DNA of 64,000 bases, from positions 1,449 through 65,448 of the forward strand of contig CANQFA010000008.1 in assembly GCA_947597925.1 (NCBI GenBank), in the 5' to 3' direction. Source of the stretch: an uncultured Clostridia bacterium. Its GTDB lineage: Bacteria > Bacillota > Clostridia > Christensenellales > Borkfalkiaceae. Position numbers and translations under genes: made by a program. Of this stretch, positions 1-64,000 are shown piece by piece; positions within the stretch are counted from its first letter, which is position 1, and the number at the start of each line of letters is the position of its first letter. Below the pieces are notes generated by a model, which was not told where the DNA came from, did no database searches, and saw nothing but the letters and a program-made list of their open reading frames with translations.

Positions 1-162
1 TTGCTTCTTACCCGTGAGTTCGGCGGGTACCTTGTAGGTCTTGACGTAAACCTTATTCTTGCCCGTAAAAGGGTCTTTGCCGCTACAACGCAGTTCAAAG
101 GAAAGTTCCCCGAAACGGTTGTACTTTTCACGAACGTGCATGAGGTCTTTTTTTATCTTCAT
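1..162 (-). CDS. Phage-type tyrosine integrase, N-terminal arm-binding region (partial, runs off the left edge)
   Basis: Not in the ORF track because it is truncated. My reverse-strand translation from the ATG at 162-160 gives MKIKKDLMHVREKYNRFGELSFELRCSGKDPFTGKNKVYVKTYKVPAELTGKKQ. AGGAG (rc of 171-175) lies 8 nt upstream. The KDPFTGK.K...T.K pattern is typical of the N-terminal arm-type DNA-binding domain of Firmicute phage/ICE integrases. Confidence 0.45.
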   Translation of the reverse strand, partial: MKIKKDLMHVREKYNRFGELSFELRCSGKDPFTGKNKVYVKTYKVPAELTGKKQ

Positions 163-315
163 GAATGATACTCCTGTGACATGATGATTTTTTTGTATAG
201 GATAGAGGGTCAGGGGAGCCGAGTGTTTCGGCTTCCCCGACCATATCCGAATGTTGCCCCATAGATGTTTCCTCGTTCGTGTATTCCTCATTTGTGCTAT
301 GTTGGGGCGGGGTGC

Positions 316-675
316 TTACTTCTTCCACTTCAAGCGTCGGAATACCTCTGCTTGCGTTCGGCACGGGTGGCATTTCTTCTTTTCTCCGCACGGGTTATCT
401 ACTTGTTCGCAACAGGTGAGATGACCGATGAAATCCGTGCCGAGCGTGTCGTCATATCCTTTCAGGGTGAGATAGATTGCCTCTTTGCTCACGTCCTCTA
501 TGGGGTATGTAATGGGCGGGAACGAGTGAAATGTGGATTCCTTATACGCGTCTACGATTGCCTCGTTCAGGTGAACGCCTCGTATGGAATCCCCCAACAC
601 CACGCCCATTTGAATCTCACCGAAGTCGTTCCCAAGCAGTAAAGAGAACATGGCAAACATGATTTGCTGTGGCAT
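316..675 (-). CDS. Hypothetical protein with a Cys-rich SEC-C-like C-terminal tail, possibly 5'-truncated
   Basis: 119-aa ORF ending CCEQVDNPCGEKKKCHPC, which resembles a SEC-C metal-binding motif. The same frame stays open upstream to 846 with no ATG (see finding). AT-rich island context. Confidence 0.35.
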   Translation of the reverse strand: MPQQIMFAMFSLLLGNDFGEIQMGVVLGDSIRGVHLNEAIVDAYKESTFHSFPPITYPIEDVSKEAIYLTLKGYDDTLGTDFIGHLTCCEQVDNPCGEKKKCHPCRTQAEVFRRLKWKK

Positions 676-745
676 GGGGCATAAATTGAAACTCTTCCCG
701 CTAACGCGGATTGCGCTGTCGGGGTAGTAACGGGGTTCGGGGCAA

Positions 746-2542
746 TTGAAATGCTTACAGAAGATTTTAATATCTTCTTTGAGCTTTTCCCGTGCGGCGG
801 CTTCGCGTTCGCATTTCTTCCTGTTGTTTATGATATGGAAGCGCAGTCAAGTCAGGGATTTGATCGATTCGCTTTATAACGGCTATCCTACGGGATATAT
901 CATCACATGGAAGAACCCCGATGTTCGTACGAAAGACGGCGGAATCGCCAACGGCAAAAAGGTGCTTATTGATGGGCAACAACGCATTACTGCTCTTATG
1001 GCAGCAATTGCGGGGTTGGAGGTCCTCGATCAGGATTTCAATAAAGATCGTATACGTATAGCCTTCAATCCCGTTGCGGAAGATGAGAGCAAACGCTTTG
1101 CCGTACAAGACGCGTCACACTTGAAGGATAAACGCTGGATCCCCGATATTTCTGTCGTCTTTTCCGTTGACTTTAAGCAACGCATGTTCGAAAATGAATA
1201 TTTGAAGAACAATCCGTCCGTCGATCCCGAGGAGTTATCCGAGATCATTATGAAGCTGAAAGCGATTGCGAACAGACAAATCGGCGTTATCGAACTCAAT
1301 CATAATTTGGACATCGATGAAGTAACCGAAATTTTTATACGAATCAACTCCAAAGGAACGGAATTGAGTCAATCCGATTTTGTCATGTCGAAAATGGCGG
1401 CAGATACCGCTCATGGTGGCGGATTGATGAGAAAAGCGGTCGATTATTTCTGTCATCTTGCGGTAAAACCGGAATTTTATCCTCAAATAGTACATGATGC
1501 GGAATTTCAGGCCTCACCTTACGCCGGCAAGATCAAGTGGCTCGCAAACGATTACGACGACATCTATGACCCTGATTATGGCGATATGCTTCGGGTTTCG
1601 TTCATGCACCAATTCCGCCGCGGTAAACTGGCAGATCTTGTCAGTTTACTTTCTGGTCGTGATTTCAAAACGAAGGAGTTCCGCGACGACATCGTGGAAG
1701 ATTCTTATGCGAAGCTCAGCACAGGCATCATGAATTTTATAAACCAATATAATTTTGCGCAATTTGTAATGGCAATTAAAGGCGCAGGATTTGTATCAAG
1801 CAAACTTCTCAATTCCAAAATGACGCTGGATTTTGCATACACATTATATTTAATTCTTTTACAAGACAAATCGATCCCCAATGCACAGATCAAGCGTTAT
1901 GTTCAAAAGTGGTTCGTTTTGGCAACTTTGACATCGCGTTATATCGGTTCTCCCGAAACAACCATGGATCGGGATATGCGTAGTATCGAAGAAAAGGGAT
2001 TTTTGAACTTCATGTCAGAAACGGAGGCCGCAAATCTATCGGATACGTTTTGGAACATCACGCTTCCGCAATACCTTGAAACTTCTTCGGTGAATAGCCC
2101 TGCTTTTAATGTGTTTTTGGCGGCGCAAATCAACATGAATTGCAATTCTATGTTGATGAATGGGACAAAGATTTCCGATTTAATAAGTATTTCCGGTGAC
2201 GTTCATCACATCTTTCCCCGTGCTTATCTGAAAAGTAACGGTGTAGAGTCCAAAACCAAATACAATCAGGTCGCTAATTATATTTATCTTGATACGCAAG
2301 TAAATAAGGCAATCAGTGATGACGCTCCTTGCGTATACTTCTCGAAAGCTATTCATCAATGCGAGACGGGGGAAATCGTTTTGGGAAATATTTCCGATAT
2401 CAACGTCTTTAAGAAAAATCTCGAAGAAAATTGCATTCCGGACGGAATAGAAAAAATGGCAGTTGAAAGCTACGACGATTTCCTTGTAAAAAGGCGTGGT
2501 CTTATGGCAAAACTGATTGAGCAATATTATAACAAACTCTGA
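746..2542 (+). CDS. DUF262 (ParB/Srx-like, DGQQR motif) plus C-terminal DUF1524/His-Me-finger-like nuclease domain; GmrSD/BrxU/SspE-family type IV restriction-like protein
   Basis: LIDGQQRITAL motif near the N-terminus. The C-terminus has GDVHHIFPRAYL...YNQVANYIYLDTQVN (H-H...N...N). The first 28 codons (MKCLQKILISSLSFSRAAAS...) look non-native, and the FQR part of the usual FQR..VW motif is missing. An alternative ATG is at 830. Confidence 0.75.
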   Translation: MKCLQKILISSLSFSRAAASRSHFFLLFMIWKRSQVRDLIDSLYNGYPTGYIITWKNPDVRTKDGGIANGKKVLIDGQQRITALMAAIAGLEVLDQDFNKDRIRIAFNPVAEDESKRFAVQDASHLKDKRWIPDISVVFSVDFKQRMFENEYLKNNPSVDPEELSEIIMKLKAIANRQIGVIELNHNLDIDEVTEIFIRINSKGTELSQSDFVMSKMAADTAHGGGLMRKAVDYFCHLAVKPEFYPQIVHDAEFQASPYAGKIKWLANDYDDIYDPDYGDMLRVSFMHQFRRGKLADLVSLLSGRDFKTKEFRDDIVEDSYAKLSTGIMNFINQYNFAQFVMAIKGAGFVSSKLLNSKMTLDFAYTLYLILLQDKSIPNAQIKRYVQKWFVLATLTSRYIGSPETTMDRDMRSIEEKGFLNFMSETEAANLSDTFWNITLPQYLETSSVNSPAFNVFLAAQINMNCNSMLMNGTKISDLISISGDVHHIFPRAYLKSNGVESKTKYNQVANYIYLDTQVNKAISDDAPCVYFSKAIHQCETGEIVLGNISDINVFKKNLEENCIPDGIEKMAVESYDDFLVKRRGLMAKLIEQYYNKL

Positions 2543-2633
2543 TAAAACTTATTAGAGGACGCGCGTGCTTTCATAAAAATATTTAGGCGGCTAATGCTTT
2601 CAGGCAACAGCAGGGCAGTCATTTGGTGAGTCA

Positions 2634-2678
2634 AAGCCAAAAAAATAAGACGAGGCTTGTCCTCGTCTTATTTTTTTG
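2634..2678. terminator. Bidirectional rho-independent terminator
   Basis: Hairpin taagacgagg-cttgt-cctcgtctta (2646-2670), flanked by an A-run upstream and a T-run downstream. It sits between the convergent DUF262 gene and trxA. Confidence 0.7.
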
Positions 2679-2713
2679 CGCGGCATTGTCATACGCGGGG
2701 AGCCGCTTTCCGA

Positions 2714-3025
2714 TCAGAGATTTTCTTCGAGGAAGTGCTCCATCTGCTCCTCGGAGAGGTAGCCGACGCTGTGCGCCTTCACCTGTCCGTCCGCGAAGAC
2801 ATAGACATCCGGGATGGAGAAGATGCCGAGGGAGGCCGCGAGATCGCCGTTTTCATCCACGTTGATCTTCACAAATCTGGCTCTCTCCGCAAATTTTTCC
2901 CCAAGTTTTTCCAGCACGGGGCCGAGCATGCGGCAGGGGCCGCACCAAGGCGCCCAGAAGTCGCACACCACCGTCTCCCCGCTCGATACGAGTTCATCCA
3001 ATGCTCTTCCCGTCAATTCTTCCAT
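2714..3025 (-). CDS. trxA: Thioredoxin
   Basis: 103 aa with the WAPWCGPCRM active site. Confidence 0.95.
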   Translation of the reverse strand: MEELTGRALDELVSSGETVVCDFWAPWCGPCRMLGPVLEKLGEKFAERARFVKINVDENGDLAASLGIFSIPDVYVFADGQVKAHSVGYLSEEQMEHFLEENL

Positions 3026-3029
3026 GAGT

Positions 3030-4289
3030 TCACCTCCGCAGACACTCTTTGATATACTGTGCGATCTCGCCGAATTTTACGCGCTCGGACGTAGACGCGA
3101 ACATGTTGCGCACCTCTGCGGCGCCCTCGCGGAGTTCTTCCTCGCCGATGGTGACGACGACGGGGAAGTTGAGCTTGCCCGCATACTTGAACTGCGCCTT
3201 GACGGAGCGGTCCATGAGGTCGGTCTCCACGAGGAGCCCTTCCCCGCGCAATTCTTCGGCGAGTGAGAGTGCATAGGCGCGCGACGGGGCATCCATGCCC
3301 GCGATATAGGCGTCGGGAAGCTGCTCCGCCGTGGGAACATCTACTGCACTCATCACCATGAGAAGGCGCTCCAACCCCGCCGCAAATCCTACCGCGGGAG
3401 TGGGCTTCGCCCCGAGCTGCTCCAAGAGGCCATCGTACCTGCCGCCGCCGAGCACGGTGCTCTGTGCGCCCAGCGCGGAGGAGGTGAACTCAAAGACGGT
3501 GCGGCTGTAATAGTCGAGTCCGCGGACGATGCGGGGGTTGACGGTGTAGGCGACCTTCCCGTCGAGCAGCTTTTTCACGGCCTCGAAGTGGGCGCGGCAA
3601 TCGTCGCACAGGCTGTCCAAAATGCTCGGTGCGCCCGCGGAAATTTCCTTGCAGACCTCCTCCTTGCAATCGAGCAGGCGCATGGGATTTTTTTCGAAGC
3701 GGACCTTGCAATCTGCGCACAGTTTGTCGAGATGGGGTCGGAAATATGCCCTCAATGCCTCCGCGTACTTTGCGCGGCAAGCAGGGCATCCGATGCTGTT
3801 CAGTTCGAGATGCACCGCTTCTCCCACGCCGAGCGAGTTCAAGAACCTGTTCGCGAGCAAGATGACCTCTGCGTCCGCTTCGGGTTGGGCGGAGCCGTAT
3901 AGTTCGGCGCCGAACTGGTGAAATTCGCGCAGCCTGCCCGCCTGCGGCCGCTCATAGCGGAAGGCGGAGATGAGGTAATACGCCTTAAAGGGCATCACGC
4001 CCCCCTGCAATCCGTTGGAGAGAAAGGCGCGCGCGACCCCCGCCGTGCCCTCGGGGCGGAGGGTGATGGAGCGGTCCCCCTTGTCGAGGAAGGTATACAT
4101 CTCCTTCGTCACGATGTCGCTCGTGTCCCCCACGCCGCGCGAAAAGAGCTCGGTGTGCTCAAATACGGGGGTGCGGATCTCCTTGAATCCGTACAGTTTT
4201 GCCGTCTCGCGGGCAATGCCCTCCACCGTCTGCCAGAGATAGGCCTCCGACGGGAGCATGTCCTTACAGCCCTTGGGTATCTGGATCAT
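3030..4289 (-). CDS. hisS: Histidine--tRNA ligase
   Basis: 419 aa. Class II HisRS signatures (MIQIPKGCKDMLP..., RYERPQAGRLREFHQFG, GGGRYDGL). Confidence 0.95.
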   Translation of the reverse strand: MIQIPKGCKDMLPSEAYLWQTVEGIARETAKLYGFKEIRTPVFEHTELFSRGVGDTSDIVTKEMYTFLDKGDRSITLRPEGTAGVARAFLSNGLQGGVMPFKAYYLISAFRYERPQAGRLREFHQFGAELYGSAQPEADAEVILLANRFLNSLGVGEAVHLELNSIGCPACRAKYAEALRAYFRPHLDKLCADCKVRFEKNPMRLLDCKEEVCKEISAGAPSILDSLCDDCRAHFEAVKKLLDGKVAYTVNPRIVRGLDYYSRTVFEFTSSALGAQSTVLGGGRYDGLLEQLGAKPTPAVGFAAGLERLLMVMSAVDVPTAEQLPDAYIAGMDAPSRAYALSLAEELRGEGLLVETDLMDRSVKAQFKYAGKLNFPVVVTIGEEELREGAAEVRNMFASTSERVKFGEIAQYIKECLRR

Positions 4290-4332
4290 TGGTTGCTCCT
4301 TATTTCAGTCCGTAATTTCGGACATGGGTGTC

Positions 4333-5154
4333 TCATTCTATGCCGAGACGCTCGAGTGCCTCGGCGGCGTCGGCGTCCCCGTCGTCTGCGGCGCGCTCAT
4401 ACCGGAGGATCGCCTGTTCGAGGTCTTTTTCGGTGCCGATGCCCTCTTCGTAGCATCTGCCCAGTGCGGTCTTCGCCCACAGGCAGTCGCGCTCGGCGGA
4501 GGCGCGGTAGAGCGAAAAGGCCTTCTCGGCGCTCTTCTCCGTCCCGTTGCCCGCTTCGGCGCACACGCCGAGGTAGTACAGGGCAAGCGCATCGCCCTGC
4601 GCGGCGGCCATATGGAGCCAGCGGACGGCCTCTTCGTAGTTCTGCTTGATATAACCTGTCGTCTCGTCGGACATCCCATAGCCGTGGAAATAGAGCATGC
4701 CGAGGTCATATTGTGCCAAAAGGGAGCCCCTTTCGGCGGCCTCCGCAAGCAGGGCGCGCCCCTTTTCGAGGTGTGCACGCATGCCCAGCCCCTGCGAATA
4801 GATGCAGCTGAGCGCATAGAGGGCATCGGCATGTCCGCCCTTCGAGGCCTTTTCGTACCACAGGCGGGCCTCGTTCCATTCGTCCTGCGCGATGCCGCGG
4901 TTATCCCGCTCGAAGATATTTAAGGGCGCGCGGAGATTGGGGCTTCCCGAAGGGATCTGATCGCGGATATAGGCGATCTTCCTCTCTGCCTCCCTCTCGT
5001 AAAAGGCCCCCATGAGGTACTGCGCCTCCGTCTCCCCTCCGTTTGCGCGGGAGAGCAGGGCGGCGAGCGCCCCTTCGTCTTCGGGAAGGTCGAGCTCTAC
5101 GCTCGCCTCCATGCAGAAGGGAACTTTTTCGAGGTTCAGAGTGATGGGCAGCAT
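4333..5154 (-). CDS. Sel1-like repeat (SLR/TPR) protein
   Basis: Repeated A.Y.LG.CY..G.G...D...A..WY..AA motifs. AAGGAG SD upstream of 5154. Confidence 0.8.
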   Translation of the reverse strand: MLPITLNLEKVPFCMEASVELDLPEDEGALAALLSRANGGETEAQYLMGAFYEREAERKIAYIRDQIPSGSPNLRAPLNIFERDNRGIAQDEWNEARLWYEKASKGGHADALYALSCIYSQGLGMRAHLEKGRALLAEAAERGSLLAQYDLGMLYFHGYGMSDETTGYIKQNYEEAVRWLHMAAAQGDALALYYLGVCAEAGNGTEKSAEKAFSLYRASAERDCLWAKTALGRCYEEGIGTEKDLEQAILRYERAADDGDADAAEALERLGIE

Positions 5155-5289
5155 GTTTTTTCTCCTTATGATGCGGACATGGTATGGGCATGTGCGATCA
5201 AACGCGGGATCCCTCGACTTCGCTCGGGATGACAGAAGCAGCCCGCTCGGGATGACATGAGAAGCTTCGCTCGTAATGACGTGAGAAGG

Positions 5290-5707
5290 CTCAATTTGCG
5301 CCGCGCGCTTCTTGCCCGATGAAACGATGAAGAGACAAAGGCAAGTTAAAGCGCTGACGCCAATTTCTATCGCGGATTTCTATGCCCTCAATTGAGATCC
5401 CTCGCTTCGCTCGGGATGACGTGAGAAGGCTCGGGATGACAAAAAAGGCGTCTGATAAATAGAAATCCGCGAAACTTCAATCTTCTCTGAAAAACCAAAA
5501 ACCACGCTTTTTGGTTTTTCCCTCAATTTGCGCCGCGCGCTTCTTGTCTGATGAAACGGCGAAGAGCCAAAGGCAAGTTGAAGCGCTTAAGACAGTTTCT
5601 ATCGCGGATTTCTATGCCCTCAATTGAGCTCCCTCGCTTCGCTCGGGATGACGTGAGAAGGCTCGGGATGACAAAAAAGGCTTCTAATAGATAGAAATCC
5701 GCGAAAC
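5290..5707. repeat. Two copies of a 186-bp structured intergenic repeat (5290-5475 and 5522-5707, period 232 bp), with a degenerate partial copy at about 5205-5289
   Basis: Direct reading shows the copies differ at only a handful of positions. Each contains the palindrome ctcaattgag and a 14-bp long-range inverted repeat (tcgcggatttctat / atagaaatccgcga). Each also has REP-like hairpins (atccc-N11-gggat, gctcgggatgac units). The 46-bp spacer holds an A/T-only hairpin (aaaccaaaaa-ccacgc-tttttggttt). Confidence 0.8.
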
Positions 5708-5709
5708 CC

Positions 5710-7017
5710 TCACAGCACGTATTTCTTCAGATCTCTGTCCTTCGTGATGCTCTTCAGGTGCTCCTCGACATAGGCGCGGTTGACCTCGACCGTGGTCATG
5801 GGGTAGTCGCCGCCCGCATTGTACGAGATATCTTCGAGGAGGGACTCCATCACGGTGTGCAGCCGCCGCGCGCCGATATCTTCGCTCGTCAGGTTGATCT
5901 CCTCGGCGATCTCGGCGATGGCGTCGATGGCGTCGGGCGAAAAGCGAAGGTCGATATTGTCCACGGCGAGCAGGACCGCATATTGCTGAGTGAGGGAATG
6001 CTCGGTATTCGTGAGGATATCGACAAAGTCCTGCTTCGTGAGCGAATGGAGCTCCACGGAGACGGGGAATCTTCCCTGCAGTTCGGGAATGAGGTCCTCC
6101 ACGCGCGACACGTGAAAGGCGCCCGCCGCGATAAAGAGCATGTAGTCCGTCTTCACGGGGCCGTACTTGGTCATGACCGTACTGCCCTCGACGATGGGAA
6201 GGATGTCGCGCTGGACCCCCTCGCGGGAGACATCGGCGCCCGAAGTGTTGCCCTTGCCCGCGATCTTGTCGATCTCATCGATGAAGATGATGCCGTCGTT
6301 TTCGGCGCGGCGGAGGGCCTCGTCGGTGACGGCGTCGTCATCGATGAGCTTTTCCGCTTCCTCGGCAGTGTAGAGCTTCCTGAGCTCCTTTACCGTGAGG
6401 GTGCGCTTCTTGTGCTTGGCGGGGAACATTCCCCCGAGGATGGAGCCGAGATCGATCGCGGCGCCGCCCGGGAGGAGCTCCATGCTCTTGGGCTCGTCTA
6501 AGACATCTGCCTCCAGAGAGAGATTGTCAAACTCCCCTTTTTGCAGCGATGTGAGGAGGTTCTCCTCGAAGAGTTTGCGATCGAGCTCGCCGCGGTCATT
6601 TTTCTTGACCTCGACGAGGAGCTTCAGAATGCGCTGCTCGGCGGCCGCCTTTGCCTTGGCGGAGACCTCCGCCGTCTTTTCATCCTTGACGAGGCGGATG
6701 GCGCACTCCACGAGATCGCGCACCATGCCCTCGACATCCTTGCCGACATAGCCGACTTCGGTATATTTCGTCGCCTCGACCTTGACGAAGGGCGCCTTTA
6801 CGAGCTTTGCGAGCCGCCGTGCGATCTCCGTCTTGCCGACACCCGTGGGCCCCTTCATGATGATGTTTTTGGGCGTGATCTCGTCGCGCAGTTCCTGTGA
6901 GAGCTGTGCGCGGCGATAGCGGTTCCGCAGGGCAATGGCGACCGCCTTTTTGGCCTCGTCCTGCCCGATGATGTGCTTATTGAGTTCGGTTACGATCTGT
7001 TTGGGTGAAAGATCCAT
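5710..7017 (-). CDS. hslU: ATP-dependent protease ATPase subunit HslU (ClpY)
   Basis: MDLSPKQIVTELNKHIIGQDEAKKAVAIALRNRYRR, Walker [16 protein letters not shown]. Start moved to the ATG at 7017 (GAAGGAG SD 8 nt upstream). The track start at 7044 would include the SD. Confidence 0.95.
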   Translation of the reverse strand: MDLSPKQIVTELNKHIIGQDEAKKAVAIALRNRYRRAQLSQELRDEITPKNIIMKGPTGVGKTEIARRLAKLVKAPFVKVEATKYTEVGYVGKDVEGMVRDLVECAIRLVKDEKTAEVSAKAKAAAEQRILKLLVEVKKNDRGELDRKLFEENLLTSLQKGEFDNLSLEADVLDEPKSMELLPGGAAIDLGSILGGMFPAKHKKRTLTVKELRKLYTAEEAEKLIDDDAVTDEALRRAENDGIIFIDEIDKIAGKGNTSGADVSREGVQRDILPIVEGSTVMTKYGPVKTDYMLFIAAGAFHVSRVEDLIPELQGRFPVSVELHSLTKQDFVDILTNTEHSLTQQYAVLLAVDNIDLRFSPDAIDAIAEIAEEINLTSEDIGARRLHTVMESLLEDISYNAGGDYPMTTVEVNRAYVEEHLKSITKDRDLKKYVL

Positions 7018-7103
7018 GATGATAACTCCTTCTATGTTTCCCAAGGCCTACCCTTTTTTGGGGGAACTTGGGCAAGGCCTACCCCCTCCGGGGGCTTTTT
7101 CGC

Positions 7104-7237
7104 GTCATTTCGACGAGGCACTATAATGGTGTCATTCTGAGCCTGTCGAAGAATCGCCTTAGCCTTACCAACACGTCATTTCGACGAGGCGCTATTGTGG
7201 TGTCATTCTGAGCCTGTCGAAGAATCGCCTTAGCCTT
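7104..7237. repeat. Tandem 63-bp REP-like repeat (7104-7166 and 7175-7237, period 71 bp) inside the hslV-hslU spacer
   Basis: The unit is gtcatttcgacgaggcRctatWRtggtgtcattctgagcctgtcgaagaatcgccttagcctt and contains the hairpin attct-N11-agaat. Four additional CCCCC-N3-6-GGGGGTAGG hairpins lie at about 7046-7095 and 7305-7370. Confidence 0.8.
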
Positions 7238-7377
7238 CTGTTCCCCTTTTTTCATAAGACTGCGGCGGCCCTTCGACTTCGCTCAGGGTGACATATTTAT
7301 CGTGCCCCCGGTTGGGGGTAGGGCTTTTATCGCCACATCCGTCACTCACTTCCCCCCGTCGGGGGTAGTGCTTTTTC

Positions 7378-7911
7378 TCACACGGTTTCGCAGAGAATGT
7401 GGTCGTTTGTGAAGACGCAGATCTCCGAGGCGATCTTCAGGGACTTCCGCGCGATCTCCTCGGCGGAAAAGTCGGTATTTTGCGCGAGCGCACGGGCAGC
7501 GGCGAGGGCATAATTTCCCCCGCTCCCGATGGCACAGATGCCCTCGTCGGGTTCTATGACCTCCCCCGTCCCCGAGAGAATGAGGAGAGTGTCCTTGTCC
7601 GCGGTGATCATCATGGCATCGAGCTTGCGGCCTATCTTGTCGCTTCGCCAGAGGTCCGCGAGCTCCACCGCCGAGCGCATGAGGTTGCCCGCAAACTTAT
7701 TGAGCATTCCCTCGAAGCGCTCCGAGAGGGAAAAGGCGTCGGTGACGCTCCCCGCAAAGCCGAGGATCACCTTTCCCCCGTAGATGCGGCGCACCTTGAC
7801 TGCCGTATTTTTGAAGATGACGCTCTCGCCCAAGGTGACCTGTCCGTCCCCCGCGATCGCGGTCACGCCGTTTCGCTTGACGGCGCAAATGGTCGTACCT
7901 CTGAATTCCAT
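7378..7911 (-). CDS. hslV: ATP-dependent protease subunit HslV (ClpQ)
   Basis: [15 protein letters not shown]... with an N-terminal Thr nucleophile context. AAGGAG SD. Confidence 0.95.
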
Positions 7912-7982
7912 GTCGTTCTCCTTCGCCCGAAAAGGGCATGCTTCTTACTTGTATTTACCCGAAATCCCGCCCTTTGAAACGT

Positions 7983-9536
7983 CTATTTTTTGAAGCTCCT
8001 TAGGGCTTCTTGAGCTTTCTTATACCCCTGCTCGGCGGCCTTCGTATACCACTCTACCGCCTTCTTATAGTCCTGCGGAACACCTCGGCCAAATCTATAA
8101 CAAACTCCAAGGTTATATTGTGCTTCTGCATTTCCCTGCTCGGCGGCCTTCGTATACCACTCTACCGCTTTCTCATAGTCCTGTGGAACGCCCCGACCAA
8201 GGTCGTAACAATAGCCGAGATTACATTGTGCATCTGCATCTCCCTGCTCGGCGGCCTTCGTATACCACTCTACCGCTTTCTTATAGTCCTGCGGAACACC
8301 TTGGCCATTGCAGTAACAAACCCCGAGTGCTTCTTGCGCATCCGCAAATCCCTGTTTTGCAGCCTCTTCGAAAAGTTCTACCGCCTTCTCGAAATCTTTT
8401 GCTTTATAGTACCTCGTCCCCTCCTCGCAAAGCTTCTTGGGTGACTTGGACTGTACGGGCTTGGTCGGCTGCGTTTGTTTGGCGGGCTGTACGTGCTTGA
8501 TTGTCTCGGCAGGCTCAGTAGGGTTTGCGGGCTGCTCGGGTACGGGCTGCGGAGCGGGGTTGAGATGAAACTTGTGCCTTATGATCCGATCGAGGACATC
8601 TTCCTTTGTGCGGGCATATTGCAGCTCCGCGAAGAAACTCTCAAGTAATGGCTTTGCGCCCGATTTCGTCTTTCCGTTGTCGCTCGAAGGGCGATACTCC
8701 ACGCGGTGGATCTCCTTGCGGTGCTCGAGAAAGTAAGCGATCTCCTTCGAAAGGCCCTCACAGTCGAGGTCACGCGAGTTCCCGGTCGAGACAAATACCA
8801 CGCTTTGACAGGTCTTCATGGCGGTCTCGAGTATCCGCTGATAATTTTCCGCAGCGCCCCTGCCGTGGCGAATGTTGCGCTCCGCCACAAAGCAGCGCAA
8901 TTTTCCCTCCGCCTCTAAGTAGTCGACAAGTTCATGGACCTCCGCCATGTCCTTGCTCGAGTAGGCAATGAAGACCTCGCAAGTGAGATGGGCAGCGTAG
9001 ACGCCGTCATCGAGCTTTTTCGCCTCTTCCTCGACGCGGTTGAGGTAGGCTTCATATTCCCAGCCAATGAAGATGCCCGCCAGATGGACCCGCTCGAGAA
9101 AATTTTTCATGGAGCCCACGTTGCGCTTTTCGAGAGAGGCGATCATAAATTCGCAGACGGTCACAAGGAGGGTCTTGTCCTGTCCTGAGACGTCGGCCTT
9201 GTCGAGAAAGCGATTGACCGCGCCCTTGTCGCTGTCACAGGCCGCCTCGTAAAAATTCGCCATGAAGTCATTGGGGAAGTACTTCTTCACTTCCCACGCC
9301 GCCGCAGTCACCCGCTCGCTGCTGACATTTTCTGCGTGCGCCGCATTGTAGAGATTGCTGCGGGCATGGCGAAGCTTTTCCTGTTCCTTTGCGTCAAGAG
9401 CTTTGAGAAGAGTTTCCTGCGCATCGAGCGTATCTTGAACAAAATGCCCGCCGCAGTGGGTACAAGTATAGCCGTCGCGAGTCTTCACGAGTTTATCCCC
9501 GCCGCAGTTCGGGCAGAGCAAGAGTTTCAGGTCCAT
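7983..9536 (-). CDS. Zn-ribbon / helical linker / TIR domain / Pro-rich linker / Sel1-repeat protein
   Basis: N-terminus CPNCGG...CTHCGG. The TIR_2-like core is VFIAYSSKDMAEVHELVDYLEAEGKLRCFVAERNIRHGRG...VVFVSTGNS...LSKEIAYF (about 8711-8978). Three near-identical 36-aa Sel1 repeats sit at the C-terminus. AAGGAG SD. GC is lower than in neighbouring genes (31/60 at 8581-8640). Confidence 0.8.
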   Translation of the reverse strand: MDLKLLLCPNCGGDKLVKTRDGYTCTHCGGHFVQDTLDAQETLLKALDAKEQEKLRHARSNLYNAAHAENVSSERVTAAAWEVKKYFPNDFMANFYEAACDSDKGAVNRFLDKADVSGQDKTLLVTVCEFMIASLEKRNVGSMKNFLERVHLAGIFIGWEYEAYLNRVEEEAKKLDDGVYAAHLTCEVFIAYSSKDMAEVHELVDYLEAEGKLRCFVAERNIRHGRGAAENYQRILETAMKTCQSVVFVSTGNSRDLDCEGLSKEIAYFLEHRKEIHRVEYRPSSDNGKTKSGAKPLLESFFAELQYARTKEDVLDRIIRHKFHLNPAPQPVPEQPANPTEPAETIKHVQPAKQTQPTKPVQSKSPKKLCEEGTRYYKAKDFEKAVELFEEAAKQGFADAQEALGVCYCNGQGVPQDYKKAVEWYTKAAEQGDADAQCNLGYCYDLGRGVPQDYEKAVEWYTKAAEQGNAEAQYNLGVCYRFGRGVPQDYKKAVEWYTKAAEQGYKKAQEALRSFKK

Positions 9537-9571
9537 AGTACTTCTCCTTTACTTTTTTCTTTTCGAAAACT

Positions 9572-10861
9572 TCAGAGTTCGAGGGAGGCCCTATAGGACT
9601 CGATCTCGGTGAGGGCGCGCTCGGCGAGGAGGCGCCTTCTCTCCCTTTTGTCGCGCACGTCCTCGAAGCCGCCCGCGAGGATGCCGTAGTTCGCGTTCAT
9701 GGGCTGAAAGTCCCTGTTCGGCGCGGCGATATAGCGGGAGAGCGCGCCCAGCACGGTGGTCGCGGGAGGCACCACGGTCTCCTTTCCGAGCGCCCTCCTC
9801 AAGACATGGTACCCGCAGATGAGGCCTGAAGCCGCGCTCTCGACATAGCCCTCCACGCCCGTCATCTGCCCCGCGAAGAAGAGGTCGCGGCCGTCGCGCG
9901 AGGAAAAGTCGGCATTGAGACAGCGGGGAGAGTCGAGGAAGGTATTTCGGTGCATGACGCCGTAGCGCTCAAATTCGGCATGCCTGAGGGCGGGAATGAG
10001 GGAAAAGACGCGCTTTTGCTCGGAAAATTTCAGGTTGGTCTGGCAGCCGACGAGGCCGTAGCTCGTCCCCTCCGCATTTTCGCGGCGGAGCTGCAGCACG
10101 GCATACGGGCGGCGCCCCTGCCACTCGAGGCCGACGGGTTTGAAGGGGCCGAAGCGCAGGGTATCCGTACCCCGTGCCGCCATGACCTCGACGGGCATGC
10201 ATCCCTCGAAGACGTCCCCCTTCTCAAATTCGCGGAGCAGGGTACGCTCGGCGGAGGAGAGGGCGGCGACAAAGGCGAGATATTCCTCCTTCGTCATGGG
10301 GCAGTTGAGATAGTCGCCCGTCCCCTTTCCGTAGCGGTCGGAGGAAAAGGCCATCCCCATGTCCACGCTCGCGGCCGAAACGATAGGCGCCGAGGCATCG
10401 TAGAAGTGCAGGACGCCGAAGCGGCGGCGAATGTCCTCGGCAAGCGGATCGGAGGTGAGCGGGCCCGTCGCGACGATGCCGCTCGCGGGAAGTTTTTCCG
10501 CCTCCTCCTCGCAAATGCGGATATGGGGGTGGGTTTTTATGGCATCTGTCACAAATGCGGAAAATTTTTCCCTGTCCACGGCGAGGGCGCCGCCCGCGGG
10601 GACGCGCGCATATTCCGCCGCCTTCATCGTGAGAGAGCCGAGGCGCCGCATCTCCTCCTTCAGGAGACCGCAGGCATTGCCGTAGACATCGTCACTCTTC
10701 AGGGAATTGGAGCAGACGAGTTCGCAGAAGGCGGGGCTGCTGTGGGCGGGGGTAAATTTTTTTGGCTTCATCTCAAGAAGCACGACCGAAAGGTCGTGCT
10801 CCGCAAGAAAGTATGCTGCCTCACAGCCCGCAAGACCCGCCCCTATTACGACGACGCTCAC
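9572..10861 (-). CDS. trmFO: Methylenetetrahydrofolate--tRNA-(uracil-5-)-methyltransferase TrmFO (Gid)
   Basis: VVVIGAGLAGCEAAYFLA FAD-binding N-terminus and overall TrmFO-like sequence. Start set at the GTG at 10861, which overlaps the topA stop (GTGA). The track ATG at 10903 is an alternative. Confidence 0.9.
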   Translation of the reverse strand: MSVVVIGAGLAGCEAAYFLAEHDLSVVLLEMKPKKFTPAHSSPAFCELVCSNSLKSDDVYGNACGLLKEEMRRLGSLTMKAAEYARVPAGGALAVDREKFSAFVTDAIKTHPHIRICEEEAEKLPASGIVATGPLTSDPLAEDIRRRFGVLHFYDASAPIVSAASVDMGMAFSSDRYGKGTGDYLNCPMTKEEYLAFVAALSSAERTLLREFEKGDVFEGCMPVEVMAARGTDTLRFGPFKPVGLEWQGRRPYAVLQLRRENAEGTSYGLVGCQTNLKFSEQKRVFSLIPALRHAEFERYGVMHRNTFLDSPRCLNADFSSRDGRDLFFAGQMTGVEGYVESAASGLICGYHVLRRALGKETVVPPATTVLGALSRYIAAPNRDFQPMNANYGILAGGFEDVRDKRERRRLLAERALTEIESYRASLEL

Positions 10862-13065
10862 GACGCGCCGCCCTTTCCCGCACGGGGAGCCTTGTAGGCA
10901 CATTCTTTATTCGCACATTTCACGACGCCGCGGGGAGACTTGACGAGCGCGCCGCCGCACTTGGGGCATTTTTCGCCCGTGGGGACATCCCAGCTCATGA
11001 ACTTGCAGGCGGGGTATCCGCTGCACCCGTAGTAGGTCTTGCCCGTGCGGGTGCGGAGCTTCCGCGCGGGTTTCCCGCATTCGGGGCAGACCCCCTCGAG
11101 GATCTCCTCGGCGGGTTCCCCATAGGGAAGGGTGGACTTGCAAGTGGGATAGTCGGGGCAGGCGAGGAATTTTCCGTACCTTCCCGACTTGATGACCATC
11201 ATGCGGCCGCACTTGGGGCAAGGCGTGTCCGAGGTCTCCGCCTCGCCCTCACTCACGATATTGGAGCAGGCGGGATAGTTGGAGCAGGCGAGATACTTGC
11301 CGTATTTCCCCGTCTTGCGGACCATGGGATGCCCGCACTTTTCGCAGAGGATGTCCGTCATCTCGTCGCCGTCGGTGGAAGCGAAGTGCAGCTTCTCCTC
11401 AAAGGGAGGATAGAAGTCGGCGATGATGGCGTGCCAATCCTTTCCGCCCTCCTCGATCTCGTCGAGTTTGTCCTCCATGTCCGCCGTAAAGCCGACGTCC
11501 ATGATGTCGGTGAAGTACTTGACGAGCATGTCGGTGATGCGGTAGGCGATCTCCGTGGGCTTCATGTACTTCCCCTCTTTCTCCACATATTTACGCTTGG
11601 TAAGCACGGAGATGATGGAGGCGTACGTAGAGGGACGCCCGATGCCCTTGTCCTCCATGGCCTTGACGAGGGAGGCATCGGTATAGCGGACGGGCGGCTT
11701 GGTAAATTTCTGTTCGCCCGTGACGGAGAGCGCATTGAGCTCCTGCCCCTCGTCGAGGGCGGGCAGCAGGCCCTTATTCTCCTCCTCGTCCTCCTTGCGG
11801 AAGTCGGCATAGATGACAGTGAATCCCGCGAAGCGGAGGGCGCGGCCGCTCGACTTCAGGCCGTATTCGCCGCAGTCGATCTCGATCTGCATGGAGTCGT
11901 ACTGCGCCTCACTCATCTGCGAGGCGATGAAACGCTCATAGATGAGCTTGTAGACATTGTAGTGCTTGCGGTCGAGGAGCTTTTTGACGGACTCGGGCGT
12001 GCGCGCAAGGTCTATGGGACGGATGGCCTCGTGTGCATCCTGCGCGCCCTTCTTGGAGGCATAGAAATTGGGCTTGGCGGGGAGATATTCCTCGCCGTAT
12101 TTTTCCTTGATATAGTCCCGTGCCGCCGCCTGTGCATCGGCCGAGACGCGGGTGGAGTCGGTACGGATATAGGTCACGAACGCGACATGCCCCTCTCCTT
12201 CGAGGTCCATGCCCTCATAGAGGTGCTGTGCCATGAGCATGGTCTCGGGCGCGGTCATGCCGAGCTTATTGGAGGCATCCTGCTGTAGCGTGGAGGTCGT
12301 GAAGGGCGCAGGCGCATGCGACTTCGTGATGGACTTCTTGACCGAGGACACGAAATATTTCCCCGACTTCAGTGCGGCGAGCACTTCGTCCGCCGCCGCC
12401 TTATTCGTCACCTTGAACTTCTTTCCCTTCTTCTTTTCGAGGAGGGCGCGGAAGGAGGCAAACTCCTCTCCCGTGTCCCTCAGCTCCGCCGCGATGGTCC
12501 AGTATTCCTCGGGCACGAAGGCGGCGATCTCCCGCTCGCGCTCGACGACGAGGCGGAGGGCGACCGACTGCACGCGGCCCGCGGAGAGCCCGTTTTGGAT
12601 CTTGTTATTGAGCAGGGGCGAGAGCTTGTAGCCGACGAGGCGGTCCAAAACGCGCCGTGCCTGCTGGGCATCTACAAGATTATAGTTGAGCTTGCGGGGA
12701 TGGGCAAGCGCATGCAGGACGGCCTTCTGGGAGATCTCGTTGAACTCGATGCGGTGCTCGCCGTCCTCGGGAAGTCCCAATACGGTCTGCAGGTGCCACG
12801 AGATGGCCTCTCCCTCGCGGTCGGGGTCGGTCGCGAGATAGATCTTGCCCGCCTTTTTCGACTCCTCGAGAAGGCGGCGGATGGTCTCCTCCTTGCCCGG
12901 AGAAGTCTCGTAGCGGGGTTCGTAATTCCGCTCCACCGACACGCCCAGCTTCTTCTGGGGCAGGTCGCGGATATGACCGCCCGAAGCATCGACGCGGTAC
13001 TTTCCCTTGAGGTATCTTGCGATCGTCTTCGCCTTGCTCGGCGACTCCACAATGATGAGATCCAT
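10858..13065 (-). CDS. topA: DNA topoisomerase I with C-terminal Zn-ribbon repeats
   Basis: MDLIIVESPSKAKTIARYL (Toprim) and repeated CxxC...CxxC C-terminal fingers. Start at 13065 with an AAGGAAA SD. Confidence 0.95.
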   Translation of the reverse strand: MDLIIVESPSKAKTIARYLKGKYRVDASGGHIRDLPQKKLGVSVERNYEPRYETSPGKEETIRRLLEESKKAGKIYLATDPDREGEAISWHLQTVLGLPEDGEHRIEFNEISQKAVLHALAHPRKLNYNLVDAQQARRVLDRLVGYKLSPLLNNKIQNGLSAGRVQSVALRLVVEREREIAAFVPEEYWTIAAELRDTGEEFASFRALLEKKKGKKFKVTNKAAADEVLAALKSGKYFVSSVKKSITKSHAPAPFTTSTLQQDASNKLGMTAPETMLMAQHLYEGMDLEGEGHVAFVTYIRTDSTRVSADAQAAARDYIKEKYGEEYLPAKPNFYASKKGAQDAHEAIRPIDLARTPESVKKLLDRKHYNVYKLIYERFIASQMSEAQYDSMQIEIDCGEYGLKSSGRALRFAGFTVIYADFRKEDEEENKGLLPALDEGQELNALSVTGEQKFTKPPVRYTDASLVKAMEDKGIGRPSTYASIISVLTKRKYVEKEGKYMKPTEIAYRITDMLVKYFTDIMDVGFTADMEDKLDEIEEGGKDWHAIIADFYPPFEEKLHFASTDGDEMTDILCEKCGHPMVRKTGKYGKYLACSNYPACSNIVSEGEAETSDTPCPKCGRMMVIKSGRYGKFLACPDYPTCKSTLPYGEPAEEILEGVCPECGKPARKLRTRTGKTYYGCSGYPACKFMSWDVPTGEKCPKCGGALVKSPRGVVKCANKECAYKAPRAGKGGAS

Positions 13066-13124
13066 AGTCTGTTTCCTTATTGCCAAGTGTGTATTTTGCA
13101 GGCCTTCCAATCTGAAGAAAAGGC

Positions 13125-14198
13125 CTAAACTGCGTTGAATTTGTTTCCGCCCGCGCGCGCCGCAAGCCCCTTGATCTCGAGCGATGCAAGGACTGCGGAG
13201 ACCTCAAACACGGACATGGATGCCTTCTCCGCGATGACCGCGGTGTGCGATTCTCCGTATGTCTTCAGCACATCGAGCACGCGCGCCTCCTGCGGGGAGA
13301 GGGAGATCTGCGTCCGCTCACGGCGCTCGAGCCCGAATGCGGAGAGGATATCTTCCGCCTCCGTCACGAGGCATGCGCCCTTCTTGATGAGCTCATTGCA
13401 CCCCTCCCCGTGCACCATGGCGGGCGGATAGGGCAGGGCAAAGACCTCTCTCCCGCAGTCGAGCGCGAGGTCTGCGGTGATGAGCGCGCCGCTCCGCTTT
13501 GCCGCCGAGAGGACGAGCACGCCCTCCGAAAGCCCCGCAAGGATGCGGTTGCGCGCGTGAAATGCGTATTTTCGGATGGGCTCATCGAAGAGGGACTCCG
13601 AGAGCACGAGGCCGCTTGCGGCGATCTTTGTCTTCCATGCGGTATGGGCGGGCGGATAACATCCCTCCAGTCCGCACGGGAGCACGGAGATGAGTTTGCC
13701 TCCCGCGAGGGCGCCCGATGCGGCGGAGAGATCCCCTCCCTCGGCAAGTCCCGTCACGATCGTGAAGTACTCCGAGAGTTCCTCGGCGAGGGCGCGGCCC
13801 ATCTTCTCCGCCCACGGCGGCGTGATGCGCGACCCCACGATGCAGAACTTGCGCGTCCCCAGCAGTTCCCGCTTTCCCATGCCGAAGAGGACAAGGGGCG
13901 GGGAATTGGCATATTTGAGAGATTCGGGATAGTCCTCGTCTGCGATGGTGAGGGCGAAATATCCCCTCCTTTTCAGGCGGGAAAAGAGCTCTTCCGCCTC
14001 CCTTTGCCGCTTGGCGGGGTCACTCGCGCAAAATTCCCGTCCTACGAGGGCAAAGAGCTTTTCCGCGGGCGCGCGAAGAAGAGAGGCGGCCTCCCCATTG
14101 CGAAGCAGCAGGGTCCGCTCGCGGTACTCCGTCCGCGTGCAGGCGCACAGCCATATGAGCGCCCGTTCTTCTTCGGTGTATTCCCTCATCGCTGTCAC
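13125..14198 (-). CDS. dprA: DNA-processing protein DprA (Smf)
   Basis: IVGSR...GLAEGGD...HARNRILAGLS...SGALITADLALDCGREVFALP motifs. Confidence 0.9.
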   Translation of the reverse strand: MTAMREYTEEERALIWLCACTRTEYRERTLLLRNGEAASLLRAPAEKLFALVGREFCASDPAKRQREAEELFSRLKRRGYFALTIADEDYPESLKYANSPPLVLFGMGKRELLGTRKFCIVGSRITPPWAEKMGRALAEELSEYFTIVTGLAEGGDLSAASGALAGGKLISVLPCGLEGCYPPAHTAWKTKIAASGLVLSESLFDEPIRKYAFHARNRILAGLSEGVLVLSAAKRSGALITADLALDCGREVFALPYPPAMVHGEGCNELIKKGACLVTEAEDILSAFGLERRERTQISLSPQEARVLDVLKTYGESHTAVIAEKASMSVFEVSAVLASLEIKGLAARAGGNKFNAV

Positions 14199-15718
14199 CC
14201 GATGGCGTCGTAGATGCGGTAGGAGACGGCCTCGAATACGTGCTTGGGGAGGATCTCCTCCGAGCCGTCGAGATCGGCGATGGTCCGCGCGACCTTGATG
14301 ATGCGCGACCGTGCCCTTGCCGAGAGGTGCATGCGCTCAAAGGCATTGCGGAGGATGTCGTCCCCCTCCTTGGTGAGCGTGCAGTATTCCGCGAGTTCGG
14401 CCTCCCCCATCTCGGCATTGGAGTGGATGCCCGCGTTCTCGAAGCGGACATGCTGGATGCGCCGCACGCGGTTGACCCGCTCTTTCACCGCCGAGGAGGG
14501 TTCCTCCTTGATGTCCGACGTGAGGTCGTCGTAAGCGATGTCGTCCACCTCCACCTGCAGGTCGATGCGGTCGAGCAGGGGGCCCGAGACCTTCCTCCTG
14601 TATCTGCGGATCTCGGCGGGCGTGCAGGAGCAGGTCCGCTCGGAGGAGCCGTAGTTGCCGCAGGGGCAGGGATTCATGCTCGCGCAGAGCATGAATCTTG
14701 CGGGGAAGGTAAAGGTCCCGCCCGCGCGGGAGACGGTGATCTTGCCGTCCTCGAGGGGCTGGCGGAGCGCCTCGAGGGTGGAGCGCTTGTATTCGGGCAG
14801 CTCATCCAAAAAGAGGACGCCGCCGTGCGCGAGAGAGATCTCGCCGGGATGGACGATGCGGTTTCCGCCGCCGCACATGGAGACCGTCGTCGCCGTGTGG
14901 TGCGGGGTGCGGAAGGGACGCTCGAAGACGATGCCCTCTTCGCCGAGGACGCCTGCCACCGAGTGGATCTTGGTGATCTCGAGGGCCTCCTCGAAGGAGA
15001 GGTCGGGCATGATGGTGGGAATGCACCGCGCGAGCATGGTCTTGCCTGTGCCGGGAGGCCCAATCATGAGCAGGTTGTGTCCGCCCGCGACGGCGATCTC
15101 GAGGGCGCGCCGCGCCATGGGCTGGCCCTTCACATATTTGAGGTCGGTGGATGTGCGCGACTTGATCTGCGGGACATAGGAAAGCGTCTCGATGGGCTCG
15201 ATGGGCACATCGCCGATGAGGTGGCGCACCACGTCGCCCAGCGTCTTCGCGGGGTAGATCTCCGCACCGCCCAGAAAGCGCGCCTCCTTCTCATTTCCCG
15301 CGGGGATGATGAAGCGGTTGAAGCCATGCCCCTTGGCGGAGATGAGGATGGGCAGAAGGCCCGCGATGGGACGGAGGTCGCCGTTCAGGGCGAGTTCGCC
15401 GAGAAAGACGGTGTCGCCCATCTCCACGCCGACGAGCTGTTCGCTCGCCTTCAGCAGGCTGACTGCGACGGCGAGGTCAAAGGAGGCGCCCTCCTTCTTG
15501 ATGTCCGCAGGCGCGAAGTTGATGGTGATGCGGTTCATGGGGAACAGCAGGCCGCTGTTCTTGAGTGCGGAGCGCACGCGCTCCTTGCTCTCCTTGACCG
15601 CGGTATCGGGAAGGCCCACCATGTCGTAGGACGGGACGCCCTTATTGACATCCGTCTCCACTTCGACGGGGACCCCCTCGAGCCCGTTCAGAGCATAACA
15701 AACGATCTTAGCTATCAT
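14195..15718 (-). CDS. comM: YifB/ComM family Mg-chelatase-like AAA+ ATPase
   Basis: 507 aa. Lon-like N-terminal domain, Walker A GPPGTGKTMLA. 4-bp overlap with dprA. Confidence 0.9.
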   Translation of the reverse strand: MIAKIVCYALNGLEGVPVEVETDVNKGVPSYDMVGLPDTAVKESKERVRSALKNSGLLFPMNRITINFAPADIKKEGASFDLAVAVSLLKASEQLVGVEMGDTVFLGELALNGDLRPIAGLLPILISAKGHGFNRFIIPAGNEKEARFLGGAEIYPAKTLGDVVRHLIGDVPIEPIETLSYVPQIKSRTSTDLKYVKGQPMARRALEIAVAGGHNLLMIGPPGTGKTMLARCIPTIMPDLSFEEALEITKIHSVAGVLGEEGIVFERPFRTPHHTATTVSMCGGGNRIVHPGEISLAHGGVLFLDELPEYKRSTLEALRQPLEDGKITVSRAGGTFTFPARFMLCASMNPCPCGNYGSSERTCSCTPAEIRRYRRKVSGPLLDRIDLQVEVDDIAYDDLTSDIKEEPSSAVKERVNRVRRIQHVRFENAGIHSNAEMGEAELAEYCTLTKEGDDILRNAFERMHLSARARSRIIKVARTIADLDGSEEILPKHVFEAVSYRIYDAIG

Positions 15719-15746
15719 GACGATTCCTCCTCATGGGTAATTTCCG

Positions 15747-17807
15747 TCATCCGAGGAAGGGCACCACCGCTTGGAAGAAGGCTGCGGGCAGAGGAATGGA
15801 GAAGGTAAAGACAGCGAGCGCCGCAAAGCCGAGCACGGTGAGCACGATCCCGACGATATTGAGCACCTTCACGGCCGTCCCCGCCTTGCCCTCGTACGTC
15901 CCGCCGAAGAGGTCGGCGGCGAGGAGGAACCAGAAGAGATCGGCGAGCAGGAAGAAGACATCTCCGCTCTTTACCGCGAATGCCGTGATGATGGAGAGGA
16001 CAAATCCCGCAAGCAGGATGATGCTGCGGAGGAGCCCCTCCTTTTCTTCCTCCGACTTCTCCTTCTTCATGATGAGGAAGAAGAGACGGAAGACGGAGAG
16101 GGCGATCCCTGCGGCCCCCGCGAGGAGGGCGACGGGATGGAAGGCGATCGCGGTCATGCCGAAGACCTCTCCCGTGCCGCGGAAGACGACGCGGAAGACG
16201 GAGCGGGCACTTCCCGCCGCGAAGGCATTTTGCCCCGCAAAGCCGTTTACAAAGGTCTGCCACGCGAGGGAGAAGATATTTGCGGTCACTTCCCCCGCCA
16301 CGGGACTGTCGTATACTTTCAGATAGACGAAGTAGGCGGGCAGCATGCCGAGCACCATGAGCAGGAAGGCCCCCGCCACGAGCCCTGCGGCGAAGAAGAC
16401 GGGCGCTGCGGTATTTTTGAAGCGGTACTCGGAGAGGAATCTGCCCGCGCGAAGGCCGGGCGATTCGGGCTCTTCCTCCCCCGAAGCGCTCTCGGTGCCC
16501 GTCTCGGCCTCCTCGATGATCTCCGCAAGGAGGCGGCTTTTTTCCCTGTTCTGGCGCACCATGCCCGCGATGAAGAGTCCCACGACCCCCAGCATGGGGA
16601 TGACAAAGGCGCCCTGCACGCAGATCGCCGCACCACCCGCGAGGCCCGCGAAGAGGAGGGGCAGGACGGAGACGACAGACGCGCGGCGGAGCCCCTTTGC
16701 CTCGTAAAAACCATAGGTGAGCCAAAGGGAGAGCGCGAAGAAGAAGATGCCCACCATGAGCGGGGTCGCCATGTGGCCGTATCCCAAGGTGAGGCAGGAG
16801 GCGGCGTAGAGCACCGCAAAGACGAGGCCCGCCTTTTCACTCTTCGTGAGGCGGACGAGAAGGCGGGAGAGGAGCACGAGGGTGAGGACGGCGGCGAGCA
16901 TGGAGAAGAAGCGCGCGCCGAAGGGGCTCATGCCGAAGATGAGGGTGCCGAGGGCGACGATGTCCGTCCCGAATACCCCATAGACCCCCTCTGCCGTGTA
17001 GGTGTCGATGGGCACGCCGTTTCTGTCGGCCGCATACACGCTGCCCCGACCCATCTCGGCGATCGTCATGAGGGTATAGGCCTCATCCCGCGTATAGCGG
17101 AAGAAGGTAGACTGTGCGTCGGAGGGCATGTACTGCGCGTCGAGCAGAGCCGCCGCCCGCGCCTTTGCCTCCTCCGCCGATTCGGTGGCATAGGGCGTGG
17201 CGGATTCGATGGTCGCGGGGATGACGCGGTACTTCCCCGTCCCCTCTTCGTCCTCGTCGAGCACTTCACCCACGAAGACGACTTCGTTGAGGAGGACATT
17301 TGCGCCGTCCTTGCCGTCGAGGAAGAGCTTGGCGATGTGATAGGTATCCACCTTCCACGTCACACTCGAGAAGTCAAAGGGCGCGACATAGTTAAAGAAA
17401 GGATCGACGACGTCCTGCGCGGTGCCCGCCTGCGAGGTGAAATTTTCCACCGTGACCTTATTGCCCACGTCGTAGTAATAGGTCCCGCTCGAACTGCGCT
17501 GCAGCTTGAGGGTGACGCCCGTCCCCGCTTCGGCGTAGATGGCGGCGATATTGATGTAGACCGCGCACACACGCATGGGAAGAGCCTTGTCCCCCTCCAT
17601 GGGGTTGGTGAGGCGGAAGGCGACGCCGGGGGTCTCGTCCCCTTCGTCATCCGTCCTCTCGGCGCGGAGCTCATATGCCTTGCCCACGGGCGTCACGCTG
17701 CCGAGCGTGCCGAAGCCCACCGCGGCAAAGGCGAGGACGACGATGAGGAAGGCGAGGAAGAAGCCGTGCAATCGATTTTGAGGTCGTGTGTTCTTCATGA
17801 AGTTCAT
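15747..17807 (-). CDS. Large polytopic membrane protein with an N-terminal extracytoplasmic domain; possibly GT-C/PMT-like glycosyltransferase
   Basis: 686 aa. One N-terminal TM segment, an extracytoplasmic domain of roughly 230 aa, then at least 10 hydrophobic segments. An RDEAY motif precedes the TM bundle (reminiscent of the GT-C DE motif). The function is a guess. Confidence 0.6.
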   Translation of the reverse strand: MNFMKNTRPQNRLHGFFLAFLIVVLAFAAVGFGTLGSVTPVGKAYELRAERTDDEGDETPGVAFRLTNPMEGDKALPMRVCAVYINIAAIYAEAGTGVTLKLQRSSSGTYYYDVGNKVTVENFTSQAGTAQDVVDPFFNYVAPFDFSSVTWKVDTYHIAKLFLDGKDGANVLLNEVVFVGEVLDEDEEGTGKYRVIPATIESATPYATESAEEAKARAAALLDAQYMPSDAQSTFFRYTRDEAYTLMTIAEMGRGSVYAADRNGVPIDTYTAEGVYGVFGTDIVALGTLIFGMSPFGARFFSMLAAVLTLVLLSRLLVRLTKSEKAGLVFAVLYAASCLTLGYGHMATPLMVGIFFFALSLWLTYGFYEAKGLRRASVVSVLPLLFAGLAGGAAICVQGAFVIPMLGVVGLFIAGMVRQNREKSRLLAEIIEEAETGTESASGEEEPESPGLRAGRFLSEYRFKNTAAPVFFAAGLVAGAFLLMVLGMLPAYFVYLKVYDSPVAGEVTANIFSLAWQTFVNGFAGQNAFAAGSARSVFRVVFRGTGEVFGMTAIAFHPVALLAGAAGIALSVFRLFFLIMKKEKSEEEKEGLLRSIILLAGFVLSIITAFAVKSGDVFFLLADLFWFLLAADLFGGTYEGKAGTAVKVLNIVGIVLTVLGFAALAVFTFSIPLPAAFFQAVVPFLG

Positions 17808-17930
17808 TCCCTATTATATTGATATCACCATTCTAACCGATTATCTCGGAAATGTAAACAAATTTTTTGCCGTTTTCGGGAAAAAATTCTCGTTTGTCCG
17901 ATTTTTTCCGAAAATGACCGAAAGAGGCAG

Positions 17931-17966
17931 AAAAAAAGGCCTGCCCGAGGAAGTCTCCCGAGCAGG
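17931..17966 (-). terminator. rplS terminator
   Basis: Imperfect GC hairpin cctgctcggga...tcctcgggcagg followed by a T-run on the minus strand. Confidence 0.55.
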
Positions 17967-17983
17967 TCTCTTTTTGTGGTTCG

Positions 17984-18325
17984 TTACTTCTTTTCCTTGA
18001 TCTTTGCCGCTTTGCCCGTAAGTCCGCGCAGATAGTAGAGCTTGGCTCTGCGGACCTTACCCGCTCTCACGACCGTGACATACGCGATCTTGGGAGAATG
18101 GATGGGGAAGCAGCGCTCGACACCGACGCCGAACGAAAGGCGGCGGACGGTGAAGCTCTCGCGGATCCCACCGTGCTTTTTCGCGATGACTACGCCCTCG
18201 AAGTTCTGGATCCTCTCCTTGCCTCCTTCGATGATGCGGTAGCCCACTTTCACGGTGTCGCCGACATTGAAAGAGGGGATCTCTTTCTTCATGTTTTCGG
18301 CTTCGATCGTCTCGATGAGTCCCAT
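17984..18325 (-). CDS. rplS: 50S ribosomal protein L19
   Basis: 113 aa, ...[35 protein letters not shown]... Confidence 0.95.
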
Positions 18326-18405
18326 AACGACTTTACCTCCATTTTACGCGACGTTCATGCTCAAACCATATGCGGCGGCAGAGGACCGTCCGAAGTCAAT
18401 TTAAG

Positions 18406-18434
18406 ATTATAAAGCATTCCGCGGCAAAAAGCAA
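18406..18434 (-). promoter_or_regulatory. Putative sigma-A promoter of rplS (TTGCTT-17-TATAAT), giving a 5' UTR of about 70 nt
   Basis: Read on the minus strand, the -35 is the rc of 18429-18434 and the -10 is the rc of 18406-18411. The UTR could hold an L19 autoregulatory leader; this was not verified. Confidence 0.4.
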
Positions 18435-18513
18435 GCGTTTTCTGCCCCTTTCGGAAAATTTTTCGCAGAAGGCCGAAAAATGGCATATTTCCTCGGCGCT
18501 CCCTCGAGGGGAA

Positions 18514-18546
18514 AGCAAGAAAACCTCCCCGAAGGGATCCCTCGGG
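18514..18546 (-). terminator. Terminator after the esterase gene
   Basis: Hairpin cctccccgaagggatccctcggggagg, followed on the minus strand by TTTTCTT. Confidence 0.6.
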
Positions 18547-18566
18547 GAGGCGCTTTCTGTCAGAGC

Positions 18567-20864
18567 TTAGCCCTGTACGCGGGAGGAGTTGTCGACGGGG
18601 ACATAGGAGAGGGTCGCGGTCGTCTCGATCACGATCTTATCCATGTTGATGCCCGAACCGTTGGCTGTGTCCGTCGAGAAGACGAGCGTATTTGCGCCGG
18701 CGTTCAGGTGCACCGTCACGGTACCCGTGCCGAGGTGCCTGTAGCACTGAGCATCCTGGAAGGAAGCATTGTCCGTCCCGGGAAGGGTGCCCGTAAAGGT
18801 CTTGGCCTCGCCGTTTACGGTGAACTTGAAGTACTCGCCCTTGCTCAGGTCGACTGCAGACATCTTCATGCCCGTGGAAGTATCCCAATCCATCTGGGAC
18901 ATATCCATGACGGCGGAAGCCGCATGCAGGGTGATGGTCACGTCGCATGCCACGCTCGCGGTGATCGTGAAGGTCGCAGAGGCGCCGCTGTGGAAGTAGC
19001 CGATGTTGGTGTAGGTCGCGCCGCCGCCGTATGCGGGACCGCTCTCCACCGTGATGGGGCTCTGAGGATTGCCGTCGACGAGGACTGCATTCTCGAACTC
19101 AAAGGTCTTGGTCTCGACAGGGGTCCCGGAAGGAGTCTCTGCGGGCTTGTAGGGATCGGGAAGTTCGGGATCGGTGCCCGTGGTGGTGTGGTTCTCACCC
19201 TTCTTCTGAGAGGCGATCCATTCCCACATATTGGACTCTTTCACGCAGTTCGTCGGCTTGAGCTCGGCGACATTGGTGAGCTTGCTGTTGGGGAATTCCT
19301 TCGTGACCTGATCGTTGAAGGCATAGATCCAGGACCAGTGTCCCATGTAGGAAGCTGTGGGATCGTCGGGACCCTTGACGTTTGCGGTGAGGGTCATGTG
19401 CGTATTCGCGGCCTCCGCCTGAAGGAGACGCCAGAAGGTGGGGAATTCGCAGCTGTCGGGCTGGACGGTGGTGTCATCTGCGGAGAGAAGGAACCAGATG
19501 TTGTAGTTCTTCACCGCGTTTATCATGTCGTCGGAGATACGGCTGTCCATGTAGGCTTCGCAGATGGGATAGTATGCCGCGAAGTAGTCGCCGTGCTCAA
19601 ACATCATGTTCATGGTCATGTAGCCGCCGTTGGAGCATCCGCCGAGGTAGATGCGGTCGGTGTCGACGTCTGCATTGCTCTCCACATAGGAGGTGATGGC
19701 CTTCCAGAGAGCCGCGGTGTAGCAGGACTCCTGCTTGCCCGTGCCGTTGCCGTTGTTATAGTTGCCGCTGCCGTCGTCCATCCACATGGTGGGCGTCTGC
19801 ACTGCGAGCACATAGGCGCCTGCGAGGCCGTCCTTTGCAAAGTAGTGCTGGACATTGATGTCGTTCTCGGTGGTGAGACCGGACACTTCGTTGCCGAGGA
19901 GGGCGATATCGATATCGGTGCCGCCTTCGCCCGCGCCGTGCAGCCAGATGACGAGGGGATTCTTGCCCTTATCGGTGGCGGCGCCTTCGGGAGCCCAGCT
20001 CGCCCGCGTGAGGGTATAGTCGCCCTCGGTCACGGTGTCCTTCTTCCAGGATGCGGTCTGAGGGATGATGCGGTCTGCATCGGACACATCGATCTTGAGC
20101 TTCTCGCCCGCGGTATAGGTGGTGTTGCCGGCCTTGAAGCTCTTGCCCTCTTTGACCTGCAGATAGACATCGGGAGCAGCGACCCAGCTGTTCTTGCCCG
20201 ACTGGAAGTCGTAGTTGAAGGGGCTCGCTTCGCCGTTCTTCGCCGAGAACTCCACGGTGAGGAAGTTGGTGGCACTGTCGAGCTCGTTGCCCATTTCGTC
20301 GCTCGCATAGACCTTGGTCACCGTGCGCTCACTCTCGGTGGGGTTATAGGTGATGTTCGGATAGGTCGACCAATCTGCCACCATCAGCTCGAGGGCGACA
20401 TAGAAGGTGTCGTTTGCATAGCCCGAGACGGGGCCGTCGAATTCGAAGACGACCTTGTTGTAGGCGGGACCCCATTCGTAGCCCCACACCACGGGATGCG
20501 CCTTCTTCACGGCGAGCACGTCCGTCGTGACGGGTTCATCGGGCTTGTCGGGGTTATCCGGATTGTCGGGATTGTCCGGATTGTCCGGATTGTCCGGATT
20601 ATCCGGCTTGTCGGGGTCGTCGGGCTGCTTCTCTGCTTCGTAGTCGCAGATCTTGCACTTGCCGTCCTCCATCTCGTGGTTGGCGGGGGAGCCCTTCTCC
20701 TCCTCGTGTTCGCAGGTCGCGGGATGCCAATGCTGGGTAGCATCATACTCCCACTTCGTCTCGTCGAAGGTGTGGACGTGGTCCTTCGTGCATGCCGCAA
20801 AGGCAAACGATGCACTGAGGAGCGCGAAGCCCGCAACGACGGAACAGATCAGTTGCTTTTTCAT
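18567..20864 (-). CDS. Secreted lipoprotein: (PDN)n linker, alpha/beta-hydrolase (esterase) domain and a C-terminal carbohydrate-binding-module-like domain
   Basis: Lipobox LLSASFAFAAC. PDDPDKPDNPDNPDNPDNPDNPDNPDKPDEP linker. VIWLHGAGEGG and GGCSNGG (GxSxG) motifs. The C-terminal beta-rich segment FEFENAVLVDG...INMDKIVIE looks like CBM6/35. Confidence 0.7.
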   Translation of the reverse strand: MKKQLICSVVAGFALLSASFAFAACTKDHVHTFDETKWEYDATQHWHPATCEHEEEKGSPANHEMEDGKCKICDYEAEKQPDDPDKPDNPDNPDNPDNPDNPDNPDKPDEPVTTDVLAVKKAHPVVWGYEWGPAYNKVVFEFDGPVSGYANDTFYVALELMVADWSTYPNITYNPTESERTVTKVYASDEMGNELDSATNFLTVEFSAKNGEASPFNYDFQSGKNSWVAAPDVYLQVKEGKSFKAGNTTYTAGEKLKIDVSDADRIIPQTASWKKDTVTEGDYTLTRASWAPEGAATDKGKNPLVIWLHGAGEGGTDIDIALLGNEVSGLTTENDINVQHYFAKDGLAGAYVLAVQTPTMWMDDGSGNYNNGNGTGKQESCYTAALWKAITSYVESNADVDTDRIYLGGCSNGGYMTMNMMFEHGDYFAAYYPICEAYMDSRISDDMINAVKNYNIWFLLSADDTTVQPDSCEFPTFWRLLQAEAANTHMTLTANVKGPDDPTASYMGHWSWIYAFNDQVTKEFPNSKLTNVAELKPTNCVKESNMWEWIASQKKGENHTTTGTDPELPDPYKPAETPSGTPVETKTFEFENAVLVDGNPQSPITVESGPAYGGGATYTNIGYFHSGASATFTITASVACDVTITLHAASAVMDMSQMDWDTSTGMKMSAVDLSKGEYFKFTVNGEAKTFTGTLPGTDNASFQDAQCYRHLGTGTVTVHLNAGANTLVFSTDTANGSGINMDKIVIETTATLSYVPVDNSSRVQG

Positions 20865-20987
20865 CTCTTTCCTCCTATATAGGTTTGTGGCTAAAGCATA
20901 TCACCTTCTGTCGGAGGATGCAAGATGCCTTGCAAAAATGGCCTTCTTTTGGGCACATTTTACATCTTTTGAGCGAGATTTCCGTCT

Positions 20988-22202
20988 CTATTCCGCTCTG
21001 CTGTGCGAAATGCGCTCGACGATGCCCTGCACGCAGGCATAGGAGTCGCGGCGGATGCGCGTGCGGGAGAGGAGGACGTCTCCCTCATAGACGAGGAGGC
21101 GGCTCTCGCTCGCGATGCCCTCGTGCGGGGCGCGCAGGACGCGGTCCTCCGTCCCCTCTATCACCTGTTCGGGGGGCGGCGCCATGCGGAGGAGGACCTC
21201 CGTCTCCACCTCGTACCGCCTGCCGTCGGGGAGACCGTAGAGGGAGACAGTCACCCTTCCTCCCCCCGCCTCGGCGTAGAGATAGACGGGCACGGGGTAG
21301 GGATTGGAGATCTTCAGGTCGCTCGAGGAGGACACCATGGCATCCTGCGAGGGCGGGACATAGCCCACCGAGAGGGAATGGGCATGGCTCTCCTCTATGA
21401 TAAGCCCCGCCCTGAGCGCCGCACCGAAGAGGGTACTGCTCACCTGACAGACGCCGCCGCCCACGCCCGTCTCATATCTCCCCTGCACGATGACGGGCGC
21501 CTCGCAAAAGCCGCGCTCCCGCGTGCGCTCCCCCACCCGCTCATTGAAAGAGAGCACCTCGCAGCTCCCCAGCACGGCACCCGAGAGATACTCGGCGGCA
21601 AGGGAGATATTTTTGCTCCGCCCCTCCTTGCTCTCGTCGTACTGCGTCGAGAAGGCGGCAAGGAGGCGGGTGCGCGCGCGGAGGTCCTCCTCGGTGACGG
21701 CGGGAGAGGTCCTGCGGAGGGGGAGCTCCACCTCGGTCTCCCCCGTCCTCAGCGCCTCTGTGACCCGCTCTATGAGGACATGGTAGTCACATGCGGTGCC
21801 ATACGCGCCCGAAGTATAGGAAAATTTGCCGTTCTCGAAGGAAAGTTCGGCATTCTTCGGCTCTTTGACGTAATTGCGGCATACCATGTCCAAGGAGTCC
21901 TCCATCGTGACCCACATTCTCCGCACCGTCGAGGTGTACCTTCCCCCCACCCGCGCGTCCCTCAGAATGCGGGAGATGTCGTCCGCATAGTCGATGGGAC
22001 AGGGGTAGACCGCCTCCCCCGCACGAAGGAGGAGGGGAAGGCGGGGAAGACGGGAACGGAGGAGCTCCTCCGCCGCATGATAGGGCATGCCGCCCACCTC
22101 CACGCCGTCCACGGTGACCCCCTTTCTCACCTTGCCGTCGTGGCATCCCAAAAAGAAAAAACTCCCCGCGAGGAGGAGCACTGCCGTTTTCGCCTGTCTC
22201 AT
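20988..22202 (-). CDS. VanW family protein
   Basis: GGGVCQVSSTLFGAALRAGLIIEESHAHS VanW core. Start set at the ATG at 22202 (MRQAKTAVLLLAGSFFF signal-like), which overlaps the upstream stop (ATGA). Confidence 0.8.
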   Translation of the reverse strand: MRQAKTAVLLLAGSFFFLGCHDGKVRKGVTVDGVEVGGMPYHAAEELLRSRLPRLPLLLRAGEAVYPCPIDYADDISRILRDARVGGRYTSTVRRMWVTMEDSLDMVCRNYVKEPKNAELSFENGKFSYTSGAYGTACDYHVLIERVTEALRTGETEVELPLRRTSPAVTEEDLRARTRLLAAFSTQYDESKEGRSKNISLAAEYLSGAVLGSCEVLSFNERVGERTRERGFCEAPVIVQGRYETGVGGGVCQVSSTLFGAALRAGLIIEESHAHSLSVGYVPPSQDAMVSSSSDLKISNPYPVPVYLYAEAGGGRVTVSLYGLPDGRRYEVETEVLLRMAPPPEQVIEGTEDRVLRAPHEGIASESRLLVYEGDVLLSRTRIRRDSYACVQGIVERISHSRAE

Positions 22203-23107
22203 ACGCTCCCTTTTGTCGAGAGGAGCCTTTCGCACGTCCCTTCGTCGGGCTCGAAGTCGGGCTTTCCGATGAAATTGCGCCCGTTCTCCGCGTGGAAGTC
22301 CGACCCGCCCGTGATCATGAGCCCGTGCGACGCCGCATAGTCCGCAAGCCACTCCGTCTCGCTTGCAGTATGGGTAGGATAGTGACATTCTATGCCGTCG
22401 AGCCCGCGCGGAAGGAGCCGCTCGAGGAGGAGGGGCATGCGCGAGAAGGAGAGACGGAAAAATTCCTCCTTCCCCTCTTCGTCCGCGGCGCGGAAGAGGC
22501 GGGTCTCCTCGTCGCTCCAGAGGAAGATGCGCCCGGGATGGGCGAGCACGGCCACGCCGCCTGTCGCATGGATGACCTCTATGGCGTCCTCGGGCGTGGG
22601 ACGGCAGAGTTCGGAAAAGACGGGCCCGCCGCGCTGGAAAACTTCGCGAGAGAGCTCATCGAGCCGCCGCCCCAGTCTCTTCGCACACGCCTTGATGACA
22701 TAGAGGTCGTGCAGTGGGGTATCCTTTCGGACATGGTACGCCTCGACGTCGTCCATCGTGAGGTCGATGCCGAAGTAGTCATTTGCCTTGCGGAGGAGGT
22801 CCGAGACGCGCACTTTGCCCGCCTCCACGCGTTTTTTATGGAAGGCGCGGTAGGCATCGTTTATCTCGCATCCGTAGCCGAGCACGTGGACCTTGACTTC
22901 CCCCCGGAAGGAGGAGATCTCCCATCCGTGCACGAAGCGAAGGCCGAGCGCGCGGGCGGCCTCTTCCCCCTCCCCGCAGCCGAGGAGATTGTCGTGATCG
23001 GTGATCGCAAAGAGCTCCACGCCCTCCCTCTTTACGAGCGAGGCGAGCTCCGCGGGCGAATATTTGCCGTCCGAAAAGACGGAATGCAGATGCAGGTCGG
23101 CCCTCAT
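22199..23107 (-). CDS. PHP-domain metal-dependent phosphoesterase
   Basis: MRADLHLHSVFSDGKYSP...ITDHDN motifs. Start at 23107 overlaps the recF stop (ATGA). Confidence 0.8.
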   Translation of the reverse strand: MRADLHLHSVFSDGKYSPAELASLVKREGVELFAITDHDNLLGCGEGEEAARALGLRFVHGWEISSFRGEVKVHVLGYGCEINDAYRAFHKKRVEAGKVRVSDLLRKANDYFGIDLTMDDVEAYHVRKDTPLHDLYVIKACAKRLGRRLDELSREVFQRGGPVFSELCRPTPEDAIEVIHATGGVAVLAHPGRIFLWSDEETRLFRAADEEGKEEFFRLSFSRMPLLLERLLPRGLDGIECHYPTHTASETEWLADYAASHGLMITGGSDFHAENGRNFIGKPDFEPDEGTCERLLSTKGSV

Positions 23108-24201
23108 ACCCCCGTTCCCCGCACGATCTTTCCGCCCTGAATGCGGATCTTCTTCCCCTCCGCGCCGCTGAGCACCCGCTCGGCATGCGTACAGGTGAGG
23201 ATGCACTGCACCCCCGCTACATGCCCGAGGAGCTTCTTCCTGCGCGGTAGGTCGAGTTCGCTCAGGACATCGTCCAAGACGAGGACGGGCGGCTCTCCCG
23301 AGAGCTTGCGGAAGATCTCCACCTCGGCGAGCTTCATGGAGAGCGCCGCCGTGCGTGCCTGCCCCTGCGAGGCATAGCCGCGCGCATCCGTCCCGTCGAT
23401 GGTGATGCGAATATCGTCCCTGTGCGGCCCCACCGAAGTGAACCCGAGGCGGATATCCCGCTCACGGCTTCCTTTCAGTTCCTTGAGAAGCCTCTCCGCG
23501 ACCTCCCCTTCCTCCCCGCGGTATTCCCTGTCGGGGGAGAGGAGGAGATGCTCGGCGCCGTCGGTGAGCTCGGCGTGGATGTCCGCCGCGAGCACGGAGA
23601 GACTGCTCAAAAATTCCCTCCTCCGCACGGCAATGCGCGCCGCATACTGCGCGAGCTGTTCGTCCCACACGGGGAGGGTCTCGGCGATGAGGGAGACGTC
23701 GTGCTCCTTCAGGAGGTTATTTCTCTGATCGAGGATGCGGCGATAGCGGACGAGGGCGGTACAGTAGTCGCGGGAGGTCTGCGAGATGGAGAGGTTGAGA
23801 AATCTCCTCCGCTCCTCGGGGCCGTCCTGAATGAGCCGAAGTTCGCCCGGGGAAAAGAAGACGCTGCGCATATTGCCCAAAAAGTCGACGGAGCGGGAGA
23901 GCTTGTTGCCGTTGACATAGAGCTCCCGCTTCGTCTCGAAGATGACGGCGGCGAGGGAGACCTTTCCGTAGCGCCCCTCCGTCTCGGCGGAGATGCGGGC
24001 AAATTCGGCGCCGCTGCGGATGAGCTGGCGGTCGTGGCGGATGCGGAGCGGGGCGCCCGTGCAGAGGTAAAAGACGGCCTCCGCGCAGTTGGTCTTGCCC
24101 TGTGCGTTTTTGCCCGTGAGGATATTGAGCCCCTCCGAAAACTCGAAGGTCTCGTGCTCGTAGTTTCTGAAATTTTCAAGTGTCAACTTTTTTACGACCA
24201 C
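23104..24201 (-). CDS. recF: DNA replication and repair protein RecF
   Basis: (V)VVKKLTLENFRNYEHETFEFSEGLNILTGKNAQGKTN Walker A, plus LDDVLSELD. GTG start. Confidence 0.93.
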   Translation of the reverse strand: MVVKKLTLENFRNYEHETFEFSEGLNILTGKNAQGKTNCAEAVFYLCTGAPLRIRHDRQLIRSGAEFARISAETEGRYGKVSLAAVIFETKRELYVNGNKLSRSVDFLGNMRSVFFSPGELRLIQDGPEERRRFLNLSISQTSRDYCTALVRYRRILDQRNNLLKEHDVSLIAETLPVWDEQLAQYAARIAVRRREFLSSLSVLAADIHAELTDGAEHLLLSPDREYRGEEGEVAERLLKELKGSRERDIRLGFTSVGPHRDDIRITIDGTDARGYASQGQARTAALSMKLAEVEIFRKLSGEPPVLVLDDVLSELDLPRRKKLLGHVAGVQCILTCTHAERVLSGAEGKKIRIQGGKIVRGTGV

Positions 24202-24319
24202 GGCGCAAAATCACTTTCCTTTCCGACGAAAAAGTATTATAATAGAGTAGGCGGGAGCTTCCCTCCCGTCTCTATTATAGCAAATTCCGAAAAAAAGCGA
24301 AAGCGTTTGAGAGGGGAAA

Positions 24320-25663
24320 ATGACCGAAAAAGCGCAATTTGAAGTACTGTGGGAAAAAATTCTCGAGCGGCTCGAAAAGCTTGTATCTCAGCTCACCTAC
24401 GCGACCTTTTTCAAAGACCGTCTCGAAGCGATCGACATCATCAATAAGAAGATCGTCCTGCGCGCCGCCTCCGACAACGTGGCGGATATCGTCACGCGCA
24501 ATGCAGATAAGCTCAGGAAGGCCATTGCCACCGCCGATGTGGGGCTCACGGGCTTTCTCGTCTATGTGGAAAACAGCGCGGCCTATCCCCTCGAGGAGAC
24601 GCCCGACGCCACGACGGATGCCGTCCCGCTCGACAAGCGCTTTACCTTCGATTCCTTCGTGGTGGGAAATTCCAACCGCTTCGTCTATGAGGCGGCGAAG
24701 TCCGTCGCAAAGGCGCCCGGGGACAACTTTAACCCCCTCTATATCTACGGCGGGACGGGGCTCGGCAAGACCCACCTCCTGCAGGCCATCGCAAATGCCA
24801 TCCACGAGAGCTACCCCGACCTTCGCGTGCTCTACACGACGAGTGAGAAGTTTCTGAATGAATATGTGGACAGCATGTACGCGAGAAAAGGCGAGGGACG
24901 GGAGGCAGATGCCCGCTTCCGCGGACGGTACCGCAATGTCGACGTGCTGCTCATCGACGATATCCAGTTCTGGGCGGGCAAGTTCGGCGTGCAAGAGGCC
25001 TTTTTCCATACCTTCAATGAGCTCTTCGCGCAGAACAAGCAGATCGTCATCACCTCGGACTGCCCCGCAAAGGAGCTCACCACCCTCGAGGAGCGGCTCA
25101 GGACCCGCTTCGAGGGCGGCCTCATCGCCGATATCCAGCCGCCCGACGACGAGACGAAGATCGCCATCCTGAAGCAAAAGGCGCTCGAGAAGCGCTGCCT
25201 CGTGCCCGACGACGTGCTCGCCTTCCTCATCAAAAATTCGGACAACAACGTGCGCACCCTCGAGGGCAGGCTCAATAACGTCATCTTCGCCAGCAAACTG
25301 CACGAGGAGCCCATCTCGCTCGAGCTTGCCGCGACGGCCCTGCAGGAGTCCATCAACGATTCCGAACCCGAAGAGGTCACGCCCGATGCCATCATCCGCG
25401 CCACCTGCGCCCACTACGACATCAAGCGGGAGGACCTGCTCAGCAAAAATAAGAAGCAGGAACTCGTGCGCGCGCGGCAGATCTGCGCCTACCTCATGTG
25501 GGATATGCTCTCCCTTCCCCTCGTCAACATCGGAAAGGAGATGGGTGGCATGCACTACTCCACCATCATCTATGCGCGCGACAAGATAAAGGAGATGCTC
25601 CCCCTGAACGGCAGGATAGCGAAGGACGTGAGCGACATCCGCAGCATCGTCTTAAAGCAGTAA
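24320..25663 (+). CDS. dnaA: Chromosomal replication initiator protein DnaA
   Basis: 447 aa. NPLYIYGGTGLGKTHLLQAI AAA+ motif. The C-terminal DNA-binding domain is ...ARQICAYLMWDML..SLPLVNIGKEMGGMHYSTIIYA. Confidence 0.96.
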   Translation: MTEKAQFEVLWEKILERLEKLVSQLTYATFFKDRLEAIDIINKKIVLRAASDNVADIVTRNADKLRKAIATADVGLTGFLVYVENSAAYPLEETPDATTDAVPLDKRFTFDSFVVGNSNRFVYEAAKSVAKAPGDNFNPLYIYGGTGLGKTHLLQAIANAIHESYPDLRVLYTTSEKFLNEYVDSMYARKGEGREADARFRGRYRNVDVLLIDDIQFWAGKFGVQEAFFHTFNELFAQNKQIVITSDCPAKELTTLEERLRTRFEGGLIADIQPPDDETKIAILKQKALEKRCLVPDDVLAFLIKNSDNNVRTLEGRLNNVIFASKLHEEPISLELAATALQESINDSEPEEVTPDAIIRATCAHYDIKREDLLSKNKKQELVRARQICAYLMWDMLSLPLVNIGKEMGGMHYSTIIYARDKIKEMLPLNGRIAKDVSDIRSIVLKQ

Positions 25664-25686
25664 ATCTTACCCCATATTATCATTTC

Positions 25687-25718
25687 ATGCGCCCGCCCCT
25701 TTCGGTCGGGCGCATTTC
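25687..25718 (+). terminator. Putative dnaA terminator
   Basis: Hairpin atgcgcccg-N11-cgggcgcat followed by a short TTT tail. Confidence 0.45.
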
Positions 25719-25728
25719 GGAGAACTGA

Positions 25729-27585
25729 ATGCAGACTTTTTCGGAAGGAAGATGTGACGCCGTGGTGATCGGCGCGGGACACGCGGGTGCGGAAGCGGCG
25801 CTCGCACTCGCCCGCACGGGACTCGACGTCATCATGCTCACCCTCAACCTCGACAGCATCGGCTTTATGCCCTGTAACCCCTCCGTCGGCGGTACGGCAA
25901 AGGGGCATCTCGTGCGTGAGATCGATGCCTTGGGCGGGGAGATGGGAATCCTTGCCGACCGCTGTGCCCTCCAGTACCGCATGCTCAACGAGGGAAAGGG
26001 CGCCGCCGTGCAGTCCCTCCGCGCGCAAGTGGACAAGAACCGCTATCATACCGAGATGAAGCGGGTGCTCGAGCACACCCCTCACCTTCGCATCCTGCAG
26101 GGCGAGGCCGCGAAGATCGTGACCGAAGGGGGACATGTGACAGGCGTCCTCACCGCATACGGCGGGAAGATAGATTGCCGCGCCGCCGTGGTCTGTACGG
26201 GAGTCTATCTCGGCGCATGCACCATTACGGGCACCCATGTCCGCGAGGCGGGTCCAAACGGCTTTGCGCGGGCGACCCTCCTCACCCAAGATCTCATGGC
26301 GCTCGGCCACCGCGTGCGCAGATTCAAGACAGGCACCCCCGCCCGCCTCGACGGCCGCACGGTGGACTTCTCCGTCCTCACGCCGCAGCCCGGGGAGGAG
26401 ACCTATCCCTTCTCCTTCCTCTCGGAAGATGCCCCCGCCGCGCAGACGCCCTGCTATCTCGCCTACACGAACGCCGAGACCCACCGCATCATTCTCGAAA
26501 ATCTCGACCGTGCCCCCCTCTATAACGGCCGGATCTCCTCGGTGGGACCCCGCTATTGCCCCTCCATCGAGACCAAAGTGGTGCGCTTTTCGGACAAGGA
26601 GCGCCATCAGCTCTTTTTGGAGCCCGAGGGCGCCGACACGACGGAGATCTATGTACAGGGGCTCTCCACCTCCCTCCCCCACGACCTGCAGAAGGAAGTC
26701 TATCGCTCGGTAAAGGGGCTCGAAAGATGCGAGATCGTGCGCTATGCCTATGCGATCGAGTATGACTGCATCGACAGCCTCGAGCTCACGCCTACTCTCG
26801 AGAGCAAAAAGGTCGGGGGACTCTATTTCGCGGGACAGATCAATGGCACGAGCGGCTACGAGGAGGCCGCGGCACAGGGCCTTCTTGCGGGGCTCAATGC
26901 CTCCCTCGCCCTCCGCGGTAAGCCGCCCCTCGTCCTTAGGCGGGACCAAGCGTATATCGGCGTGCTCATCGACGACCTCGTGACAAAGGGCACCGAGGAG
27001 CCCTACCGCATGATGACCTCGCGCGCGGAATTTCGCCTCATCCTGCGGCAGGACAATGCCGACGAGCGGCTCACGGAAATCGGGCGCGAAGCGGGGCTCG
27101 TGACCGATGCACGCTATGCGCGCTTTTTGGAGCGAATGGCGCAAAAGAAGCATACCATGTCCGAACTCGAGCGCCGCGCCCCGCAAAAGGAGGCCAATGA
27201 ACTCGTGCAAAAACTCGGGCAGCCGCCCCTCGGCGCAGGCGTCACTTACAGCGATCTCCTCCGCCGCGGCGTGCGCATAGAGGACCTTGCCGCCTTTTCC
27301 ATCCTCACGGACATCCCGCGCGATATCCTGAAGAGCTGTGAGACGGAGATCCGCTATGCGGGCTACCTGAAGCGGATGGAGGAAGAGATCGCCCGCGCGA
27401 AGAAGATGGAGGAGGCCCCCCTGCCGCCCGACCTCGACTACGGCTCGATCGCGGGACTGAGGCTGGAGGCGCGCGAAAAGCTCAATGCCGTCCGCCCCGC
27501 AAACCTCGGACAGGCAGAGCGCATCTCGGGCGTCTCGCCCGCGGACATCGCCGTCCTCATGATCTACCTGAGCATGAAAAAGTGA
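25729..27585 (+). CDS. mnmG: tRNA uridine 5-carboxymethylaminomethyl modification enzyme MnmG (GidA)
   Basis: 618 aa, VVIGAGHAGAEAALALAR FAD motif, GidA-like throughout. Confidence 0.95.
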   Translation: MQTFSEGRCDAVVIGAGHAGAEAALALARTGLDVIMLTLNLDSIGFMPCNPSVGGTAKGHLVREIDALGGEMGILADRCALQYRMLNEGKGAAVQSLRAQVDKNRYHTEMKRVLEHTPHLRILQGEAAKIVTEGGHVTGVLTAYGGKIDCRAAVVCTGVYLGACTITGTHVREAGPNGFARATLLTQDLMALGHRVRRFKTGTPARLDGRTVDFSVLTPQPGEETYPFSFLSEDAPAAQTPCYLAYTNAETHRIILENLDRAPLYNGRISSVGPRYCPSIETKVVRFSDKERHQLFLEPEGADTTEIYVQGLSTSLPHDLQKEVYRSVKGLERCEIVRYAYAIEYDCIDSLELTPTLESKKVGGLYFAGQINGTSGYEEAAAQGLLAGLNASLALRGKPPLVLRRDQAYIGVLIDDLVTKGTEEPYRMMTSRAEFRLILRQDNADERLTEIGREAGLVTDARYARFLERMAQKKHTMSELERRAPQKEANELVQKLGQPPLGAGVTYSDLLRRGVRIEDLAAFSILTDIPRDILKSCETEIRYAGYLKRMEEEIARAKKMEEAPLPPDLDYGSIAGLRLEAREKLNAVRPANLGQAERISGVSPADIAVLMIYLSMKK

Positions 27586-27599
27586 CATCAAAGGACAAA

Positions 27600-27634
27600 G
27601 TGCCGCCCGCGGGGATCCGCGGGCGGCACTTTTG
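27600..27634. terminator. Bidirectional terminator between mnmG and the hydrolase gene
   Basis: 13-bp GC stem gtgccgcccgcgg-ggat-ccgcgggcggcac followed by TTTTG. Confidence 0.75.
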
Positions 27635-27645
27635 TAGCGCTCTCC

Positions 27646-28620
27646 TCAATCGTCCGAGAAGACTTCGAAATCCTTTTTGAGGGGGTACATCGCGGGCATG
27701 GTGCCCTCTGAATCTATCTTATCGAGGCGCACCGCATGGACCGCGGGGTTCGAGTAGGTCGTATAGTAATAGACCCCCTCCCCGAGGTCGCAGCAGGAGG
27801 AGTACACCGTCTCCTCATAGACGCCCGCCTTCAGCCGCATGCAGCCGCGCGGGACCGCCACGCTCCCGAGGATATGGAAAAATCCGCACACCTCGTCCAT
27901 CTCCCCCTCCCCCGTCACGAGGGTGTCGCGCACAAAGGCGGCGCGGACGAATCTTCCGGCCGAGGAGAAGTCGCCGGGAAGCCCTATGGTGCCCATGCCG
28001 CGGCTGTAGTTCTGCATGCCCAACCCCTCGCCGAAGCGGGGCGCGGGTTCGTCGGGTGTCAGGCTCATGTAGTCCGAGAGGCGGGAAAGCTGCATGGGGA
28101 AGGGCGGGTTATTGGTGAGGACATGCGCGGGGTCATCATAGATCTTCAGCCCGTCCTCCATCGGCTCGACGACGATGCTCTCCCTTCCGTCCGAAACCAT
28201 CCAGTGGAGGGGCGTGAGGGGAAATCTTTCGCCGAAGGGGATGGCGACGGCGTTTATCTCACCGAGGAGGGCGCGCGCCTCCGCGAGCGTCGCGCAGTTT
28301 GCGAGGATGTAGGGAATGAGCTCAAAGGGTGAGACATTCTTCTTCCCCGCCTCCTCCGCGCGGTAGACCGCAGTCTTCGGGAAATTGAGCCCCGCCATGC
28401 CCAGTCCGCATTCATTGATCGCATCGAAGAAGAGCGGGTAGCCCTCCGCCAAGACCGCCATGCCGATCATGGCGTGGTGATGCGCGAGCGTCCCCTCTCT
28501 CCGAAAGGCAAAGGGGTAATTGCGGGGGACGATGACGACGCCCTCGCCGAAACTTCCCTCGAGGTCGAGGTTGCGCCCGAAGAGGCGCCTTCTTCCGCTA
28601 TAAGCGACTGCAGTGCACAT
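27646..28620 (-). CDS. Choloylglycine hydrolase family (bile-salt hydrolase / penicillin V acylase-like) Ntn hydrolase
   Basis: True start MCTAVAY (Cys2 nucleophile) at 28620, with an AAGGAGG SD. The 61-aa N-terminal extension in the track is rejected. Confidence 0.85.
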   Translation of the reverse strand: MCTAVAYSGRRRLFGRNLDLEGSFGEGVVIVPRNYPFAFRREGTLAHHHAMIGMAVLAEGYPLFFDAINECGLGMAGLNFPKTAVYRAEEAGKKNVSPFELIPYILANCATLAEARALLGEINAVAIPFGERFPLTPLHWMVSDGRESIVVEPMEDGLKIYDDPAHVLTNNPPFPMQLSRLSDYMSLTPDEPAPRFGEGLGMQNYSRGMGTIGLPGDFSSAGRFVRAAFVRDTLVTGEGEMDEVCGFFHILGSVAVPRGCMRLKAGVYEETVYSSCCDLGEGVYYYTTYSNPAVHAVRLDKIDSEGTMPAMYPLKKDFEVFSDD

Positions 28621-28747
28621 AGGTTTCCTCCTTATATGGGATATTATAGCAGACCGCGGCGGAGATTTCAAGCCGAAGAGAAAAATTTTTCGGAAAATTG
28701 TCCCCGCCCCCTTGCATCGGTCAAAAAGTATGATATAATGGGATATC

Positions 28748-29443
28748 ATGGAAAACTCATTCCGCGGAAAATATTTCTCGATACTCGGCGATTCCGTGAG
28801 CACGCTGGAGGGATATCAGCCCTCGGGCTATGGCGTGTATTATCGGGATGGGGTGCGGTTTTCGGCGGGCGTCTTCTTTTATGGCGACACCTGGTGGGGA
28901 CAGACGATCGACCGCCTCGGGGGAAAGCTCCTCGCAAACGACTCGTGGTCGGGGAGCCTCGTCTGCCGCCATCCCGACTGCATGATCCCCTCCTATGGTG
29001 CAAGCGACGAGCGGTGCGCCGCACTCGGAAGAGGCGGGATCCTCCCCGATGTCATCCTCGTCTTCATGGGCATCAATGACTGGGGCTGGGGCATGCGGGT
29101 GCGGGCGGAGCGCGAGGCCGACCTACAGGACCTCTCCGTCTTCGAGACGGCCTATGCCGCCATGCTTGCCAAGCTCAAAGCCAACTATCCGAAGGCCGAT
29201 ATCCGCTGCATGGTCATGGGCGAACACGCCTTTGAGCGGGAGGGACGCCTCCCGCAGGGGATGTACCCCCTCGAAGAGTACCGCGAAGTCATCCGCACCT
29301 GTGCAAAAAAGGCGGGCGCCGCCGTGATAGAGCTCCTCGGGATGGCGTACTGTGAAGAGGACACCCTCGACGGGCTTCACCCCAATGCACGCGGCATGCG
29401 CGCCATCGCCGACACCGTGTGCGCGCAGATGGAGAAAGCATGA
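28748..29443 (+). CDS. SGNH/GDSL hydrolase
   Basis: ILGDSVS (block I), FMGINDWG, and DGLHPNARG (block V). Confidence 0.8.
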   Translation: MENSFRGKYFSILGDSVSTLEGYQPSGYGVYYRDGVRFSAGVFFYGDTWWGQTIDRLGGKLLANDSWSGSLVCRHPDCMIPSYGASDERCAALGRGGILPDVILVFMGINDWGWGMRVRAEREADLQDLSVFETAYAAMLAKLKANYPKADIRCMVMGEHAFEREGRLPQGMYPLEEYREVIRTCAKKAGAAVIELLGMAYCEEDTLDGLHPNARGMRAIADTVCAQMEKA

Positions 29444-30213
29444 GGTACTACGTCGTCGCCGATGTCCATTCCTTCTACACCGAGCTCGTCGCCGCACTCA
29501 CCGAAAAGGGCTATTTTGAGGACATGGGGCCGAAAAAACTCGTCATCTGCGGAGATCTCTTCGACCGCGGCGGCGAGGCGCAGGCGATGCAGAACTTCGT
29601 GCGAGAGCTCCTCGGGCGGGAGGAAGTCCTCCTCATCCGCGGCAATCACGAGGACCTACTGGAGGAGTTCGCCGAAAATCTCGAGATCTGGATGGACTCG
29701 GAGAGCTTCCTCTACTCCCACCACATGAAAAACGGCACGGTGGAGACCATGCTTCAGCTCACGGGACTCAAGCTCGAGGAGGCCTTTCTTTGGCCGCGGC
29801 GGGCAAGGCTACTCCTGCGCGCCACCCCCTTCTTTCGGGAAATTTTGCCCGCAATGCGCGACTACTATGAGACGGAGCACTATGTCTTCGTGCACGGCTG
29901 GATCCCCGCGCGGGAGATCGGCGATCCCCCCTCCCGCTACGAGCCCCTCGGCGATTTCCGCACGGCATCTCCCGCGGAATGGGAAAGGGCGCGCTGGTAC
30001 AACGGCATGCTCGCGGCGCACAGCGGGGTCATCCTCCCGAATAAGACCATCGTCTGCGGACATGTTCCGACGGCGTACGGGCATACCATGTACGAAGGAA
30101 AGCCCAAAGACAGCGATTTTTCGGTCTACTCCGCCCGCGGCATCCTCGCGCTGGACGGCTGCACCGCCTACACGGATACCGTGAACTGCGTCATCCTCGA
30201 AGACGAACCTTAA
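29440..30213 (+). CDS. Metallophosphoesterase (PPP-family phosphatase-like)
   Basis: MRYYVVADVHS, ICGDLFDRG and IRGNHED motifs. The ATGA overlap with the upstream gene sets the start at 29440. Confidence 0.8.
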   Translation: MRYYVVADVHSFYTELVAALTEKGYFEDMGPKKLVICGDLFDRGGEAQAMQNFVRELLGREEVLLIRGNHEDLLEEFAENLEIWMDSESFLYSHHMKNGTVETMLQLTGLKLEEAFLWPRRARLLLRATPFFREILPAMRDYYETEHYVFVHGWIPAREIGDPPSRYEPLGDFRTASPAEWERARWYNGMLAAHSGVILPNKTIVCGHVPTAYGHTMYEGKPKDSDFSVYSARGILALDGCTAYTDTVNCVILEDEP

Positions 30214-30231
30214 AATCAGTCCATATGTCAA

Positions 30232-30258
30232 GACGGGGTCCCGGATCGGGACCCCGTC
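30232..30258. terminator. Bidirectional terminator hairpin
   Basis: gacggggtcccg-gat-cgggaccccgtc, between convergent genes. Confidence 0.65.
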
Positions 30259-30273
30259 TCAATATTTAAGAAA

Positions 30274-32352
30274 TTATCTCACGCTGTAGAAGAGCTCATT
30301 GTAGGTGGGATAGGGCCAATAGTCGGACGCCGTCTCCGTCTCCATGGCGTCGCCGAGGGCACGGAGCGCCTCCATATCGGGGACGATGACATGGGCGATG
30401 GCGTGCGAGGCGAGCACTTCGCCCGTGGGCACTTCGCCGAGGTCCTTTTCGAGCTTTTCGGCGACCTTGCGGAAGGCTTCATTCTTCTCGGAGAGCGACT
30501 CCGCCACCGCCATGTCCGCGGAGCAGGCGATCTTTTCGCTGATGGACTGCTTTGCGGCGATCGTCGAGCACAGGTCGGCGATGTACGAATTGACGGCGGG
30601 CCAGATGTCCTTTTTCGCCATATCTATCATCGTCTTCGCCTCGATGGTGACCGTCTTGGTATAGTTCTCGAGGGCGATATTGGCGCGCGCGAGCACCTCC
30701 TTTTCGGTGTATACCCCTTGCCGCACGAAGACGTCGATATTTTCCCGCTTGAAAAATTCGGGCACGGCGTCTGCCGTCGTCTTGTTGTTGAGGAGTCCCC
30801 TCCTCTCCGCCTCGGGCTCCCAGTCGGGGCCATAGCCATTGTAGTTGAAGATGATGCGGTAATGCTCCTTGAGAAGCTTTTCGGTATACCGCTTGCACGC
30901 CTTCTCGAAATCTTTCGCCCCCTCGAGCGCCTCGACCGCCTCTGCAAAGGCCTGCGCGGCGATGGTATTGAGAACGATATTGGGGTCGGCGACAGACGCC
31001 TGCGAGCCGAGCATGCGGAATTCGAACTTATTGCCCGTGAAGGCGAAGGGCGACGTGCGGTTTCTGTCCGTCGTGTCGATGGGGAAGATGGGGCTCTCGG
31101 GCACGCCGATGGAACCGGGGACGGCCTTTCTCGGCACATATTCCCTGCCCATGACGATGGAGTCGACGAGGGCGCCGAGCTGGTCGCCGAGATAGACGGA
31201 GATGATGGCGGGCGGCGCTTCATTGGCGCCGAGGCGGTGGTCATTGCCCGCCGAGGCGACGGATGCGCGCAGGATGCCCTGATAGTTGTCCACCGCCGCA
31301 ATGACGCAAGCGAGGATGAGCATGAAGCGAGGATTGTTCTCGGGCGTCTCGCCGGGGTCGAGGAGGTTGAGCCCCGCATCGGTGGAGAGCGACCAATTGT
31401 TGTGCTTGCCCGAGCCATTGATCCCCTCGAAGGGCTTCTCGTGGAGGAGACAGACGAGTCCGTGCTTTTTGGCGACCTTCTTCATTAGCTCCATGGTGAG
31501 CTGATTGGAGTCGACGGCGACATTGGTCGTCGTGAAGACGGGCGCGAGCTCGTGCTGGGCGGGGGCGACTTCGTTGTGCTTGGTCTTGGCGAAGATGCCG
31601 TAGCTCCAGAGCGTCTCGTCGAGGTCGCGCATGTATTCGGAGATGCGGGTCTTGAGCGAGCCGAAATAGTGGTCCTCGAGCTCCTGCCCGCGCACCGCAT
31701 GGGCGCCGAAGAGCGTCCTCCCCGTGAGGATGAGGTCCTTTCTCGCGTCAAAGAGCTTTTCATCGATGAGAAAATATTCCTGCTCGGGCCCCACCGTGGT
31801 GGAGACCTTTCTGCACTCGATACCGAAGAGTTTGAGCAGGCGCTTTGCCTGCGTATCGAGCGCGGTCATGGACTTCAGGAGGGGCGCCTTCTTGTCGAGC
31901 GTCTCACCCGTATAGGAGACGAAGACGGTAGGGATATAGAGGGTGCCCTCCTTGACAAAGGCGGGAGAGGTGGGATCCCATGCGGTATATCCGCGCGCCG
32001 CGCTCGTCGCACGCGCTCCGCCCGTGGGGAAAGAAGAGGCGTCGGGCTCGCCCACGATGAGCGATTTGCCCGTGAGCTGCATGATGACTCTGTCGCCGTC
32101 GGGCTCGATGAAGCTGTCGTGCTTTTCCGCCGTGAGGTTGGTGAGGGGTTGGAACCAATGGGTGTAGTGGGTGGCGCCTTTGGAGACCGCCCAATCCTTC
32201 ATGGCATTGGCGACGGCACTCGCGATGGAGATGTCGAGGGGCTGTCCCTCGTCGATGGTCCTTCTCAGGGACTTGTAGACCTCCTTGGGGAGGAGGTTCT
32301 TCATGACCTCGTCGTGAAAGACGTTGCTCCCGAAGAGCTCTGTGACGTTCAT
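30274..32352 (-). CDS. glnN: Glutamine synthetase type III
   Basis: 692 aa from [29 protein letters not shown] (typical GSIII N-terminus). AAGGAG SD. The track start at 32469 is rejected. Confidence 0.9.
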
Positions 32353-32425
32353 ATGCTGCACTCCTTCAAGATTAGATTCGTCGTGAGACACGCGGCGGAG
32401 GATCCTTTCCGTCCGTTCCTGCATT

Positions 32426-32454
32426 ATTATAGAGTTTTTTGCGGAGAAAGTCAA
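32426..32454 (-). promoter_or_regulatory. Near-consensus sigma-A promoter of glnN (TTGACT-17-TATAAT), with a perfect 6-2-6 palindrome GTCAAA-NN-TTTGAC (32450-32463) over the -35
   Basis: Read on the minus strand: ...ggcgGTCAAACATTTGACTttctccgcaaaaaactcTATAATaatg... Confidence 0.55.
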
Positions 32455-32621
32455 ATGTTTGACCGCCAAAGCAGCCGCCCCGAGACAACAAAAAAGCTGA
32501 TAGCAGGCATAAGCACAGGTTATTTTATCGCGGGAAATATAAGTGCAGCTTATGGGAAAATTCGCAAACTCCCCTATTTTGCGCCAAAAACTGCAATTTT
32601 TCAGATTTTCCTATAAGAAAA

Positions 32622-32882
32622 AGCAGACCCTTTGCGATCTGCTCTATTTTACAGTTTTCTTCCGCGAGGGACGAAGAGACGGACCCGCCGCGGGAGCACC
32701 TCTATCTCGATATCTCCCCGCGTCCCCTCCTCGCCGTCAAAGTCCCACACGAGGTTTTTTTGCGTGCTGATGCGGACATGCCTCCCCCGCATGACGTCGA
32801 CCCACCTTCTCCGCCGCCCGATCCCGAAGAGCATGAGGCGGACGAGGGAGAGATAGGAGAGAAATTTTCCGAGGGCGCCCTT
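32622..32882. repeat. Left copy (261 bp) of the duplicated 3' end plus terminator of the dagK-family gene
   Basis: Aligns with 34341-34619. I count 6 mismatches plus one 18-bp indel. Confidence 0.9.
32649..32882 (-). pseudogene. Orphan 3' fragment (last 77 codons) of the DAG-kinase-family lipid kinase gene
   Basis: Encodes KGALGKFLSYLSLVRLMLFGIGRRRRWVDVMRGRHVRISTQKNLVWDFDGEEGTRGDIEIEVLPRRVRLFVPRGRKL, almost identical to the C-terminus of 34386-35282. It retains the native hairpin (32623-32642) and T-tract. Confidence 0.85.
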
Positions 32883-32913
32883 CTGCTTGACAAAATTTAA
32901 GGAAGGTATTAAA

Positions 32914-33291
32914 ATGAGCATAGTTGGCTTTTTGCTCAAGCCGAAAAAAGAAATGGCGAAAAAGGGAACAAGATATGTAAAGGTCGGTAAATACTATCTG
33001 ACTTCCCATGCGCAGAATCGGATCGTTCAAAAGGAAAGGACTATGGATAAGGTCGATGTTTTGGACAATCTGTTTACGAAGCCCAATGCCATTACACAAG
33101 TGAAATACAATAAAAGCGGCAAACCCTCATATGATCGTGTGGGTAAGAGAATTACGACAAGTATCAATCCAACAAACAACTATGTTGCGACTTGTCGACC
33201 TGTAAGCAAAAAAGAAATTAAACAATTCGTTTTGACTGATATCGGAAAAGGAGGAAAAAGGAAATATGTTAAACAAGAGTCCAGAAAGTAA
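32914..33291 (+). CDS. Small basic protein (125 aa) with a DUF4258/RelE-superfamily-like signature; putative toxin
   Basis: AAGGAAGG SD 7 nt before the ATG at 32914. KYYLTSHAQNRIVQKERTMDKVDVLDNLFTKPNAITQ...YDRVGKRITTSINPTNNYVATCRPV matches the DUF4258 pattern x-H-A-x-x-R-x(3)-R-x-[IM]-x(3)-V-x(2)-[VL]...V-[IV]-T-x-Y/R. K/R-rich. Overlaps the next ORF by 26 nt. Confidence 0.6.
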   Translation: MSIVGFLLKPKKEMAKKGTRYVKVGKYYLTSHAQNRIVQKERTMDKVDVLDNLFTKPNAITQVKYNKSGKPSYDRVGKRITTSINPTNNYVATCRPVSKKEIKQFVLTDIGKGGKRKYVKQESRK

Positions 33292-33541
33292 ATTCACGCC
33301 GAGAGCGAAAGAGGAAGCTAAAAAACTTTTAGCCGAAATGAATATAACGGAGTTGAACGACGACAACCTTTATGAGGTCGAAGTTGAGCTTGACACAAGG
33401 GTAAGCGGATTGGTTACGATGGACGAAAGCGAACACCGGCCGATCGATCATGAGCTTTTGGAAATTTACGATACACTGACGGATATTATTCTGGAGCACG
33501 AAGAAGAGATCGATTTTCTAAATAAGCTGTTTTTGGAATAA
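33266..33541 (+). CDS. Small acidic protein, paralogue 1 (91 aa); candidate antitoxin or immunity protein
   Basis: AAAGGAGG SD. Shares F-x(2)-A-x(n)-[ND]-x-[DE]-x-L-Y-[DE] and the C-terminal [DE]-I-D-F-L-N-K-L-F-L with the next two ORFs. Confidence 0.6.
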   Translation: MLNKSPESKFTPRAKEEAKKLLAEMNITELNDDNLYEVEVELDTRVSGLVTMDESEHRPIDHELLEIYDTLTDIILEHEEEIDFLNKLFLE

Positions 33542-33580
33542 AAAGGAGCGGAACGTCATTGAAAAATTTCGGAGGGAATT

Positions 33581-33901
33581 ATGGAAACGACAAAGGTCAA
33601 ATTTTCGCAGTCGGCGGTTGATTTTATTGCGAAGTATATGATTGAAGAGTTTGGAATAACGGGCGAAATCAACGAAGATATGCTGTATGACATATATGAC
33701 ATATATGTTGCGGCAGACGACTACGATTCCTTTTTCGCGACCCGCGAGATTGACCCGCAATTCGTTTTTGACGAAGAAAAATCCAAAGCGGCAGGTGAAT
33801 TTACAGCGGAATACGACAGTGTGGTTTTAAGGGATAAGACGTTTGACTTGGATGACCTCAACCGCCGTTTGGGATTGCGGAAAACAGGCCCAAACGCATA
33901 G
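33581..33901 (+). CDS. Small acidic protein, paralogue 2 (106 aa)
   Basis: GGAGGG SD. FSQSAVDFIAKYM...INEDMLYDIYDI...DLDDLNRRLGLRKTG. Confidence 0.65.
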   Translation: METTKVKFSQSAVDFIAKYMIEEFGITGEINEDMLYDIYDIYVAADDYDSFFATREIDPQFVFDEEKSKAAGEFTAEYDSVVLRDKTFDLDDLNRRLGLRKTGPNA

Positions 33902-33957
33902 TTCCACCATTGACTTGCCAATTCGGCTTGACCGATATCGGAAAAGGAGGCAGCGAA

Positions 33958-34278
33958 ATGAAAAAAAGAAATAAAAAGACGGAACAAGAAACAACGCTCT
34001 TTCCCGTCAGTGAAGAAGCAATTGAATTTATCCGCACATACATCCTTCCCATGAAACATATCGACTATATTGACGAGGATGTATTTTATGATATTTTTGA
34101 TATTGCTGAAAGCTGGGAACTCGATATGATCGACGAAAACGGATTTGACAAGACAGATGATCCGTTTACAGAACGGAATACAATGGGAATGAATTTCGTC
34201 TCTGAAATATCGGGGCAAGATGGCGAGCCGGATCTTGATGACCTCAACCGCCGTTTGGGATTACGGAAAACAAATTAA
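33958..34278 (+). CDS. Small acidic protein, paralogue 3 (106 aa)
   Basis: AAAGGAGG SD before the ATG at 33958 (the track TTG start at 33910 is rejected). FPVSEEAIEFIRTYI...IDEDVFYDIFDI...DLDDLNRRLGLRKTN. Confidence 0.65.
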   Translation: MKKRNKKTEQETTLFPVSEEAIEFIRTYILPMKHIDYIDEDVFYDIFDIAESWELDMIDENGFDKTDDPFTERNTMGMNFVSEISGQDGEPDLDDLNRRLGLRKTN

Positions 34279-34292
34279 CTTCTTTGACTCGA

Positions 34293-34327
34293 CCAAAAGT
34301 ATTTTCAGAAATACTTTTGGTTTTTTA
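34293..34327 (+). terminator. Strong rho-independent terminator closing the cassette
   Basis: ccaaaagtattt-tcag-aaatacttttgg followed by TTTTTTA. Confidence 0.8.
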
Positions 34328-34340
34328 TGATCCCTTTTGG

Positions 34341-34619
34341 AGCAGACCCTTTGCGATCTGCTCTATTTTACAGTTTTCTTCCGCTTTACAGTTTTCTTCC
34401 GCGAGGGACGAAGAGACGGACCCGCCGCGGAAGCACCTCTATCTCGATATCTCCCCGCGTCCCCTCCTCGCCGTCAAAGTCCCACACGAGGTTTTTTTGT
34501 GTGCTGATGCGGACATGCCTCCCTCGCATGACATCGACCCGCCTTCTCCGCCGCCCGATCCCGAAGAGCATGAGGCGGACGAGGGAGAGATAGGATAGAA
34601 ATTTTCCGAGGGCGCCCTT
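34341..34619. repeat. Right copy (279 bp) of the duplicated dagK 3' end. It includes an internal 18-bp tandem duplication (34367-34384 / 34385-34402) spanning the stop codon
   Basis: Direct alignment with 32622-32882. Confidence 0.9.
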
Positions 34620-35282
34620 TCCCCGCTTGAGGACGGCGAGCTCGAGGGTGCCGTCCTGCATGCTGGCGCTGCGGTTGACGGGGAAGCCCGCCACCGACCG
34701 TCCGTTCATGACGAAGACGAGCATGCCGTCCCCCTCGCTCACCCGCTGTCCGCACTCCACGCGCACGGGAAAGCTCTCGAAGGGGAAGCACTTCCCGAGC
34801 CCGCGGAAGAGATAGGCAAACCACCCGAAGGCGCGCTTTTCGCTCTGCGGCGTCTCGTAGGTGATGCGGGTGGGCGTCCCCGCCGCGGCGATATACATGG
34901 CATAGCGGGTGCCGTTGATGCGCATGCAGTCGAGTTCGGCGCTCCTTCCCTTCAGGATGACGTCGATCGCACGGAGGGGATCGCGCGGGATGCCGAGCGA
35001 GCGCGCCACGTCGTTTGCCGTCCCCGCGGGGAGATAGCCGAGCTGGACGCGGGAATCGCCCAATCCCTCGAGCACCCGCTGAAAGGTCCCGTCACCGCCC
35101 GAAAAGACGATGACATCGTAACCCGCGGCGCCCCGCTTTACCCACTCCGTCAGGTCCTCGGCGCTCTCCGTCGCGTGGACATCTACCTCATAGACACGCT
35201 CGAGCTTCTTGGTGATGCGCGCCGCCTTACGCGCGGTCTTGCCCCGCCCGCTCGCGGGATTGTAGAGGAAAAGGCACTTCAT
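34386..35282 (-). CDS. Diacylglycerol kinase family lipid kinase (YegS/DagK-like)
   Basis: MKCLFLYNPASGRGK...VIVFSGGDGTFQRVLEGL...GYLPAGTANDVARSLG motifs. Confidence 0.88.
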   Translation of the reverse strand: MKCLFLYNPASGRGKTARKAARITKKLERVYEVDVHATESAEDLTEWVKRGAAGYDVIVFSGGDGTFQRVLEGLGDSRVQLGYLPAGTANDVARSLGIPRDPLRAIDVILKGRSAELDCMRINGTRYAMYIAAAGTPTRITYETPQSEKRAFGWFAYLFRGLGKCFPFESFPVRVECGQRVSEGDGMLVFVMNGRSVAGFPVNRSASMQDGTLELAVLKRGKGALGKFLSYLSLVRLMLFGIGRRRRRVDVMRGRHVRISTQKNLVWDFDGEEGTRGDIEIEVLPRRVRLFVPRGRKL

Positions 35283-35318
35283 CTGCTTTAGTATTTCCCG
35301 TTCGGTAAGATTTCACGC

Positions 35319-35993
35319 TCAGGCGAAATATTCCCCCGCGTTGAGGACGGAAAAGGCGAGGGCCACCTCGAGATAGCGGACATCTTTGGGAAAGAGGAGG
35401 TCCTCGCTCAGCTCCCGCGCCCGTCTCGCCTCTTGGAGGAGCTCGGCATTCCAGAGCCCGAAGGCGCCCTCCCCGTTGTCTTCCGCAAGCCCCGTGAGCG
35501 TCTTCGCGACCCCGAGAAGGCGCGCCCGCGCCTCCTCTTGCCCGAAGTCGAGCCGCTCGAGCCCATTTGCCGTATCATAGAGAAGGCGGGCACAGCTGTC
35601 GAGGGTGCGGGCATTTGCCTCGATGCGCGCTCTCTCCTTTCCGTCCCGAAGGGGAAAGGGCTCCGTCCTCCTCTCGATGACGCGCACAAATACCCCTCTT
35701 TCGGACATGGTATGGGCAACGAAGGTCGCATCGGCCTCTTCGAAGTAACACGCGAGCACGACGGCCCCCTCCTCTTCCCAGAGATATCCCGCCCCGCCCG
35801 CGGCATAACTTTCGCCCGAGACGGCGCCCGCGGTCGTGCTCTCGCAGTCGCGCACGAGAAAATAGTAGCAGAGGCCCGCGTCGACTTTCGCCCCCGCAGA
35901 GCCGAAGACGCCCGCGAAGAAGGTGATGAGAAGGATGAAGAGAAAGCATGCGGCGGAGAGGACGGATCCGCCGCGCGGAAGGCGGAATTTCAT
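35319..35993 (-). CDS. Membrane-anchored hypothetical protein (possible SPOR-like domain)
   Basis: MKFRLPRGGSVLSAACFLFILLITFFAGVF TM anchor. The start is uncertain (poor SD spacing). Confidence 0.5.
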   Translation of the reverse strand: MKFRLPRGGSVLSAACFLFILLITFFAGVFGSAGAKVDAGLCYYFLVRDCESTTAGAVSGESYAAGGAGYLWEEEGAVVLACYFEEADATFVAHTMSERGVFVRVIERRTEPFPLRDGKERARIEANARTLDSCARLLYDTANGLERLDFGQEEARARLLGVAKTLTGLAEDNGEGAFGLWNAELLQEARRARELSEDLLFPKDVRYLEVALAFSVLNAGEYFA

Positions 35994-36104
35994 ACTCCAT
36001 CTTATGCATCGGCGGTGCCCCGATATGAGGCCGCGCTTGACAAGCCAGCCCGTTTGCGCTATAATGAATGCACGGCCCGAAGAGGCCGCGCCAAAGGAGG
36101 CTCC

Positions 36105-38597
36105 ATGAAAGATCTCACAGTCCCCGACCGCATCCTCGTCCGCGGCGGAAACGTGCACAACTTAAAGCACATCGACGTCGATATCCCCCTCCATGAGATC
36201 GTGGGGATCGCGGGCGTCTCGGGCTCGGGGAAGTCCTCCCTTGCGCTGGGCATTCTCTATGCGGAGGGCTCGCGGCGCTATCTCGAGTCCCTCTCCACCT
36301 ATACGCGGCGGAGGATGACGCAGGCGGAGCGGGCGCAAGTCGATGAGGTCCTCTATGTCCCCGCGGCGTTGGCGCTCAGGCAGCGGCCGGGCGTCCCCGG
36401 CATCCGCAGCACCTTCGGCACGGGCACCGAACTTCTGAACAGCCTTCGGCTCATGTATTCCCGTCTCGCCTCTCACCGCTGTCCGAACGGGCACTATCTC
36501 GCCCCCTCCCTCCGCGTGGCGGCGGGCGACGACCTCCTCTGCCCCGTCTGCGACACGCGCTTCTTCGCCCCCGGCGCCGAGGAGCTCGCCTTCAACAGTC
36601 AGGGGGCATGTCAGCGGTGCGACGGCACGGGCATCGTCCGCATCGTCGACGAGTCCACCCTCGTACCCGATGACTCCCTCACCATAGACGAGGGCGCGGT
36701 CGCGCCCTGGCAGACCCTGATGTGGTCGCTCATGAAGGACATCGCCCGCGCCATGGGCGTGCGCACCGACGTCCCCTTCCGCGACCTCACCGATAAGGAA
36801 AAGGACATTGTATTTCACGGGCCCGCGGTCAAGAAGAAGATCATCTATCAAAATAAGACGAGCGGCGCGGCGGGCGACATGGACTTTACCTATTTCAATG
36901 CCACCTACACCGTGGAAAATGCCCTCTCCAAGGTCAAGGATGAAAAGGGCATGAAGCGGGTGGAAAAATTTCTCCGCCGCGACATCTGCCCCGACTGCGG
37001 CGGGACCCGCCTCTCGGAGGCGGCACGCGCGCCCAAACTGCGCGGCATCTCCCTCGCCGAGGCCTGCACCATGACGCTCGCCGAACTCTCGGAGTGGGTC
37101 GAAGGAGTTCCCGCCTCCCTTCCCGAGGAGATGCGGCCCATGGCGGAGAGCATCTGCGCCTCCTTCCGTGACGGCGCGCGGCGGCTCATCGATTTGGGAC
37201 TCTCCTACCTCACCCTCGACCGCGCGGCCTCCACCCTCTCCACAGGGGAGAGACAGCGCATGCAGCTCGCGCGGGCAGTCCGCAACCGCACCACGGGGGT
37301 GCTCTATGTCCTCGATGAGCCCTCCATTGGCCTCCACCCCTCCAATCTCGAAGGACTCAAGGGGGTCATGGACGACCTCATCGCCGACGGAAACACCGTC
37401 GTCCTCGTCGACCACGACACCAATGTCCTCCTGCACTGCGACCATCTTATCGAGCTCGGTCCCGAGGCGGGCGCGGGCGGAGGGCACATCATCGCGCAGG
37501 GCACCCTCGAGGAGGTGGAAAGATGTCCCACCTCACGGATCGGCGGCTTCCTCTCGGGAAGGGAGATGATAGGGCACCCCTCTTACCTCTCGCCCGAGGA
37601 ACTCTTCGCAGACGGCAGCATCCTCCTCTCGACGGAGAAGATCCACACGGTAAGTCCCCTCACCGTCCGCTTCCCGAAGGGGCGGCTCACCGTCGTCACG
37701 GGGGTCTCCGGCTCGGGCAAGACGACGATGGTCCTCGAGAGCCTCGTGCCCGCGCTCGAAGCCTCCATTAAGGGCATGCCCCTCCCGTCGCACGTCAAGA
37801 GCATCTCTGCGGAGGGAATTGCGCGGGTCAAACTCATCGACTCCGCGCCCATCGGCGTGAATGTGCGCTCCACGGTGGCGACGTATGCCGACGTCCACGA
37901 CGAGCTGCGCAAGGTCTTCGCGAAGACTCCCGACGCGCGGAAATACGGGTACAAGGAGGGCGACTTCTCCTATAATACGGGCAAGCTCCGCTGTCCCACC
38001 TGCGACGGCACGGGGACGGTCAGTCTCGACGTGCAATTTCTGCCCGACGTGGAGATCCCCTGCCCCGACTGCGGCGGCGCGCGCTATGCGAAGGAGGCAA
38101 GCCTCGTCAGGCGTCCTTCCGGCGGGAAAGAATTTTCCCTCCCCGAACTCATGGCCATGAGCATCGACGAGGCTCTCGACGCGTGTGCCGACCTCCCCCT
38201 CGTCGCGCGGCGGCTCACCGTGCTCAAAGAGCTGGGGCTGGGCTACCTCACCCTCGGCGAGGAGACACCCGGGCTCTCGGGCGGCGAGGCACAGCGGCTC
38301 AAGCTCGCGAGCGAGATGGGCAAGGGGCAGGGCGACGCCGTCTTTGTCTTCGATGAACCCACCATCGGGCTCCATCCCCTCGACGTCGAGGTCCTCCTGC
38401 GGGTCTTCTCCCGCCTCATCGAGAGAGGCGCCACCGTCATCGTCATAGAGCATGACCTCGACGTCATAAAAAATGCCGACTATGTCGTCGATATGGGCCC
38501 GGGCGGAGGCGTCCTCGGCGGGAAGATCGTCGCGGCGGGCACCCCGCAGGAGATCGTAAAAAATGAGGAAAGCATCACGGGGCGGTACTTAAAATAG
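36105..38597 (+). CDS. UvrA-like ABC ATPase, short (class II) paralogue of 830 aa
   Basis: AAAGGAGG SD and ATG at 36105. GVSGSGKSSLA and GVSGSGKTTM Walker A motifs, LSGGEAQR signature, Zn modules CPxC...CxxCxGxG. About 110 aa shorter than canonical UvrA. The 224-aa N-terminal extension in the track is rejected. Confidence 0.85.
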   Translation: MKDLTVPDRILVRGGNVHNLKHIDVDIPLHEIVGIAGVSGSGKSSLALGILYAEGSRRYLESLSTYTRRRMTQAERAQVDEVLYVPAALALRQRPGVPGIRSTFGTGTELLNSLRLMYSRLASHRCPNGHYLAPSLRVAAGDDLLCPVCDTRFFAPGAEELAFNSQGACQRCDGTGIVRIVDESTLVPDDSLTIDEGAVAPWQTLMWSLMKDIARAMGVRTDVPFRDLTDKEKDIVFHGPAVKKKIIYQNKTSGAAGDMDFTYFNATYTVENALSKVKDEKGMKRVEKFLRRDICPDCGGTRLSEAARAPKLRGISLAEACTMTLAELSEWVEGVPASLPEEMRPMAESICASFRDGARRLIDLGLSYLTLDRAASTLSTGERQRMQLARAVRNRTTGVLYVLDEPSIGLHPSNLEGLKGVMDDLIADGNTVVLVDHDTNVLLHCDHLIELGPEAGAGGGHIIAQGTLEEVERCPTSRIGGFLSGREMIGHPSYLSPEELFADGSILLSTEKIHTVSPLTVRFPKGRLTVVTGVSGSGKTTMVLESLVPALEASIKGMPLPSHVKSISAEGIARVKLIDSAPIGVNVRSTVATYADVHDELRKVFAKTPDARKYGYKEGDFSYNTGKLRCPTCDGTGTVSLDVQFLPDVEIPCPDCGGARYAKEASLVRRPSGGKEFSLPELMAMSIDEALDACADLPLVARRLTVLKELGLGYLTLGEETPGLSGGEAQRLKLASEMGKGQGDAVFVFDEPTIGLHPLDVEVLLRVFSRLIERGATVIVIEHDLDVIKNADYVVDMGPGGGVLGGKIVAAGTPQEIVKNEESITGRYLK

Positions 38598-38644
38598 AGA
38601 TATGGGGTACGAAAACGGGACGGAAATTTCCGCCCCGTCATTTT

Positions 38645-39829
38645 TTATATCCGTCTTCTGAGCAGGTCTCCCGCCTGAAGCGGCACCTCGGAAGAAAAGG
38701 TGTACTCCCCCTGCACAAGCTTGGCGTCCCCGCAGGGGCCGTCTCTTCCCGCGAGGCCCTGTACCTCCACCTTGGTCCCCAAGGGGAGGGTAGGGGAAAG
38801 CACCTCGAGCACATCTCCCTCGTGGAAGCGGGAGCGCATCTCGACCCGCGCCCTGCCGTCCTCATATCCCCTGACGACGGCGATGAACTCGCAGCTCCCC
38901 GCCTTCTGCGACTCCCGAGAGGACATCGTGTCCTCCCCTTCGCCGAAGGCATAGGCGGTCGTATATTCCCTGTGCGTGATCGTCTCGAGTTCGGCCGCGA
39001 GTTCTTCCGACCACCCCATGTCCAAGATACGGCGATAGCAATTGACCACCGTCGCGAGATAGTATTCGCTCTTCATGCGCCCCTCGATCTTAAAGGAGGA
39101 GACGCCCGCCGAGGTCATTTCGCCGAGATGGCGCGACATATTGAGGTCGCGGCTGTTGAGGAGGTACACGCCGCGCCCGTCCTCTTCGGCGGAAAGCCAC
39201 TCCTCTGTCCCCTCGGGGCGCACCTCGTAGCGCGCGCGGCAGGGCTGGGAGCAGGCACCGCGGTTGGCGCTTCGCCCCGTCAGAGCCTCCGAGAGATAGC
39301 ATCTGCCGCTGTAAGAGATGCACATGGCGCCGTGGACAAAGGCCTCGAGCTCGACCTCGGGCAGGGCGGCATGGATCTCCTCGATCTCTCTCAGGCTCAC
39401 CTCGCGCGCGAGCACCACGCGGGAGGCACCGAGCTCCCTCCACATGGCGACCGCCTCGCGGTTCATGGTGTTTGCCTGCGTGGAGATGTGCGCGGGAAGG
39501 GAGGGTGCGGTGCGGCGCAGGAGGCGGAAGACGCCGAGGTCGGACACGAGCACGCCGTCGGCGCCCAGCCGCGCAAGGAGGCGGAAATAGTCCTCGAGCG
39601 CGGCAAAGTCTTCGTTGCGCGCGAAGATATTTGCCGCGACATAGACCTTCCTCCCGCGGGCATGGGCATAGGCAATGCCCTCCGCAAGCTCCTCGTCGGT
39701 GAAGTTCGCGGCATAGCTTCGCAGGGAAAAGGACTTGCCGCCGAGGTACACCGCATCGGCGCCGAAGCGAAGGGCGAGTCTGAGTTTTTCGGGATTGCCC
39801 GCAGGGGCGAGCAGTTCGGGCTTTTTCAT
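38645..39829 (-). CDS. Peptidase U32 family protein (TrhP/YrrO-like)
   Basis: MKKPELLAPAGNPEKLRLALRFGADAVYLGG... typical U32 N-terminus. Confidence 0.85.
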   Translation of the reverse strand: MKKPELLAPAGNPEKLRLALRFGADAVYLGGKSFSLRSYAANFTDEELAEGIAYAHARGRKVYVAANIFARNEDFAALEDYFRLLARLGADGVLVSDLGVFRLLRRTAPSLPAHISTQANTMNREAVAMWRELGASRVVLAREVSLREIEEIHAALPEVELEAFVHGAMCISYSGRCYLSEALTGRSANRGACSQPCRARYEVRPEGTEEWLSAEEDGRGVYLLNSRDLNMSRHLGEMTSAGVSSFKIEGRMKSEYYLATVVNCYRRILDMGWSEELAAELETITHREYTTAYAFGEGEDTMSSRESQKAGSCEFIAVVRGYEDGRARVEMRSRFHEGDVLEVLSPTLPLGTKVEVQGLAGRDGPCGDAKLVQGEYTFSSEVPLQAGDLLRRRI

Positions 39830-40401
39830 CGCAGCTTCTTGCTCACGGCGAGGCCTTCGCCGTATTCATAGTACTCCGTTTCAAAATCGGGATCGCCCTC
39901 GAGGAGGGCAAGGTATTCGCGGAGATGCTCCGCGAGCATGCGGCGCTTTTTGGGCGGCTCGCCGCGCACCCAGCCGTAGAGGAGGACGTCGTCCGAGAAG
40001 AGGAGGCCTCCCCTCCTTAAGAGCCGCTTGCAGTCCTCGAAATATCTGCGGTACTGCACCTTTGGCCCGTCGAGAAAGATGAGGTCGTACTCCCCCGTAA
40101 GGCGGGGCAGGATCTCGCCCGCATCCCCCTCCGAAACTTCGCCCAAAACTCCGAATTTTGCAAAGAGATCGCGGGCATGGGCGGCACGGACGCTGTCTTT
40201 TTCAATGGCGGTGACGCTTGCCCCCGTCTCCAGAAAGAGGGAGACCGCCGTGAGCCCTTCGCCCGCGCCGATCTCCAGATACCGCTTTGCGCCGATCTCT
40301 TTCGCCCGCTCGATGAGGAGCTCCAGCGTCTCGTCTGCGCAGGTGGGGTCGCGCCCCCTTTTCGCCTCCTCACGGAGGCGGGAGAGCTCTATTCGTCCCA
40401 T
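39826..40401 (-). CDS. Class I SAM-dependent O-methyltransferase (YrrM/TrmR-like)
   Basis: LEIGAGEGLTAVSL SAM motif and DLIFLDGPK. 4-bp overlap with the U32 gene, mirroring the yrrM-yrrN-yrrO arrangement in Bacillus. Confidence 0.75.
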   Translation of the reverse strand: MGRIELSRLREEAKRGRDPTCADETLELLIERAKEIGAKRYLEIGAGEGLTAVSLFLETGASVTAIEKDSVRAAHARDLFAKFGVLGEVSEGDAGEILPRLTGEYDLIFLDGPKVQYRRYFEDCKRLLRRGGLLFSDDVLLYGWVRGEPPKKRRMLAEHLREYLALLEGDPDFETEYYEYGEGLAVSKKLR

Positions 40402-41081
40402 GTCACTTGGCTCTCCGCGGCGCGTGCCTCGTAGTGCCTTCCGAGGATGCGGCTCACCGCGGGGAAGTCGGAACGGACCGCCGCCTGCGGCAGGGGCTCG
40501 TCATTTCCCGTCCTGTAGAGGCGATGGAAGATGGCGGCAAGCACCTCGAGCTGATCGCGGTAGATCTCGGCGTGGGCGCATTCCCTGCGGAATTCCTCAA
40601 ACTCCACGCGCGCGGTCTCCGTCTCTCCCCTGTCGAGGAGGATGAGGATATACGAATACGCCGTCATGTACTTCCATCCCTTGCCGCCGTTGTGGCGGAG
40701 GATGTCGATGTAGTGCTCCGCGGCGGGCAGGTCGTCGAGCGCCATATTCAGGACGATCTCCCACGAATATACCACGGTGCGCACGAGGAAGAAGAAGGGC
40801 CCGCGCATCTTCTTTTCGAGGAAGGTGCGCACCTCCTCGTACCGCTTCTCCCTGTAGGGCTTATCACATCCGATGTTGATGTCGTCAAGCAGGATGAGGC
40901 GGATGAAGATGAGGGTCAGAAAGAGGGCAACGAGGAGCAGAAGGACCCCGCAAAAGACATTGACCGCCTCCTCGGGCATGGTGAGAAGCCAGATGCCGAA
41001 CCCGAGAAAGACCGCCACCGAGAAGGGCGTGCCGAGATAGGCGATGAGATTGCGCTTGTATTCTTTGCGTTCGCGATTCAT
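40389..41081 (-). CDS. Hypothetical membrane protein (2 TM segments plus a cytoplasmic helical domain)
   Basis: 230-aa ORF with hydrophobic N-terminal segments. No family recognised. Confidence 0.55.
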   Translation of the reverse strand: MNRERKEYKRNLIAYLGTPFSVAVFLGFGIWLLTMPEEAVNVFCGVLLLLVALFLTLIFIRLILLDDINIGCDKPYREKRYEEVRTFLEKKMRGPFFFLVRTVVYSWEIVLNMALDDLPAAEHYIDILRHNGGKGWKYMTAYSYILILLDRGETETARVEFEEFRRECAHAEIYRDQLEVLAAIFHRLYRTGNDEPLPQAAVRSDFPAVSRILGRHYEARAAESQVTWDE

Positions 41082-41099
41082 GGAAACCTCCTTCCGAAG

Positions 41100-43019
41100 T
41101 CAGACCTCCGAGACGATCGGGACGATCATGGGCGACTGCTTGGTCTTTTTGAAGAGATAATTTTTGACGGCGCGGCGGATGGCATCTGTCAGATCCTCGC
41201 GGCTGCCCTTTTCGGAGGCGGCCTTTTCCACGATCTCCACGAGCTCGCGCATCGCCGTGTGCTGCTGTTCTTCGTCGGAAAAGACAAATCCCCTGCTCTC
41301 GATCACGGGCTCTCCGAGGAGGATGCCGCGGGAGAGAGTGACAGACACGATGAAGAGCCCCTCGCCCGACATGCGGATGCGGTCCTTCAGCACTTCGCTC
41401 GTCCCCATGTCCTCGAATCCGCTCCCGTCTATGAGCCGCGCGCCTGCGGGGAAGCTCTCGCCCTGTCTGAGCCCGTCGCCCGTCACCTCGACACAGGTGC
41501 CGATATCGGGGATAAAGGTCTCGTGCGGCTTCATGCCCATCTCCTGCGCAAGCAGGACATGGCGGCGAAGATGGCGGTATTCCCCATGCACGGGGATGAA
41601 AAATTTCGGGCGGAGGAGGGCGTGCATGATCTTGTGCTCCTCCTGGCAGGCGTGGCCCGAGACGTGGATCTTTTCGAGGCTCTCGTACACCACCTCGGCG
41701 CCCCGCTTCATGAGGTTATTGATGACCCTGTAGATCATGCGCTCGTTGCCCGGGATGGGGCTCGCGGAGATGATGATGGTGTCATTGGGACCGATGGTAA
41801 CTTTGTTGAATTCTCCCGCTGCCATGCGGGTGAGCGCGGACATGGGTTCCCCCTGTGAGCCCGTGGAGACGATGACGATCTCGCGGTCGAAATAATTTTT
41901 CGTCTTCTCGACGTCGATGAGCACGCCCTCGGGAATGGTGATCTCCCCGATCTTTGCCGCCGCATCGACGACGGAGAGCATGCTCCGCCCCGAGAGGGCG
42001 ACCTTTCTGCGGTGCTGTACGGCGATATCGATGATCTGCTGGAGGCGGTGCACATTGGAGGCGAAGGTGGCGATGATGATCCGCCTGTCCGCATGCTCGG
42101 CGAAGAGGTGTGAGAGCGTCGTGCCGACCACCTTTTCACTCATGGTGAAGCCGGGACGCTCGATGTTGGTGGATTCGCCGAGGTAGAGGAGGACCCCCCG
42201 CTTGCCGTACTCGGCGATCTCGGCGAGGTCGATGGGACTGCCCGCGACGGGCGTCAGGTCTATCTTGAAGTCTCCGCTGTGGAAGATGATGCCGTAGGGC
42301 GTCTCCACGGCGAGCGCCGTCGCCCCCGCGATGGAGTGATTGACATTGACGATGTCCACGGTAAAGACTCCCGCCTTGATGCGGTCCTTGGGGCGGACGG
42401 TCATGAGGCGGACATTATTTAAGCGGTGCTCGCGCAGCTTATTGTCCACGAGGGCGAGCGTGAGGCGGGTGCCGTAGACGGGGGTGGCGGGGTCGAGCTC
42501 CTTCATGAGATAGGGCACGCCGCCGATGTGGTCCTCGTGCCCGTGCGTCAGGAAGACGCCGCGGATCTTCTTCTTGTTCTCGACGAGATAGGTGATGTCG
42601 GGGAAGACGAGATCAATGCCCGGCATCTCCTCGGTCGGAAAGATGATGCCCGCATCGATGACGATGATGTCGTTTTCATACTCGATGGCGGTCATATTCT
42701 TCCCGATCTCCCCCACCCCGCCGAAGAAGAGCACCTTGACGGGACGGGCCCGCTTCCCGCGCTTCCCCTCCTCGGGTTTTGCGGGCTTTTGGGGCTTTGC
42801 CTGTTTCACGGGCTTTGCGGGCTTTTGGAGCTTTGCCGATTTCACGGGGCTTGAGTCCTTTGCGGATCTTATGGTCTTTGCGCTCTTGCCCCCCTCGGGT
42901 GTCTTGGGGGCAGCCTTTTGGGCACGCGTGCCCTTCTTTTCGCGGCGGTATGCCTCGAGCCCATTCAGGATGGCGAGCTCGACGGCGCTTTCGTTGGTCT
43001 TTTTCGGTTTCTTATTCAA
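41100..43019 (-). CDS. rnj: Ribonuclease J with an N-terminal Lys/Pro-rich extension of about 95 aa
   Basis: FFGGVGEIGKNM, LTHGHEDHIGG metallo-beta-lactamase motif, beta-CASP-like core. Confidence 0.9.
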   Translation of the reverse strand: MNKKPKKTNESAVELAILNGLEAYRREKKGTRAQKAAPKTPEGGKSAKTIRSAKDSSPVKSAKLQKPAKPVKQAKPQKPAKPEEGKRGKRARPVKVLFFGGVGEIGKNMTAIEYENDIIVIDAGIIFPTEEMPGIDLVFPDITYLVENKKKIRGVFLTHGHEDHIGGVPYLMKELDPATPVYGTRLTLALVDNKLREHRLNNVRLMTVRPKDRIKAGVFTVDIVNVNHSIAGATALAVETPYGIIFHSGDFKIDLTPVAGSPIDLAEIAEYGKRGVLLYLGESTNIERPGFTMSEKVVGTTLSHLFAEHADRRIIIATFASNVHRLQQIIDIAVQHRRKVALSGRSMLSVVDAAAKIGEITIPEGVLIDVEKTKNYFDREIVIVSTGSQGEPMSALTRMAAGEFNKVTIGPNDTIIISASPIPGNERMIYRVINNLMKRGAEVVYESLEKIHVSGHACQEEHKIMHALLRPKFFIPVHGEYRHLRRHVLLAQEMGMKPHETFIPDIGTCVEVTGDGLRQGESFPAGARLIDGSGFEDMGTSEVLKDRIRMSGEGLFIVSVTLSRGILLGEPVIESRGFVFSDEEQQHTAMRELVEIVEKAASEKGSREDLTDAIRRAVKNYLFKKTKQSPMIVPIVSEV

Positions 43020-43109
43020 ATGATACTCCTTGTCTTGTCACAAATTTCGGCCCTTTAAGAAAACGGGAGAGCCGTAACCCGACTCTCCGCGTCTTTTCGG
43101 AATGTAGCG

Positions 43110-46100
43110 TCAGAAATCCAGATCGGACTTCTCGACGATCGCAGTCTTGATGAGTCCTTCGGCGAGGAGCTCGTCTTCGCTGCGATAAGCGAACTGTGCC
43201 GCATAGTCCACCTGCTCGATCTCCTCCTTGACGGCGCCGAGACGCTCCATGAGGAGCTCCACGAGACGAAGAGTGCGCTTGAGGGCGACATGGCTCTTGA
43301 CCTTCATCATGAGCGGGGTGCGCTCGTACATCTTGGTGTCGCCCGCGTACTTCTGGTGATACACGGTGTCGGGGAATTCGTCGGGATTGAGGGCGAGATA
43401 GACGCACAGGGTCTTGCCGCGCACGCCGATCTTGGCGATCGTCTCGTTGTTATAGGCGAAGCGGTCATTGGACCAGTTGACCTGCGAGGTGATGTTCGTG
43501 TAGGACAGGAAGGCGTTCTTGAGGGCGCTGTAGGTCTCCTTTACGCTCTCCTCACTCTCGATGATCTTGGCGGTGAAGCTTCTCTTATAGCGGGTCGTGA
43601 GTTCGGCCTCTGCGACGGGCTCGCCGACTTCGGGTTCTTCGGCGACGGCCTCGGCGGGAGCGATCTCCTCGACGACTTCGGCGGGTGCCTCCTCAGCGGC
43701 CTCCTCGACGGGAGCGGGCTCTTCGGCAGGCGCTTCCTCCTCGACGGGAGCGGGCTCTTCGGCCGCGGTGAGTTCCTCTTCTACAGGGGCGGGTGCGGGC
43801 TCTTCGGCGGGTGCGGGCTCCTCGGTCTCAAGCTCGGCAAGGCGCTGTTCGAGGGCGTGCAGTCTCTCCTCGAGCGCGGCCTGCTCGGCGGCCTGCTCGG
43901 CAGCCTTCTCTTCGGCGATGCGGGCAGCCTCGGCCTCTTCTTCGGCCTTCTTTGCAGCTTCCTCTTCGGCGGCGATGCGGGCTGCCTCTTCTTCGGCGGC
44001 CTTCTGTGCGGCCTCCTCTTCCTCGGCCTTCTTCTGCTCTTCGGCGATCTCGGCGAGCTTCTGCTCTACGAGACGATTGACTCTCTCCTCTTCGGCGATA
44101 CGGGCAGCTTCGGCCTCTTCCTCTGCCTTGCGGGCGGCCTCCTCTTCGGCGGCCTTCTGCGCGGCTTCTTCTTCGGCGGCAATGCGAGCTGCCTCTTCCT
44201 CGGCCGCTTTCTGTGCGGCTTCCTCTTCGGCGGCCTTTCTCTGCTCTTCGGCGATCTCTGCGAGCTTCTGCTCTACGAGACGATTGACTCTCTCTTCTTC
44301 GGCGATGCGGGCGGCTTCGGCCTCCTCTTCTGCCTTACGGGCGGCCTCTTCCTCGGCGGCGATACGGGCAGCTTCGGCCTCCTCCTCTGCCTTCTTCTGC
44401 TCTTCGGCGGCCTTGCGTCTCTCCTCTACGAGGTCGGCGACTCTGACCGCAAAGGCTTCCTTGGCGATTTCGTCCTCTTCGGCCTTCTTCGCAGCCTCCT
44501 CTTCGGCGGCGATGCGGGCGGCTTCGGCTTCCTCTTCGGCGATGCGGGCGGCTTCGGCCTCCTCTTCTGCCTTACGGGCGGCTTCTTCCTCCTCGGCGAT
44601 GCGCGCGGCCTCGGCTTCTTCTGCCTTGCGGGCAGCCTCTTCTTCGGCGGCCTTCGCGGCAGCTTCCTTTTCGGCGGCCTTCTTCGCCTCTTCGGCGGCG
44701 AGGCGCTTCTCTTCCACGATCTCGGCTACCTTCTCCGCGAGGGTCTGATAGTCGATCTCTTCCTTCTCTTCGACGGGACGTGCCGCCATCTCTTCGGCGA
44801 GCTTCACGGCCTCGGCCTCTTCGTCGGCCTTGCGCTTCTCGTCCACGATCTCGGCGACGCGCTGAGCGAGGCCCTCGTAGTCGAAGGTATCCTCTTCCTC
44901 GACGGGCTCCTCGGCTGCGGTCTCCTCGACTTCCGCCTCGGCGCATGCGGCGCACTTTGCGGTGAGGAACTCCACCACCTTCTCGGCGATGGCATCCACG
45001 CCCTCTTCATCGACGCTCAGGTCGAAGCGACGCTCCATGGCTGCTGCCACGGAATCGGTGATCTCGGGCACAACTTCGCGGACATCGTCGGCGACATGGA
45101 GCATCTCGACGACCGTGTCGGCAACTTCCGCCGCCGTGAGCTCTTCGTTTGCCTTCGGCAATTTCTCGAGAATGATCTCGGCAGCTTCCTGCGCGATCTC
45201 TCTGTAATCGGTGATCTCGTTGATGGCCTTTGCGAGCTTGTCGTAGTCGATGGGATCGACGGGAACGGGCTCCTCGGCAACTTCCTCTGCGGTCTCTTCC
45301 ACGACTTCCTCGGCAGCTTCCTCGGCGACGGGCTCCTCTGCAACTTCCTCGGTGGCCTCCTCGGCGGGCTCGGTCTCGACCTCCTCCACCGTGAGTTCGT
45401 CGAGCTTGGCGCTGATGGCGTCGATCTTCTCGTCGAGGGTCCCGTTGAGCTCTTCCTTGAAGGACTCGAGGCGCTCCTCGTACTGCTTGCCCTGCGCCTC
45501 GAGGCTGTCGGTGACCGCCGCCTCGTGTGCGGAGAGCTTCTCGTCGATGATCTGCTCGATCTCGTGGGTATCCACGGGCTCGCTTGCATTGGCCTTGATG
45601 AGGGTGGACTGCTCGTCGAGGATGTCGAGAACTTCCTGACGGAAGTCGGCGAACTCCTTCCTGAGGTCGTCCTTGCTCTCGCCCTTGGCATCGTAGTGAA
45701 GGTCTTCGAGATCCTCAATGGCCTCCACGATCTCCTCGGTGCGCTGTTCGAAGCGCTTGGAGAGACGGCCTTCGAGGCCGGCAAAGCCCTCGCCGCTCTT
45801 CAGGTCGCGGCGGACGACGGCGAGCCCTTCCACGAGCTGCGTCCTGACAAAGTGCGCAAGCTGGTTGGTACGGTCCTTGACCACGCCGGTGAGGGCCTCT
45901 TTCAGTCCCTTGTTTTCCGCCTTGAGCGACTCAACCTCTTTCTTGAGCGCCTCGAAGTTGGCGCCGAACTGCTTCGAGAGACACTTCACTTCGAAGATGG
46001 CCTCGCTGAGCGCCTCTTTCAGGTCGCCGTTTGCCGCCTCCTGCTTCTTCAGCTCCGCGCTCACGGACGTCTTGAGTTCCGCGATGTTTTTGTTGACATC

Positions 46101-46142
46101 AATGCGGATGCCGCTAAGGATCTGTAGATCTTTCTCGTTCAT
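43110..46142 (-). CDS. 1010-aa acidic E/A/K-rich coiled-coil repeat protein with a conserved globular C-terminal domain of unknown function
   Basis: Long ORF. Internal 69-aa (207-bp) tandem repeats (RVNRLVEQKLAEIAEEQ[RK]KA...AEAARIAEEE). The C-terminal domain is RSFTAKIIESEESVKETYSALKNAFLSY...GKTLCVYLALNPDEF... Confidence 0.8.
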   Translation of the reverse strand: MNEKDLQILSGIRIDVNKNIAELKTSVSAELKKQEAANGDLKEALSEAIFEVKCLSKQFGANFEALKKEVESLKAENKGLKEALTGVVKDRTNQLAHFVRTQLVEGLAVVRRDLKSGEGFAGLEGRLSKRFEQRTEEIVEAIEDLEDLHYDAKGESKDDLRKEFADFRQEVLDILDEQSTLIKANASEPVDTHEIEQIIDEKLSAHEAAVTDSLEAQGKQYEERLESFKEELNGTLDEKIDAISAKLDELTVEEVETEPAEEATEEVAEEPVAEEAAEEVVEETAEEVAEEPVPVDPIDYDKLAKAINEITDYREIAQEAAEIILEKLPKANEELTAAEVADTVVEMLHVADDVREVVPEITDSVAAAMERRFDLSVDEEGVDAIAEKVVEFLTAKCAACAEAEVEETAAEEPVEEEDTFDYEGLAQRVAEIVDEKRKADEEAEAVKLAEEMAARPVEEKEEIDYQTLAEKVAEIVEEKRLAAEEAKKAAEKEAAAKAAEEEAARKAEEAEAARIAEEEEAARKAEEEAEAARIAEEEAEAARIAAEEEAAKKAEEDEIAKEAFAVRVADLVEERRKAAEEQKKAEEEAEAARIAAEEEAARKAEEEAEAARIAEEERVNRLVEQKLAEIAEEQRKAAEEEAAQKAAEEEAARIAAEEEAAQKAAEEEAARKAEEEAEAARIAEEERVNRLVEQKLAEIAEEQKKAEEEEAAQKAAEEEAARIAAEEEAAKKAEEEAEAARIAEEKAAEQAAEQAALEERLHALEQRLAELETEEPAPAEEPAPAPVEEELTAAEEPAPVEEEAPAEEPAPVEEAAEEAPAEVVEEIAPAEAVAEEPEVGEPVAEAELTTRYKRSFTAKIIESEESVKETYSALKNAFLSYTNITSQVNWSNDRFAYNNETIAKIGVRGKTLCVYLALNPDEFPDTVYHQKYAGDTKMYERTPLMMKVKSHVALKRTLRLVELLMERLGAVKEEIEQVDYAAQFAYRSEDELLAEGLIKTAIVEKSDLDF

Positions 46143-46349
46143 TTTACACCTCTCAGCTTAACGCTTTTTTACTTACCTCCTATTCTACACTAAAACGCCG
46201 AAAAAGTAAATAGCTTTGGCGAAAATTTTTTTGTGAAATTGCAATTTTTTTTGTGAAGAACGAAAAAATCCGGACTTTGCCCCGTAGCGTGTCCGAACCC
46301 CACCCGAATATTGCTCATGATACCGAGAGCTCTCGCATGCGCCCCCCGC

Positions 46350-47180
46350 TCAGAGGTCCTTGCGCGGGCCCCTCCCGCGGCACCGCCCGAGGTTGAGGAT
46401 GACGCCCGCCGTGAAACAGACCATCATCCAATAGAGAAAGAGGAGCGCGGCGACGACGAGGGAGAGCGCGCCGTAGAGTTCCTTCCTGCCGAGCCGCGGA
46501 AGAAAGGAGAAGAGGAGGGCCGCGGCGAGCCAGCTGAGCGAAGTAAAGAGACTGCCCGCCGCCGCCTCGCGTACCCGCATGCGGAAGGGACAGACGTAGA
46601 GATTGAGGAGCCATGCCGCCGCCGTGCCCGCGAGAAAGAGGAGGAAGGAGCCGAGGAGGCCGCGCACGGGGTTCGGGAGGCCGCCGAGCGCCGAGAAGCC
46701 CGCACAGAGCATCGCGCCCACGCCCGCGAAGAAAAAGAGGAGAAGGAGGGTAAAGAGGAGCGCGGAGAGGCGCACCCGCCATCCCTTCCCACGGCGGACC
46801 CCGTAGATCATCTCCCCGCTCCGCCTCAGGTGATAGAAAAACCCCGAGCCCGACCAGAGCGAAGTGAGCACGAAGAAGACGCCCGCACCGCCCGCTGCCC
46901 GCTCGGCATTTTCCCTGAGAGGGTCGACGAGGGCGCGGATGCGCGCGAAGATGCCCTGCATGGGGAGCTCGGCGACTTCCGCCCGCCCGAAGAAGAGGAT
47001 GAGGAGAAAGAGACAGGGCACGACGGACAGCACGAGGAAAAAGGTGAGCGTCCCCGCGTGGGTGGTGCAGTGATGGGCGGAGAGCGCCGAGAGGGCCTCC
47101 CTCCCCTTCTCGGACGCGCGCACGAAAAAGCCTCTTGTCATGTATTCAGTTTGTGCGTCCGCGGAAAAGTCTTTCATCAT
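46350..47180 (-). CDS. YihY/BrkB family membrane protein
   Basis: HAGTLTFFLVLSVVPCLFLL and SLWSGSGFFYHL motifs. The start is uncertain (47180 or 47141). It lies directly after the ABC-operon terminator. Confidence 0.75.
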   Translation of the reverse strand: MMKDFSADAQTEYMTRGFFVRASEKGREALSALSAHHCTTHAGTLTFFLVLSVVPCLFLLILFFGRAEVAELPMQGIFARIRALVDPLRENAERAAGGAGVFFVLTSLWSGSGFFYHLRRSGEMIYGVRRGKGWRVRLSALLFTLLLLFFFAGVGAMLCAGFSALGGLPNPVRGLLGSFLLFLAGTAAAWLLNLYVCPFRMRVREAAAGSLFTSLSWLAAALLFSFLPRLGRKELYGALSLVVAALLFLYWMMVCFTAGVILNLGRCRGRGPRKDL

Positions 47181-47210
47181 GAGAAAAGATGCGGGCACCG
47201 TGTCCGCATC
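47181..47210 (-). terminator. Terminator of the ABC exporter operon
   Basis: Minus strand: gatgcggacacggtgcccgcatc followed by TTTTCTC. Confidence 0.6.
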
Positions 47211-47235
47211 TTCCCTTTTTGTTTTGCAGTTTCGC

Positions 47236-49212
47236 TCACTCGAGCTCAAAGGCGCCCGTGTAGAGCTGGTAGTACTTGCCCTTCATGGCAATGAGCTGGT
47301 CATGGGTGCCGCGTTCGATGATGCGCCCCTGCTCGAGCACCATGATGACATTGGAATTTTTGACCGTCGAGAGCCTGTGGGCGATGACAAAGACCGTCCT
47401 GCCCTCCATGAGCTTATCCATGCCCCGCTGGACAATGGCCTCGGTGCGGGTATCGATGGAGGAAGTCGCCTCGTCGAGGATCATGACGGGCGGGTCGGCG
47501 ACGGCCGCACGGGCGATGGAGAGGAGCTGGCGCTGCCCCTGCGAGAGGTTGGCGCCGTTCTGGTGCAGCATGGTATTATACCCCTCGGGGAGGCGGGTGA
47601 TGAAGTCATCGGCGCCCGCGAGCTTTGCCGCCGCGATGCACTCCTCGTCGGTGGCCTCGAGCCGCCCGTAGCGGATATTTTCCATGACCGTGCCCGTGAA
47701 GAGGTTGGTGTCCTGCAGCACCATGCCGATGGCGCGGCGAAGCTCCCCCTTCTTGATCTTATTGACGTTGATGCCGTCGTAGCGGATCTTGCCGTCGGCG
47801 ATGTCGTAGAAGCGCGTGAGAAGGTTGGTGATGGTCGTCTTGCCCGCGCCCGTCGCCCCCACAAAGGCGACTTTCTGTCCCGGCCGCGCATAGAGGCTGA
47901 TGTCGTGGAGGACGATTTTTTCGGGCACATAGCCGAAGTCCACGTCGAACATGCGGATGTCCCCCTCCAACCTCTGATAGGTCACCGTGCCGTCCGCCGC
48001 ATGCGGATGCCGCCATGCCCAGACGCCCGTGTGTTCGCTGCACTCGGTGAGAGAGCCGTCCTCGTTTTCGCGCACGTTGACGAGGGTGACATATCCCTCG
48101 TCCTCCTCGGGCTTCTCGTCGATGAGGGAGAAGATGCGCGCTGCGCCCGCGAGACCCATGACCACGGAATTGACCTGGTTAGAGACCTGATTGATGTTGT
48201 TGGAGAACTGCCGCGTCATCTGGAGGAAGGAGACGATGAGGGCGACATCGAAGACGAGGAGAGCGGGATCGAAGTAGATGCCGATGCTCCAGTTCGACAC
48301 GCCGTTCAAGATGAAGATGCTCCCCACGATCGCCACGACGACATAGAGGATGTGCCCGATGTTCCCGAGGATGGGCATGAGCATGTTGGCATAGGCATTT
48401 GCCTTGGTGGACTGATCGCAGAGGAAGTCATTGACCTCGTCGAAGTCGTGCTTTGCCGCCTCCTCATGGCAGAAGACCTTCACGACCTTCTGGCCGTTCA
48501 TATATTCCTCGATAAAGCCCTCCGTCTTGCCGACCGCGCGCTGCACGCTGAGGAAATATTTCCCCGCGCCGCCGCCCACGACCTTGGTGACGAAGAGGAT
48601 GAGGAGGATGCCGCCGAGCACGATGAAGGTCAGCCACACGCTGTAGAAGATCATGATGAAGAAGAGGGTGACGACCATGATGCCCGAAGTCAGGAGCTGG
48701 GGCAGGGACTGGGAGATAAGCTGGCGCAGGGTGTCGATATCATTGGTGTAGTAGCTCATGATGTCGCCGTGTCCGTGCGTGTCGAAGTAGCGGAGCGGGA
48801 GGTCCTGCATGCCGTTGAACATGTACTCGCGCATCTTCTTGAGGTAGCCCTGTGTCATGATGGCGACGAGCTGCTTGTCGACGGCGCCCGAGACGAGGGA
48901 GAAGACATAGAGCCCGATGAGGGTGAGCATATACCCCGTGATCTCGCCCCCGTAGACCGCCCAGAGGGAGACGCCGGGATTTTCCGCGCCGTACACGAGC
49001 GCCTTTTCCACCACGGAAAAGACGCGCTGCATGAAGACGGACGGGATGGCGGAAATGACGGCATTCACCACGATGAGCAGGAGGGTGAAGGTGAGCATTT
49101 TGGGGTAGAACTTGAAGAGGGACTTCAGGATGCGGAGGAAGGTCCCCTTGGGTGCCTTCATCTTTGCGCCTGCGCCCTTTGCGCCGCGTGCGGACATTCT
49201 CATATTAGCCAT
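47236..49212 (-). CDS. ABC exporter, fused permease/ATPase subunit (heterodimer partner B)
   Basis: Six-TM domain, then GATGAGKTT, LSQGQRQLL and ILDEATS motifs. 8-bp overlap with the upstream partner. Confidence 0.9.
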   Translation of the reverse strand: MANMRMSARGAKGAGAKMKAPKGTFLRILKSLFKFYPKMLTFTLLLIVVNAVISAIPSVFMQRVFSVVEKALVYGAENPGVSLWAVYGGEITGYMLTLIGLYVFSLVSGAVDKQLVAIMTQGYLKKMREYMFNGMQDLPLRYFDTHGHGDIMSYYTNDIDTLRQLISQSLPQLLTSGIMVVTLFFIMIFYSVWLTFIVLGGILLILFVTKVVGGGAGKYFLSVQRAVGKTEGFIEEYMNGQKVVKVFCHEEAAKHDFDEVNDFLCDQSTKANAYANMLMPILGNIGHILYVVVAIVGSIFILNGVSNWSIGIYFDPALLVFDVALIVSFLQMTRQFSNNINQVSNQVNSVVMGLAGAARIFSLIDEKPEEDEGYVTLVNVRENEDGSLTECSEHTGVWAWRHPHAADGTVTYQRLEGDIRMFDVDFGYVPEKIVLHDISLYARPGQKVAFVGATGAGKTTITNLLTRFYDIADGKIRYDGINVNKIKKGELRRAIGMVLQDTNLFTGTVMENIRYGRLEATDEECIAAAKLAGADDFITRLPEGYNTMLHQNGANLSQGQRQLLSIARAAVADPPVMILDEATSSIDTRTEAIVQRGMDKLMEGRTVFVIAHRLSTVKNSNVIMVLEQGRIIERGTHDQLIAMKGKYYQLYTGAFELE

Positions 49213-50998
49213 TTTCCCCTCCTTCTCCGTTCATCTCGGAAAGTGAAGAGATCGCCTTGCCGCCCTTATTCTGCGTGCGGTAGACCTCGGTATAGATGGG
49301 GTCGGTGTCGAGGAGCTCCTCGTGCGTTCCGACCGCCTCGATGCGCCCGTTGTCCATGATGATGATGCGGTCGGCATCTTCCACCGAGGAGGTGCGCTGG
49401 GCGATGATGATCTTCGTCGTCGTAGGGATATATTCGCGGAAGGCCTTTCGGATGAGGGCGTCCGTGTGCGTATCGACCGCCGACGTCGAATCGTCGAGGA
49501 TGAGGATCTTGGGCTTCTTGAGGAGGGCGCGGGCGATGCACAGGCGCTGCTTCTGCCCGCCCGAGACATTGGTCCCGCCCTGCTCGATGTGGGTATCGTA
49601 CCCGTCGGGGAAGGCGCTGATGAATTCGTCCGCCTGCGCGAGCTTACATGCCTCCACGAGCTCCTCGTCGGTCGCTTCGGGGTCCCCCCAGCGGAGATTC
49701 TCCTTGATGGAGCCCGAGAAGAGCACATTCTTCTGCAGCACGACGGCGACTTGATTGCGAAGGGCCTCGAGGTCATATTCGCGCACATCCCTGCCGCCTA
49801 CCTTCACGCACCCCTCCGTGACGTCATAGAGGCGGGAGATGAGGTTGACGAGGGAGGTCTTCGACGAGCCCGTGCCGCCGATGATGCCGATGGTCTCACC
49901 CGACCTGATATGTAAGTTTATGTACTCGAGCACGTTTTTCTCGGCATTCGCCGCGTACTTGAAGGAGACGTTTTCGAAGTCCACCGAGCCGTCCGCGACC
50001 TCCGTCACGGCGTCCTCGGGCGACTTCAGCGTGGGCTCCTCGTCGAGCACCTCGCAGATACGGCGGGCACTCTCTATGGACATGGTGACCATGGCGAAGA
50101 TCATGGAGAACATCGTGAGGGACATGAGGATCTGCATGCCGTAGACGATGAGCTGGGAGACGCTCCACACGCTCAGCCCCGTCCCCTCGAGGATGAGGTA
50201 GGACCCGAGGAAGAGCACGGTGGAGAGCACGCCGTAGAAGCAGAACTGCATGGCGGGATTGTTCCACGCGAGGATGCGCTCCGCCTTGGTGAAGTCGATC
50301 TGCACGTCGGTCGCGGCGCGGTCGAACTTTTCCTTTTCATACTCCTCGCGCACATAGGCCTTGACGACACGGATGCCCGCCACATTTTCCTGAATGGACT
50401 CATTGAGGTTGTCGTACTTGCGGAAGACGCGGTGGAAGAGGGGCATCGTCTTCCACATGATGAGAAAGAGCGCGACGGCGAGAGGCGGCACCACGACCAC
50501 GAAGATCCACGCGAGATTGCCCCCCATGAGGAAGGCCATCACGAGGGAAAAGACCATCATGAGCGGGCTTCTGATCGCCGTGCGGATGATCATCATGTAG
50601 GACATCTGCACGTTGTTGACGTCCGTCGTCATGCGGGTCACGAGGGAGGACGTGGAGAACTTGTCGATATTCTCGAAGGAGAAATCCTGCACCTTGTAGT
50701 AGATGTCCTTGCGGAGATTCTTGGCAAACCCCGAGGACGCCTTTGCGCAAAACAGGCCCGCGAGCGCGCCGCACGCGAGGGACAGGATGGCCATGGCGAC
50801 GAGGATAAGCGCATATTGCCCGATCCCGAGCGCCCCGTCCGTCCCCCAGAGGACGACACCGCCCTCGATGGACTCGCCGAGCTTGGCGATGATGAAGGGA
50901 ATGAAGCACTCCAGAATGACCTCCCCCGTCACGAAGATGGGAGAGAGGATGGAGGAGAGCTTATATTCCCGGATGGACCTTGCTAACCTTCTTAACAA
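49205..50998 (-). CDS. ABC exporter, fused permease/ATPase subunit (heterodimer partner A)
   Basis: GGTGSSKTS, VSGGQKQRL and ILDDSTSAVD motifs. TTG start with a GGAGGTGA SD. Confidence 0.9.
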   Translation of the reverse strand: MLRRLARSIREYKLSSILSPIFVTGEVILECFIPFIIAKLGESIEGGVVLWGTDGALGIGQYALILVAMAILSLACGALAGLFCAKASSGFAKNLRKDIYYKVQDFSFENIDKFSTSSLVTRMTTDVNNVQMSYMMIIRTAIRSPLMMVFSLVMAFLMGGNLAWIFVVVVPPLAVALFLIMWKTMPLFHRVFRKYDNLNESIQENVAGIRVVKAYVREEYEKEKFDRAATDVQIDFTKAERILAWNNPAMQFCFYGVLSTVLFLGSYLILEGTGLSVWSVSQLIVYGMQILMSLTMFSMIFAMVTMSIESARRICEVLDEEPTLKSPEDAVTEVADGSVDFENVSFKYAANAEKNVLEYINLHIRSGETIGIIGGTGSSKTSLVNLISRLYDVTEGCVKVGGRDVREYDLEALRNQVAVVLQKNVLFSGSIKENLRWGDPEATDEELVEACKLAQADEFISAFPDGYDTHIEQGGTNVSGGQKQRLCIARALLKKPKILILDDSTSAVDTHTDALIRKAFREYIPTTTKIIIAQRTSSVEDADRIIIMDNGRIEAVGTHEELLDTDPIYTEVYRTQNKGGKAISSLSEMNGEGGENG

Positions 50999-51081
50999 AA
51001 AATCACCTCCGACATGAACAGCGTATAAAAAAATACGGAAATCCCCGGCGGGACTTTACCGCTCTTATGAAATACCCTATT

Positions 51082-51110
51082 ATAATATCATGTCGGAGGA
51101 AAATTGTCAA
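51082..51110 (-). promoter_or_regulatory. Putative promoter of the ABC operon (TTGACA-17-TATTAT), with the palindrome GTCAAG-TG-TTTGAC (51106-51119) over the -35
   Basis: Read on the minus strand: gcccGTCAAGTGTTTGACAattttcctccgacatgaTATTATaat. Confidence 0.4.
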
Positions 51111-51160
51111 ACACTTGACGGGCGAAATCGGCGTTTTCACAAAAAAATCACGCAGGGGGA

Positions 51161-51886
51161 TCACCCGCCGAGGTCGCGCCGAAACTGCGCGATGATGCGC
51201 GATTCGATGCGCGAGATCTGCACCTGGCTGACCCCCACCGCCTTGGCGACTTCGCTCTGCGTCATGTCGCGGAAATAGCGGAGGACGACGATCTTTTTCT
51301 CCCGCTCGGGAAGGTTTTCTATGGCATTTTTCAGGACGAGGCCCTCGATGAGGTCGTCCGCATCCCCTTTTGCGGGCAGGCGCTCCGCGAGGGTCACGGA
51401 CTTCTCGTCCTTATAGTCGGTCTGCTCATAGATGGAGATAGGCATGCGGCGGGACTCGAGCGCGAGCACCACGTCGCCCTCCTCCATGGAAAAGGCCTCG
51501 GCGAGCTCCTTTACCGTGGGTTCTTCTCCGTGTGTGAGGGCATATTCCTCGATATACCCCGTGAGGTCGCGGGCGGTCTTCTTCATGGCGCGCGAGACCT
51601 TCACGCTTCCGTCGTCCCGCAGAAAGCGCTTGATCTCCCCCGCGATCATGGGGACGGCATAGGTCGAAAAGCGCACGCCGAAACTCTCGTCGAACCCCGT
51701 GATGGCCTTCAGAAATCCGAGGCAGGCGAGCTGAAAGAGGTCGTCGTACTCCACCCCCTTTCCGAGATAGCGCTTTAAGATGCTCTTGATGAGGGAGACA
51801 TTTGCGGTGACGAGCTCCTCCTTTGCCTGCACATCCCCCTCCTTGGCGCGGCGGATGAGGGCGAGCGTGGTGCTTTCATCCGGCAT
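51161..51886 (-). CDS. sigF: Sporulation sigma factor SigF
   Basis: Sigma-70 regions 2-4. It sits directly after spoIIAB, which it overlaps. Confidence 0.88.
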   Translation of the reverse strand: MPDESTTLALIRRAKEGDVQAKEELVTANVSLIKSILKRYLGKGVEYDDLFQLACLGFLKAITGFDESFGVRFSTYAVPMIAGEIKRFLRDDGSVKVSRAMKKTARDLTGYIEEYALTHGEEPTVKELAEAFSMEEGDVVLALESRRMPISIYEQTDYKDEKSVTLAERLPAKGDADDLIEGLVLKNAIENLPEREKKIVVLRYFRDMTQSEVAKAVGVSQVQISRIESRIIAQFRRDLGG

Positions 51887-52313
51887 TGCGCGCCTGCCCC
51901 GCAGCGAAGCGTTTTTTCATCTTTACCGTCGTCCCCTTTTCCTCCTCGGAGACCACGGAAAAGTCGCTCATAAAGGTCTGCATGATGGTAAATCCCATGC
52001 CCGAGCGCTCCTCTTCGGGCAGGGTGGTGTAGAAGGGCTCGAGGGCCCGCCGAAGGTCGGCGATCCCCCTCCCCTCGTCCGAGATCTCCACGGAGAGCTC
52101 TTCCCCGTCCGCGGTGCAGTGCACCGTGACCCAGCCCTCCCTGCCGCGGTAGGCGTGGACAATGCAGTTCGTGACCGCCTCGGAGACCGCCGTCTTGACA
52201 TCGGAGAGCTCCGAGAGGGTGGGCTCGAGGGGCAGGACAAATGCCGCCACGGCATTGCGCGCGAAGACCTCGTTTTCGGAGCGTGCGGGAAATTTCAGGA
52301 TCATTTCATTCAT
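51876..52313 (-). CDS. spoIIAB: Anti-sigma F factor (serine kinase) SpoIIAB
   Basis: 145 aa, HATPase_c motifs (EAVTNCIVHAY, DEGRGI, GMGFT). Confidence 0.9.
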   Translation of the reverse strand: MNEMILKFPARSENEVFARNAVAAFVLPLEPTLSELSDVKTAVSEAVTNCIVHAYRGREGWVTVHCTADGEELSVEISDEGRGIADLRRALEPFYTTLPEEERSGMGFTIMQTFMSDFSVVSEEEKGTTVKMKKRFAAGQARNAG

Positions 52314-52318
52314 AATCG

Positions 52319-52633
52319 TTACTCCTCGATTTTGGGCATGAGAGAATACAGCCCGCTGATGGAAAGGACCTTGTCCGCGGACGGCTCGGGGCTCTCGAGA
52401 TACATGGCCATGCCGTACCGCTTGAGGCGCTTGTACCGCCCGAGCAGAAAGCCGATGCCCGCCGAGTCCATGAAGCGGAGCCCCGCGAGATTGAAGACGG
52501 CGCGGGAAAGCCCCGCATGCTCGTCGATGAGGCGGTCCGCGCTCTCCCGCACGCCCGCCACGGAGTGCTCATCGAGTTCGCCCGAGAGGAAGATATAGAG
52601 GTCCTCGCCCCGTTTTCCCCATTGCAGTTTCAT
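52319..52633 (-). CDS. spoIIAA: Anti-sigma F factor antagonist SpoIIAA (STAS)
   Basis: 104 aa STAS domain with a FMDSAGIGFLLG phospho-Ser context. Confidence 0.88.
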   Translation of the reverse strand: MKLQWGKRGEDLYIFLSGELDEHSVAGVRESADRLIDEHAGLSRAVFNLAGLRFMDSAGIGFLLGRYKRLKRYGMAMYLESPEPSADKVLSISGLYSLMPKIEE

Positions 52634-52782
52634 ACCGTTCCCCCTTTGTTTTCGCGATTATACCACATCTTCCCGTGGAGAATTTTGGCGATTTTTGCGA
52701 CATGGGGTCGGAATTTGCCCCTTTTCTCAAAGCAAAAAGGGTACCCCGCGATCGGGATACCCTTTCTCTTTTTATGAAGTTC

Positions 52783-53091
52783 TTACGATGTTACTTCGCG
52801 GGCGAGCACGGCCTTTTTGCCGTCGTAGCTCACGCGCTGCATGAGCGCGGCATTTGCCTTGGCGTCGGCGGTGAAGGCGAGCGGGATGCGGAAGGTCTCC
52901 GTCACATACTCGCTGAGATATTCCCCGTGTCCCGAGGACTGGCTGTAGCCGAAGCTGTGCACAATGCCGCCCTCGTCGTAGCGGATGACCCATCCGTCGG
53001 GCTCCTCCACCTCTACCTCGTCGTAGAGCTTCCAGAAGGCAATGCTCTGGTAGTCCATCTCGGTCGTGCCGCGCGGGATCGTCAGTTTCAT
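52783..53091 (-). CDS. Hypothetical small protein (102 aa)
   Basis: ORF with host-like composition and a downstream hairpin at about 52735-52770. No family recognised. Confidence 0.45.
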   Translation of the reverse strand: MKLTIPRGTTEMDYQSIAFWKLYDEVEVEEPDGWVIRYDEGGIVHSFGYSQSSGHGEYLSEYVTETFRIPLAFTADAKANAALMQRVSYDGKKAVLAREVTS

Positions 53092-53164
53092 CTTCTCTCC
53101 TCCGTTTTGTATTTCTTACCCCGAGTATACCACATCTTCTCCCCTCTTGTCAAGGGCGGGCGCC

Positions 53165-55735
53165 TCATTTCAGGCAGAGGCCCTCTTCATTCGCGTCGAG
53201 GGTGAGCACGGTGCCGGGCGCGGGGTCCTCCTTCAGGATATGCCGCGCGATGAGGGTCTCGGCATGCGTCCTGATGAAGTGCTTGAGGGGACGGGCGCCG
53301 AATTCGCTGCTGTAGCCGTTGTCCGAGAGGTAGGCCTTGGCGCGCGCGGTCACCCGAAGCTCGAGCGGCTTCATGTTCTCCGCGAGGCGGCCGAGGAAGA
53401 TCTCCACGATCTTGTCGACATCTTCCCTCCCGAGCGGGCGGAAGGTGACGATCTCGTCGAGGCGGTTCAGAAATTCGGGACGGAAGGTCCGCCTCAGGAG
53501 GGCGGCGAGGGCGTCCTTTCCCCTCTCGGAGAGTTCGCCTTCCCATTCCTCGGCGAGGATATCCGACCCCAAATTCGAGGTGAGGATGATGACGGTATTT
53601 TTGAAGTCCACCGTGTGCCCCTGCGAGTCGGTGATCCTGCCGTCGTCGAGGACCTGCAGGAGGAGGTTGTATACGTCGGGGTGCGCCTTTTCGATCTCAT
53701 CGAAGAGGACGATGGAGTAGGGATGCCGCCGCACCGCCTCGGTGAGCGTGCCGCCCTCCTCGTAGCCGACATATCCCGGAGGGGCGCCCACGAGACGGGA
53801 CACCGAGAACTTCTCCATATATTCGCTCATGTCGATGCGCACCATGCAGCGCTCATCGTCAAAGAGGCTGCGCGCGAGGGACTTGGCGAGCTCGGTCTTG
53901 CCCACACCTGTCGGCCCCAGAAAGAGGAAGGAGCCGATGGGACGGTTGGCGTCCGAGATGCCCGCACGGGCGCGGAAGATGGCCTCGGAGACCTTCCGCA
54001 CGGCCTCTTCCTGTCCCACGACGCGCTTCGAGAGCTCTTCGGGGAGGCGGAGGAGCTTTTCGCGCTCCCCTTCCTTGAGGCGGGCGACGGGGATGCCCGT
54101 CCACCGCGCCACGATCTTGTGGATCTCCTCCTCGGTGACTTCGTCCTGCAGGAGGGCATTTTGCCGCGAACTGACGCTCGCCTTTGCCTCCTCGAGCTGC
54201 CGTTCGAGGGCGGGCAATTCGCCGTAGCGCAGGCGGGATGCCTTCTCGAGTTCGCCGTGCGTCATGGCGGAATCGATCTCCGCGTGCATGGCGTCGATCT
54301 TTTCCTTGAGCTCCTTTTCGAGGCCGATGGCGTGCTTCTCGTCCTCCCACTTTGCCTTCATCTCGTCGAAGGAGGCCTTGCACTCGGCAAGCTCGGCTGA
54401 GAGGTCGCCGAGGCGGGCCGCGGACAGCTTATCCTGCTCCTTCGAGAGCGCCTTTTGCTCCACCTCGAGCTGCAGGATGCGGCGGTTCAGGGCATCCATC
54501 TCGGCGGGCATGGAGTCGATCTCCGTGCGGATCATCGCCGCCGCCTCATCCACGAGGTCAATGGCCTTGTCGGGCAGATAGCGGTCGGTGATATAGCGGT
54601 CGGAGAGGGTCGCCGCGGCGACGAGGGCATCGTCGTGGATGCGCACGCCGTGGAAGATCTCGAAGCGCTCCTTGAGTCCGCGGAGGATGGAGATGGTGTC
54701 CTCCACCGTGGGCTCGCCCACGAGCACGGTCTGGAAGCGCCGCTCGAGCGCGGCATCTTTTTCGATATACTTGCGGTATTCGTCGAGCGTGGTCGCGCCG
54801 ATGCAGTGCAGCTCTCCGCGCGCGAGGAGGGGCTTTAAGAGGTTGCCCGCGTCCATCGCGCCCTCGCTCTTTCCCGCGCCCACCACGGTGTGCAGTTCGT
54901 CGATGAAGAGGAGGATCCTGCCCTCCGAATCGGTCACTTCCTTGAGGACGGCCTTGAGGCGCTCCTCGAACTCTCCGCGGTACTTCGCGCCCGCAATAAG
55001 GGCACCCATGTCCAAGGAGAAGAGCGTCTTTCCTTTCAATCCCTCGGGAACGTCGCCGCGCGCGATGCGCTGTGCAAGCCCCTCGGCAATGGCCGTCTTG
55101 CCCACGCCGGGCTCGCCGATGAGCACGGGATTATTTTTCGTCTTGCGCGAGAGGATGCGGATGACGTTTCTTATTTCCTCATCCCGCCCGATGACGGGCT
55201 CCAACTTGTGCGCCCGCGCCCGCGCCGTGAGGTCGGTGCCGTACTTCTCGAGGGCCTCGTAGGTCTCCTCGGGGTCGTCGCTCTTCACGCTCTGGTTGCC
55301 GCGCACCGCCTTCAGCCCCTGCAAGAAGAGCTCCTTCGTGAGCCCGAAGCGGGAAAAGACCTCCTTCGTGCGGCTGTCCGCCTCGCCGAAGAGGCTCAAA
55401 AAGAGGTGCTCGACCGAGATATACTCGTCCTTCATCTTGGCGGCGAGGCCCTCGGCGGCGGTGAGCACGCGCTGAAATTCAGCCGTGGGATAGAGGTTTG
55501 CGGGGGTCACGTTTGAGACATGGGGTATGCGTTCCACCTCTTCTCTGAGGCTGCGGCGGATGCCTGCACCGTCTCTCCCCACGCGATTTACGATCCTGTA
55601 GCACAGCCCCTCCTCGTCCATGAGCGCATGGGCGAGATGGACCGTCGAGAGCTCGGCATTGGCATACTCGAGCGCCGTATTCTGTGCGTCGCGGATGGCC
55701 TGCATCGATTTCTGCGTCAATTTCTGTGCGTCCAT
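53165..55735 (-). CDS. clpB: Chaperone ClpB
   Basis: Two AAA+ modules ([18 protein letters not shown]) and a coiled-coil middle domain. Start is [10 protein letters not shown] at 55735 with a GAGGGAGG SD. Confidence 0.95.
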
Positions 55736-55855
55736 ATTTTTCCCTCCCTCGGGCGAAGTGCCCTTTCTTTGTTCCTCTCTATTATACCGCGTTTTCGTCA
55801 AAACAAAACAGCGCCGCCCCCGAGGAAAGGGAGCGGCGCGAGATGAAGAGGTCGT

Positions 55856-56776
55856 CTATTTGATGAATTTCCCGTAGACCTCGGAGGTCTGAGAGAAGTA
55901 GGCGAAGGTCCCGGGATATTTCTTGACGATGCGCTGGATCTCGGCCACCTGCTTCTTGCGGATGATGCACACGAGCAGGCTCTTGTCGCCGTGGGTGTAC
56001 ATGCCCGTGGCATGGACGAGGGTGACGCCGTGGTGGGTGCGGTCCATGATCTCGCGGGAGAGCTCCTCGGGGCTGTCGGTGATGATCTCGAACTTATACG
56101 CCGTCTGAAAGCCGTGGATGATGACATCGCTCGTCTTGCTCGTCACATACAGGGAGACGAGGGCGAGGAGGATGGGCATGAGGTTCTGCGCGAAGTGCGT
56201 GGCAAAGGGCTCGTTCCAATTATAGTAGACGAAGAAGGAGATGATGACGACGACGGCATCGAAAGCGGAGGTGAGCCAACTGACGCTCAGAAAACGCCAC
56301 TTCTTATTGATGATGGAAGCGGGGATGGCCGTCCCCCCTGCCGTGCCGCAGCTGCGGATCATGATCGCGAGGGCGGCTCCGAGCAAGATGCCGCTCGCGA
56401 CGGCGGCGAGCAGTCCGTAGGCGATGGGCTCTTCCGAACTCAGCCCGTCGAACATGGGGATATTCAAATAGGGAAAGACGATGAGGAGGCCGGACGTGAG
56501 GAGCATGGAGCTCGTGGAGGCGATGGCCTCGCGCTTTCCGAGGAGGAAGAAGGCGACGAAGAAGAGCGGGACATTGAAGAGGAGCAGGAACCAGCCCGAA
56601 CTCAGCTTGGTGCCGTATTCGAGGAGGACCGCAAGTCCGTTGATGCCGCCCGGTGCGAAGTTATTGGGCGTGACGAAGATATAGATGCCGAAGGCCCGCA
56701 CGACGCCCGAGAGCAGCACGGGCAGAAGGTAGAGCGTGAGAAATTTGGAGAAGAGCTCCCCCGATTTCGATTTCAT
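55856..56776 (-). CDS. YitT family membrane protein (DUF2179 C-terminus)
   Basis: FGIYIFVTPNNFAPGGINGLAVLLEY YitT signature. Confidence 0.8.
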   Translation of the reverse strand: MKSKSGELFSKFLTLYLLPVLLSGVVRAFGIYIFVTPNNFAPGGINGLAVLLEYGTKLSSGWFLLLFNVPLFFVAFFLLGKREAIASTSSMLLTSGLLIVFPYLNIPMFDGLSSEEPIAYGLLAAVASGILLGAALAIMIRSCGTAGGTAIPASIINKKWRFLSVSWLTSAFDAVVVIISFFVYYNWNEPFATHFAQNLMPILLALVSLYVTSKTSDVIIHGFQTAYKFEIITDSPEELSREIMDRTHHGVTLVHATGMYTHGDKSLLVCIIRKKQVAEIQRIVKKYPGTFAYFSQTSEVYGKFIK

Positions 56777-56786
56777 GACCCGCCTC

Positions 56787-58160
56787 TCACATGATGTTTT
56801 TGACCGACCTCGGGAAGAGGGTGACGTCGCGGATATTCTCCATGCCCGTGACGTACATCACAAAACGCTCGAAGCCGAGGCCGAAGCCGCCGTGCGGGAC
56901 GCTTCCGAAGACGCGGAGGTCGAGATATTGGCGATATGCCGCCATGTCCATGTGCCGCTCCTCCATGGCAGCTCGGAGCTTGCCGAGGTCGGCCTCCCTC
57001 TCGCTTCCGCCGATGATCTCGCCGATCCCGGGGACGAGAAGATCGACCGCGGCGACCGTCTTTCCGTCGGGATTTTGCTTCATGTAGAAGGACTTGATCT
57101 CCTTGGGATAGTCGGTGACGAAGACGGGACGGCGGAAGACCTCTTCGGTGAGGTACTTCTCGTGCTCGCTCTGCAGGTCGCTCCCCCACGCCACGGGGAA
57201 CTTGAAGCGCTCCTTTACCTTTTCGAGGAGGGAGATCGCCTCGGTGTAGGGGCACACCGCAAAGTCGGAATTTGCGACATGGGTGAGCTTTTCGATGAGT
57301 CCCTTCTCCACGAAGGAGTCGAAGAAGGCGAGCTCGTCGGGGCACTCTTCGAGGACGGTGCGGATGAGATATTTGAGGAGATCCTCCTCTATCTCGAGAA
57401 GGTCGGGGAGCTCGGCAAAGGCTATCTCGGGCTCCACATGCCAAAACTCGGCGAGGTGACGGGTCGTATTGGAATTTTCCGCGCGGAAGGAGGGTCCGAA
57501 GGTATAGATCTTCCCGAGCGCCGTCGCGGCGACCTCACCCTCGAGCTGACCCGAGACGGACAGCCCCGCCTTGACGCCGAAGAAGTCCTTCTTATAATAT
57601 TCCTCCTCCGACTTGTCCGCCGCATTCCACGGGCGGGTGGTCACGCGGAACATCTCCCCCGCGCCCTCGCAGTCGCTCGCCGTGATGAGGGGCGCATTGA
57701 TATAGTAGTAGCCGCGGTCGTGGAAATAGCGATGGATGGCCTGTGCCGCCACGGAGCGGACGCGGAAGACCGCCGCAAAGGTATTTGTACGGAGGCGGAG
57801 GTGCGGGATCCCGCGCAAGAAGTCGAGGGTCGTCCTCTTCTTCTGGATGGGATAGTCCGCGGGGCAGGCGCCGAGGAGGGTGACTTCCTTCGCGTTGAGT
57901 TCATTTCCCTCCCCCTTATATGCCTTGACCAGCGTGCCCTTGACCGCGACCGACGCGCCGAGCTTGGTGCACTCGGCATCGCACGCGACCTTTTCCTTGT
58001 CGATGACCACCTGAAGTCTGCGGAAGGAAGACCCGTCCGAGAGCTCCATAAAGGCGACGCTCGCCGACTCGCGGAAGGTGCGCACCCAACCGCAGATGAC
58101 CGCGTCGGTGCCTACCATGTCCGCATTGGTTAATGCAATTTTGATATCGAGATGTTTCAT
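56787..58160 (-). CDS. asnS: Asparagine--tRNA ligase
   Basis: 457 aa from MKHLDIKIAL... (GAGGAAAA SD). GFGLGFERFVMYVTG motif 3. The 149-aa N-terminal extension in the track is rejected. Confidence 0.92.
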   Translation of the reverse strand: MKHLDIKIALTNADMVGTDAVICGWVRTFRESASVAFMELSDGSSFRRLQVVIDKEKVACDAECTKLGASVAVKGTLVKAYKGEGNELNAKEVTLLGACPADYPIQKKRTTLDFLRGIPHLRLRTNTFAAVFRVRSVAAQAIHRYFHDRGYYYINAPLITASDCEGAGEMFRVTTRPWNAADKSEEEYYKKDFFGVKAGLSVSGQLEGEVAATALGKIYTFGPSFRAENSNTTRHLAEFWHVEPEIAFAELPDLLEIEEDLLKYLIRTVLEECPDELAFFDSFVEKGLIEKLTHVANSDFAVCPYTEAISLLEKVKERFKFPVAWGSDLQSEHEKYLTEEVFRRPVFVTDYPKEIKSFYMKQNPDGKTVAAVDLLVPGIGEIIGGSEREADLGKLRAAMEERHMDMAAYRQYLDLRVFGSVPHGGFGLGFERFVMYVTGMENIRDVTLFPRSVKNIM

Positions 58161-58189
58161 ATGTTTTCCTCTGTCCCCTCTTTGCGGCC

Positions 58190-59620
58190 TCAATAAGCCC
58201 TTGCGAAGAAGACGGCGTGCTTTGCCTTTTTCCCACAGCAGACGCAAGTGGGCAGGTCGCACTCCGTGTCCATGACGCGGGCGGTCGCCTGTGCGAACTC
58301 CTTGACCTTGTCCTCGCAGGCGCGCTCGCCGCACCAACCGGCGCGCACGAAATTGCCGCCGTCCACCCCCTCGAGAAGCTCCTCGAGGGAAGAGGCGCCC
58401 ACGATGCGCTCCTCCATGCGAGCCTGCGCCCGTGCATAGAGGGAGGCCGAGATCTCGGCAAGGAGGCCCTTTACCGTCTCCTCTGCCTCGGCGAGGAGGA
58501 AGCCGTCCTCCTTTTCGCAGGTATCGCGGCGGAACACGGTGAGCTTTCCGCTCTCGATGTCGCGCGGGCCGAGTTCGATGCGCAACGGCACGCCCTTCAT
58601 CTCCCATTCATTGAACTTCCAGCCCGGGGAGTTGTCGGTGTCGTCGATCTTCACGCGGAGCCCCGCCCTCGTGAGGCGCGCGGAGAGCTCCTCACATGCC
58701 GCGAGGACGCCCTCCTTTTTCTGGGCGATGGGCACGATGACGACCTGCACGGGGGCGACGGGCGGAGGGAGCACCAGACCGCGGCTGTCGCCGTGGGTCA
58801 TGATGAGCGCGCCGATGAGGCGGGTGGAGACGCCGTAGCTCATGGTATAGCCGTACTGCAGGACGCCGTCCTTTCCCGTGAACTGCACGCCGAAGGCCTT
58901 CGCAAAGTTCTGCCCCATGTAGTGGGTCGTGCCCGACTGCAGGCTCTTGCCGTCGTGCATCATGGCCTCCATGCCATAAGTCGCCACGGCGCCCGCGAAC
59001 TTTTCCTTTTCCGTCTTGCGCCCCGTGAGGACGGGCATGCACAGGACGGTCTTTGCAAATTCCTCATAGAGGCGGAGCATGGCGAGGGTCTCCTCTTCCG
59101 CTTCCTCTGCCGAGGCGAAGACGGAGTGCCCCTCCTGCCACAAAAATTCACTCGTGCGGAGGAAGGGACGGGTCGTCTTTTCCCACCGCATGACATTGCA
59201 CCATTGATTGAGGCGGAGAGGGAGGTCCCGCCAGCTCTCCACCCACTTGCCGTACATGTGCCCGATGATGGTCTCCGAAGTCGGTCGGACGACGAGGGGC
59301 TCCTCGAGCTTGGCGCCGCCCGCATGGGTGACGACGGCGACCTCGGGGGCAAATCCCTCCACGTGTTCGGCCTCCTTCGTCATGAAGGACATGGGAATGA
59401 GAAGAGGGAAGTAGGCATTTTCCACGCCAGCCGCCCGAAAGCGCGCATTGAGCTCGCGCTGAATATTCTCCCAGATTGCGTAGGCGTAGGGACGGATGAC
59501 CATGGTGCCCTTTACGGGCCCGTAGTCCACGAGTTTGGTCTTGACCACGACGTCGGTATACCACTGCGGGAAATCCGTCTCGATGTCCGCGATCTCTTTT
59601 ACAAATTGTTCTTTCGCCAT
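58190..59620 (-). CDS. proS: Proline--tRNA ligase, archaeal/eukaryote-like short type
   Basis: 476 aa, MAKEQFVKEIADIETDFPQWYTDVVVKTKLVDYGPVKG, C-terminal Zn-binding CxxC. Confidence 0.92.
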   Translation of the reverse strand: MAKEQFVKEIADIETDFPQWYTDVVVKTKLVDYGPVKGTMVIRPYAYAIWENIQRELNARFRAAGVENAYFPLLIPMSFMTKEAEHVEGFAPEVAVVTHAGGAKLEEPLVVRPTSETIIGHMYGKWVESWRDLPLRLNQWCNVMRWEKTTRPFLRTSEFLWQEGHSVFASAEEAEEETLAMLRLYEEFAKTVLCMPVLTGRKTEKEKFAGAVATYGMEAMMHDGKSLQSGTTHYMGQNFAKAFGVQFTGKDGVLQYGYTMSYGVSTRLIGALIMTHGDSRGLVLPPPVAPVQVVIVPIAQKKEGVLAACEELSARLTRAGLRVKIDDTDNSPGWKFNEWEMKGVPLRIELGPRDIESGKLTVFRRDTCEKEDGFLLAEAEETVKGLLAEISASLYARAQARMEERIVGASSLEELLEGVDGGNFVRAGWCGERACEDKVKEFAQATARVMDTECDLPTCVCCGKKAKHAVFFARAY

Positions 59621-59775
59621 ATTGAAAAACTCCGCATCCCGATCCTCGGGACCTACAATAGTATAGCACGAAATTTCCCGTTTGTCGAATGATTCTCGTG
59701 AGATATGCGGAATTTTTTGGCAAGAAAGAACGGACCGCGGCGCGGCCCGTCAAAAGGGAAATTTTATCTCGCTTT

Positions 59776-60870
59776 TCAGATGTGTTTCGCGCCCCTTCCC
59801 TTTCCGAAGAGGTCGCCCTCGAGGATGCCCGAAGAGACCCTCTCCTTGGACACGGGTGCCTCGGCTTCGTCGAGGAGGGAGAGGAGAAAGGCGCGGGCCT
59901 CCGTGAGCGATTTCGTGAAGAGGTGCACGGACAGCGACCCGGGGACGGTATTGAGTTCGTTGAAGTAGGCCTTCCCCTCCGAGACCAGAAAGTCGGCGCG
60001 CACCACGCCCCTGCCGCCGAAGGTCTCGTAGAGCAGCTCGGTGGCCGCAGAGATCTCCTCCGCAAGCGGGGCGGGAAGGTCGGCGGGGATCTTTCCCGCG
60101 TCCGCGCTCTCCCTGCCGTATTTCTCCGAAAAAGTGAGGATGCGCTCGTGCGAAAAGACCTCCTCGAGGGGGGAGAGGACCGTCCTTCCCCCGATGCGGC
60201 AGGCGGCGCAGTTGATGTCCCGCCTTTGGGGGAGATATCTCTCCACGAGGGCCGCCGTGTCGAGGCGAAAGGCCTCCCCGAGGGCGCGGGAAAACTCCTC
60301 CTCCCCCTCCGCGATCCCGATGCCGATGCTCGACCCCAGACGCGCGGGCTTCACGATGAGGGGATAGCCGAGCGCCTCTGCCCTCTTCAGGACCTCTTCC
60401 CGCTCCTCCCATGCGCGCTCGGTCACCGAAAATCCCTCCACGACGGGGATCCCGAGCCCCCTTGCGGCGACCTTCGTCAGCGTTTTGTCCATGAAGACCG
60501 CGGACATGGGTACCTCGGGCGAGGCGGATGGAATGCCGTGAAAGCGCAGAAGCGCCGCGAGCGTGCCGTCCTCTCCGAAGCCGCCGTGGCAGCAATTGAG
60601 CGCGCAGTCGATCCGCACGGGCAGGCGACGGGCACGGAGGAGCTTTCCCTTCCCGAGGCGGACGGGGATGCATTTCCCCTTCGCGCCGCGGCGAAAGTCG
60701 GCGGGCCCGCGAAATTCTCCCGTCACCATGCCTCCCTCCTCGGGAAGATAGACGGGGATCACCTGCAGGTCGGCGCCGCGGAGCAGGTTGACGGCGAGCA
60801 TCCCCGTGATGACGGAGATCTCGCGCTCATTGGAGTTGCCTCCGAAAAAGACGGCGACGGTACGGGACAT
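59776..60870 (-). CDS. ddl: D-alanine--D-alanine ligase
   Basis: VAVFFGGNSNEREISVITG N-terminus and ATP-grasp motifs. Confidence 0.92.
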   Translation of the reverse strand: MSRTVAVFFGGNSNEREISVITGMLAVNLLRGADLQVIPVYLPEEGGMVTGEFRGPADFRRGAKGKCIPVRLGKGKLLRARRLPVRIDCALNCCHGGFGEDGTLAALLRFHGIPSASPEVPMSAVFMDKTLTKVAARGLGIPVVEGFSVTERAWEEREEVLKRAEALGYPLIVKPARLGSSIGIGIAEGEEEFSRALGEAFRLDTAALVERYLPQRRDINCAACRIGGRTVLSPLEEVFSHERILTFSEKYGRESADAGKIPADLPAPLAEEISAATELLYETFGGRGVVRADFLVSEGKAYFNELNTVPGSLSVHLFTKSLTEARAFLLSLLDEAEAPVSKERVSSGILEGDLFGKGRGAKHI

Positions 60871-60929
60871 GAAAAAAGCACCTCCGAAGGAATTTTTCCT
60901 CTTTGGTGCCTTGCCTCGGTCGGTTTTCT

Positions 60930-62516
60930 TCAGAGATATTTGTCGGGCAGATCGTTCAGAAAGAGCACGGCGTCCCCCTCTCTGAGCTCCCCTTCGAGCA
61001 CCTCCTGCGCCGCCGCGAGCGTGGGCACGACGCGGAGGAGGCTGTCATCTCCCCCTGCGTCCAAATAGCCATGCCGCACGGAGAGCACGAGGGTCTCGCC
61101 CACGAGAATGACGCCGTCAAGACCTACAAAACGCGACCCCAAGTTTGCATTTGCCCCCTCTTCGAGTTCGCCGAGCTCCACGAGCCCGGGGGTGACGACG
61201 AAGCGCCGCCCCGTGCAGGCTTTGAGGAGCTCCACGGCGTTTGCCGCGCCTGCGATGTTGGAATTATAGGCATCGTCGAGGACGAGGACGCCCTCGCTGT
61301 CCATGCGGGTGAGACGGTGCGGAATGGGCTCAAGCGCGGGGATGCCCTCTGCGATTTCCGCGGGCGTCATGCCGAGGAGGAAGCAGAGCGCCGCCGCGAG
61401 GGCGATGTCCTCTGCGGCGTGTCTGCCGAGAAGGCGGGTAGTCACGCGGAAGCGTTCACCCCCCAGGACGAGGGCAAAATGCGTCCCGTCGGGGGAGATC
61501 TCCACGTTCTCCGCTCCGAAATCGCGCCCTTCGAGGAGGGCGCCCTCCCGATCGTACATCGCCGCACTCGCGCCGAGGATGACGTGCTCTGCGCGCTCCG
61601 CGAGGATGCCCTTTTCACGGACGAGCGCCTCCATGGAGCCGAATGTCTCGAGATGCTGCGGGCAGATCCCTGTCAAGATGGCGAAGGACGGGCATACCAT
61701 GTCGCAAAGCTCGGCGATATCTCCCGTCTTCCGCGCGCCCATCTCGGCGAGGAAGAGGTCACAGTCCGCGCCGCCCTCATTCACGCACTTTGCGATGCCC
61801 GCGGGGGTATTATACGAGGCGGGCGTGGCGATGACGCGGTACTTCTTTTCGAGCAACCGTGCGGCGATGTGCTTGACGCTCGTCTTGGCGAAAGAGCCCG
61901 TGATGCCCACCTTCAGGCAGGGGCTCTCCCTGAGCTTTTTCGCGGCACTGCGGACAAAGCGGGCGGTGTGCGGGAGCTCATAGCACAGCATGAGGACATT
62001 GGAGAGGACGAGCAGCAGCGGAAAGAGAAGAGGAAGGAATGCGAGCGGGACCGTCCTCAGGAGGGCGTGTGCGAGCGGATGGCCGATCGCGGTCGCGAGG
62101 GCGCTCATGCCCGCCTCTATCCCGAATGCCGCCGCCGCCATAAAGATAAAGAGCATGGCCCCCAGCCGCACCGCACGGGGCGTCGCGCGCAGGGGCACCT
62201 TGAGCGCCTTTTTGCAGGCATAGAGGAAGAGCCCGCCGAGGGCAAACATGCCGAGTACGGCGAGGAAGGTGGAGAGGCTCTCCCCTCCGAAGGAAAAGAC
62301 GAGCGGGAAGAGGGCGGCGAGCAGAGCGCAGCAGAGGAAGAGGAGAGCATATCTCCGCTTCATCTCCCCCTTCTTGCGGTAAAACCACTTCAGGAAGGGA
62401 GCCGCCGCGTACCCTTCCTGCTGCAGAATGCCCATAAGCGGCCTGCAGCACAGCGTAAACATGACCCCGAGAAGGAGGGCATAGGCCGCAGACGTCATCC
62501 AATATTCATAGCTCAT
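60930..62516 (-). CDS. murF: MurF-like Mur ligase with an N-terminal polytopic membrane extension of about 170 aa
   Basis: GITGSFAKTSVKH P-loop and the C-terminal Mur ligase domain. Located next to ddl. The first ~170 aa form several hydrophobic helices instead of the usual MurF domain 1. Confidence 0.75.
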   Translation of the reverse strand: MSYEYWMTSAAYALLLGVMFTLCCRPLMGILQQEGYAAAPFLKWFYRKKGEMKRRYALLFLCCALLAALFPLVFSFGGESLSTFLAVLGMFALGGLFLYACKKALKVPLRATPRAVRLGAMLFIFMAAAAFGIEAGMSALATAIGHPLAHALLRTVPLAFLPLLFPLLLVLSNVLMLCYELPHTARFVRSAAKKLRESPCLKVGITGSFAKTSVKHIAARLLEKKYRVIATPASYNTPAGIAKCVNEGGADCDLFLAEMGARKTGDIAELCDMVCPSFAILTGICPQHLETFGSMEALVREKGILAERAEHVILGASAAMYDREGALLEGRDFGAENVEISPDGTHFALVLGGERFRVTTRLLGRHAAEDIALAAALCFLLGMTPAEIAEGIPALEPIPHRLTRMDSEGVLVLDDAYNSNIAGAANAVELLKACTGRRFVVTPGLVELGELEEGANANLGSRFVGLDGVILVGETLVLSVRHGYLDAGGDDSLLRVVPTLAAAQEVLEGELREGDAVLFLNDLPDKYL

Positions 62517-63210
62517 GGTAAAATTCCTCCGCCGCCAGCCGAAACGCCGACGGATCGTCGAGAAAGGCGAAGTGCCCGCACCCCTCGAGAAGGCACATGC
62601 GGGAGCCCTTCACGGCCCTGTGTAAGATTTCGACCGAGGAGGTCGGGGTCTCCCTGTCCTCCCGTCCGTTCAGAAAGAGTACGGGACGGGTGATGCGGGC
62701 GGCATCTTCCCGAAGGTCCTCGTTTACGATCTTTTTGAAACTCTCCCGCATGACGGGAGGGAGCGCCCTGTAGTCCTTGCTCCCGAAGTGCCTCTCCGCA
62801 AAGTCGGGAAAAAGTTTTCGGACGGCGCGGTAGGTCTTCACGCGCACATGATAGCCCAATCCCCGCCGCGGCACCACGCCCGCGCATCCCGTGAGCACGC
62901 ACCGGTCGAAGAGGGGCTCTGCGGCGAGCAGTTTGATGGCGACGCGGCAGCCGAAGGAGTGGGCGAGAAGATGGGGAAAAGTAAGCCCGAGCTCTCCGAG
63001 CGCCTCCCTCGTCCAGTCGGCATAATCCTGCACCGAATAGGGCTCCGTGAGCGCATCCGCCCCACCCATGCCCGGGAAGTCGAGTGCGGTCACGCAAAAT
63101 TGTCTCGAAAAATAGGCGATCTCCGCGGCGAAGGTCTCCTTGGATGCAAGGTAGCCGTGCAGCATGACGAGGTCCTTGCCCTCCCCGCGTCGGATATAGG
63201 AAAGTCTCAA
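62506..63210 (-). CDS. Alpha/beta hydrolase
   Basis: LVMLHGY oxyanion region, AHSFGC nucleophile elbow, GCGHFAF His. Confidence 0.8.
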   Translation of the reverse strand: MRLSYIRRGEGKDLVMLHGYLASKETFAAEIAYFSRQFCVTALDFPGMGGADALTEPYSVQDYADWTREALGELGLTFPHLLAHSFGCRVAIKLLAAEPLFDRCVLTGCAGVVPRRGLGYHVRVKTYRAVRKLFPDFAERHFGSKDYRALPPVMRESFKKIVNEDLREDAARITRPVLFLNGREDRETPTSSVEILHRAVKGSRMCLLEGCGHFAFLDDPSAFRLAAEEFYHEL

Positions 63211-63638
63211 CCGAGCTCCTTTGTCATGACGATGGCATCCTCCCCGTCGGGATAGTAGCGGGTGCGGCAGTAGAGGCCGCGGAACCCGTGCTTTAAGTAG
63301 AGGATCTGTGCGGCGGCATTGGAGACGCGCACCTCGAGAAAGGCCTTTTCCGCGCCCTTTTCGCGGGCAAGGGAGAGGAGCTCTTCCAGGATCTCGCCCC
63401 CGCGGCCGCAGCGGCGGTACATCTCGCCGACGGCGATGAGCTGGATCTCGGCGATCTCAAAGGTGACCTCCACGCCCCCGTATCCCACGAGCCGCCCCTC
63501 TTCCTCTTCAAGAAGGCCGAAAAAGCGGTCGGAAAGCAGGCATTCGGCGAGCATCCTGCGGCTCCACGGGTAGGAGAAACACTCCGCCTCGAGCGCGGCG
63601 ATCGCGTCGAGGTCCCCCGCTGTCCACGGACGGATCAT
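63207..63638 (-). CDS. rimI: Ribosomal-protein-alanine N-acetyltransferase
   Basis: MIRPWTAGDLDAIAALEAECFSYPWS... GNAT. ATGA overlap with tsaB sets the start at 63638. Confidence 0.85.
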   Translation of the reverse strand: MIRPWTAGDLDAIAALEAECFSYPWSRRMLAECLLSDRFFGLLEEEEGRLVGYGGVEVTFEIAEIQLIAVGEMYRRCGRGGEILEELLSLAREKGAEKAFLEVRVSNAAAQILYLKHGFRGLYCRTRYYPDGEDAIVMTKELG

Positions 63639-64000
63639 CGTCCTTCCTCCGCGGCAGAGCGCCTGAGATAGAGGGCGGCGAGCATCTCCGAAGAGGCGCA
63701 TTCCCCGCTCTTTGCCTCCGCTGCGCGAAGGAGCCCCCGCGCGGCATCGGTCTTTTCGACCCCCATTCCCTCATATTCGGCGGAGAGAAGGCGGGCGCCC
63801 GCGGCCAAGGCGTACGCTGCTACCTCTTCGAAGGGATAGTACCCTGCCGTAAGTTCCACGCCGAAGCCCTCGGCATAGACATAGCCGTGCCCCGCATCGA
63901 CCACCGCGATCCGTTTTCCTTCGCCATCATATGCGATCTCCTCGAAGGAGGTGACTACGAGCGCGGGCTTTTCCGCCGCAAAACAGAGCCCCTTGACGGC
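63635..64000 (-). CDS. tsaB: tRNA t6A biosynthesis protein TsaB (partial, runs off the right edge)
   Basis: The frame is open to the window end: AVKGLCFAAEKPALVVTSFEEIAYDGEGKRIAVVDAGHGYVYAEGFG... It is followed by rimI, as in the conserved tsaE-tsaB-rimI-tsaD cluster. Confidence 0.8.
   Translation of the reverse strand, partial: AVKGLCFAAEKPALVVTSFEEIAYDGEGKRIAVVDAGHGYVYAEGFGVELTAGYYPFEEVAAYALAAGARLLSAEYEGMGVEKTDAARGLLRAAEAKSGECASSEMLAALYLRRSAAEEGR

Follow-up and report, generated by a model that had tools for sequence, protein, structure and literature searches.

A Sel1-tailed TIR protein between trmFO and hslV belongs to a large, apparently undescribed gut-Firmicute family

In animals, plants, and bacteria alike, TIR domains are the common currency of innate immunity. 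The bacterial TIR systems known so far are either multi-gene, as in Thoeris, the CBASS/Pycsar effectors, and STAND, or, like SpbK, single genes that are rare and carried by mobile elements. The DNA analysed here, a stretch of 64,000 nucleotides that we call the window, carries a TIR gene in a different setting, between the housekeeping genes trmFO and hslV, and a preliminary description had read it as a zinc-ribbon/TIR/Sel1 fusion with a possible anti-phage function. What kind of protein does this gene encode, how did it come to occupy its slot, and what might it do there?

Results

A Real Gene in the trmFO–hslV Slot

The gene, hereafter gene X, spans positions 7983..9536 of the minus strand and appears in the list of open reading frames (ORFs) as 517 codons plus stop. 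A ribosome-binding site, AAAGGAG (9544..9550, minus strand), was read in the sequence 7 nt 5′ of the ATG; gene X is thus a real gene with a good ribosome-binding site, and four independent metagenome contigs encode the identical protein. The motifs picked out earlier (CPNCGG...CTHCGG, FIAYSSKD, LRCFVAERNIRHG, VVFVSTGNS, and SKEI) are all present in its translation.

According to the ORF list and Pfam matches, the genes run in the order comM-dprA-topA-trmFO-X-hslV-hslU-Sel1b-hisS-trx, every one of them on the minus strand, in agreement with the slot assigned to gene X in the preliminary description. Upstream lies trmFO (9572..10903, minus strand; Pfam GIDA, E 7e-87) at a distance of 35 nt, and downstream hslV (7378..7911, minus strand; Pfam Proteasome) at 71 nt. 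Neither gap holds a terminator-like site on the coding strand, and the terminator scan of the gap between gene X and hslV found no such site; gene X appears to be co-transcribed with its housekeeping neighbours. The scan placed a terminator-like hairpin (5715-5699) at the stop codon of hslU (5710..7017, minus strand; Pfam AAA_2). The second Sel1 protein reported beyond hslU is there as well: Sel1b (4333..5154, minus strand) is a stand-alone protein of 273 aa with a Pfam Sel1 match of E 1.4e-24, and the synteny comparison found it in relative L001 and missing from L009.

Gene X differs from its surroundings in composition. Its GC is 0.542 and its GC3 0.641, compared with 0.60–0.64 and 0.77–0.87 in the neighbours, so that the lower GC proposed earlier holds by both measures; the hand count behind it, 31/60 at 8581-8640, was reproduced exactly. 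Both in the window genome and in L001 and L007–L009, the four relatives measured, the GC3 is atypical and lowest in the tail, and the Sel1 part of gene X reaches only 0.50. An Rfam scan of the window found no RNA element.

Five Domains, Including an Unlisted Helical One

The protein consists of a C4 zinc ribbon, a TPR-like eight-helix domain, a TIR domain, a Pro/Gln linker, and a Sel1 tail. The zinc-ribbon/TIR/Sel1 fusion is thus as described, but its parts number five rather than four, because residues 34–180 form a conserved helical domain that had gone unlisted. We found no second copy of the zinc-ribbon/helical/TIR module elsewhere in the window.

The zinc ribbon (aa 5–31; 9444..9524, minus strand) was assigned from cysteine conservation, profile matches, and AF2 models. 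Its four cysteines, C8, C11, C25, and C28, are invariant across 64 relatives; the Pfam matches (aa 5–34) and NCBIfam matches are weak, profiles match the L37Ae and RpoM ribbons, and the models place β-hairpins at residues 16–25. The helical domain that follows (aa 34–180, about 150 aa; 8997..9437, minus strand) has no Pfam family and was recognized from the AF2 model and from the motif P88-x-D90-F-x-A93-N-F95-Y, which is conserved across the family. Residues 1–185 were modelled with a pLDDT of 89.7 and a pTM of 0.85. Searched alone, the N-terminal domain had no significant structural neighbour in PDB or BFVD, and its likeness to TPR is coarse. The top Foldseek matches of the whole module were CarH-type B12-binding domains; we rejected these, as the rmsd is about 11 Å and the likeness is that of a generic helical bundle plus a flavodoxin-like domain.

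At the other end of the protein, residues 326–364 (8445..8561, minus strand) translate into a low-complexity linker rich in Pro, Gln, and Thr that cannot be aligned among relatives. The Sel1 tail (aa 365–517; 7986..8444, minus strand), delimited by Pfam and by the repeat register, matches Pfam Sel1 with E 5.7e-50 in 3 stretches. It is made up of one degenerate and three canonical 36-aa units, in register over aa 365–508, and a C-terminal cap; the three repeats counted earlier are the canonical ones, and the fourth, degenerate unit comes in addition. At the DNA level, the units are encoded by 108 bp repeated in tandem 2.8 times (8026-8327).

A TIR Fold with an Invariant Glutamate

The TIR domain (aa 186–325; 8562..8981, minus strand) was delimited with Pfam TIR_2, AF2, Foldseek, and hhalign. 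Pfam TIR_2 (PF13676) scores 30.4 bits over aa 188–271 against a cut-off of 28, within the range of 28–37 bits seen in most of the scanned relatives (L008 gives 27.8). An AF2 model made from 5 input sequences, with pLDDT of about 60–80 in the TIR part, predicts a complete flavodoxin-like fold in which five parallel strands (βA 188–192, βB 215–219, βC 245–249, βD 277–281, and βE 306–308) alternate with five helices (αA 197–210, αB 228–242, αC 260–271, αD 294–302, and αE 311–322). Foldseek matched it to the IL-18Rβ and MAL TIR at TM 0.62 and also to SARM1 and TIR-1 chains, the closest solved structures by fold being those of animal TIRs. The TIR_2-type domain recognized earlier from the sequence is thus borne out by profile, predicted fold, and structural matches. 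The best match by sequence is PDB 8BTN, for which a literature search found no paper identifying the structure.

Within SKEI in helix αC stands E265 (codon 8742..8744, minus strand), the putative catalytic glutamate, which is invariant in all 64 of the 64 family members compared; F189, Y192, D196, and S254 are likewise invariant. HMMER and default hhalign alignments to SARM1 and the PDB TIRs end before helix αC, which was covered only by hhalign in global or low-mact mode. Over 126 columns, both the global and the greedy alignment pair E265 with SARM1 E642 (SKEI and HKEI, respectively), at a low probability of ~29%; the sequence and numbering of SARM1 were checked against PDB. This sequence comparison agrees with the earlier claim that the glutamate used by TIR NADases is retained and, by analogy with those enzymes, the TIR domain of gene X is probably NAD-cleaving. 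The window copy departs from the family at 4 of 38 near-invariant positions (R186C, L222I, D260E, and A261G), while the family median is 0 and its orthologues in the same slot show 0–1 departures. Because two of the four fall just before E265, the TIR activity of this copy may be altered or weakened.

A Large Family with One Head and Many Tails

The preliminary description considered a stand-alone TIR–Sel1 fusion unusual. Rather than an isolated oddity, gene X represents, with its Sel1 tail, a large and apparently undescribed family of proteins from gut Firmicutes whose tails are swappable. A word-indexed homologue search returned 4 relatives, even with a 64-sequence profile, and we took the family size from a genome pattern scan and from HMMER. 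The pattern scan identified 65 family loci in the GTDB species genomes. An exhaustive HMMER search of 1.84 billion representatives gave 1888 matches at E ≤ 1e-3 and 489 at E ≤ 1e-30, corresponding to at least 489 clusters (at 50% identity) with a common N-terminal zinc-ribbon/helical/TIR module. The best 150 matches all have the full module at the N terminus, although their lengths range from 286 to 2675 aa. The family consensus consists of the N-terminal C4 ribbon followed by P-D-D-F-x-A-N-F-Y, R-D-V-F-x-A-Y-S-S-K-D, C-F-x-A-x-R-N-L-x-H-G, and S-x-N-S-R-x3-C-D-A-x3-E. The window ORF scores 373 bits with the family HMM (E 4e-113) and contains all 10 invariant family residues. Literature searches on TIR with Sel1, TIR with BspA-LRR, TIR_2 with LRR_5, and TIR with zinc ribbon and anti-phage found no description of this architecture.

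The tails vary widely. Among 71 family proteins, 43 carry BspA-type leucine-rich repeats (LRR_5) and 12 carry Sel1 repeats; TPR, DUF6273, L7/L12-CTD, MORN, TM2, and a second TIR were also found. In some members the head is followed by a stretch rich in K and R, a transmembrane (TM) helix, and then LRR_5. Many metagenome-assembled genomes hold 2–7 copies, which is a lower bound, some of them in tandem arrays. In the scan of GTDB species genomes, all carriers were host-associated animal-gut bacteria. They are uncultured Clostridia and Bacilli for the most part, but a culturable carrier, Anaeroplasma bactoclasticum ATCC 27112 (L057), is among them.

The trmFO–hslV position itself has a narrow distribution, being kept only in the six closest genomes of the synteny comparison. 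The tails of these slot orthologues are Sel1 ×3, ×6, ×6 or ×9, a second TIR_2, or a Fer4 dicluster (a ferredoxin domain). Identity is 60–66% for the module and 53–57% for dprA; the module thus diverges about as fast as dprA, and the head shows no sign of exceptional arms-race evolution. With orthologues about 60% identical, saturation is to be expected at their synonymous sites. The position is best explained by one ancestral insertion, vertical inheritance in a narrow clade, and later replacement of the tail. The preliminary description had counted conservation in the slot, together with host-like composition and misaligned catalytic residues, as evidence against its own reading. We found the slot conserved in the six closest genomes, but this combination as a whole does not hold, because the composition is not host-like in L001 and L007–L009 and the putative catalytic residue aligns.

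A Self-Contained Gene outside Defence Islands

The context lends no support to the anti-phage role hinted at earlier: we saw no PADLOC system, no partner gene, and no signal of a defence island or mobile element. PADLOC found no defence system in the window, and its ThsB1 match to gene X is weak and partial (aa 185–280, E 3.5e-5, 21 bits), short of the E 1e-6 threshold. No match to a ThsA-like effector (SIR2 or Macro with SLOG) was found among the 53 window ORFs. Across the family loci we found no conserved partner, immunity, or effector gene, so the gene X protein is self-contained. The 150 neighbours collected from 50 family loci are mainly housekeeping genes with no enrichment of defence islands, and none of the phage, plasmid, and IMG/VR collections contains the module. 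An anti-phage role for gene X is therefore plausible but unsupported by its context.

Some loci have features of their own. A subgroup (L011, L020, L023, L024, and L048) has coiled-coil, Zn-ribbon-Sel1, and HTH neighbours in common, which is not the case for the window; the window itself has, some 5 kb from gene X, a variable island and a restriction gene of the GmrSD-like kind. The gene X protein has no hydrophobic signal sequence and no TM segment, its zinc ribbon beginning at residue 8 and thus leaving no signal peptide. We also considered a polymorphic toxin with its immunity gene and rejected it, as both a secretion signal and a conserved downstream gene are missing.

Discussion

The architecture of gene X, its family, the swapping of tails, the intact TIR fold, and the invariant glutamate are established by the comparisons above, and the combination of a conserved head with interchangeable repeat tails gives the protein the look of a receptor-type enzyme. 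Our preferred reading, held tentatively and with slightly less than even confidence, is that it is a cytoplasmic, stand-alone, ligand-gated TIR NADase of the receptor type, with the Sel1 tail as its sensor. By analogy with SpbK, SARM1, and other TIR NADases, the tail would bind a protein ligand, and the binding would lift autoinhibition or cluster the proteins, a step in which the conserved N-terminal domain might assist. Head-to-tail assembly of the TIR domains would then form composite active sites around E265, and the cleavage of NAD+ would lead to its depletion or to an ADPR-type signal, by which the physiology of the cell would be changed or arrested. The trigger could be a phage protein, which would make this a case of abortive-infection defence, or some other cue from the cell or its environment.

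A narrower version of the idea, that gene X is a single-gene, SpbK-like abortive-infection protein whose Sel1 tail senses a phage protein and whose TIR domain depletes NAD+, is possible but on the doubtful side. It has the precedent of SpbK (PMC12847820) and would account for the retained glutamate seen in the sequence comparison, the varying sensor-like tails with domain swapping at one locus, the expansion of paralogues and their tandem arrays, the atypical composition, and the GmrSD-like gene and variable island nearby. It sits poorly with the lack of a defence island among mostly housekeeping neighbours, the lack of a PADLOC system, the absence of the module from phage, plasmid, and IMG/VR sequences, and the stable synteny within a housekeeping block in six genomes. 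The same housekeeping neighbourhoods fit a family of non-immune signalling receptors, whose tails sense cellular or extracellular cues and whose TIR domains make an NAD-derived messenger or scaffold partners. The TM members, with a topology resembling that of Toll-like receptors, and the restriction of the family to host-associated gut bacteria point the same way, as does the conserved head, which suggests a common downstream interaction. Nevertheless, the family loci offer no candidate receptor for such a messenger and no conserved partner, we know of no bacterial TIR protein with a proven non-immune signalling role, and we consider this reading unlikely.

Two further readings deserve far less weight. 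TIR proteins of the Tcp type are delivered to animal cells against TLR/MyD88 signalling, and a host-directed effector of this kind might be suspected in a family found only in animal-gut bacteria, whose nearest solved folds are animal TIRs and whose Sel1 and BspA-LRR tails would be eukaryote-like interaction modules; such domains often mediate host interaction. Yet gene X has a zinc ribbon from residue 8 in place of a signal peptide, the TIR domain of the TM members lies on the K/R-rich and presumably cytoplasmic side, and no secretion-system genes recur near the family loci, making such a role very improbable. Even less credible is that gene X serves the HslVU protease, delivering its substrates as an adaptor or regulating it, a reading that comes to mind because gene X is directly upstream of hslV and probably co-transcribed with it. 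The short gaps of 35 and 71 nt free of coding-strand terminator-like sites and the retention of the position in six genomes would agree with it, and proteins are commonly bound by adaptors made of Sel1 or TPR domains. However, the other family loci, more than 55 in number, all lack hslV and hslU within about 8 kb, the spacing between hslV and hslU is variable, and the nonhomologous tails found in the slot (Sel1, TIR, and Fer4) are hard to square with a fixed adaptor role.

The interest lies in the family as a whole: across hundreds of sequence clusters, one conserved TIR head is joined to many binding domains, with no NTPase switch and outside the defence islands in which such genes usually lie. 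Should the TIR domain be active, these proteins form a natural library of sensor–effector fusions with mappable ligands, and among bacterial proteins the TM-LRR members would come nearest to the LRR/TM/TIR layout of Toll-like receptors. The stable trmFO–hslVU position, with its replaced tails, lets the swapping of domains at a single locus be studied as a clean natural experiment. More speculatively, and with real doubt, the fixed NTPase-free head, the exchangeable and presumably ligand-binding tails, the TM forms whose BspA-type LRRs would be extracellular, and the multi-copy arrays outside defence islands and mobile elements might mark an undescribed class of receptor-like TIR proteins, which would use NAD+ cleavage for a new type of pattern recognition or signalling.

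Comparison with Known Systems

Like gene X, the Tcp proteins (TcpB/BtpA and TcpC) are TIR proteins of host-associated bacteria, and PDB 4lzp is among the weak profile matches; gene X differs from them in its N-terminal region and multi-domain architecture and in lacking evidence of secretion. Thoeris ThsB is likewise a bacterial TIR protein with a conserved glutamate, but it has neither the zinc-ribbon/helical head nor the repeat tails of the gene X family, and ThsA (SIR2 or Macro-SLOG), which is part of that system, is found neither in the window nor beside the relatives.

SpbK (YddK of Bacillus subtilis ICEBs1) is a single-gene TIR abortive-infection NADase in which an all-helical domain precedes a TIR domain with the glutamate E192, and it is activated by clustering of its TIR domains (PMC12847820). 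Gene X has the same stand-alone form without a partner gene and the same order of a helical, noncatalytic domain and a TIR domain with a glutamate. The family profile matches PDB 9phb weakly (E 0.15), however, and no sequence homology is detectable between the helical domains: that of SpbK is a four-helix bundle, whereas gene X has eight helices, a zinc ribbon, and an extra C-terminal repeat tail. The sensor of SpbK is its N-terminal domain, whereas in the gene X family the N-terminal part is conserved and the tail varies; and SpbK resides on a mobile element, whereas gene X lies in a housekeeping block and its module was not found on mobile elements.

SARM1 and TIR-1 combine a helical-repeat regulatory region with a TIR NADase domain, as in the layout of gene X, and the full-length TIR alignment pairs SARM1 E642 with E265 and C635 with C259. 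Their SAM domains are absent from gene X, which is unrelated to them in domain order and in its helical domain, and the βC–αC loop of SARM1 is 6 residues longer. Plant TNLs, the bacterial STAND proteins Avs and bNACHT, and Toll-like receptors follow the same logic of TIR domains, repeat sensors (LRR, TPR, or Sel1-type), and paralogue arrays. The STAND and NLR-like receptors place a P-loop NTPase (NACHT or NB-ARC) between TIR and repeats; Pfam finds none in gene X, which outside the TIR domain is all-helical or low-complexity in the AF2 models. The window protein itself differs from Toll-like receptors in having neither a TM helix nor LRR, and in the TM members of the family the TIR domain is N-terminal to the TM helix, but those members bring together the same three elements, LRR, TM, and TIR, as the Toll-like receptors.

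Domain architecture and the candidate catalytic residue

The gene X (7983..9536, minus strand; 517 aa), preceded by an AAAGGAG ribosome-binding site 7 nt ahead of its ATG, encodes a protein of five parts with an intact TIR fold. The preliminary description had quoted motifs that were all found in the translation and had listed four parts; these hold, but the count misses an eight-helix domain at aa 34-180. The N-terminal zinc ribbon is of C4 type (C8, C11, C25 and C28) and is matched weakly by Pfam zinc-ribbon models at aa 5-34. The helical domain, modelled by itself with a pLDDT of 89.7 and a pTM of 0.85, belongs to no Pfam family, has no significant structural neighbor in PDB or BFVD and shows only a coarse likeness to TPR-type helical repeats (TM 0.5-0.6, E above 0.3). 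The TIR domain (aa 186-325) scores 30.4 bits against Pfam TIR_2, marginally over the curated cut-off of 28, and its model contains the whole fold, with all five strands and all five helices. Its Foldseek matches include the TIR domains of IL-18Rbeta and MAL at a TM of 0.62, as well as SARM1 and TIR-1. A Pro/Gln/Thr-rich linker (aa 326-364) leads to the Sel1 tail (aa 365-517), where Pfam finds three stretches (E 5.7e-50) and where three canonical and one degenerate 36-aa unit are followed by a cap, the underlying DNA being a 108-bp tandem repeat of 2.8 copies with 83% identity. The protein has neither a signal peptide nor a TM segment.

In an alignment of 64 relatives, C8, C11, G12, C25, C28, F189, Y192, D196, S254 and the putative catalytic glutamate E265 are invariant. 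E265 sits in the predicted helix aC (aa 260-271), and the alignments to solved TIRs by HMMER and default hhalign stop short of this helix. Using the human SARM1 TIR (residues 563-700, identical to PDB, with E642 at position 80) as reference, the global and greedy modes of hhalign aligned the whole domain over 126 columns and paired SARM1 E642 with E265 (HKEI vs. SKEI) and C635 with C259, at an alignment probability of only about 29%; the placement of E265 on E642 thus rests jointly on alignment, invariance and helix position. The window's X deviates at 4 of 38 near-invariant family sites (R186C, L222I, D260E and A261G), the family median being 0 and its closest orthologues having 0-1.

Genomic setting of X

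All on the minus strand, the genes around X are comM (Mg-chelatase-like), dprA, topA, trmFO, X, hslV, hslU, a 273-aa Sel1 protein (Sel1b), hisS and thioredoxin. No terminator-like site was found on the coding strand between trmFO, X and hslV, so X is likely co-transcribed with them; one is present on that strand at the hslU stop codon. The composition of X is atypical. The gene has lower GC than its neighbors, as noted earlier from an exact count of 31/60 at 8581-8640: GC is 0.542 and GC3 0.641 for the whole gene, 0.503 and 0.503 for the Sel1 tail, and 0.60-0.64 and 0.77-0.87 for the neighboring genes. GC3 of X is below that of its neighbors in every slot genome measured.

The synteny is narrow. 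In tblastn searches with the window's neighboring proteins, the order trmFO-X-hslV was confined to the nearest genomes, namely four MAGs from the rabbit gut (L001/L010, L007, L008 and L009) and one further contig, L072. Identities to the window in the four MAGs are 95-97% for hslV, about 80% for topA, 70-75% for trmFO, 53-57% for dprA and 60-66% for the X module, that is, the zinc ribbon, helical domain and TIR. Family members outside the slot are at most 41% identical and located elsewhere. The slot copies are therefore a clade of their own, a pattern that fits one insertion event and subsequent vertical descent. The slot tails differ: Sel1 x3 in the window, x6 in each of L007 and L009 and x9 in L008, a second TIR_2 domain (E 2.7e-18) in the orthologue P0003 and a 4Fe-4S dicluster domain in the orthologue P0002. 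L007 has an extra 636-aa Sel1 x16 gene (5342-7249) between trmFO and the X orthologue. An X protein identical to that of the window was found on four independent metagenome contigs. On one metagenome contig (L006, 2-862), a trmFO fragment only 92% identical to the window's adjoins an X protein 100% identical, which could reflect recombination or chimeric assembly. Lone Sel1 or Zn-ribbon-Sel1 genes adjoin family members at six other loci (L011, L013, L020, L023, L024 and L048).

The hslV-hslU spacer (7018-7377, 360 nt) contains 1.9 copies of a 71-nt unit with 95% identity at 7103-7237. The two genes directly abut in L001 and L008 and are separated by 0.8-0.9 kb in L007 and L009, the latter gap (8054-8958) holding a 123-aa DUF559/Vsr-like endonuclease ORF between repeats of about 174 nt; the spacer resembles a hot spot at which small repeat elements insert. 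The low-GC (about 0.48) hslU-Sel1b spacer (5155-5709, 555 nt) carries 1.8 copies of a 232-nt unit with 92% identity besides short repeats of 20-23 nt. Farther away, a 235-nt direct repeat with 97% identity (32648-32882 and 34385-34619) brackets about 1.5 kb with small low-GC3 ORFs (32914-34059) and may delimit a small inserted element, and a 1010-aa ORF (43113-46142, minus strand) has extensive internal repeats with units of 80-207 nt (families D1, D2, D5 and D6).

A large family with exchangeable tails

A word-indexed protein search found only four relatives, and scanning a single genome from each GTDB species with a pattern gave 65 loci. When 1.84 billion representative proteins were searched exhaustively with HMMER, 1888 matched at E<=1e-3, 779 at E<=1e-10 and 489 at E<=1e-30; all of the best 150 have the full module at the N terminus, with total lengths of 286-2675 aa. 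The family occurs in uncultured bacteria of animal guts, both Clostridia (labelled Christensenella, Oscillospiraceae and Acutalibacteraceae) and Bacilli (Erysipelotrichaceae and Acholeplasmatales). A cultured carrier is Anaeroplasma bactoclasticum ATCC 27112 (L057, NZ_QXEV01000005.1), whose member is 913 aa by an ORF call with a possibly wrong start, the match spanning module aa 57-318; being publicly available, this strain offers an experimental handle on the family.

From 74 distinct full-length ORFs, we scanned the tails of 71. BspA-type LRR_5 repeats were most common (43/71), followed by Sel1 (12/71), with TPR in several, DUF6273 and the ribosomal L7/L12 C-terminal domain in 5 each, a second TIR_2 in 3, and MORN and TM2 in 2 each. 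The L7/L12 domain, which binds translation factors, is an odd tail for a TIR, and one such member also matches Ribosomal_L10. In a minority of the family, among them L029 8001-11630, L034 1325-6175, L052 7980-10889, L036 7980-12758 and L035 8001-10511, the module leads into a segment rich in K/R, then a single credible TM helix and then LRR_5 repeats, an order that implies a cytoplasmic TIR and extracellular BspA-type LRRs, a Toll-like-receptor-like topology in bacteria. Many MAGs have at least 2-7 copies, partly as tandem arrays (e.g., three copies in L014 and four in L064). The family is thus large, swaps its tails and has expanded by paralogy.

Defense context and possible roles

PADLOC gave X a weak, partial ThsB1 match (E 3.5e-5) and none at E 1e-6. 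Its matches among the 53 window ORFs were a GmrSD-like gene and models that housekeeping genes likely match, for instance ShosA, which we attribute to dprA; ThsA, SIR2 and SLOG were absent from these ORFs. The GmrSD-like gene (type IV restriction; 746-2542, plus strand; GC 0.42, GC3 0.47) lies just past thioredoxin. L001 holds different genes there (a WYL/RNase_T protein and unknowns), which marks the site, about 5 kb from X, as a variable island. Clustering 417 neighbor ORFs across loci revealed no family-wide conserved partner, and a random 150 neighbors from 50 family loci were mainly housekeeping (PBPs, ABC transporters, SRP54, MreB and biosynthetic enzymes), with only scattered matches to defense models. 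The module was unmatched in 50,697 phage records, 72,556 plasmids and 2.9 million IMG/VR contigs.

The anti-phage role raised in the preliminary description fits a family so modular, expanded and fast-shuffling, but nothing in the genomic context favors it. A non-immune sensor fits as well, given the housekeeping neighborhoods and the existence of TM-LRR members. That X works together with HslVU, as its position in the slot might suggest, is unlikely because hslVU is not near any other family locus and the slot tails are mutually nonhomologous. A secreted, host-directed effector is also unlikely, as X has no export signal and TM members keep the TIR on the cytoplasmic side. By analogy with characterized TIR NADases, we infer that X would be a self-contained, ligand-gated NADase whose tail would bind the trigger, the zinc-ribbon/TPR-like head possibly serving as a shared regulatory or assembly element.

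TIR domains joined to repeats are a known theme; in the searchable literature, we came across no account of the head module or the family. X is not Thoeris, as the defining ThsA is missing, nor a STAND receptor, as it has no NTPase. The closest characterized case, SpbK, pairs a helical domain with a TIR and is switched on when its TIR domains are clustered by a phage portal (PMC12847820), but X is not of this kind, having no homology to SpbK and no mobile-element location. We class X as a TIR sensor-effector, a variant outside the Thoeris, STAND and SpbK kinds.

Follow-up and report, generated by a model that had tools for sequence, protein, structure and literature searches.

Within the window (the whole stretch of DNA that was analysed, 64,000 nucleotides from an uncultured Clostridia bacterium of the Christensenellales), an AT-rich cassette of four small genes is bracketed by two copies of the 3′ end of dagK, a lipid kinase gene. 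The features of the locus are listed below.

32620–32645, minus strand: native intrinsic terminator hairpin of dagK (AGCAGA/TCTGCT stem), followed by TTTTTCTTAT
32622–32882, minus strand: left dagK 3′ end, an orphan copy that comprises the last 77 codons, the stop codon, the 3′ UTR and the hairpin
About 32873–32882, no strand assigned: illegitimate junction with the microhomology GGCGCCC(Y)T (7–9 nt), located by three-way alignment
32883–34340, plus strand: AT-rich, foreign insert, the truncated ORF1-side half of a four-gene module of Christensenellales
32887–32915, plus strand: promoter-like TTGACA-17-TAAAAT, abutting the ORF1 start codon
32914–33291, plus strand: ORF1, 125 aa, basic, predicted RNase-type toxin of the BECR fold with DUF4258-like features
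33266–33541, plus strand: ORF2, 91 aa, acidic, putative cognate antitoxin or immunity protein
33581–33901, plus strand: ORF3, 106 aa, acidic, putative second immunity type
33919–33950, plus strand: relic of an ORF1 3′ end (QFGLTDIGKGG and a Shine-Dalgarno site), preceding ORF4
33958–34278, plus strand: ORF4, 106 aa, acidic, putative orphan immunity-type gene
34291–34322, plus strand: the cassette's own intrinsic terminator (−14.3 kcal/mol, z = −6.9)
34327–34340, plus strand: ATGATCCCTTTTGG, IRL-like motif with which the module naturally ends
34341–34619, minus strand: right dagK 3′ end, the copy that belongs to the intact gene
34386–35282, minus strand: intact YegS/BmrU-family lipid kinase gene (dagK), with Pfam DAGK_cat and YegS_C matches

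The two dagK ends are direct repeats, and alignment bears out the description of them in the earlier note as differing by six mismatches and an 18-bp tandem duplication. Positions 32622–32665 are the same as 34341–34384 (44 nt, 100%), and 229 of the 235 positions in 32648–32882 match 34385–34619 (97.4%), the other six being the mismatches. The right copy has an extra tandem unit of TTTACAGTTTTCTTCCGC (18 bp; 34367–34384 and 34385–34402) directly past the dagK stop codon. The repeat unit is also as first proposed, namely the last 77 dagK codons, the stop codon and the terminator hairpin, and the left copy is indeed an orphan 3′ fragment, which retains the native hairpin and T-tract and adjoins the intergenic DNA upstream of the GS-III gene. 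The hairpin of the right copy has no T-tract and is followed by CCAAAAGGGAT instead. Synonymous third-position changes account for five of the six mismatches, which argues that both copies evolved as working gene ends (P ∼0.006 with every possible change as the reference and 0.016 with transitions alone, figures that derive from six sites and a bias that later allelic recombination into one copy could mimic). Such divergence fits a derivation of the two ends from two working alleles, with incoming DNA having carried a dagK end of its own. A diversity-generating retroelement was considered and rejected, the mismatches being a mixture of transitions and one transversion (5/6 silent) with no adenine specificity, and no reverse transcriptase was found.

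The 1458 bp between the repeats contain 40.5% GC, against 59.8% across the window, and positions 32886–33885 share 88% DNA identity with a copy of the module (L063) from assembly GCA_947626935.1, in which dagK (L051) is ∼50% identical to the window dagK at the protein level; the claim that this is foreign DNA therefore stands. Its four ORFs lie on one strand, each with a Shine-Dalgarno site, ahead of the strong terminator, again as first described. ORF2 overlaps the ORF1 stop codon by 26 nt, and ORF3 and ORF4 are, as had been supposed, paralogous acidic proteins, 38% identical and with a common C-terminus, DLDDLNRRLGLRKT. In another module copy, L095, ORF2 is followed by a gene with 89% identity to ORF4, and the relic that precedes ORF4 in the window matches the L095 ORF1 3′ end except for a 3-nt gap, its identity to the 3′ end of the window's own ORF1 being 91%. 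The promoter-like TTGACA-17-TAAAAT is kept in all module copies and is the sole such site remaining upstream of the window cassette. The cassette genes have dN/dS values of 0.05–0.23, which indicates that they are maintained. None of the insert ORFs matched a recombinase or transposase in Pfam, NCBIfam, PHROGs or PADLOC, in agreement with the earlier note, and searches of the insert and of the parent element for known RNA families (group II intron, bridge RNA and others) returned nothing meaningful. Judged by its sequence, the insert is a foreign, horizontally acquired toxin-immunity cassette, in which ORF1 would be the toxin, ORF2 its cognate antitoxin and ORF3 and ORF4 orphan immunity-type proteins.

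The toxin-like character first ascribed to ORF1 is supported by fold comparison. The AlphaFold model (pLDDT 91.5) has as its top PDB matches in Foldseek the CdiA-CT tRNase 5i4r (probability 0.99), then colicin E5/D and RelE, with 3ao9, 1tfo and 1wmi among the matched entries; the E-value is weak (0.03) and the matches agree with one another. In the BFVD viral structure library, ORF1 matched a DUF4258 protein and the C-terminal domains of large phage proteins. ORF1 is therefore predicted to be an RNase-type toxin with the BECR (Barnase-EndoU-Colicin E5/D-RelE) fold, with T19, H32, Q34, N52, Y73, R75 and T82 as invariant residues, of which H32, Q34, Y73 and R75 are of a catalytic type. An H-A-Q motif and the invariant Tyr had raised the candidacy of an HUH/Y1 transposase, which was rejected on the matches to BECR toxin folds and the lack of a match to IS200/IS605 TnpA. 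Across module copies the C-terminal type of ORF1 co-varies with the type of its partner. The toxin and immunity activities of the cassette proteins are inferred. Like the orphan toxin/immunity arrays of the Vibrio cholerae type VI secretion system (PMC5361080), CDI and Rhs, the cassette combines a toxin-like gene, a putative cognate immunity gene and further immunity-type genes, and it likewise has the 3′-end relic of a displaced toxin before one immunity-type gene. Its units are also shuffled among genomes as in such arrays, with the order ORF1-ORF2-ORF3 in L063, ORF1-ORF2-ORF4 in L095 and ORF1-ORF2-ORF3-relic-ORF4 in the window. In contrast to polymorphic toxin arrays, intact module copies place the array under a WYL regulator, and ORF1 is a free-standing protein of 125 aa with neither a delivery domain nor a secretion system nearby; for the latter reason it resembles the toxins of type II toxin-antitoxin systems more closely than polymorphic delivered toxins.

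The module to which the cassette belongs is widespread in the Christensenellales, where its family has hundreds of members and no annotation. In its intact form, genes for P255 and P43 diverge from ORF1 and its acidic partner (L063–L077, L085–L124 and L095/96). P43 is a 43-aa basic, lysine-rich protein that is always paired with P255, a WYL-domain regulator. The C-terminal domain of P255 matches the WYL domains of BrxR, CapW, DriD and PafBC in Foldseek (probability 1.0, E ∼2e-4), and remote relatives of ∼330 aa carry a WCX domain; on these grounds P255 was rejected as a recombinase. The N-terminal half is poorly modelled (pLDDT <50 at residues 77–148). WYL-domain proteins are known as regulators of defence and toxin genes, with BrxR, CapW, DriD and PafBC as examples (PMC9122601; PDB 7qfz, 9c5g, 7tzv), and in the parent module, too, the WYL-type regulator adjoins the effector genes and diverges from them. 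P255 differs from the known regulators in being accompanied by the small lysine-rich protein and in giving no Pfam WYL or HTH match by sequence. Between the divergent genes of L063, L064 and L065 there is an operator palindrome, TTGTCTACC-N17-GGTAGACA, with an upstream promoter, through which P255 presumably controls the module. The operator and its promoter are missing in the window, as are P255 and P43, and because P255 is absent the window cassette is, on its gene content, an unregulated remnant of a WYL-regulated module.

The two boundaries of the insert differ in kind. On the right is the natural end of the module, ATGATCCCTTTTGG, which aligns with the module ends of L095 (ATGATTCCCCATGG), L063 (TGATCCCCTATG), L064 (TCCCTAATGG) and L097 (TCCCTAAGGG). 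The statement of the earlier note that the insert has no terminal inverted repeats thus needs qualifying, since one element end is kept at 34327–34340; it holds in that the second end is missing from the window copy. On the left, where the final ∼9 nt of the repeat (∼32874–32882) agree with module sequence and dagK alike, GGCGCCC(Y)T is common to dagK (right copy, ∼34611–34619) and to the module upstream of ORF1 (L095, 774–783), and in a three-way alignment the window tracks dagK to GAGGGCGCCCTT and then the L095 module from GGCGCCCCTCTGCTTGAC, with GGCGCCC plus T as the overlap. The CTG before CTTGAC was also considered as an in-frame indel of a dagK allele, which was ruled out because CTGCTTGAC is module sequence in L095. 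The left boundary is an illegitimate microhomology junction inside the module, which speaks against the suggestion of an element mobilized in trans to gene 3′ ends, and the 1.46-kb insert is a 5′-truncated fragment of a larger conserved module and not, as had been suggested, a new class of mobile unit with such a target.

The explanation that we favour, with a probability of roughly 0.55, is that the cassette was captured by recombination from a related donor strain through one illegitimate junction and one homologous crossover in dagK, with no recombinase of its own. With regard to the donor configuration and the order of events, we infer that the donor would have carried a full module whose natural end abutted the dagK terminator hairpin, and that its DNA would have recombined with an ‘empty’ chromosome in which the dagK stop codon would have been followed by the hairpin, TTTTTCTTATAGG and then position 32612 leftwards. 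An illegitimate join at GGCGCCCYT would have linked the intergenic region between P255 and ORF1 to dagK at codons ∼78–80 from the stop, and the second junction would have been a homologous crossover within dagK. The donor DNA may have entered as a linear fragment by homology-facilitated illegitimate recombination (HFIR), or a circle may have formed by loop-out at the microhomology and been inserted through a single crossover of the Campbell type. Either route would yield exactly the observed product, which reads GS-III, T-tract, hairpin, dagK 3′ end (recipient allele), ORF1–ORF4, module end, hairpin, dagK 3′ end (donor allele) and the remainder of dagK. The original proposal of a Campbell-type crossover in the dagK 3′ end therefore accounts for the geometry, and a linear fragment anchored in dagK does so equally. 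Single crossovers of circles in Escherichia coli gave duplications of 109–950 bp of the homologous locus (PMC3240628), and HFIR (de Vries and Wackernagel, 2002; Prudhomme et al., 2002; both as cited in PMC5361080) has been proposed as a source of orphan immunity arrays (PMC5361080). As in such products, the window has microhomology at one junction and true homology at the other, and foreign DNA is bracketed by a direct duplication (261/279 nt) for which a dedicated recombinase is unnecessary; in contrast to those experiments, the event is deduced from one naturally occurring product, in an uncultured member of the gut Christensenellales. The present unit probably has a single way out, loop-out by RecA across the 261-bp repeats.

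No empty site and no conspecific without the insert emerged from a dagK search of GTDB genomes and a protein collection or from exact-protein look-ups of dagK and GS-III, with only a contig that breaks at the repeat returned for GS-III. A donor arrangement, with the full module at the dagK terminator, was likewise not seen in the searchable collections, which contain no close relative of this species and in which the nearest dagK is 62–64% identical. GS-III lies downstream of dagK in no relative, and self-BLAST of 54 dagK loci detected no other dagK 3′ duplication.

The same final structure, with the same microhomology junction, could have arisen within one lineage if a full element had inserted at the dagK hairpin, the stretch that extends from ORF1 through the dagK 3′ end had been duplicated in tandem at GGCGCCCYT, the intact copy had been lost by precise excision or deletion, and later allelic recombination had added the synonymous differences. 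Precise movement, of which the parent element is evidently capable, suits this sequence of steps. However, three events and then an allelic replacement are needed to obtain the 5:1 synonymous bias, and no intermediate occurs among the four assemblies that contain the structure, so that we regard this history as doubtful and well behind capture from a donor.

The arrangement also recalls site-specific integration with a substitute gene end. Phage 21 and e14 integrate at icd with a phage-borne substitute 3′ end, and the locus in the window shares with them foreign DNA between two copies of the 3′ end of a gene, a gene kept intact by the copy beside that DNA, an orphan in the displaced position and differences that are mostly silent. 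The integrase of such an element would have to be encoded elsewhere, or the insert would be the remnant of a larger element from which the integrase was deleted. In relatives the dagK 3′ end looks like a hotspot, with a tRNA-like stretch and an integrase fragment in L040 and contigs that often break there. Unlike phage 21 and e14, the window insert has no att-type core and no integrase in or beside it, its inner junction, a microhomology to intergenic sequence of the module itself, cuts the module short, and the 261-nt identity is too even for an att core with a diverged tail. Nor does the dagK end recur with the element in other genomes, there being neither dagK sequence nor a position at a dagK end in the other module copies (L063, L064, L065, L095, L097, L098, L107 and L121). 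Integration of this type is thus improbable.

It is similarly unlikely that the parent element's own integration machinery generated a long target-site duplication at the terminator and that the left part of the element was deleted later. The window duplication begins exactly at the foot of the hairpin, and because the modules in L065 and L063 are also flanked by duplicated terminator sequence comprising the whole hairpin (52 nt, 83%, and 15 nt, respectively), there are hints that target duplication may sometimes result from the element's own integration chemistry. Flanking duplications are limited to these three loci, with lengths of 261, 52 and 15 nt, whereas four clean insertions have a split palindrome and a duplication of 0–5 nt. 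A stagger of 261 nt is without precedent, the left junction lies inside the element and not at its end, and duplication in situ would start from identical copies. An assembly artefact, whether a mis-join across the repeat or a chimera of two strains, is very improbable even with repeat copies that differ by ∼2%, as two co-assembled strains might, and ENA contig coverage that is low (∼3× by contig names), in view of the specific anatomy of the junctions (microhomology on one side, the module's natural end on the other) and of three ENA metagenome contigs, assembled independently, that reproduce with 100% identity the whole structure first described from one assembly; L004 (7.6 kb), which is among them, continues across the two repeats and includes the unique sequence on either side.

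The parent module is an element of ∼2 kb with imperfect terminal inverted repeats of ∼22 nt, and at four independent sites intact copies of it occupy the exact dyad of a terminator palindrome of the host; neighbours of the various copies include leuS/an ATP-grasp gene, OTCase/YhbY, HU/MreB, YunB/SpoVAC and PolA/a beta-galactosidase gene. No transposase match was obtained among its proteins (P255 is WYL-like and ORF1 BECR-like), tblastn found neither P255 nor ORF1 in 50,697 phage and 72,556 plasmid records, and a scan of IMG/VR viral contigs gave no match. An insertion sequence in the usual sense is not indicated, as there is no transposase, a single end motif in the window copy and no target duplication of fixed length. 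The description of the insert as an unclassifiable mobile unit can accordingly be upheld for the intact parent element, with its terminal inverted repeats and terminator-apex target, and not for the fragment in the window. Palindromes are targets of several insertion sequences, including IS1397/ISKpn1 and IS110-family elements in REP sequences (ISPpu9; PMC12288879), and cassettes without a transposase are known as mobile insertion cassettes (MICs) and Xer-dependent pdif modules (PMC6449649). The parent element resembles the former in its insertion at the centre of extragenic palindromes and its imperfect inverted repeats, and the latter in carrying passenger genes, including a toxin-antitoxin pair, with no transposase of its own. 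It differs from both groups in that its targets are unrelated, unique intrinsic terminators, where those of the two groups are repeated REP or dif sequences, with a duplication of 0–5 nt, and in that neither a cognate insertion sequence or transposase was identified nor a dif-like site is evident. The novel part is this element, bounded by terminal inverted repeats and located at terminator dyads without a recognizable transposase.

Tentatively, and at odds clearly below even for the proposal as a whole, the parent may represent unrecognized ∼2-kb mobile DNA that encodes only the WYL protein, the 43-aa basic protein, the RNase toxin and the immunity protein, and that crosses species boundaries, its precise point of integration being the dyad in hairpins of unrelated intrinsic terminators. 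Integration might then proceed by non-canonical recombination through its own small proteins or by a ubiquitous host function acting on extruded hairpins, with the duplications in the window, L065 and L063 as alternative outcomes.

The bracket in the window provides a clean natural example of a toxin-immunity cassette captured beside a housekeeping gene by microhomology and homology, with a scar in which the alleles of donor and recipient, the loss of the regulator and the orphan immunity genes are readable; capture of such cassettes has rarely been documented in uncultured gut anaerobes. The more important lead is the unannotated Christensenellales family that joins a WYL sensor-regulator, a polymorphic RNase toxin and an immunity gene, and whose members seem to pass from species to species, entering terminator hairpins at the tip, with no known transposase. 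If this is true, it would represent a new integration strategy, would be a new entry among the catalogued defence or addiction modules and would account for some of the AT-rich islets found at gene 3′ ends in Christensenellales genomes.

The direct repeats that the earlier note had reported at the 3′ end of dagK, a gene for a YegS/BmrU-type lipid kinase, were found where it had placed them, and that observation holds as a whole. The two copies are identical over 44 nt (32622-32665 and 34341-34384) and agree at 229 of 235 positions between 34385-34619 and 32648-32882; an extra tandem TTTACAGTTTTCTTCCGC lies immediately after the dagK stop in the right copy only, and a T-tract follows the left copy only. 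Repeated are the last 77 codons of dagK, the stop codon and the terminator hairpin. Three further ENA metagenome contigs carry the same structure at 100% identity, one of which (L004) covers both copies and both unique flanks, so it is not a one-off assembly product. The insert between the copies (1458 bp, 40.5% GC; window, 59.8%) carries four ORFs, all on one strand.

32914-33291, plus strand, ORF1
33266-33541, plus strand, ORF2
33581-33901, plus strand, ORF3
33919-33950, relic of an ORF1 3′ end
33958-34278, plus strand, ORF4
34291-34322, strong terminator within the insert
34386-35282, minus strand, dagK

Searched against Pfam, NCBIfam, PHROGs and PADLOC, none of the four proteins has a family match at meaningful score. 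ORF1, a basic protein of 125 aa, falls in a family of roughly 110 free-standing proteins encoded in Christensenellales MAGs; T19, H32, Q34, N52, Y73, R75 and T82 are invariant in it. Its AlphaFold model is confident (pLDDT 91.5), and the top match among solved structures, at probability 0.99 and E 0.03, is the CdiA-CT tRNase from E. coli NC101, further best matches being the colicin E5 and colicin D nuclease domains and RelE; in BFVD, a viral structure library, the matches are to a DUF4258 protein and to the C-terminal parts of large proteins from phages. On these fold matches ORF1 is best read as a predicted BECR-fold RNase toxin. ORF2, acidic and 91 aa long, overlaps the stop of ORF1 and travels with it, and ORF3 and ORF4 (106 aa each, acidic) are paralogues at 38% identity that are unrelated to ORF2. 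Compared with copies in other genomes, the cassette genes give dN/dS values of 0.05-0.23, which indicates that they are maintained.

The cassette represents only part of a larger module. All other ORF1 homologues with enough flank showed a single arrangement, in which P255 (251-255 aa) overlaps P43 (43 aa, lysine-rich) on one strand and ORF1, with an acidic partner of the ORF2 or ORF3/4 type, lies divergently on the other. P255 has no family match at the sequence level. The collection clustered at 90% identity contains over 320 clusters of it, and identity to the query is 75% or higher in the best 120. The C-terminal domain of P255 is modelled with confidence and matches the WYL domains of DriD, CapW, BrxR and PafBC (probability 1.0, E about 2e-4), a WCX domain is present in some of the remote relatives about 330 aa long, and the P255-ORF1 intergenic region contains a conserved palindrome, TTGTCTACC-N17-GGTAGACA, and a promoter; P255 is therefore rejected as a recombinase, and is predicted to be a regulator. 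In the window P255, P43, the operator and the upstream promoter are absent, and homology to the module starts about 30-40 nt ahead of the ORF1 start codon.

Judged by sequence comparison, the cassette DNA is foreign. Window 32886-33885 shares 88% DNA identity with L063, a rabbit-gut MAG locus whose own dagK (L051, same assembly) has only ~50% protein identity to that of the window. A second, complete copy (L095/L096), found in another high-GC host in the same metagenomes as the window strain, has the order P255, ORF1′ (90%), ORF2′, ORF4′. The order is ORF1-ORF2-ORF3 in L063, ORF1-ORF2-ORF4 in L095 and ORF1-ORF2-ORF3, relic, ORF4 in the window, where the relic matches the L095 ORF1 3′ end save a 3-nt gap. 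In polymorphic toxin loci, toxins are displaced and orphan immunity genes retained (PMC5361080), a pattern that the relic and the shuffled genes resemble.

In a three-way alignment of the left junction, with L095 as proxy for the module, the window follows dagK until ...GAGGGCGCCCTT and the module from GGCGCCCCTCTGCTTGACAAAATTT on. The crossover falls in a microhomology of 7-9 nt that lies within dagK codons and within the module. This reads as the mark of illegitimate recombination; an end made by a transposase or by site-specific recombination was rejected on the same ground. The right end, ATGATCCCTTTTGG, aligns with the natural module end motif in L095, L063, L064 and L097 and adjoins the foot of the dagK hairpin, the T-tract being displaced. 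Of the six differences that separate the dagK copies, five are synonymous changes at third positions (P about 0.006-0.016), a bias that an orphan fragment decaying in situ would lack, and the copies thus probably stem from two functional alleles.

The analysis does not support the earlier note in taking the 1.46-kb insert for a new kind of mobile unit; the insert is a truncated piece of the module, probably captured by recombination. Most likely, a related strain had the full module, its natural end beside the dagK hairpin, and DNA of this donor recombined with an empty chromosome. A linear fragment could have undergone a homologous crossover within dagK and been joined illegitimately at GGCGCCCYT (homology-facilitated illegitimate recombination, HFIR), or a circle looped out at GGCGCCCYT could have entered by a single Campbell-type crossover in the dagK homology; either is possible, and both would yield exactly the order seen, with the left copy as the recipient allele and its native downstream flank and the right copy as the donor allele. 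Both routes have experimental precedent: single crossovers of circles gave duplications of 109-950 bp in E. coli (PMC3240628), and references in PMC5361080 report HFIR in naturally transformable bacteria. The Campbell-type inference drawn earlier was reasonable and is not unique. An in-lineage path may also fit, in which a microhomology tandem duplication was followed by loss of the intact element copy and allelic exchange. Searches of genomes and the protein collection with dagK and GS-III found no close relative of the window species. That the element's own integration sometimes makes a target duplication is a minor possibility, raised by a terminator hairpin duplicated directly on either side of the module, as a whole in L065 (6874-6925 / 8636-8687; 52 nt at 83%) and in part in L063 (6785-6809 / 9058-9082; 15-nt identical core), smaller echoes of the 261-nt duplication in the window.

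Across the order, the region 3′ of dagK seems to be variable or prone to integration. Sixteen of 54 GTDB contigs with a dagK relative (L008-L061) end within about 520 bp downstream, and L040 (8981-10580) has a tRNA-like stretch, a tyrosine-integrase fragment and a 25-nt direct repeat there.

The parent element appears to be mobile. An identical P255 protein (P0286) is encoded in L097 and in L098-L104, two unrelated contexts whose hosts differ in GC content; a sharply bounded stretch of 1,958 bp is common to them and 98.6% identical. The element is bounded by imperfect inverted repeats, IRL (T)AAGGGCGTTTCCCTTAGGGA... and IRR ...TCCCTATGGGACACGCACATAT; with the first flank bases, the outward ends make up inverted repeats that extend over 35 nt in L097 (88.6%) and 33 nt in L098 (82%). 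Intact elements and their flanking half-palindromes are as follows.

L097, 3029-4957, AAAAAAGGAGAGC ... GCTCTCCTTTTTT
L098, 3029-4957, AAAGTCAGCCT ... AGGCTGATTTT
L064, about 4837-6730, AAAAACGCAAGGTTA ... TAACCTTGCGTTTTT
L121 (L121/L122), about 1549-3444, AAAAGACGCC ... GGCGTCTTTT

At each of these four independent, unrelated sites a host terminator palindrome is split exactly at its dyad, with one half on either side of the element. This indicates that insertion takes place at the dyad of intrinsic terminators and duplicates 0-5 nt. No resemblance to a transposase was seen in any of the four proteins; the element contains no known RNA family, and it was not found on the phages, plasmids or viral contigs searched. 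The operator half-site GTCTACC/GGTAGAC (L063, about 7866-7909) resembles TGTCTA beside the IRL core (L097, about 3057-3066), so P255 might bind the ends too. Beside the module in L069 and L076, at the acidic-ORF end, there are one or two copies of a unit made up of TTCCATGTYKGGGATTCCACG and then a GC-rich hairpin, which may be a small repeat element or variant end. L086 (5937-6590) differs from L085 (5936) by a strain-level 656-bp indel with an XRE-type HTH gene and a 107-aa membrane ORF, between the P43 and SpoVAC terminators and without flanking duplication.

Elsewhere in the window, 1-3000 is a second AT-rich stretch (43-48% GC), and the 598-aa ORF at 746-2542, with an LIDGQQR motif, is reminiscent of DUF262/GmrSD-type restriction proteins. 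Tandem or near-tandem repeats lie at 7103-7237, 5290-5707, 8026-8365 and 43870-44906: a 64-nt unit twice, a 186-nt unit twice, a 108-nt period three times and, near 44 kb, a long and highly repetitive stretch of GC-rich coding sequence.

The sole promoter-like site remaining in the cassette is a conserved TTGACA-17-TAAAAT abutting the ORF1 start codon; TTGAC(A/T)-17-TA(T/A)AAT ends at this start in every copy (window 32887-32915; L063, L064, L065). It would start transcripts inside ORF1, upstream of a nearly invariant Met14, and a second, regulator-independent transcript is possible. Since the WYL regulator and regulated promoter are lost, expression from the window copy may be mainly of the immunity-type genes further downstream, or of a toxin-antitoxin pair that is no longer regulated. 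This copy is most likely an addiction or immunity islet, which would move only by RecA-mediated loop-out between the repeats. The parent element was not described in the literature searched, its nearest analogues being IS elements that insert in REP palindromes, mobile insertion cassettes and Xer-dependent dif modules. The intact family represents an undescribed toxin-immunity cassette that is apparently mobile, targets terminators and has no known transposase; it merits follow-up.

Follow-up and report, generated by a model that had tools for sequence, protein, structure and literature searches.

DUF4258 is a large family of about 6,000 Pfam members (PMC11980606), whose roles are split between toxin-antitoxin pairs and the warheads of toxins delivered by phages, T6SS, Rhs and CDI systems. 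No member has a demonstrated activity; the activity is listed as 'Unknown' (PMC11980606) or as 'tRNase (?)' (PMC11630599). The DUF4258 toxin-antitoxin pairs are usually antitoxin-first, with antitoxins of the MqsA or HicB type (PMC11980606). For the BECR fold, CdiA-CT of E. coli NC101 has been shown by experiment to be a tRNase with a catalytic Arg and His (PMC5737660). Among mobile elements, IS1634 and IS1549 make long target duplications of variable length, from 8 to 514 bp (PMC2266710). Here we describe a cassette of four small genes, P1 to P4 (Table 1), within the window, that is, the whole stretch of 64,000 nucleotides analysed. Our best overall explanation, to which we give a probability of roughly 65 %, is that P1 is a toxin with P2 as its cognate immunity partner and P3 and P4 as orphan immunity genes, carried on a truncated copy of a module that has lost its regulator. 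The cassette adds a new branch to a kind of system that is already known, rather than founding a kind of its own.

Table 1. Features of the cassette and its borders, with positions in the window (a dot stands for a feature given without strand).
Feature	Position	Strand	Reading or basis
Left copy of 261-bp direct repeat	32622..32882	.	Displaced duplicate of the DAGK/YegS-family 3' end and terminator
Left junction, 9-bp microhomology GGCGCCCTT	32874..32882	+	Alignment with 13 related loci
Promoter-like TTGACA-17 nt-TAAAAT	32887..32915	+	11/12 consensus matches
P1, 125-aa basic protein	32914..33291	+	Divergent DUF4258-superfamily BECR-fold protein, putative endoribonuclease toxin
P2, 91-aa acidic protein	33266..33541	+	Putative cognate immunity/antitoxin partner of P1
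P3, 106-aa acidic protein, orphan immunity gene	33581..33901	+	Partner of another toxin subtype
Toxin-gene 3'-end remnant and RBS for P4	33919..33950	+	Recombination scar before P4
P4, 106-aa acidic protein, orphan immunity gene	33958..34278	+	Partner of a third toxin subtype
Intrinsic terminator at the end of the cassette	34291..34322	+	14-bp stem, then T run
Degenerate inner right inverted repeat, GATCCCTTTTGG (consensus GATTCCCTATGG)	34329..34340	+	Alignment
Right repeat copy, 18-bp internal tandem duplication	34341..34619	.	Functional 3' end/terminator of the DAGK-family gene
DAGK_cat/YegS_C lipid-kinase-family host gene	34386..35282	-	Context, outside the cassette

The basic ORF claimed in the earlier note is real. 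P1 runs from an ATG at 32914 to a TAA at 33289-33291, its 125-aa product is exactly the sequence quoted in that note, and its pI is ~10.3, within a family range of 9.5-11.2. A Shine-Dalgarno sequence, AAGGAAGG, lies ahead of the ATG at 32899-32906. In the ORF listing the frame is open back to a TTG at 32887, which gives a 134-aa version; by exact look-up this longer form is on record and the 125-aa product has no record, and an alignment of 53 homologues favours the start at 32914 (MSI...). P1 is not a chance ORF, since it has homologues in 110 protein clusters at E<=0.01, relatives are encoded at 44 genome loci, its dN/dS against the four nearest relatives is low (0.10-0.19) and positions 32708-35846 of the window are 100 % identical in an independently assembled ENA contig. 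In the alignment of 53 homologues H32, Q34, Y73 and R75 are invariant, while A33, N35, R36 and R42 are kept at a level of at least 90 %. No relative of P1 was found by tblastn against the INPHARED phages and PLSDB plasmids or by a motif scan of viral contigs, and an origin from a phage or plasmid is therefore unsupported. A search of the whole 64-kb window with Rfam gave zero matches.

The earlier note had placed P1 in the DUF4258/RelE superfamily by pattern recognition, and had named Pfam, profile-profile comparison and AlphaFold with Foldseek as checks. The first of these failed, as P1 matches no Pfam family with HMMER even at E<=10. It falls below the gathering cut-off (25 bits) of the DUF4258 model PF14076, which gives no hit, and a precomputed Pfam domain is found in none of the 110 homologous clusters. 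Direct family searches with P1 to P4 (Pfam at E<=10, NCBIfam, PHROGs and PADLOC) returned nothing usable, and a PDB sequence search with profiles of P1, the partner and the neighbouring protein returned chance-level matches only. Three independent lines of evidence back the assignment. An exhaustive search with the P1-family profile, built from the alignment of 53 homologues, found 187 representatives at E<=1e-3, the distant ones being C-terminal domains of long portal, Mu F, minor capsid 2, VgrG/GPD and RHS proteins; four of ten distant matches tested exceed the PF14076 gathering cut-off, with 28.4-32.6 bits against 25. When the P1 alignment was compared with an alignment of 34 C-terminal toxin domains, 27 of which match PF14076 (best E 1.6e-10), hhalign gave a probability of 99.6 % over 93 columns (E 8.8e-24). 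H32, R36, R42 and N85-P86 of P1 correspond to H, R, R and N-P of these domains, which are invariant there or nearly so, and T93 also falls in an invariant or near-invariant column.

The AlphaFold2 model of P1 (pLDDT 90.9, pTM 0.82) is an alpha/beta structure in which N-terminal helices pack on an antiparallel sheet, as in the solved BECR members; the scores of the structural matches are modest and speak to the fold level only. The top three Foldseek matches in the PDB are CdiA-CT NC101 (5i4r/5i4q; probability 0.99, E 0.016-0.024), with a TM-score of 0.58-0.59 on the target and 0.44 on the query, the latter being low because of the N- and C-terminal extensions of P1. Colicin E5 (3ao9), RelE (1wmi) and colicin D (1tfo) follow at ranks 11-29. 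In the viral library the model matches phage C-terminal domains at E 1e-6 to 5e-4, and its hits there include a phage protein named 'DUF4258 domain-containing'. Taken with the profile comparison, this supports P1 as an unannotated distant relative of the DUF4258/RelE-type RNase toxins.

P1 shares with PF14076 the H-x3-R...R helix, the P-S-x-x-x-I-G hairpin, I-N-P and V-x-T, and differs in a conserved N-terminal extension of 19-27 residues, two small insertions and a lysine-rich tail. Of the motif described in the earlier note, H-A-x-x-R and V-A-T are present, while R-x3-R and L-x2-P do not hold as written (the residues are R36-x5-R42 and L53-x3-P57), because of small insertions relative to the DUF4258 domains. 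Like CdiA-CT/CdiI NC101, an EF-Tu-dependent tRNase and its immunity protein, the P1 locus combines a small BECR domain with a small, putatively dedicated immunity protein. Unlike it, P1 lacks a CdiA delivery region; the two toxins show no similarity in sequence, and their immunity proteins are unrelated. The active sites of the two toxins need not be equivalent, since the conserved His is at the start of helix 1 in P1 but near the C-terminus in CdiA-CT NC101.

The acidic gene P2 (pI ~4.3) has its own GGAGG and starts at 33266, and the P1 stop ends at 33291, which agrees with the 26-nt overlap reported previously. Toxin-first linkage to an acidic partner, also proposed in the earlier note, is conserved: in the great majority of 48 loci an acidic ORF (pI 4.1-4.9) lies directly behind the basic toxin (pI 9.5-11.2), overlapping or abutting it with a spacing of -26 to +13 nt. 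Pairwise identities of the toxins track those of their partners (r = 0.82, 741 locus pairs), the toxins fall into two main groups with co-varying partners, and at loci L018 and L022 toxin and partner are fused in frame as a single ORF. P2 itself is 81-95 % identical to the partner behind the P1 orthologue in L001, L005, L006 and L007 (dN/dS 0.05-0.11) and falls in partner family A6, with a C-terminal D-x-x-F-L-N motif. The acidic ORFs P2, P3 and P4 form one new family. No relative with a known structure or function could be detected for it, nor any in the PDB, and a sequence family search of 40 partner proteins found HTH, RHH and AbrB families absent from all 40. Judged from these sequence comparisons, P2 is the putative cognate immunity partner of P1.

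P1-P2 type loci have the conserved adjacent toxin and partner genes of type II toxin-antitoxin systems, and both P1 and the DUF4258 toxins are paired with a small neutralising partner, putatively so for P1. The DUF4258 pairs are antitoxin-first, whereas the P1 locus is toxin-first and its partner is of a new acidic family without a detectable DNA-binding domain. HigBA, BrnTA and gp49-HTH resemble the P1 locus in being toxin-first, with overlapping or abutting frames, a BECR-fold toxin and an association with mobile DNA. Their antitoxins, however, are autoregulating HTH or RHH DNA-binding proteins, while the P1 partner has no detectable domain of this kind and a separate RHH-WYL protein is encoded divergently.

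We suggest that P1 is most likely a metal-independent endoribonuclease that would cut a translation-related RNA (tRNA, rRNA or mRNA) and so cause growth arrest, its putative catalytic residues being the conserved set H32/R36/R42 together with the family-specific Q34, Y73 and R75. P2 would be translated from the P1 transcript, from its start inside the end of P1, and would neutralise P1 by binding it directly. It could also be argued that P1 is a harmless, basic nucleic-acid-binding protein of the BECR fold, for example an RNA-binding or element-maintenance factor, with the acidic proteins as chaperones or regulators. P1 is indeed very basic with its lysine-rich tail, neither toxicity nor catalysis has been demonstrated for any DUF4258 member, and the module has inverted repeats and no recognisable transposase, so that some of its proteins might serve mobility. 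We consider this quite improbable, because the invariant or near-invariant His/Arg/Arg/Tyr/Arg set looks catalytic and not like a mere binding surface, because the domain serves as the C-terminal warhead in polymorphic toxin architectures, and because one-to-one co-variation with the partner (r = 0.82) and the existence of orphan partners fit the neutralisation of something harmful. In weighing the toxin reading we counted against it that DUF4258 pairs are usually antitoxin-first while P1 is toxin-first. Also entered on that side were the lack of a Pfam, NCBIfam, PHROG or PADLOC match of weight to P1 itself and a Foldseek E against the PDB of only 0.016.

The cassette is of mosaic origin. The cognate toxins of P3 and P4 are of two other subtypes and occur in other genomes, which makes P3 and P4 orphan immunity genes here. 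P3 (dN/dS 0.09-0.10) is 91 % and 86 % identical to the gene just behind the toxins of L023 and L030, which are themselves only 45-46 % identical to P1; P4 (dN/dS 0.08-0.22) is 93, 93 and 83 % identical to the gene behind the toxins of L029, L043 and L041, where toxin identity to P1 is 41-44 %. P3 and P4 have the C-terminal DLDDLNRRLGLRKT in common. The remnant in front of P4 is a direct repeat (D4) of 33223-33254, at 91 % identity, and also matches the final 32 nt region of the toxin gene of L001, at 97 %. Orphan partner copies also occur elsewhere, intact in L006 and as a pseudogene in L001. We speculate that P3 and P4 were stacked behind the P1-P2 pair through recombination at short conserved blocks, namely the toxin 3' end with the RBS and the DLNRRLGL-coding end of the immunity genes, and that they would protect the cell against the two other toxin subtypes.

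The orphan arrays of CDI, Rhs and T6SS loci likewise have non-resident immunity genes behind a complete pair, with toxin 3'-end remnants in between. They differ in having a large upstream delivery protein, which is absent here, where the island is 1.5 kb and the 'constant region' ~90 nt. In an alternative reading P1 is an exported polymorphic effector, with P2 guarding the producer and P3 and P4 guarding against the toxins of competitors. Relatives of the domain are C-terminal in RHS, VgrG/GPD, portal and MuF proteins and also in CdiA (PMC11630599), and loci of contact-dependent competition typically have orphan immunity genes in stacks. Moreover, between subtypes whose proteins are otherwise only 41-46 % identical, the DNA itself is conserved over codons 1-17 and the 42 nt before them, and this conserved 5' part resembles a constant N-terminus joined to a variable toxin part. 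The locus has the diversified toxins and the matching and orphan immunity genes of polymorphic toxin systems, but P1 has neither a trafficking domain nor an adjacent secretion apparatus. It is just 125 aa long, with residues 1-27 packed onto the domain (pLDDT 85-91), and it contains no signal peptide and no LXG, WXG, PAAR, RHS or other trafficking domain; the lack of a signal peptide or secretion-associated N-terminus had been noticed before. Secretion genes adjoin the pair at no inspected locus, and its constant neighbour is of a type that works inside the cell and senses nucleic acids, which makes export improbable.

That neighbour belongs to a complete module. In 34 of the 48 loci the toxin-immunity pair lies opposite an RHH-WYL protein of 252 aa, at a fixed distance across a 200-bp divergent intergenic region, and a 43-aa basic ORF, and more loci were found when the search was started from the neighbour. 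The complete module is a low-GC segment of ~2 kb inserted at terminators. Its core is lower in GC than the flanks at nearly all loci (hosts have ~32-63 % GC, two 25 % GC hosts being the exceptions), and the housekeeping genes between which it lies differ from locus to locus. The module occurs in gut Christensenellales-like Clostridia, and the P1 clade is found widely among uncultured gut Clostridia from human, rabbit and ruminant hosts. Terminal inverted repeats of ~21 nt, of the form TCCCTATGGRA... or GGAAGAGCGCATA..., were detected in a subset of loci, and in L023, L029, L030 and L039 both ends carry the core TCCCTATG. Flanking direct repeats measure 12 to 99 bp at some modules and 261 bp at the window copy; most loci have no detectable flanking duplication. 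No transposase was found in or near the modules. Mobile insertion cassettes and IS1634/IS1549 are similar in that complete modules end in inverted repeats and some are flanked by direct repeats, but the module has no transposase, most of its loci have no duplication and the repeat copies are 91-97 % identical. The flanking repeats were also considered as att sites of a site-specific integrase, which we rejected as their sequence and length differ at each locus and most loci have none.

The 252-aa neighbour has no Pfam hit by sequence. Its structural model (pLDDT 81.9) has an RHH-like N-terminus and a five-stranded barrel at residues 163-222, and Foldseek matches it over the full length to WYL1 (6OAW; E 1.5e-7, TM-score 0.61-0.64 on the query), with further matches, in this order, to DriD (4.6e-5), PafBC, BrxR (5e-4) and CapW; with DriD, BrxR and CapW it is the WYL domain that is matched. 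As modelled, the protein fits a WYL-domain regulator, having an SH3-like WYL beta-barrel and a DNA-binding domain. A recombinase or transposase was considered as well and rejected, the model being RHH-WYL without a catalytic domain. WYL1 is an accessory factor of an RNase, Cas13d. A dedicated RHH or WYL protein also adjoins a toxic effector in omega-epsilon-zeta, PaaR-PaaA-ParE, DriD-BapE, CapW-CBASS, BrxR-BREX and WYL1-Cas13d. Compared with these systems, the module has as its effector a BECR protein of 125 aa accompanied by an immunity protein, and its regulator has RHH where DriD, CapW and BrxR have a winged HTH; the window copy has no regulator at all. The RHH-WYL protein is the likely regulator of the toxin pair. 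By analogy with WYL1, DriD, CapW and BrxR, it may respond to a nucleic-acid ligand and either regulate the toxin or modulate its action directly, and on the strength of that analogy the complete module could be a portable, signal-controlled toxin-immunity unit acting in abortive infection or addiction.

More tentatively, these modules may represent an undescribed class of ~2-kb, inverted-repeat-bounded, transposase-less cassettes of gut Christensenellales-like Clostridia, each forming a full suicide or defence unit under signal control, made up of an RHH-WYL sensor similar to WYL1 of Cas13d, a 43-aa basic peptide, a DUF4258-type RNase and its immunity protein. Such cassettes would insert at intrinsic terminators and make target duplications of a few bp to >260 bp. 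A conserved second promoter, with its start inside the toxin gene, would keep immunity constitutive and the toxin regulated, and hosts would delete the sensor/promoter half and gather several immunity subtypes, the window being an end state of this process.

The window copy is a truncated derivative of the complete module. Its blastn homology to related elements begins at 32872-32886, and the 9-bp sequence at the junction is common to the DAGK 3' end and the P1 5' leader of complete elements. Absent to the left of this junction are the left inverted repeat, the 43-aa ORF, the RHH-WYL gene and the upstream promoter, and tblastn with the 252-aa and 43-aa proteins found no copy in the whole 64-kb window. 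A deletion or illegitimate join at the microhomology probably removed the regulator half together with the upstream promoter. The insertion duplicated 261 bp at the 3' end of a DAGK-family gene; the cassette lies within this duplication, and this is why assemblies break at the locus. The left repeat copy covers the last 78 codons of the gene, its translation fits the C-terminus of the 298-aa DAGK_cat protein, and it contains a minus-strand terminator at 32645-32620. It matches the right copy over 44 nt at 100 % and 235 nt at 97 %. The right copy is continuous with the minus-strand ORF (Pfam DAGK_cat, E 4.2e-31; YegS_C, E 5.8e-12), and the last inserted position is 34340, at the base of the hairpin that terminates the DAGK gene. 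The position of the terminator that closes the cassette is kept at the right end of related elements.

The promoter-like element, which has the Shine-Dalgarno sequence in its spacer and overlaps the P1 ATG, is the only one of its kind that remains ahead of the cassette; in 40 of 46 loci a counterpart adjoins or overlaps the toxin start codon. Two transcription starts are predicted, near -52 and near +7 relative to the ATG. Since the predicted transcript starts just inside P1 and the upstream promoter is gone, the cassette may express mainly the three immunity proteins. P1 itself may not be made in this genome, as transcription from the remaining promoter-like site would leave out its start codon. 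The orphan status of P3 and P4, the missing RHH-WYL neighbour and the deleted upstream promoter were not part of the earlier note.

The losses at the left end, of the regulator half, the inverted repeat and the upstream promoter, might also indicate a decaying remnant without present function, whose frames are intact through recent arrival and not through selection. The right inverted repeat is degenerate, orphans in related loci have become pseudogenes, and pairwise dN/dS, which is 0.05-0.22 across all four cassette genes, cannot isolate the window's own lineage. We nevertheless regard a remnant as unlikely. All four reading frames are intact with every conserved residue present, and they still lie between a strong promoter-like site and a terminator. 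The repeat copies have diverged by 3 % and an 18-bp indel, which, if this happened after the insertion, implies a long residence with the frames kept, and the same arrangement is found in other assemblies.

The P1 clade is invisible to Pfam, NCBIfam, PHROGs and PADLOC, and for annotation both the P1 family and the acidic partner family deserve models. Where several small acidic ORFs are stacked after a small basic one in such genomes, they can be read as immunity arrays. The cassette also offers a compact, self-contained test system, with a putative toxin of 125 aa, putative immunity proteins 91-106 aa long and, for the study of specificity, immunity genes that are naturally non-cognate. The link to an RHH-WYL protein similar to the Cas13d accessory factor hints at how nucleic-acid sensing could come to govern a small RNase toxin.

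The P1 reading frame, which the earlier note had given with 125 codons and its sequence, is a real gene. We found 110 protein clusters homologous to P1, none of which has a Pfam domain or a functional name (a few are called 'hypothetical protein'), and a relative is encoded at 44 loci in species-representative genomes. These genomes are nearly all gut MAGs, from human, rabbit and ruminant hosts, labelled Christensenellaceae, Christensenella, Clostridia or Eubacteriales. The dN/dS of P1 against its four nearest relatives is 0.10-0.19, and across P1-P4 the values are 0.05-0.22. Window positions 32708-35846 are matched by an ENA contig at 100 % identity and a Logan contig at 98.9 %, so other assemblies have the arrangement as well. 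Together, the clusters, loci, low dN/dS and contigs establish the gene. The basic character noted earlier was borne out (pI 10.3), as was the 26-nt overlap of P2 with the end of P1. Upstream of the ORF lies AAGGAAGG (32899-32906).

P1 is the first of four ORFs, all on one strand, in a block of 36-48 % GC (about 32883-34340) surrounded by DNA of 58-70 % GC. The block lies between two copies of a direct repeat, 100 % identical over 44 nt and 97 % over another 235 nt, which consists of the final 78 codons and the terminator of a host lipid-kinase-family (DAGK_cat/YegS_C, here DAGK) gene. The right copy completes this gene, leaving the left one as a displaced fragment. The 18-bp sequence TTTACAGTTTTCTTCCGC is in tandem just past the DAGK stop (34359-34394), in the right copy only.

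Coordinates of features in the window and, where prefixed with L, at related genome loci carrying a toxin relative
Feature	Position	Strand	Remarks
P1	32914-33291	+	125 aa
P2	33266-33541	+	91 aa
P3	33581-33901	+	106 aa
P4	33958-34278	+	106 aa
Toxin 3'-end remnant with ribosome-binding site, ahead of P4	33919-33950		32 nt
Terminator 3' of the cassette ORFs	34291-34322		
Direct repeat flanking the low-GC block	32622-32882 and 34341-34619		
DAGK_cat/YegS_C gene	34386-35282	-	Pfam E 4e-31
Left junction, where homology to elements starts within 9-bp microhomology GGCGCCCTT	32874-32882		
Promoter-like element TTGACA-17-TAAAAT	32887-32915	+	11/12 consensus matches
Right inverted repeat, degenerate inner part (only remnant kept)	34329-34340		
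252-aa gene (absent from window)	L001:5031-5798, L002:5019-5774	-	plus 32 further loci
Inverted-repeat sites	L023:3759-3772 and 5694-5707; L029:3758-3771 and 5694-5707		also at L030, L039 and L001 ends

The earlier note had guessed a toxin of DUF4258/RelE type. In a direct HMMER search P1 matched no Pfam family, even at E<=10, and nothing was found in NCBIfam, PHROGs, PADLOC or PDB sequences. The guess is upheld at the family level. In an alignment of 53 members H32, Q34, Y73 and R75 are invariant, and A33, N35, R36 and R42 are kept at >=90 % (motif S-H-A-Q-N-R). A profile of this alignment, searched against 1.84 billion representative proteins, gave 187 matches at E<=1e-3, and those outside the family fall at the very C-terminal ends of long proteins. 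Ten of these long proteins were scanned with Pfam: the N-terminal parts comprise phage portal, Mu F, minor capsid protein 2, VgrG/GPD, RHS and TPR, and the matched C-terminus carries DUF4258 (PF14076) in eight, four of them above the gathering cut-off of 25 bits (28.4-32.6 bits). With such architectures in view, a rival reading is that P1 is an exported interbacterial effector. When 34 aligned C-terminal domains from the profile matches (27 of which match PF14076) were compared with the P1 family by hhalign, the probability was 99.6 % (E 8.8e-24, 93 columns); H32, R36, R42 and N85-P86 align with invariant or nearly invariant columns of that set.

The AlphaFold2 model of P1, built from the family alignment, is confident (pLDDT 90.9, pTM 0.82). 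Its three best PDB matches are all the CdiA toxin domain of E. coli NC101 (probability 0.99, TM 0.58-0.59 on target), which is a tRNase of BECR fold whose catalytic residues are Arg200 and His248 (PMC5737660); colicin E5, RelE and colicin D rank lower. A comparison with predicted viral structures gives C-terminal domains of phage proteins as matches (E 1e-6 to 5e-4) and, in addition, a protein named 'DUF4258 domain-containing'. Because the profile, hhalign and model matches agree, P1 is, as judged from sequence profiles and a predicted structure, a divergent member branch within the DUF4258/BECR superfamily that Pfam does not detect. Compared with DUF4258 domains it is longer at the N-terminus (residues 1 to ~19, which the model shows as well ordered), has small insertions at two places (R-x5-R; L-x3-P) and ends in a lysine-rich tail. 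Activity has been demonstrated for no DUF4258 protein (PMC11980606; PMC11630599), so the fold, the conserved His and Arg residues and the domain architectures suggest that P1 is a putative RNase toxin; a non-toxic basic nucleic-acid-binding protein is a rival reading.

Across 40 loci the toxins (pI 9.5-11.2) are followed by acidic proteins 90-113 aa long (pI 4.1-4.9). All of these, with P2, P3 and P4, form one family, in which an N-terminal helix region is conserved and the C-terminal motif is D-L-D-D-L-N-x-R-L-G-L, the Asn invariant; no Pfam or PDB relative was found. The pairwise identities of the toxins correlate with those of their partners (r = 0.82, 741 locus pairs). At two loci toxin and partner share a single reading frame (L018:3196-3804, 202 aa; L022:5001-5657, 218 aa), either as natural toxin-immunity fusions or through sequencing frameshifts. 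The window cassette is a mosaic. P1-P2 (32886-33543) is ~87-90 % identical in nucleotides to L001, L005, L006 and L007, whose toxins are P1 orthologues. P3 is 91 % and 86 % identical in amino acids to the gene directly 3' of the L023 and L030 toxins, themselves 46 % and 45 % identical to P1. P4 is 93, 93 and 83 % identical to partners in L029, L043 and L041, where the toxins are 41-44 % identical to P1. Extra immunity genes also occur at related loci: L006 has a P4-like gene that is intact, and L001 a P3-like one that is a pseudogene. From the mosaic relationships, the co-variation and the family evidence, P2 is the cognate partner of P1, with P3 and P4 as orphan immunity genes that belong to other toxin subtypes. 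At L038 the first toxin-immunity pair has behind it a second, truncated toxin copy (5590-5930) that brings its own promoter/start block, showing that cassettes can be arrayed in tandem.

A 252-aa gene is found at 34 of 48 loci, divergent from the toxin and at a fixed distance of ~200 bp upstream, and in some a basic, lysine-rich ORF of 43-49 aa was detected overlapping and after it. A search begun from the 252-aa protein recovers the same four-gene unit. The protein belongs to a strongly conserved family of more than 339 clusters with no Pfam match. Its AlphaFold model (pLDDT 81.9) is closest to the Cas13d accessory protein WYL1 (6OAW) over the full length (E 1.5e-7, TM 0.61-0.64 on query), followed by the WYL domains of DriD, PafBC, BrxR and CapW; on this basis we predict an RHH-WYL protein. 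At L003 a 203-aa protein with a HEMRHY (HExxH-like) motif takes its place (5146-5757, minus strand) and weakly matches CapP (PADLOC, E 0.011), the metalloprotease partner of CapW-type regulators. The GC content of the module is below that of its surroundings at nearly all loci (hosts of ~32-63 % GC), the exceptions being two hosts of 25 % GC, and its neighbours are housekeeping genes that differ from locus to locus. Viral contigs, phages and plasmids yielded no relative.

Terminal inverted repeats bound the modules of the rabbit-gut group and L039: ~21 nt are alike at both ends when read outwards (for example GAATCCCTATGAAAGACGCAC and GATTCCCTATGGAATACGCCC), with the core TCCCTATGGRA; a second, different pair (GGAAGAGCGCATA...) occurs in L002 and L011. 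Immediately beyond the ends are terminator hairpins of the host. No recognisable transposase was seen in complete four-gene modules, which resemble cassettes that are moved in trans. In the window, L010, L005, L041, L044, L035, L008 and L001, host sequence is directly repeated on either side of the insertion, over widely differing lengths (12, 20, 27, 32, 37, 51, 99 and, in the window, 261 bp; copies 91-97 % identical), usually beginning in or beside an intrinsic terminator hairpin; at most loci none is detectable. One candidate source is a long IS1634-like target duplication, variable duplications of 8-514 bp being known for IS1634/IS1549 (PMC2266710); the other is a circle that carried host DNA and entered by Campbell-type recombination.

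On its right side the window insertion ends at the foot of the DAGK terminator hairpin; on the left, GGCGCCCTT is common to the DAGK 3' end and the toxin 5' leader. Of the complete module, the window copy has lost the left inverted repeat, the 43-aa ORF and the RHH-WYL gene; also gone is the extended -10 promoter that at least 18 loci have upstream, near -88. The promoter-like element that survives has an equivalent at the start codon in 40/46 loci (TTGAC[AT]-17-TA[TA]AAT, often extended TG). The spacer of this near-consensus sigma-70-type element includes the toxin Shine-Dalgarno, and the element runs up to the ATG or 2 nt into it; at these loci too the transcript would begin within the toxin ORF. 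M14, the next ATG in frame, and the A-rich DNA around it are almost invariant even across distant subtypes. We infer that a transcript from the window element would start a few bases inside the P1 ORF, and would thus lose the Shine-Dalgarno and first ATG of P1 and keep the immunity genes.

We propose that P1 may act as a BECR-type endoribonuclease toxin that P2 would bind and block, with P3 and P4 blocking other toxin subtypes. In complete modules a nucleic-acid signal may act through the RHH-WYL protein on the expression or activity of the toxin. The copy in the window is a truncated derivative, probably yielding mainly immunity proteins; a rival reading is a functionless remnant. The superfamily and its logic, a small BECR toxin with a dedicated immunity protein and orphan immunity genes, are already known. 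What is new is the Pfam-invisible clade to which P1 belongs, the family of acidic partners, the constant link to a predicted RHH-WYL protein in a ~2-kb module bounded by inverted repeats and, in the window, what appears to be a disarmed, immunity-rich derivative.
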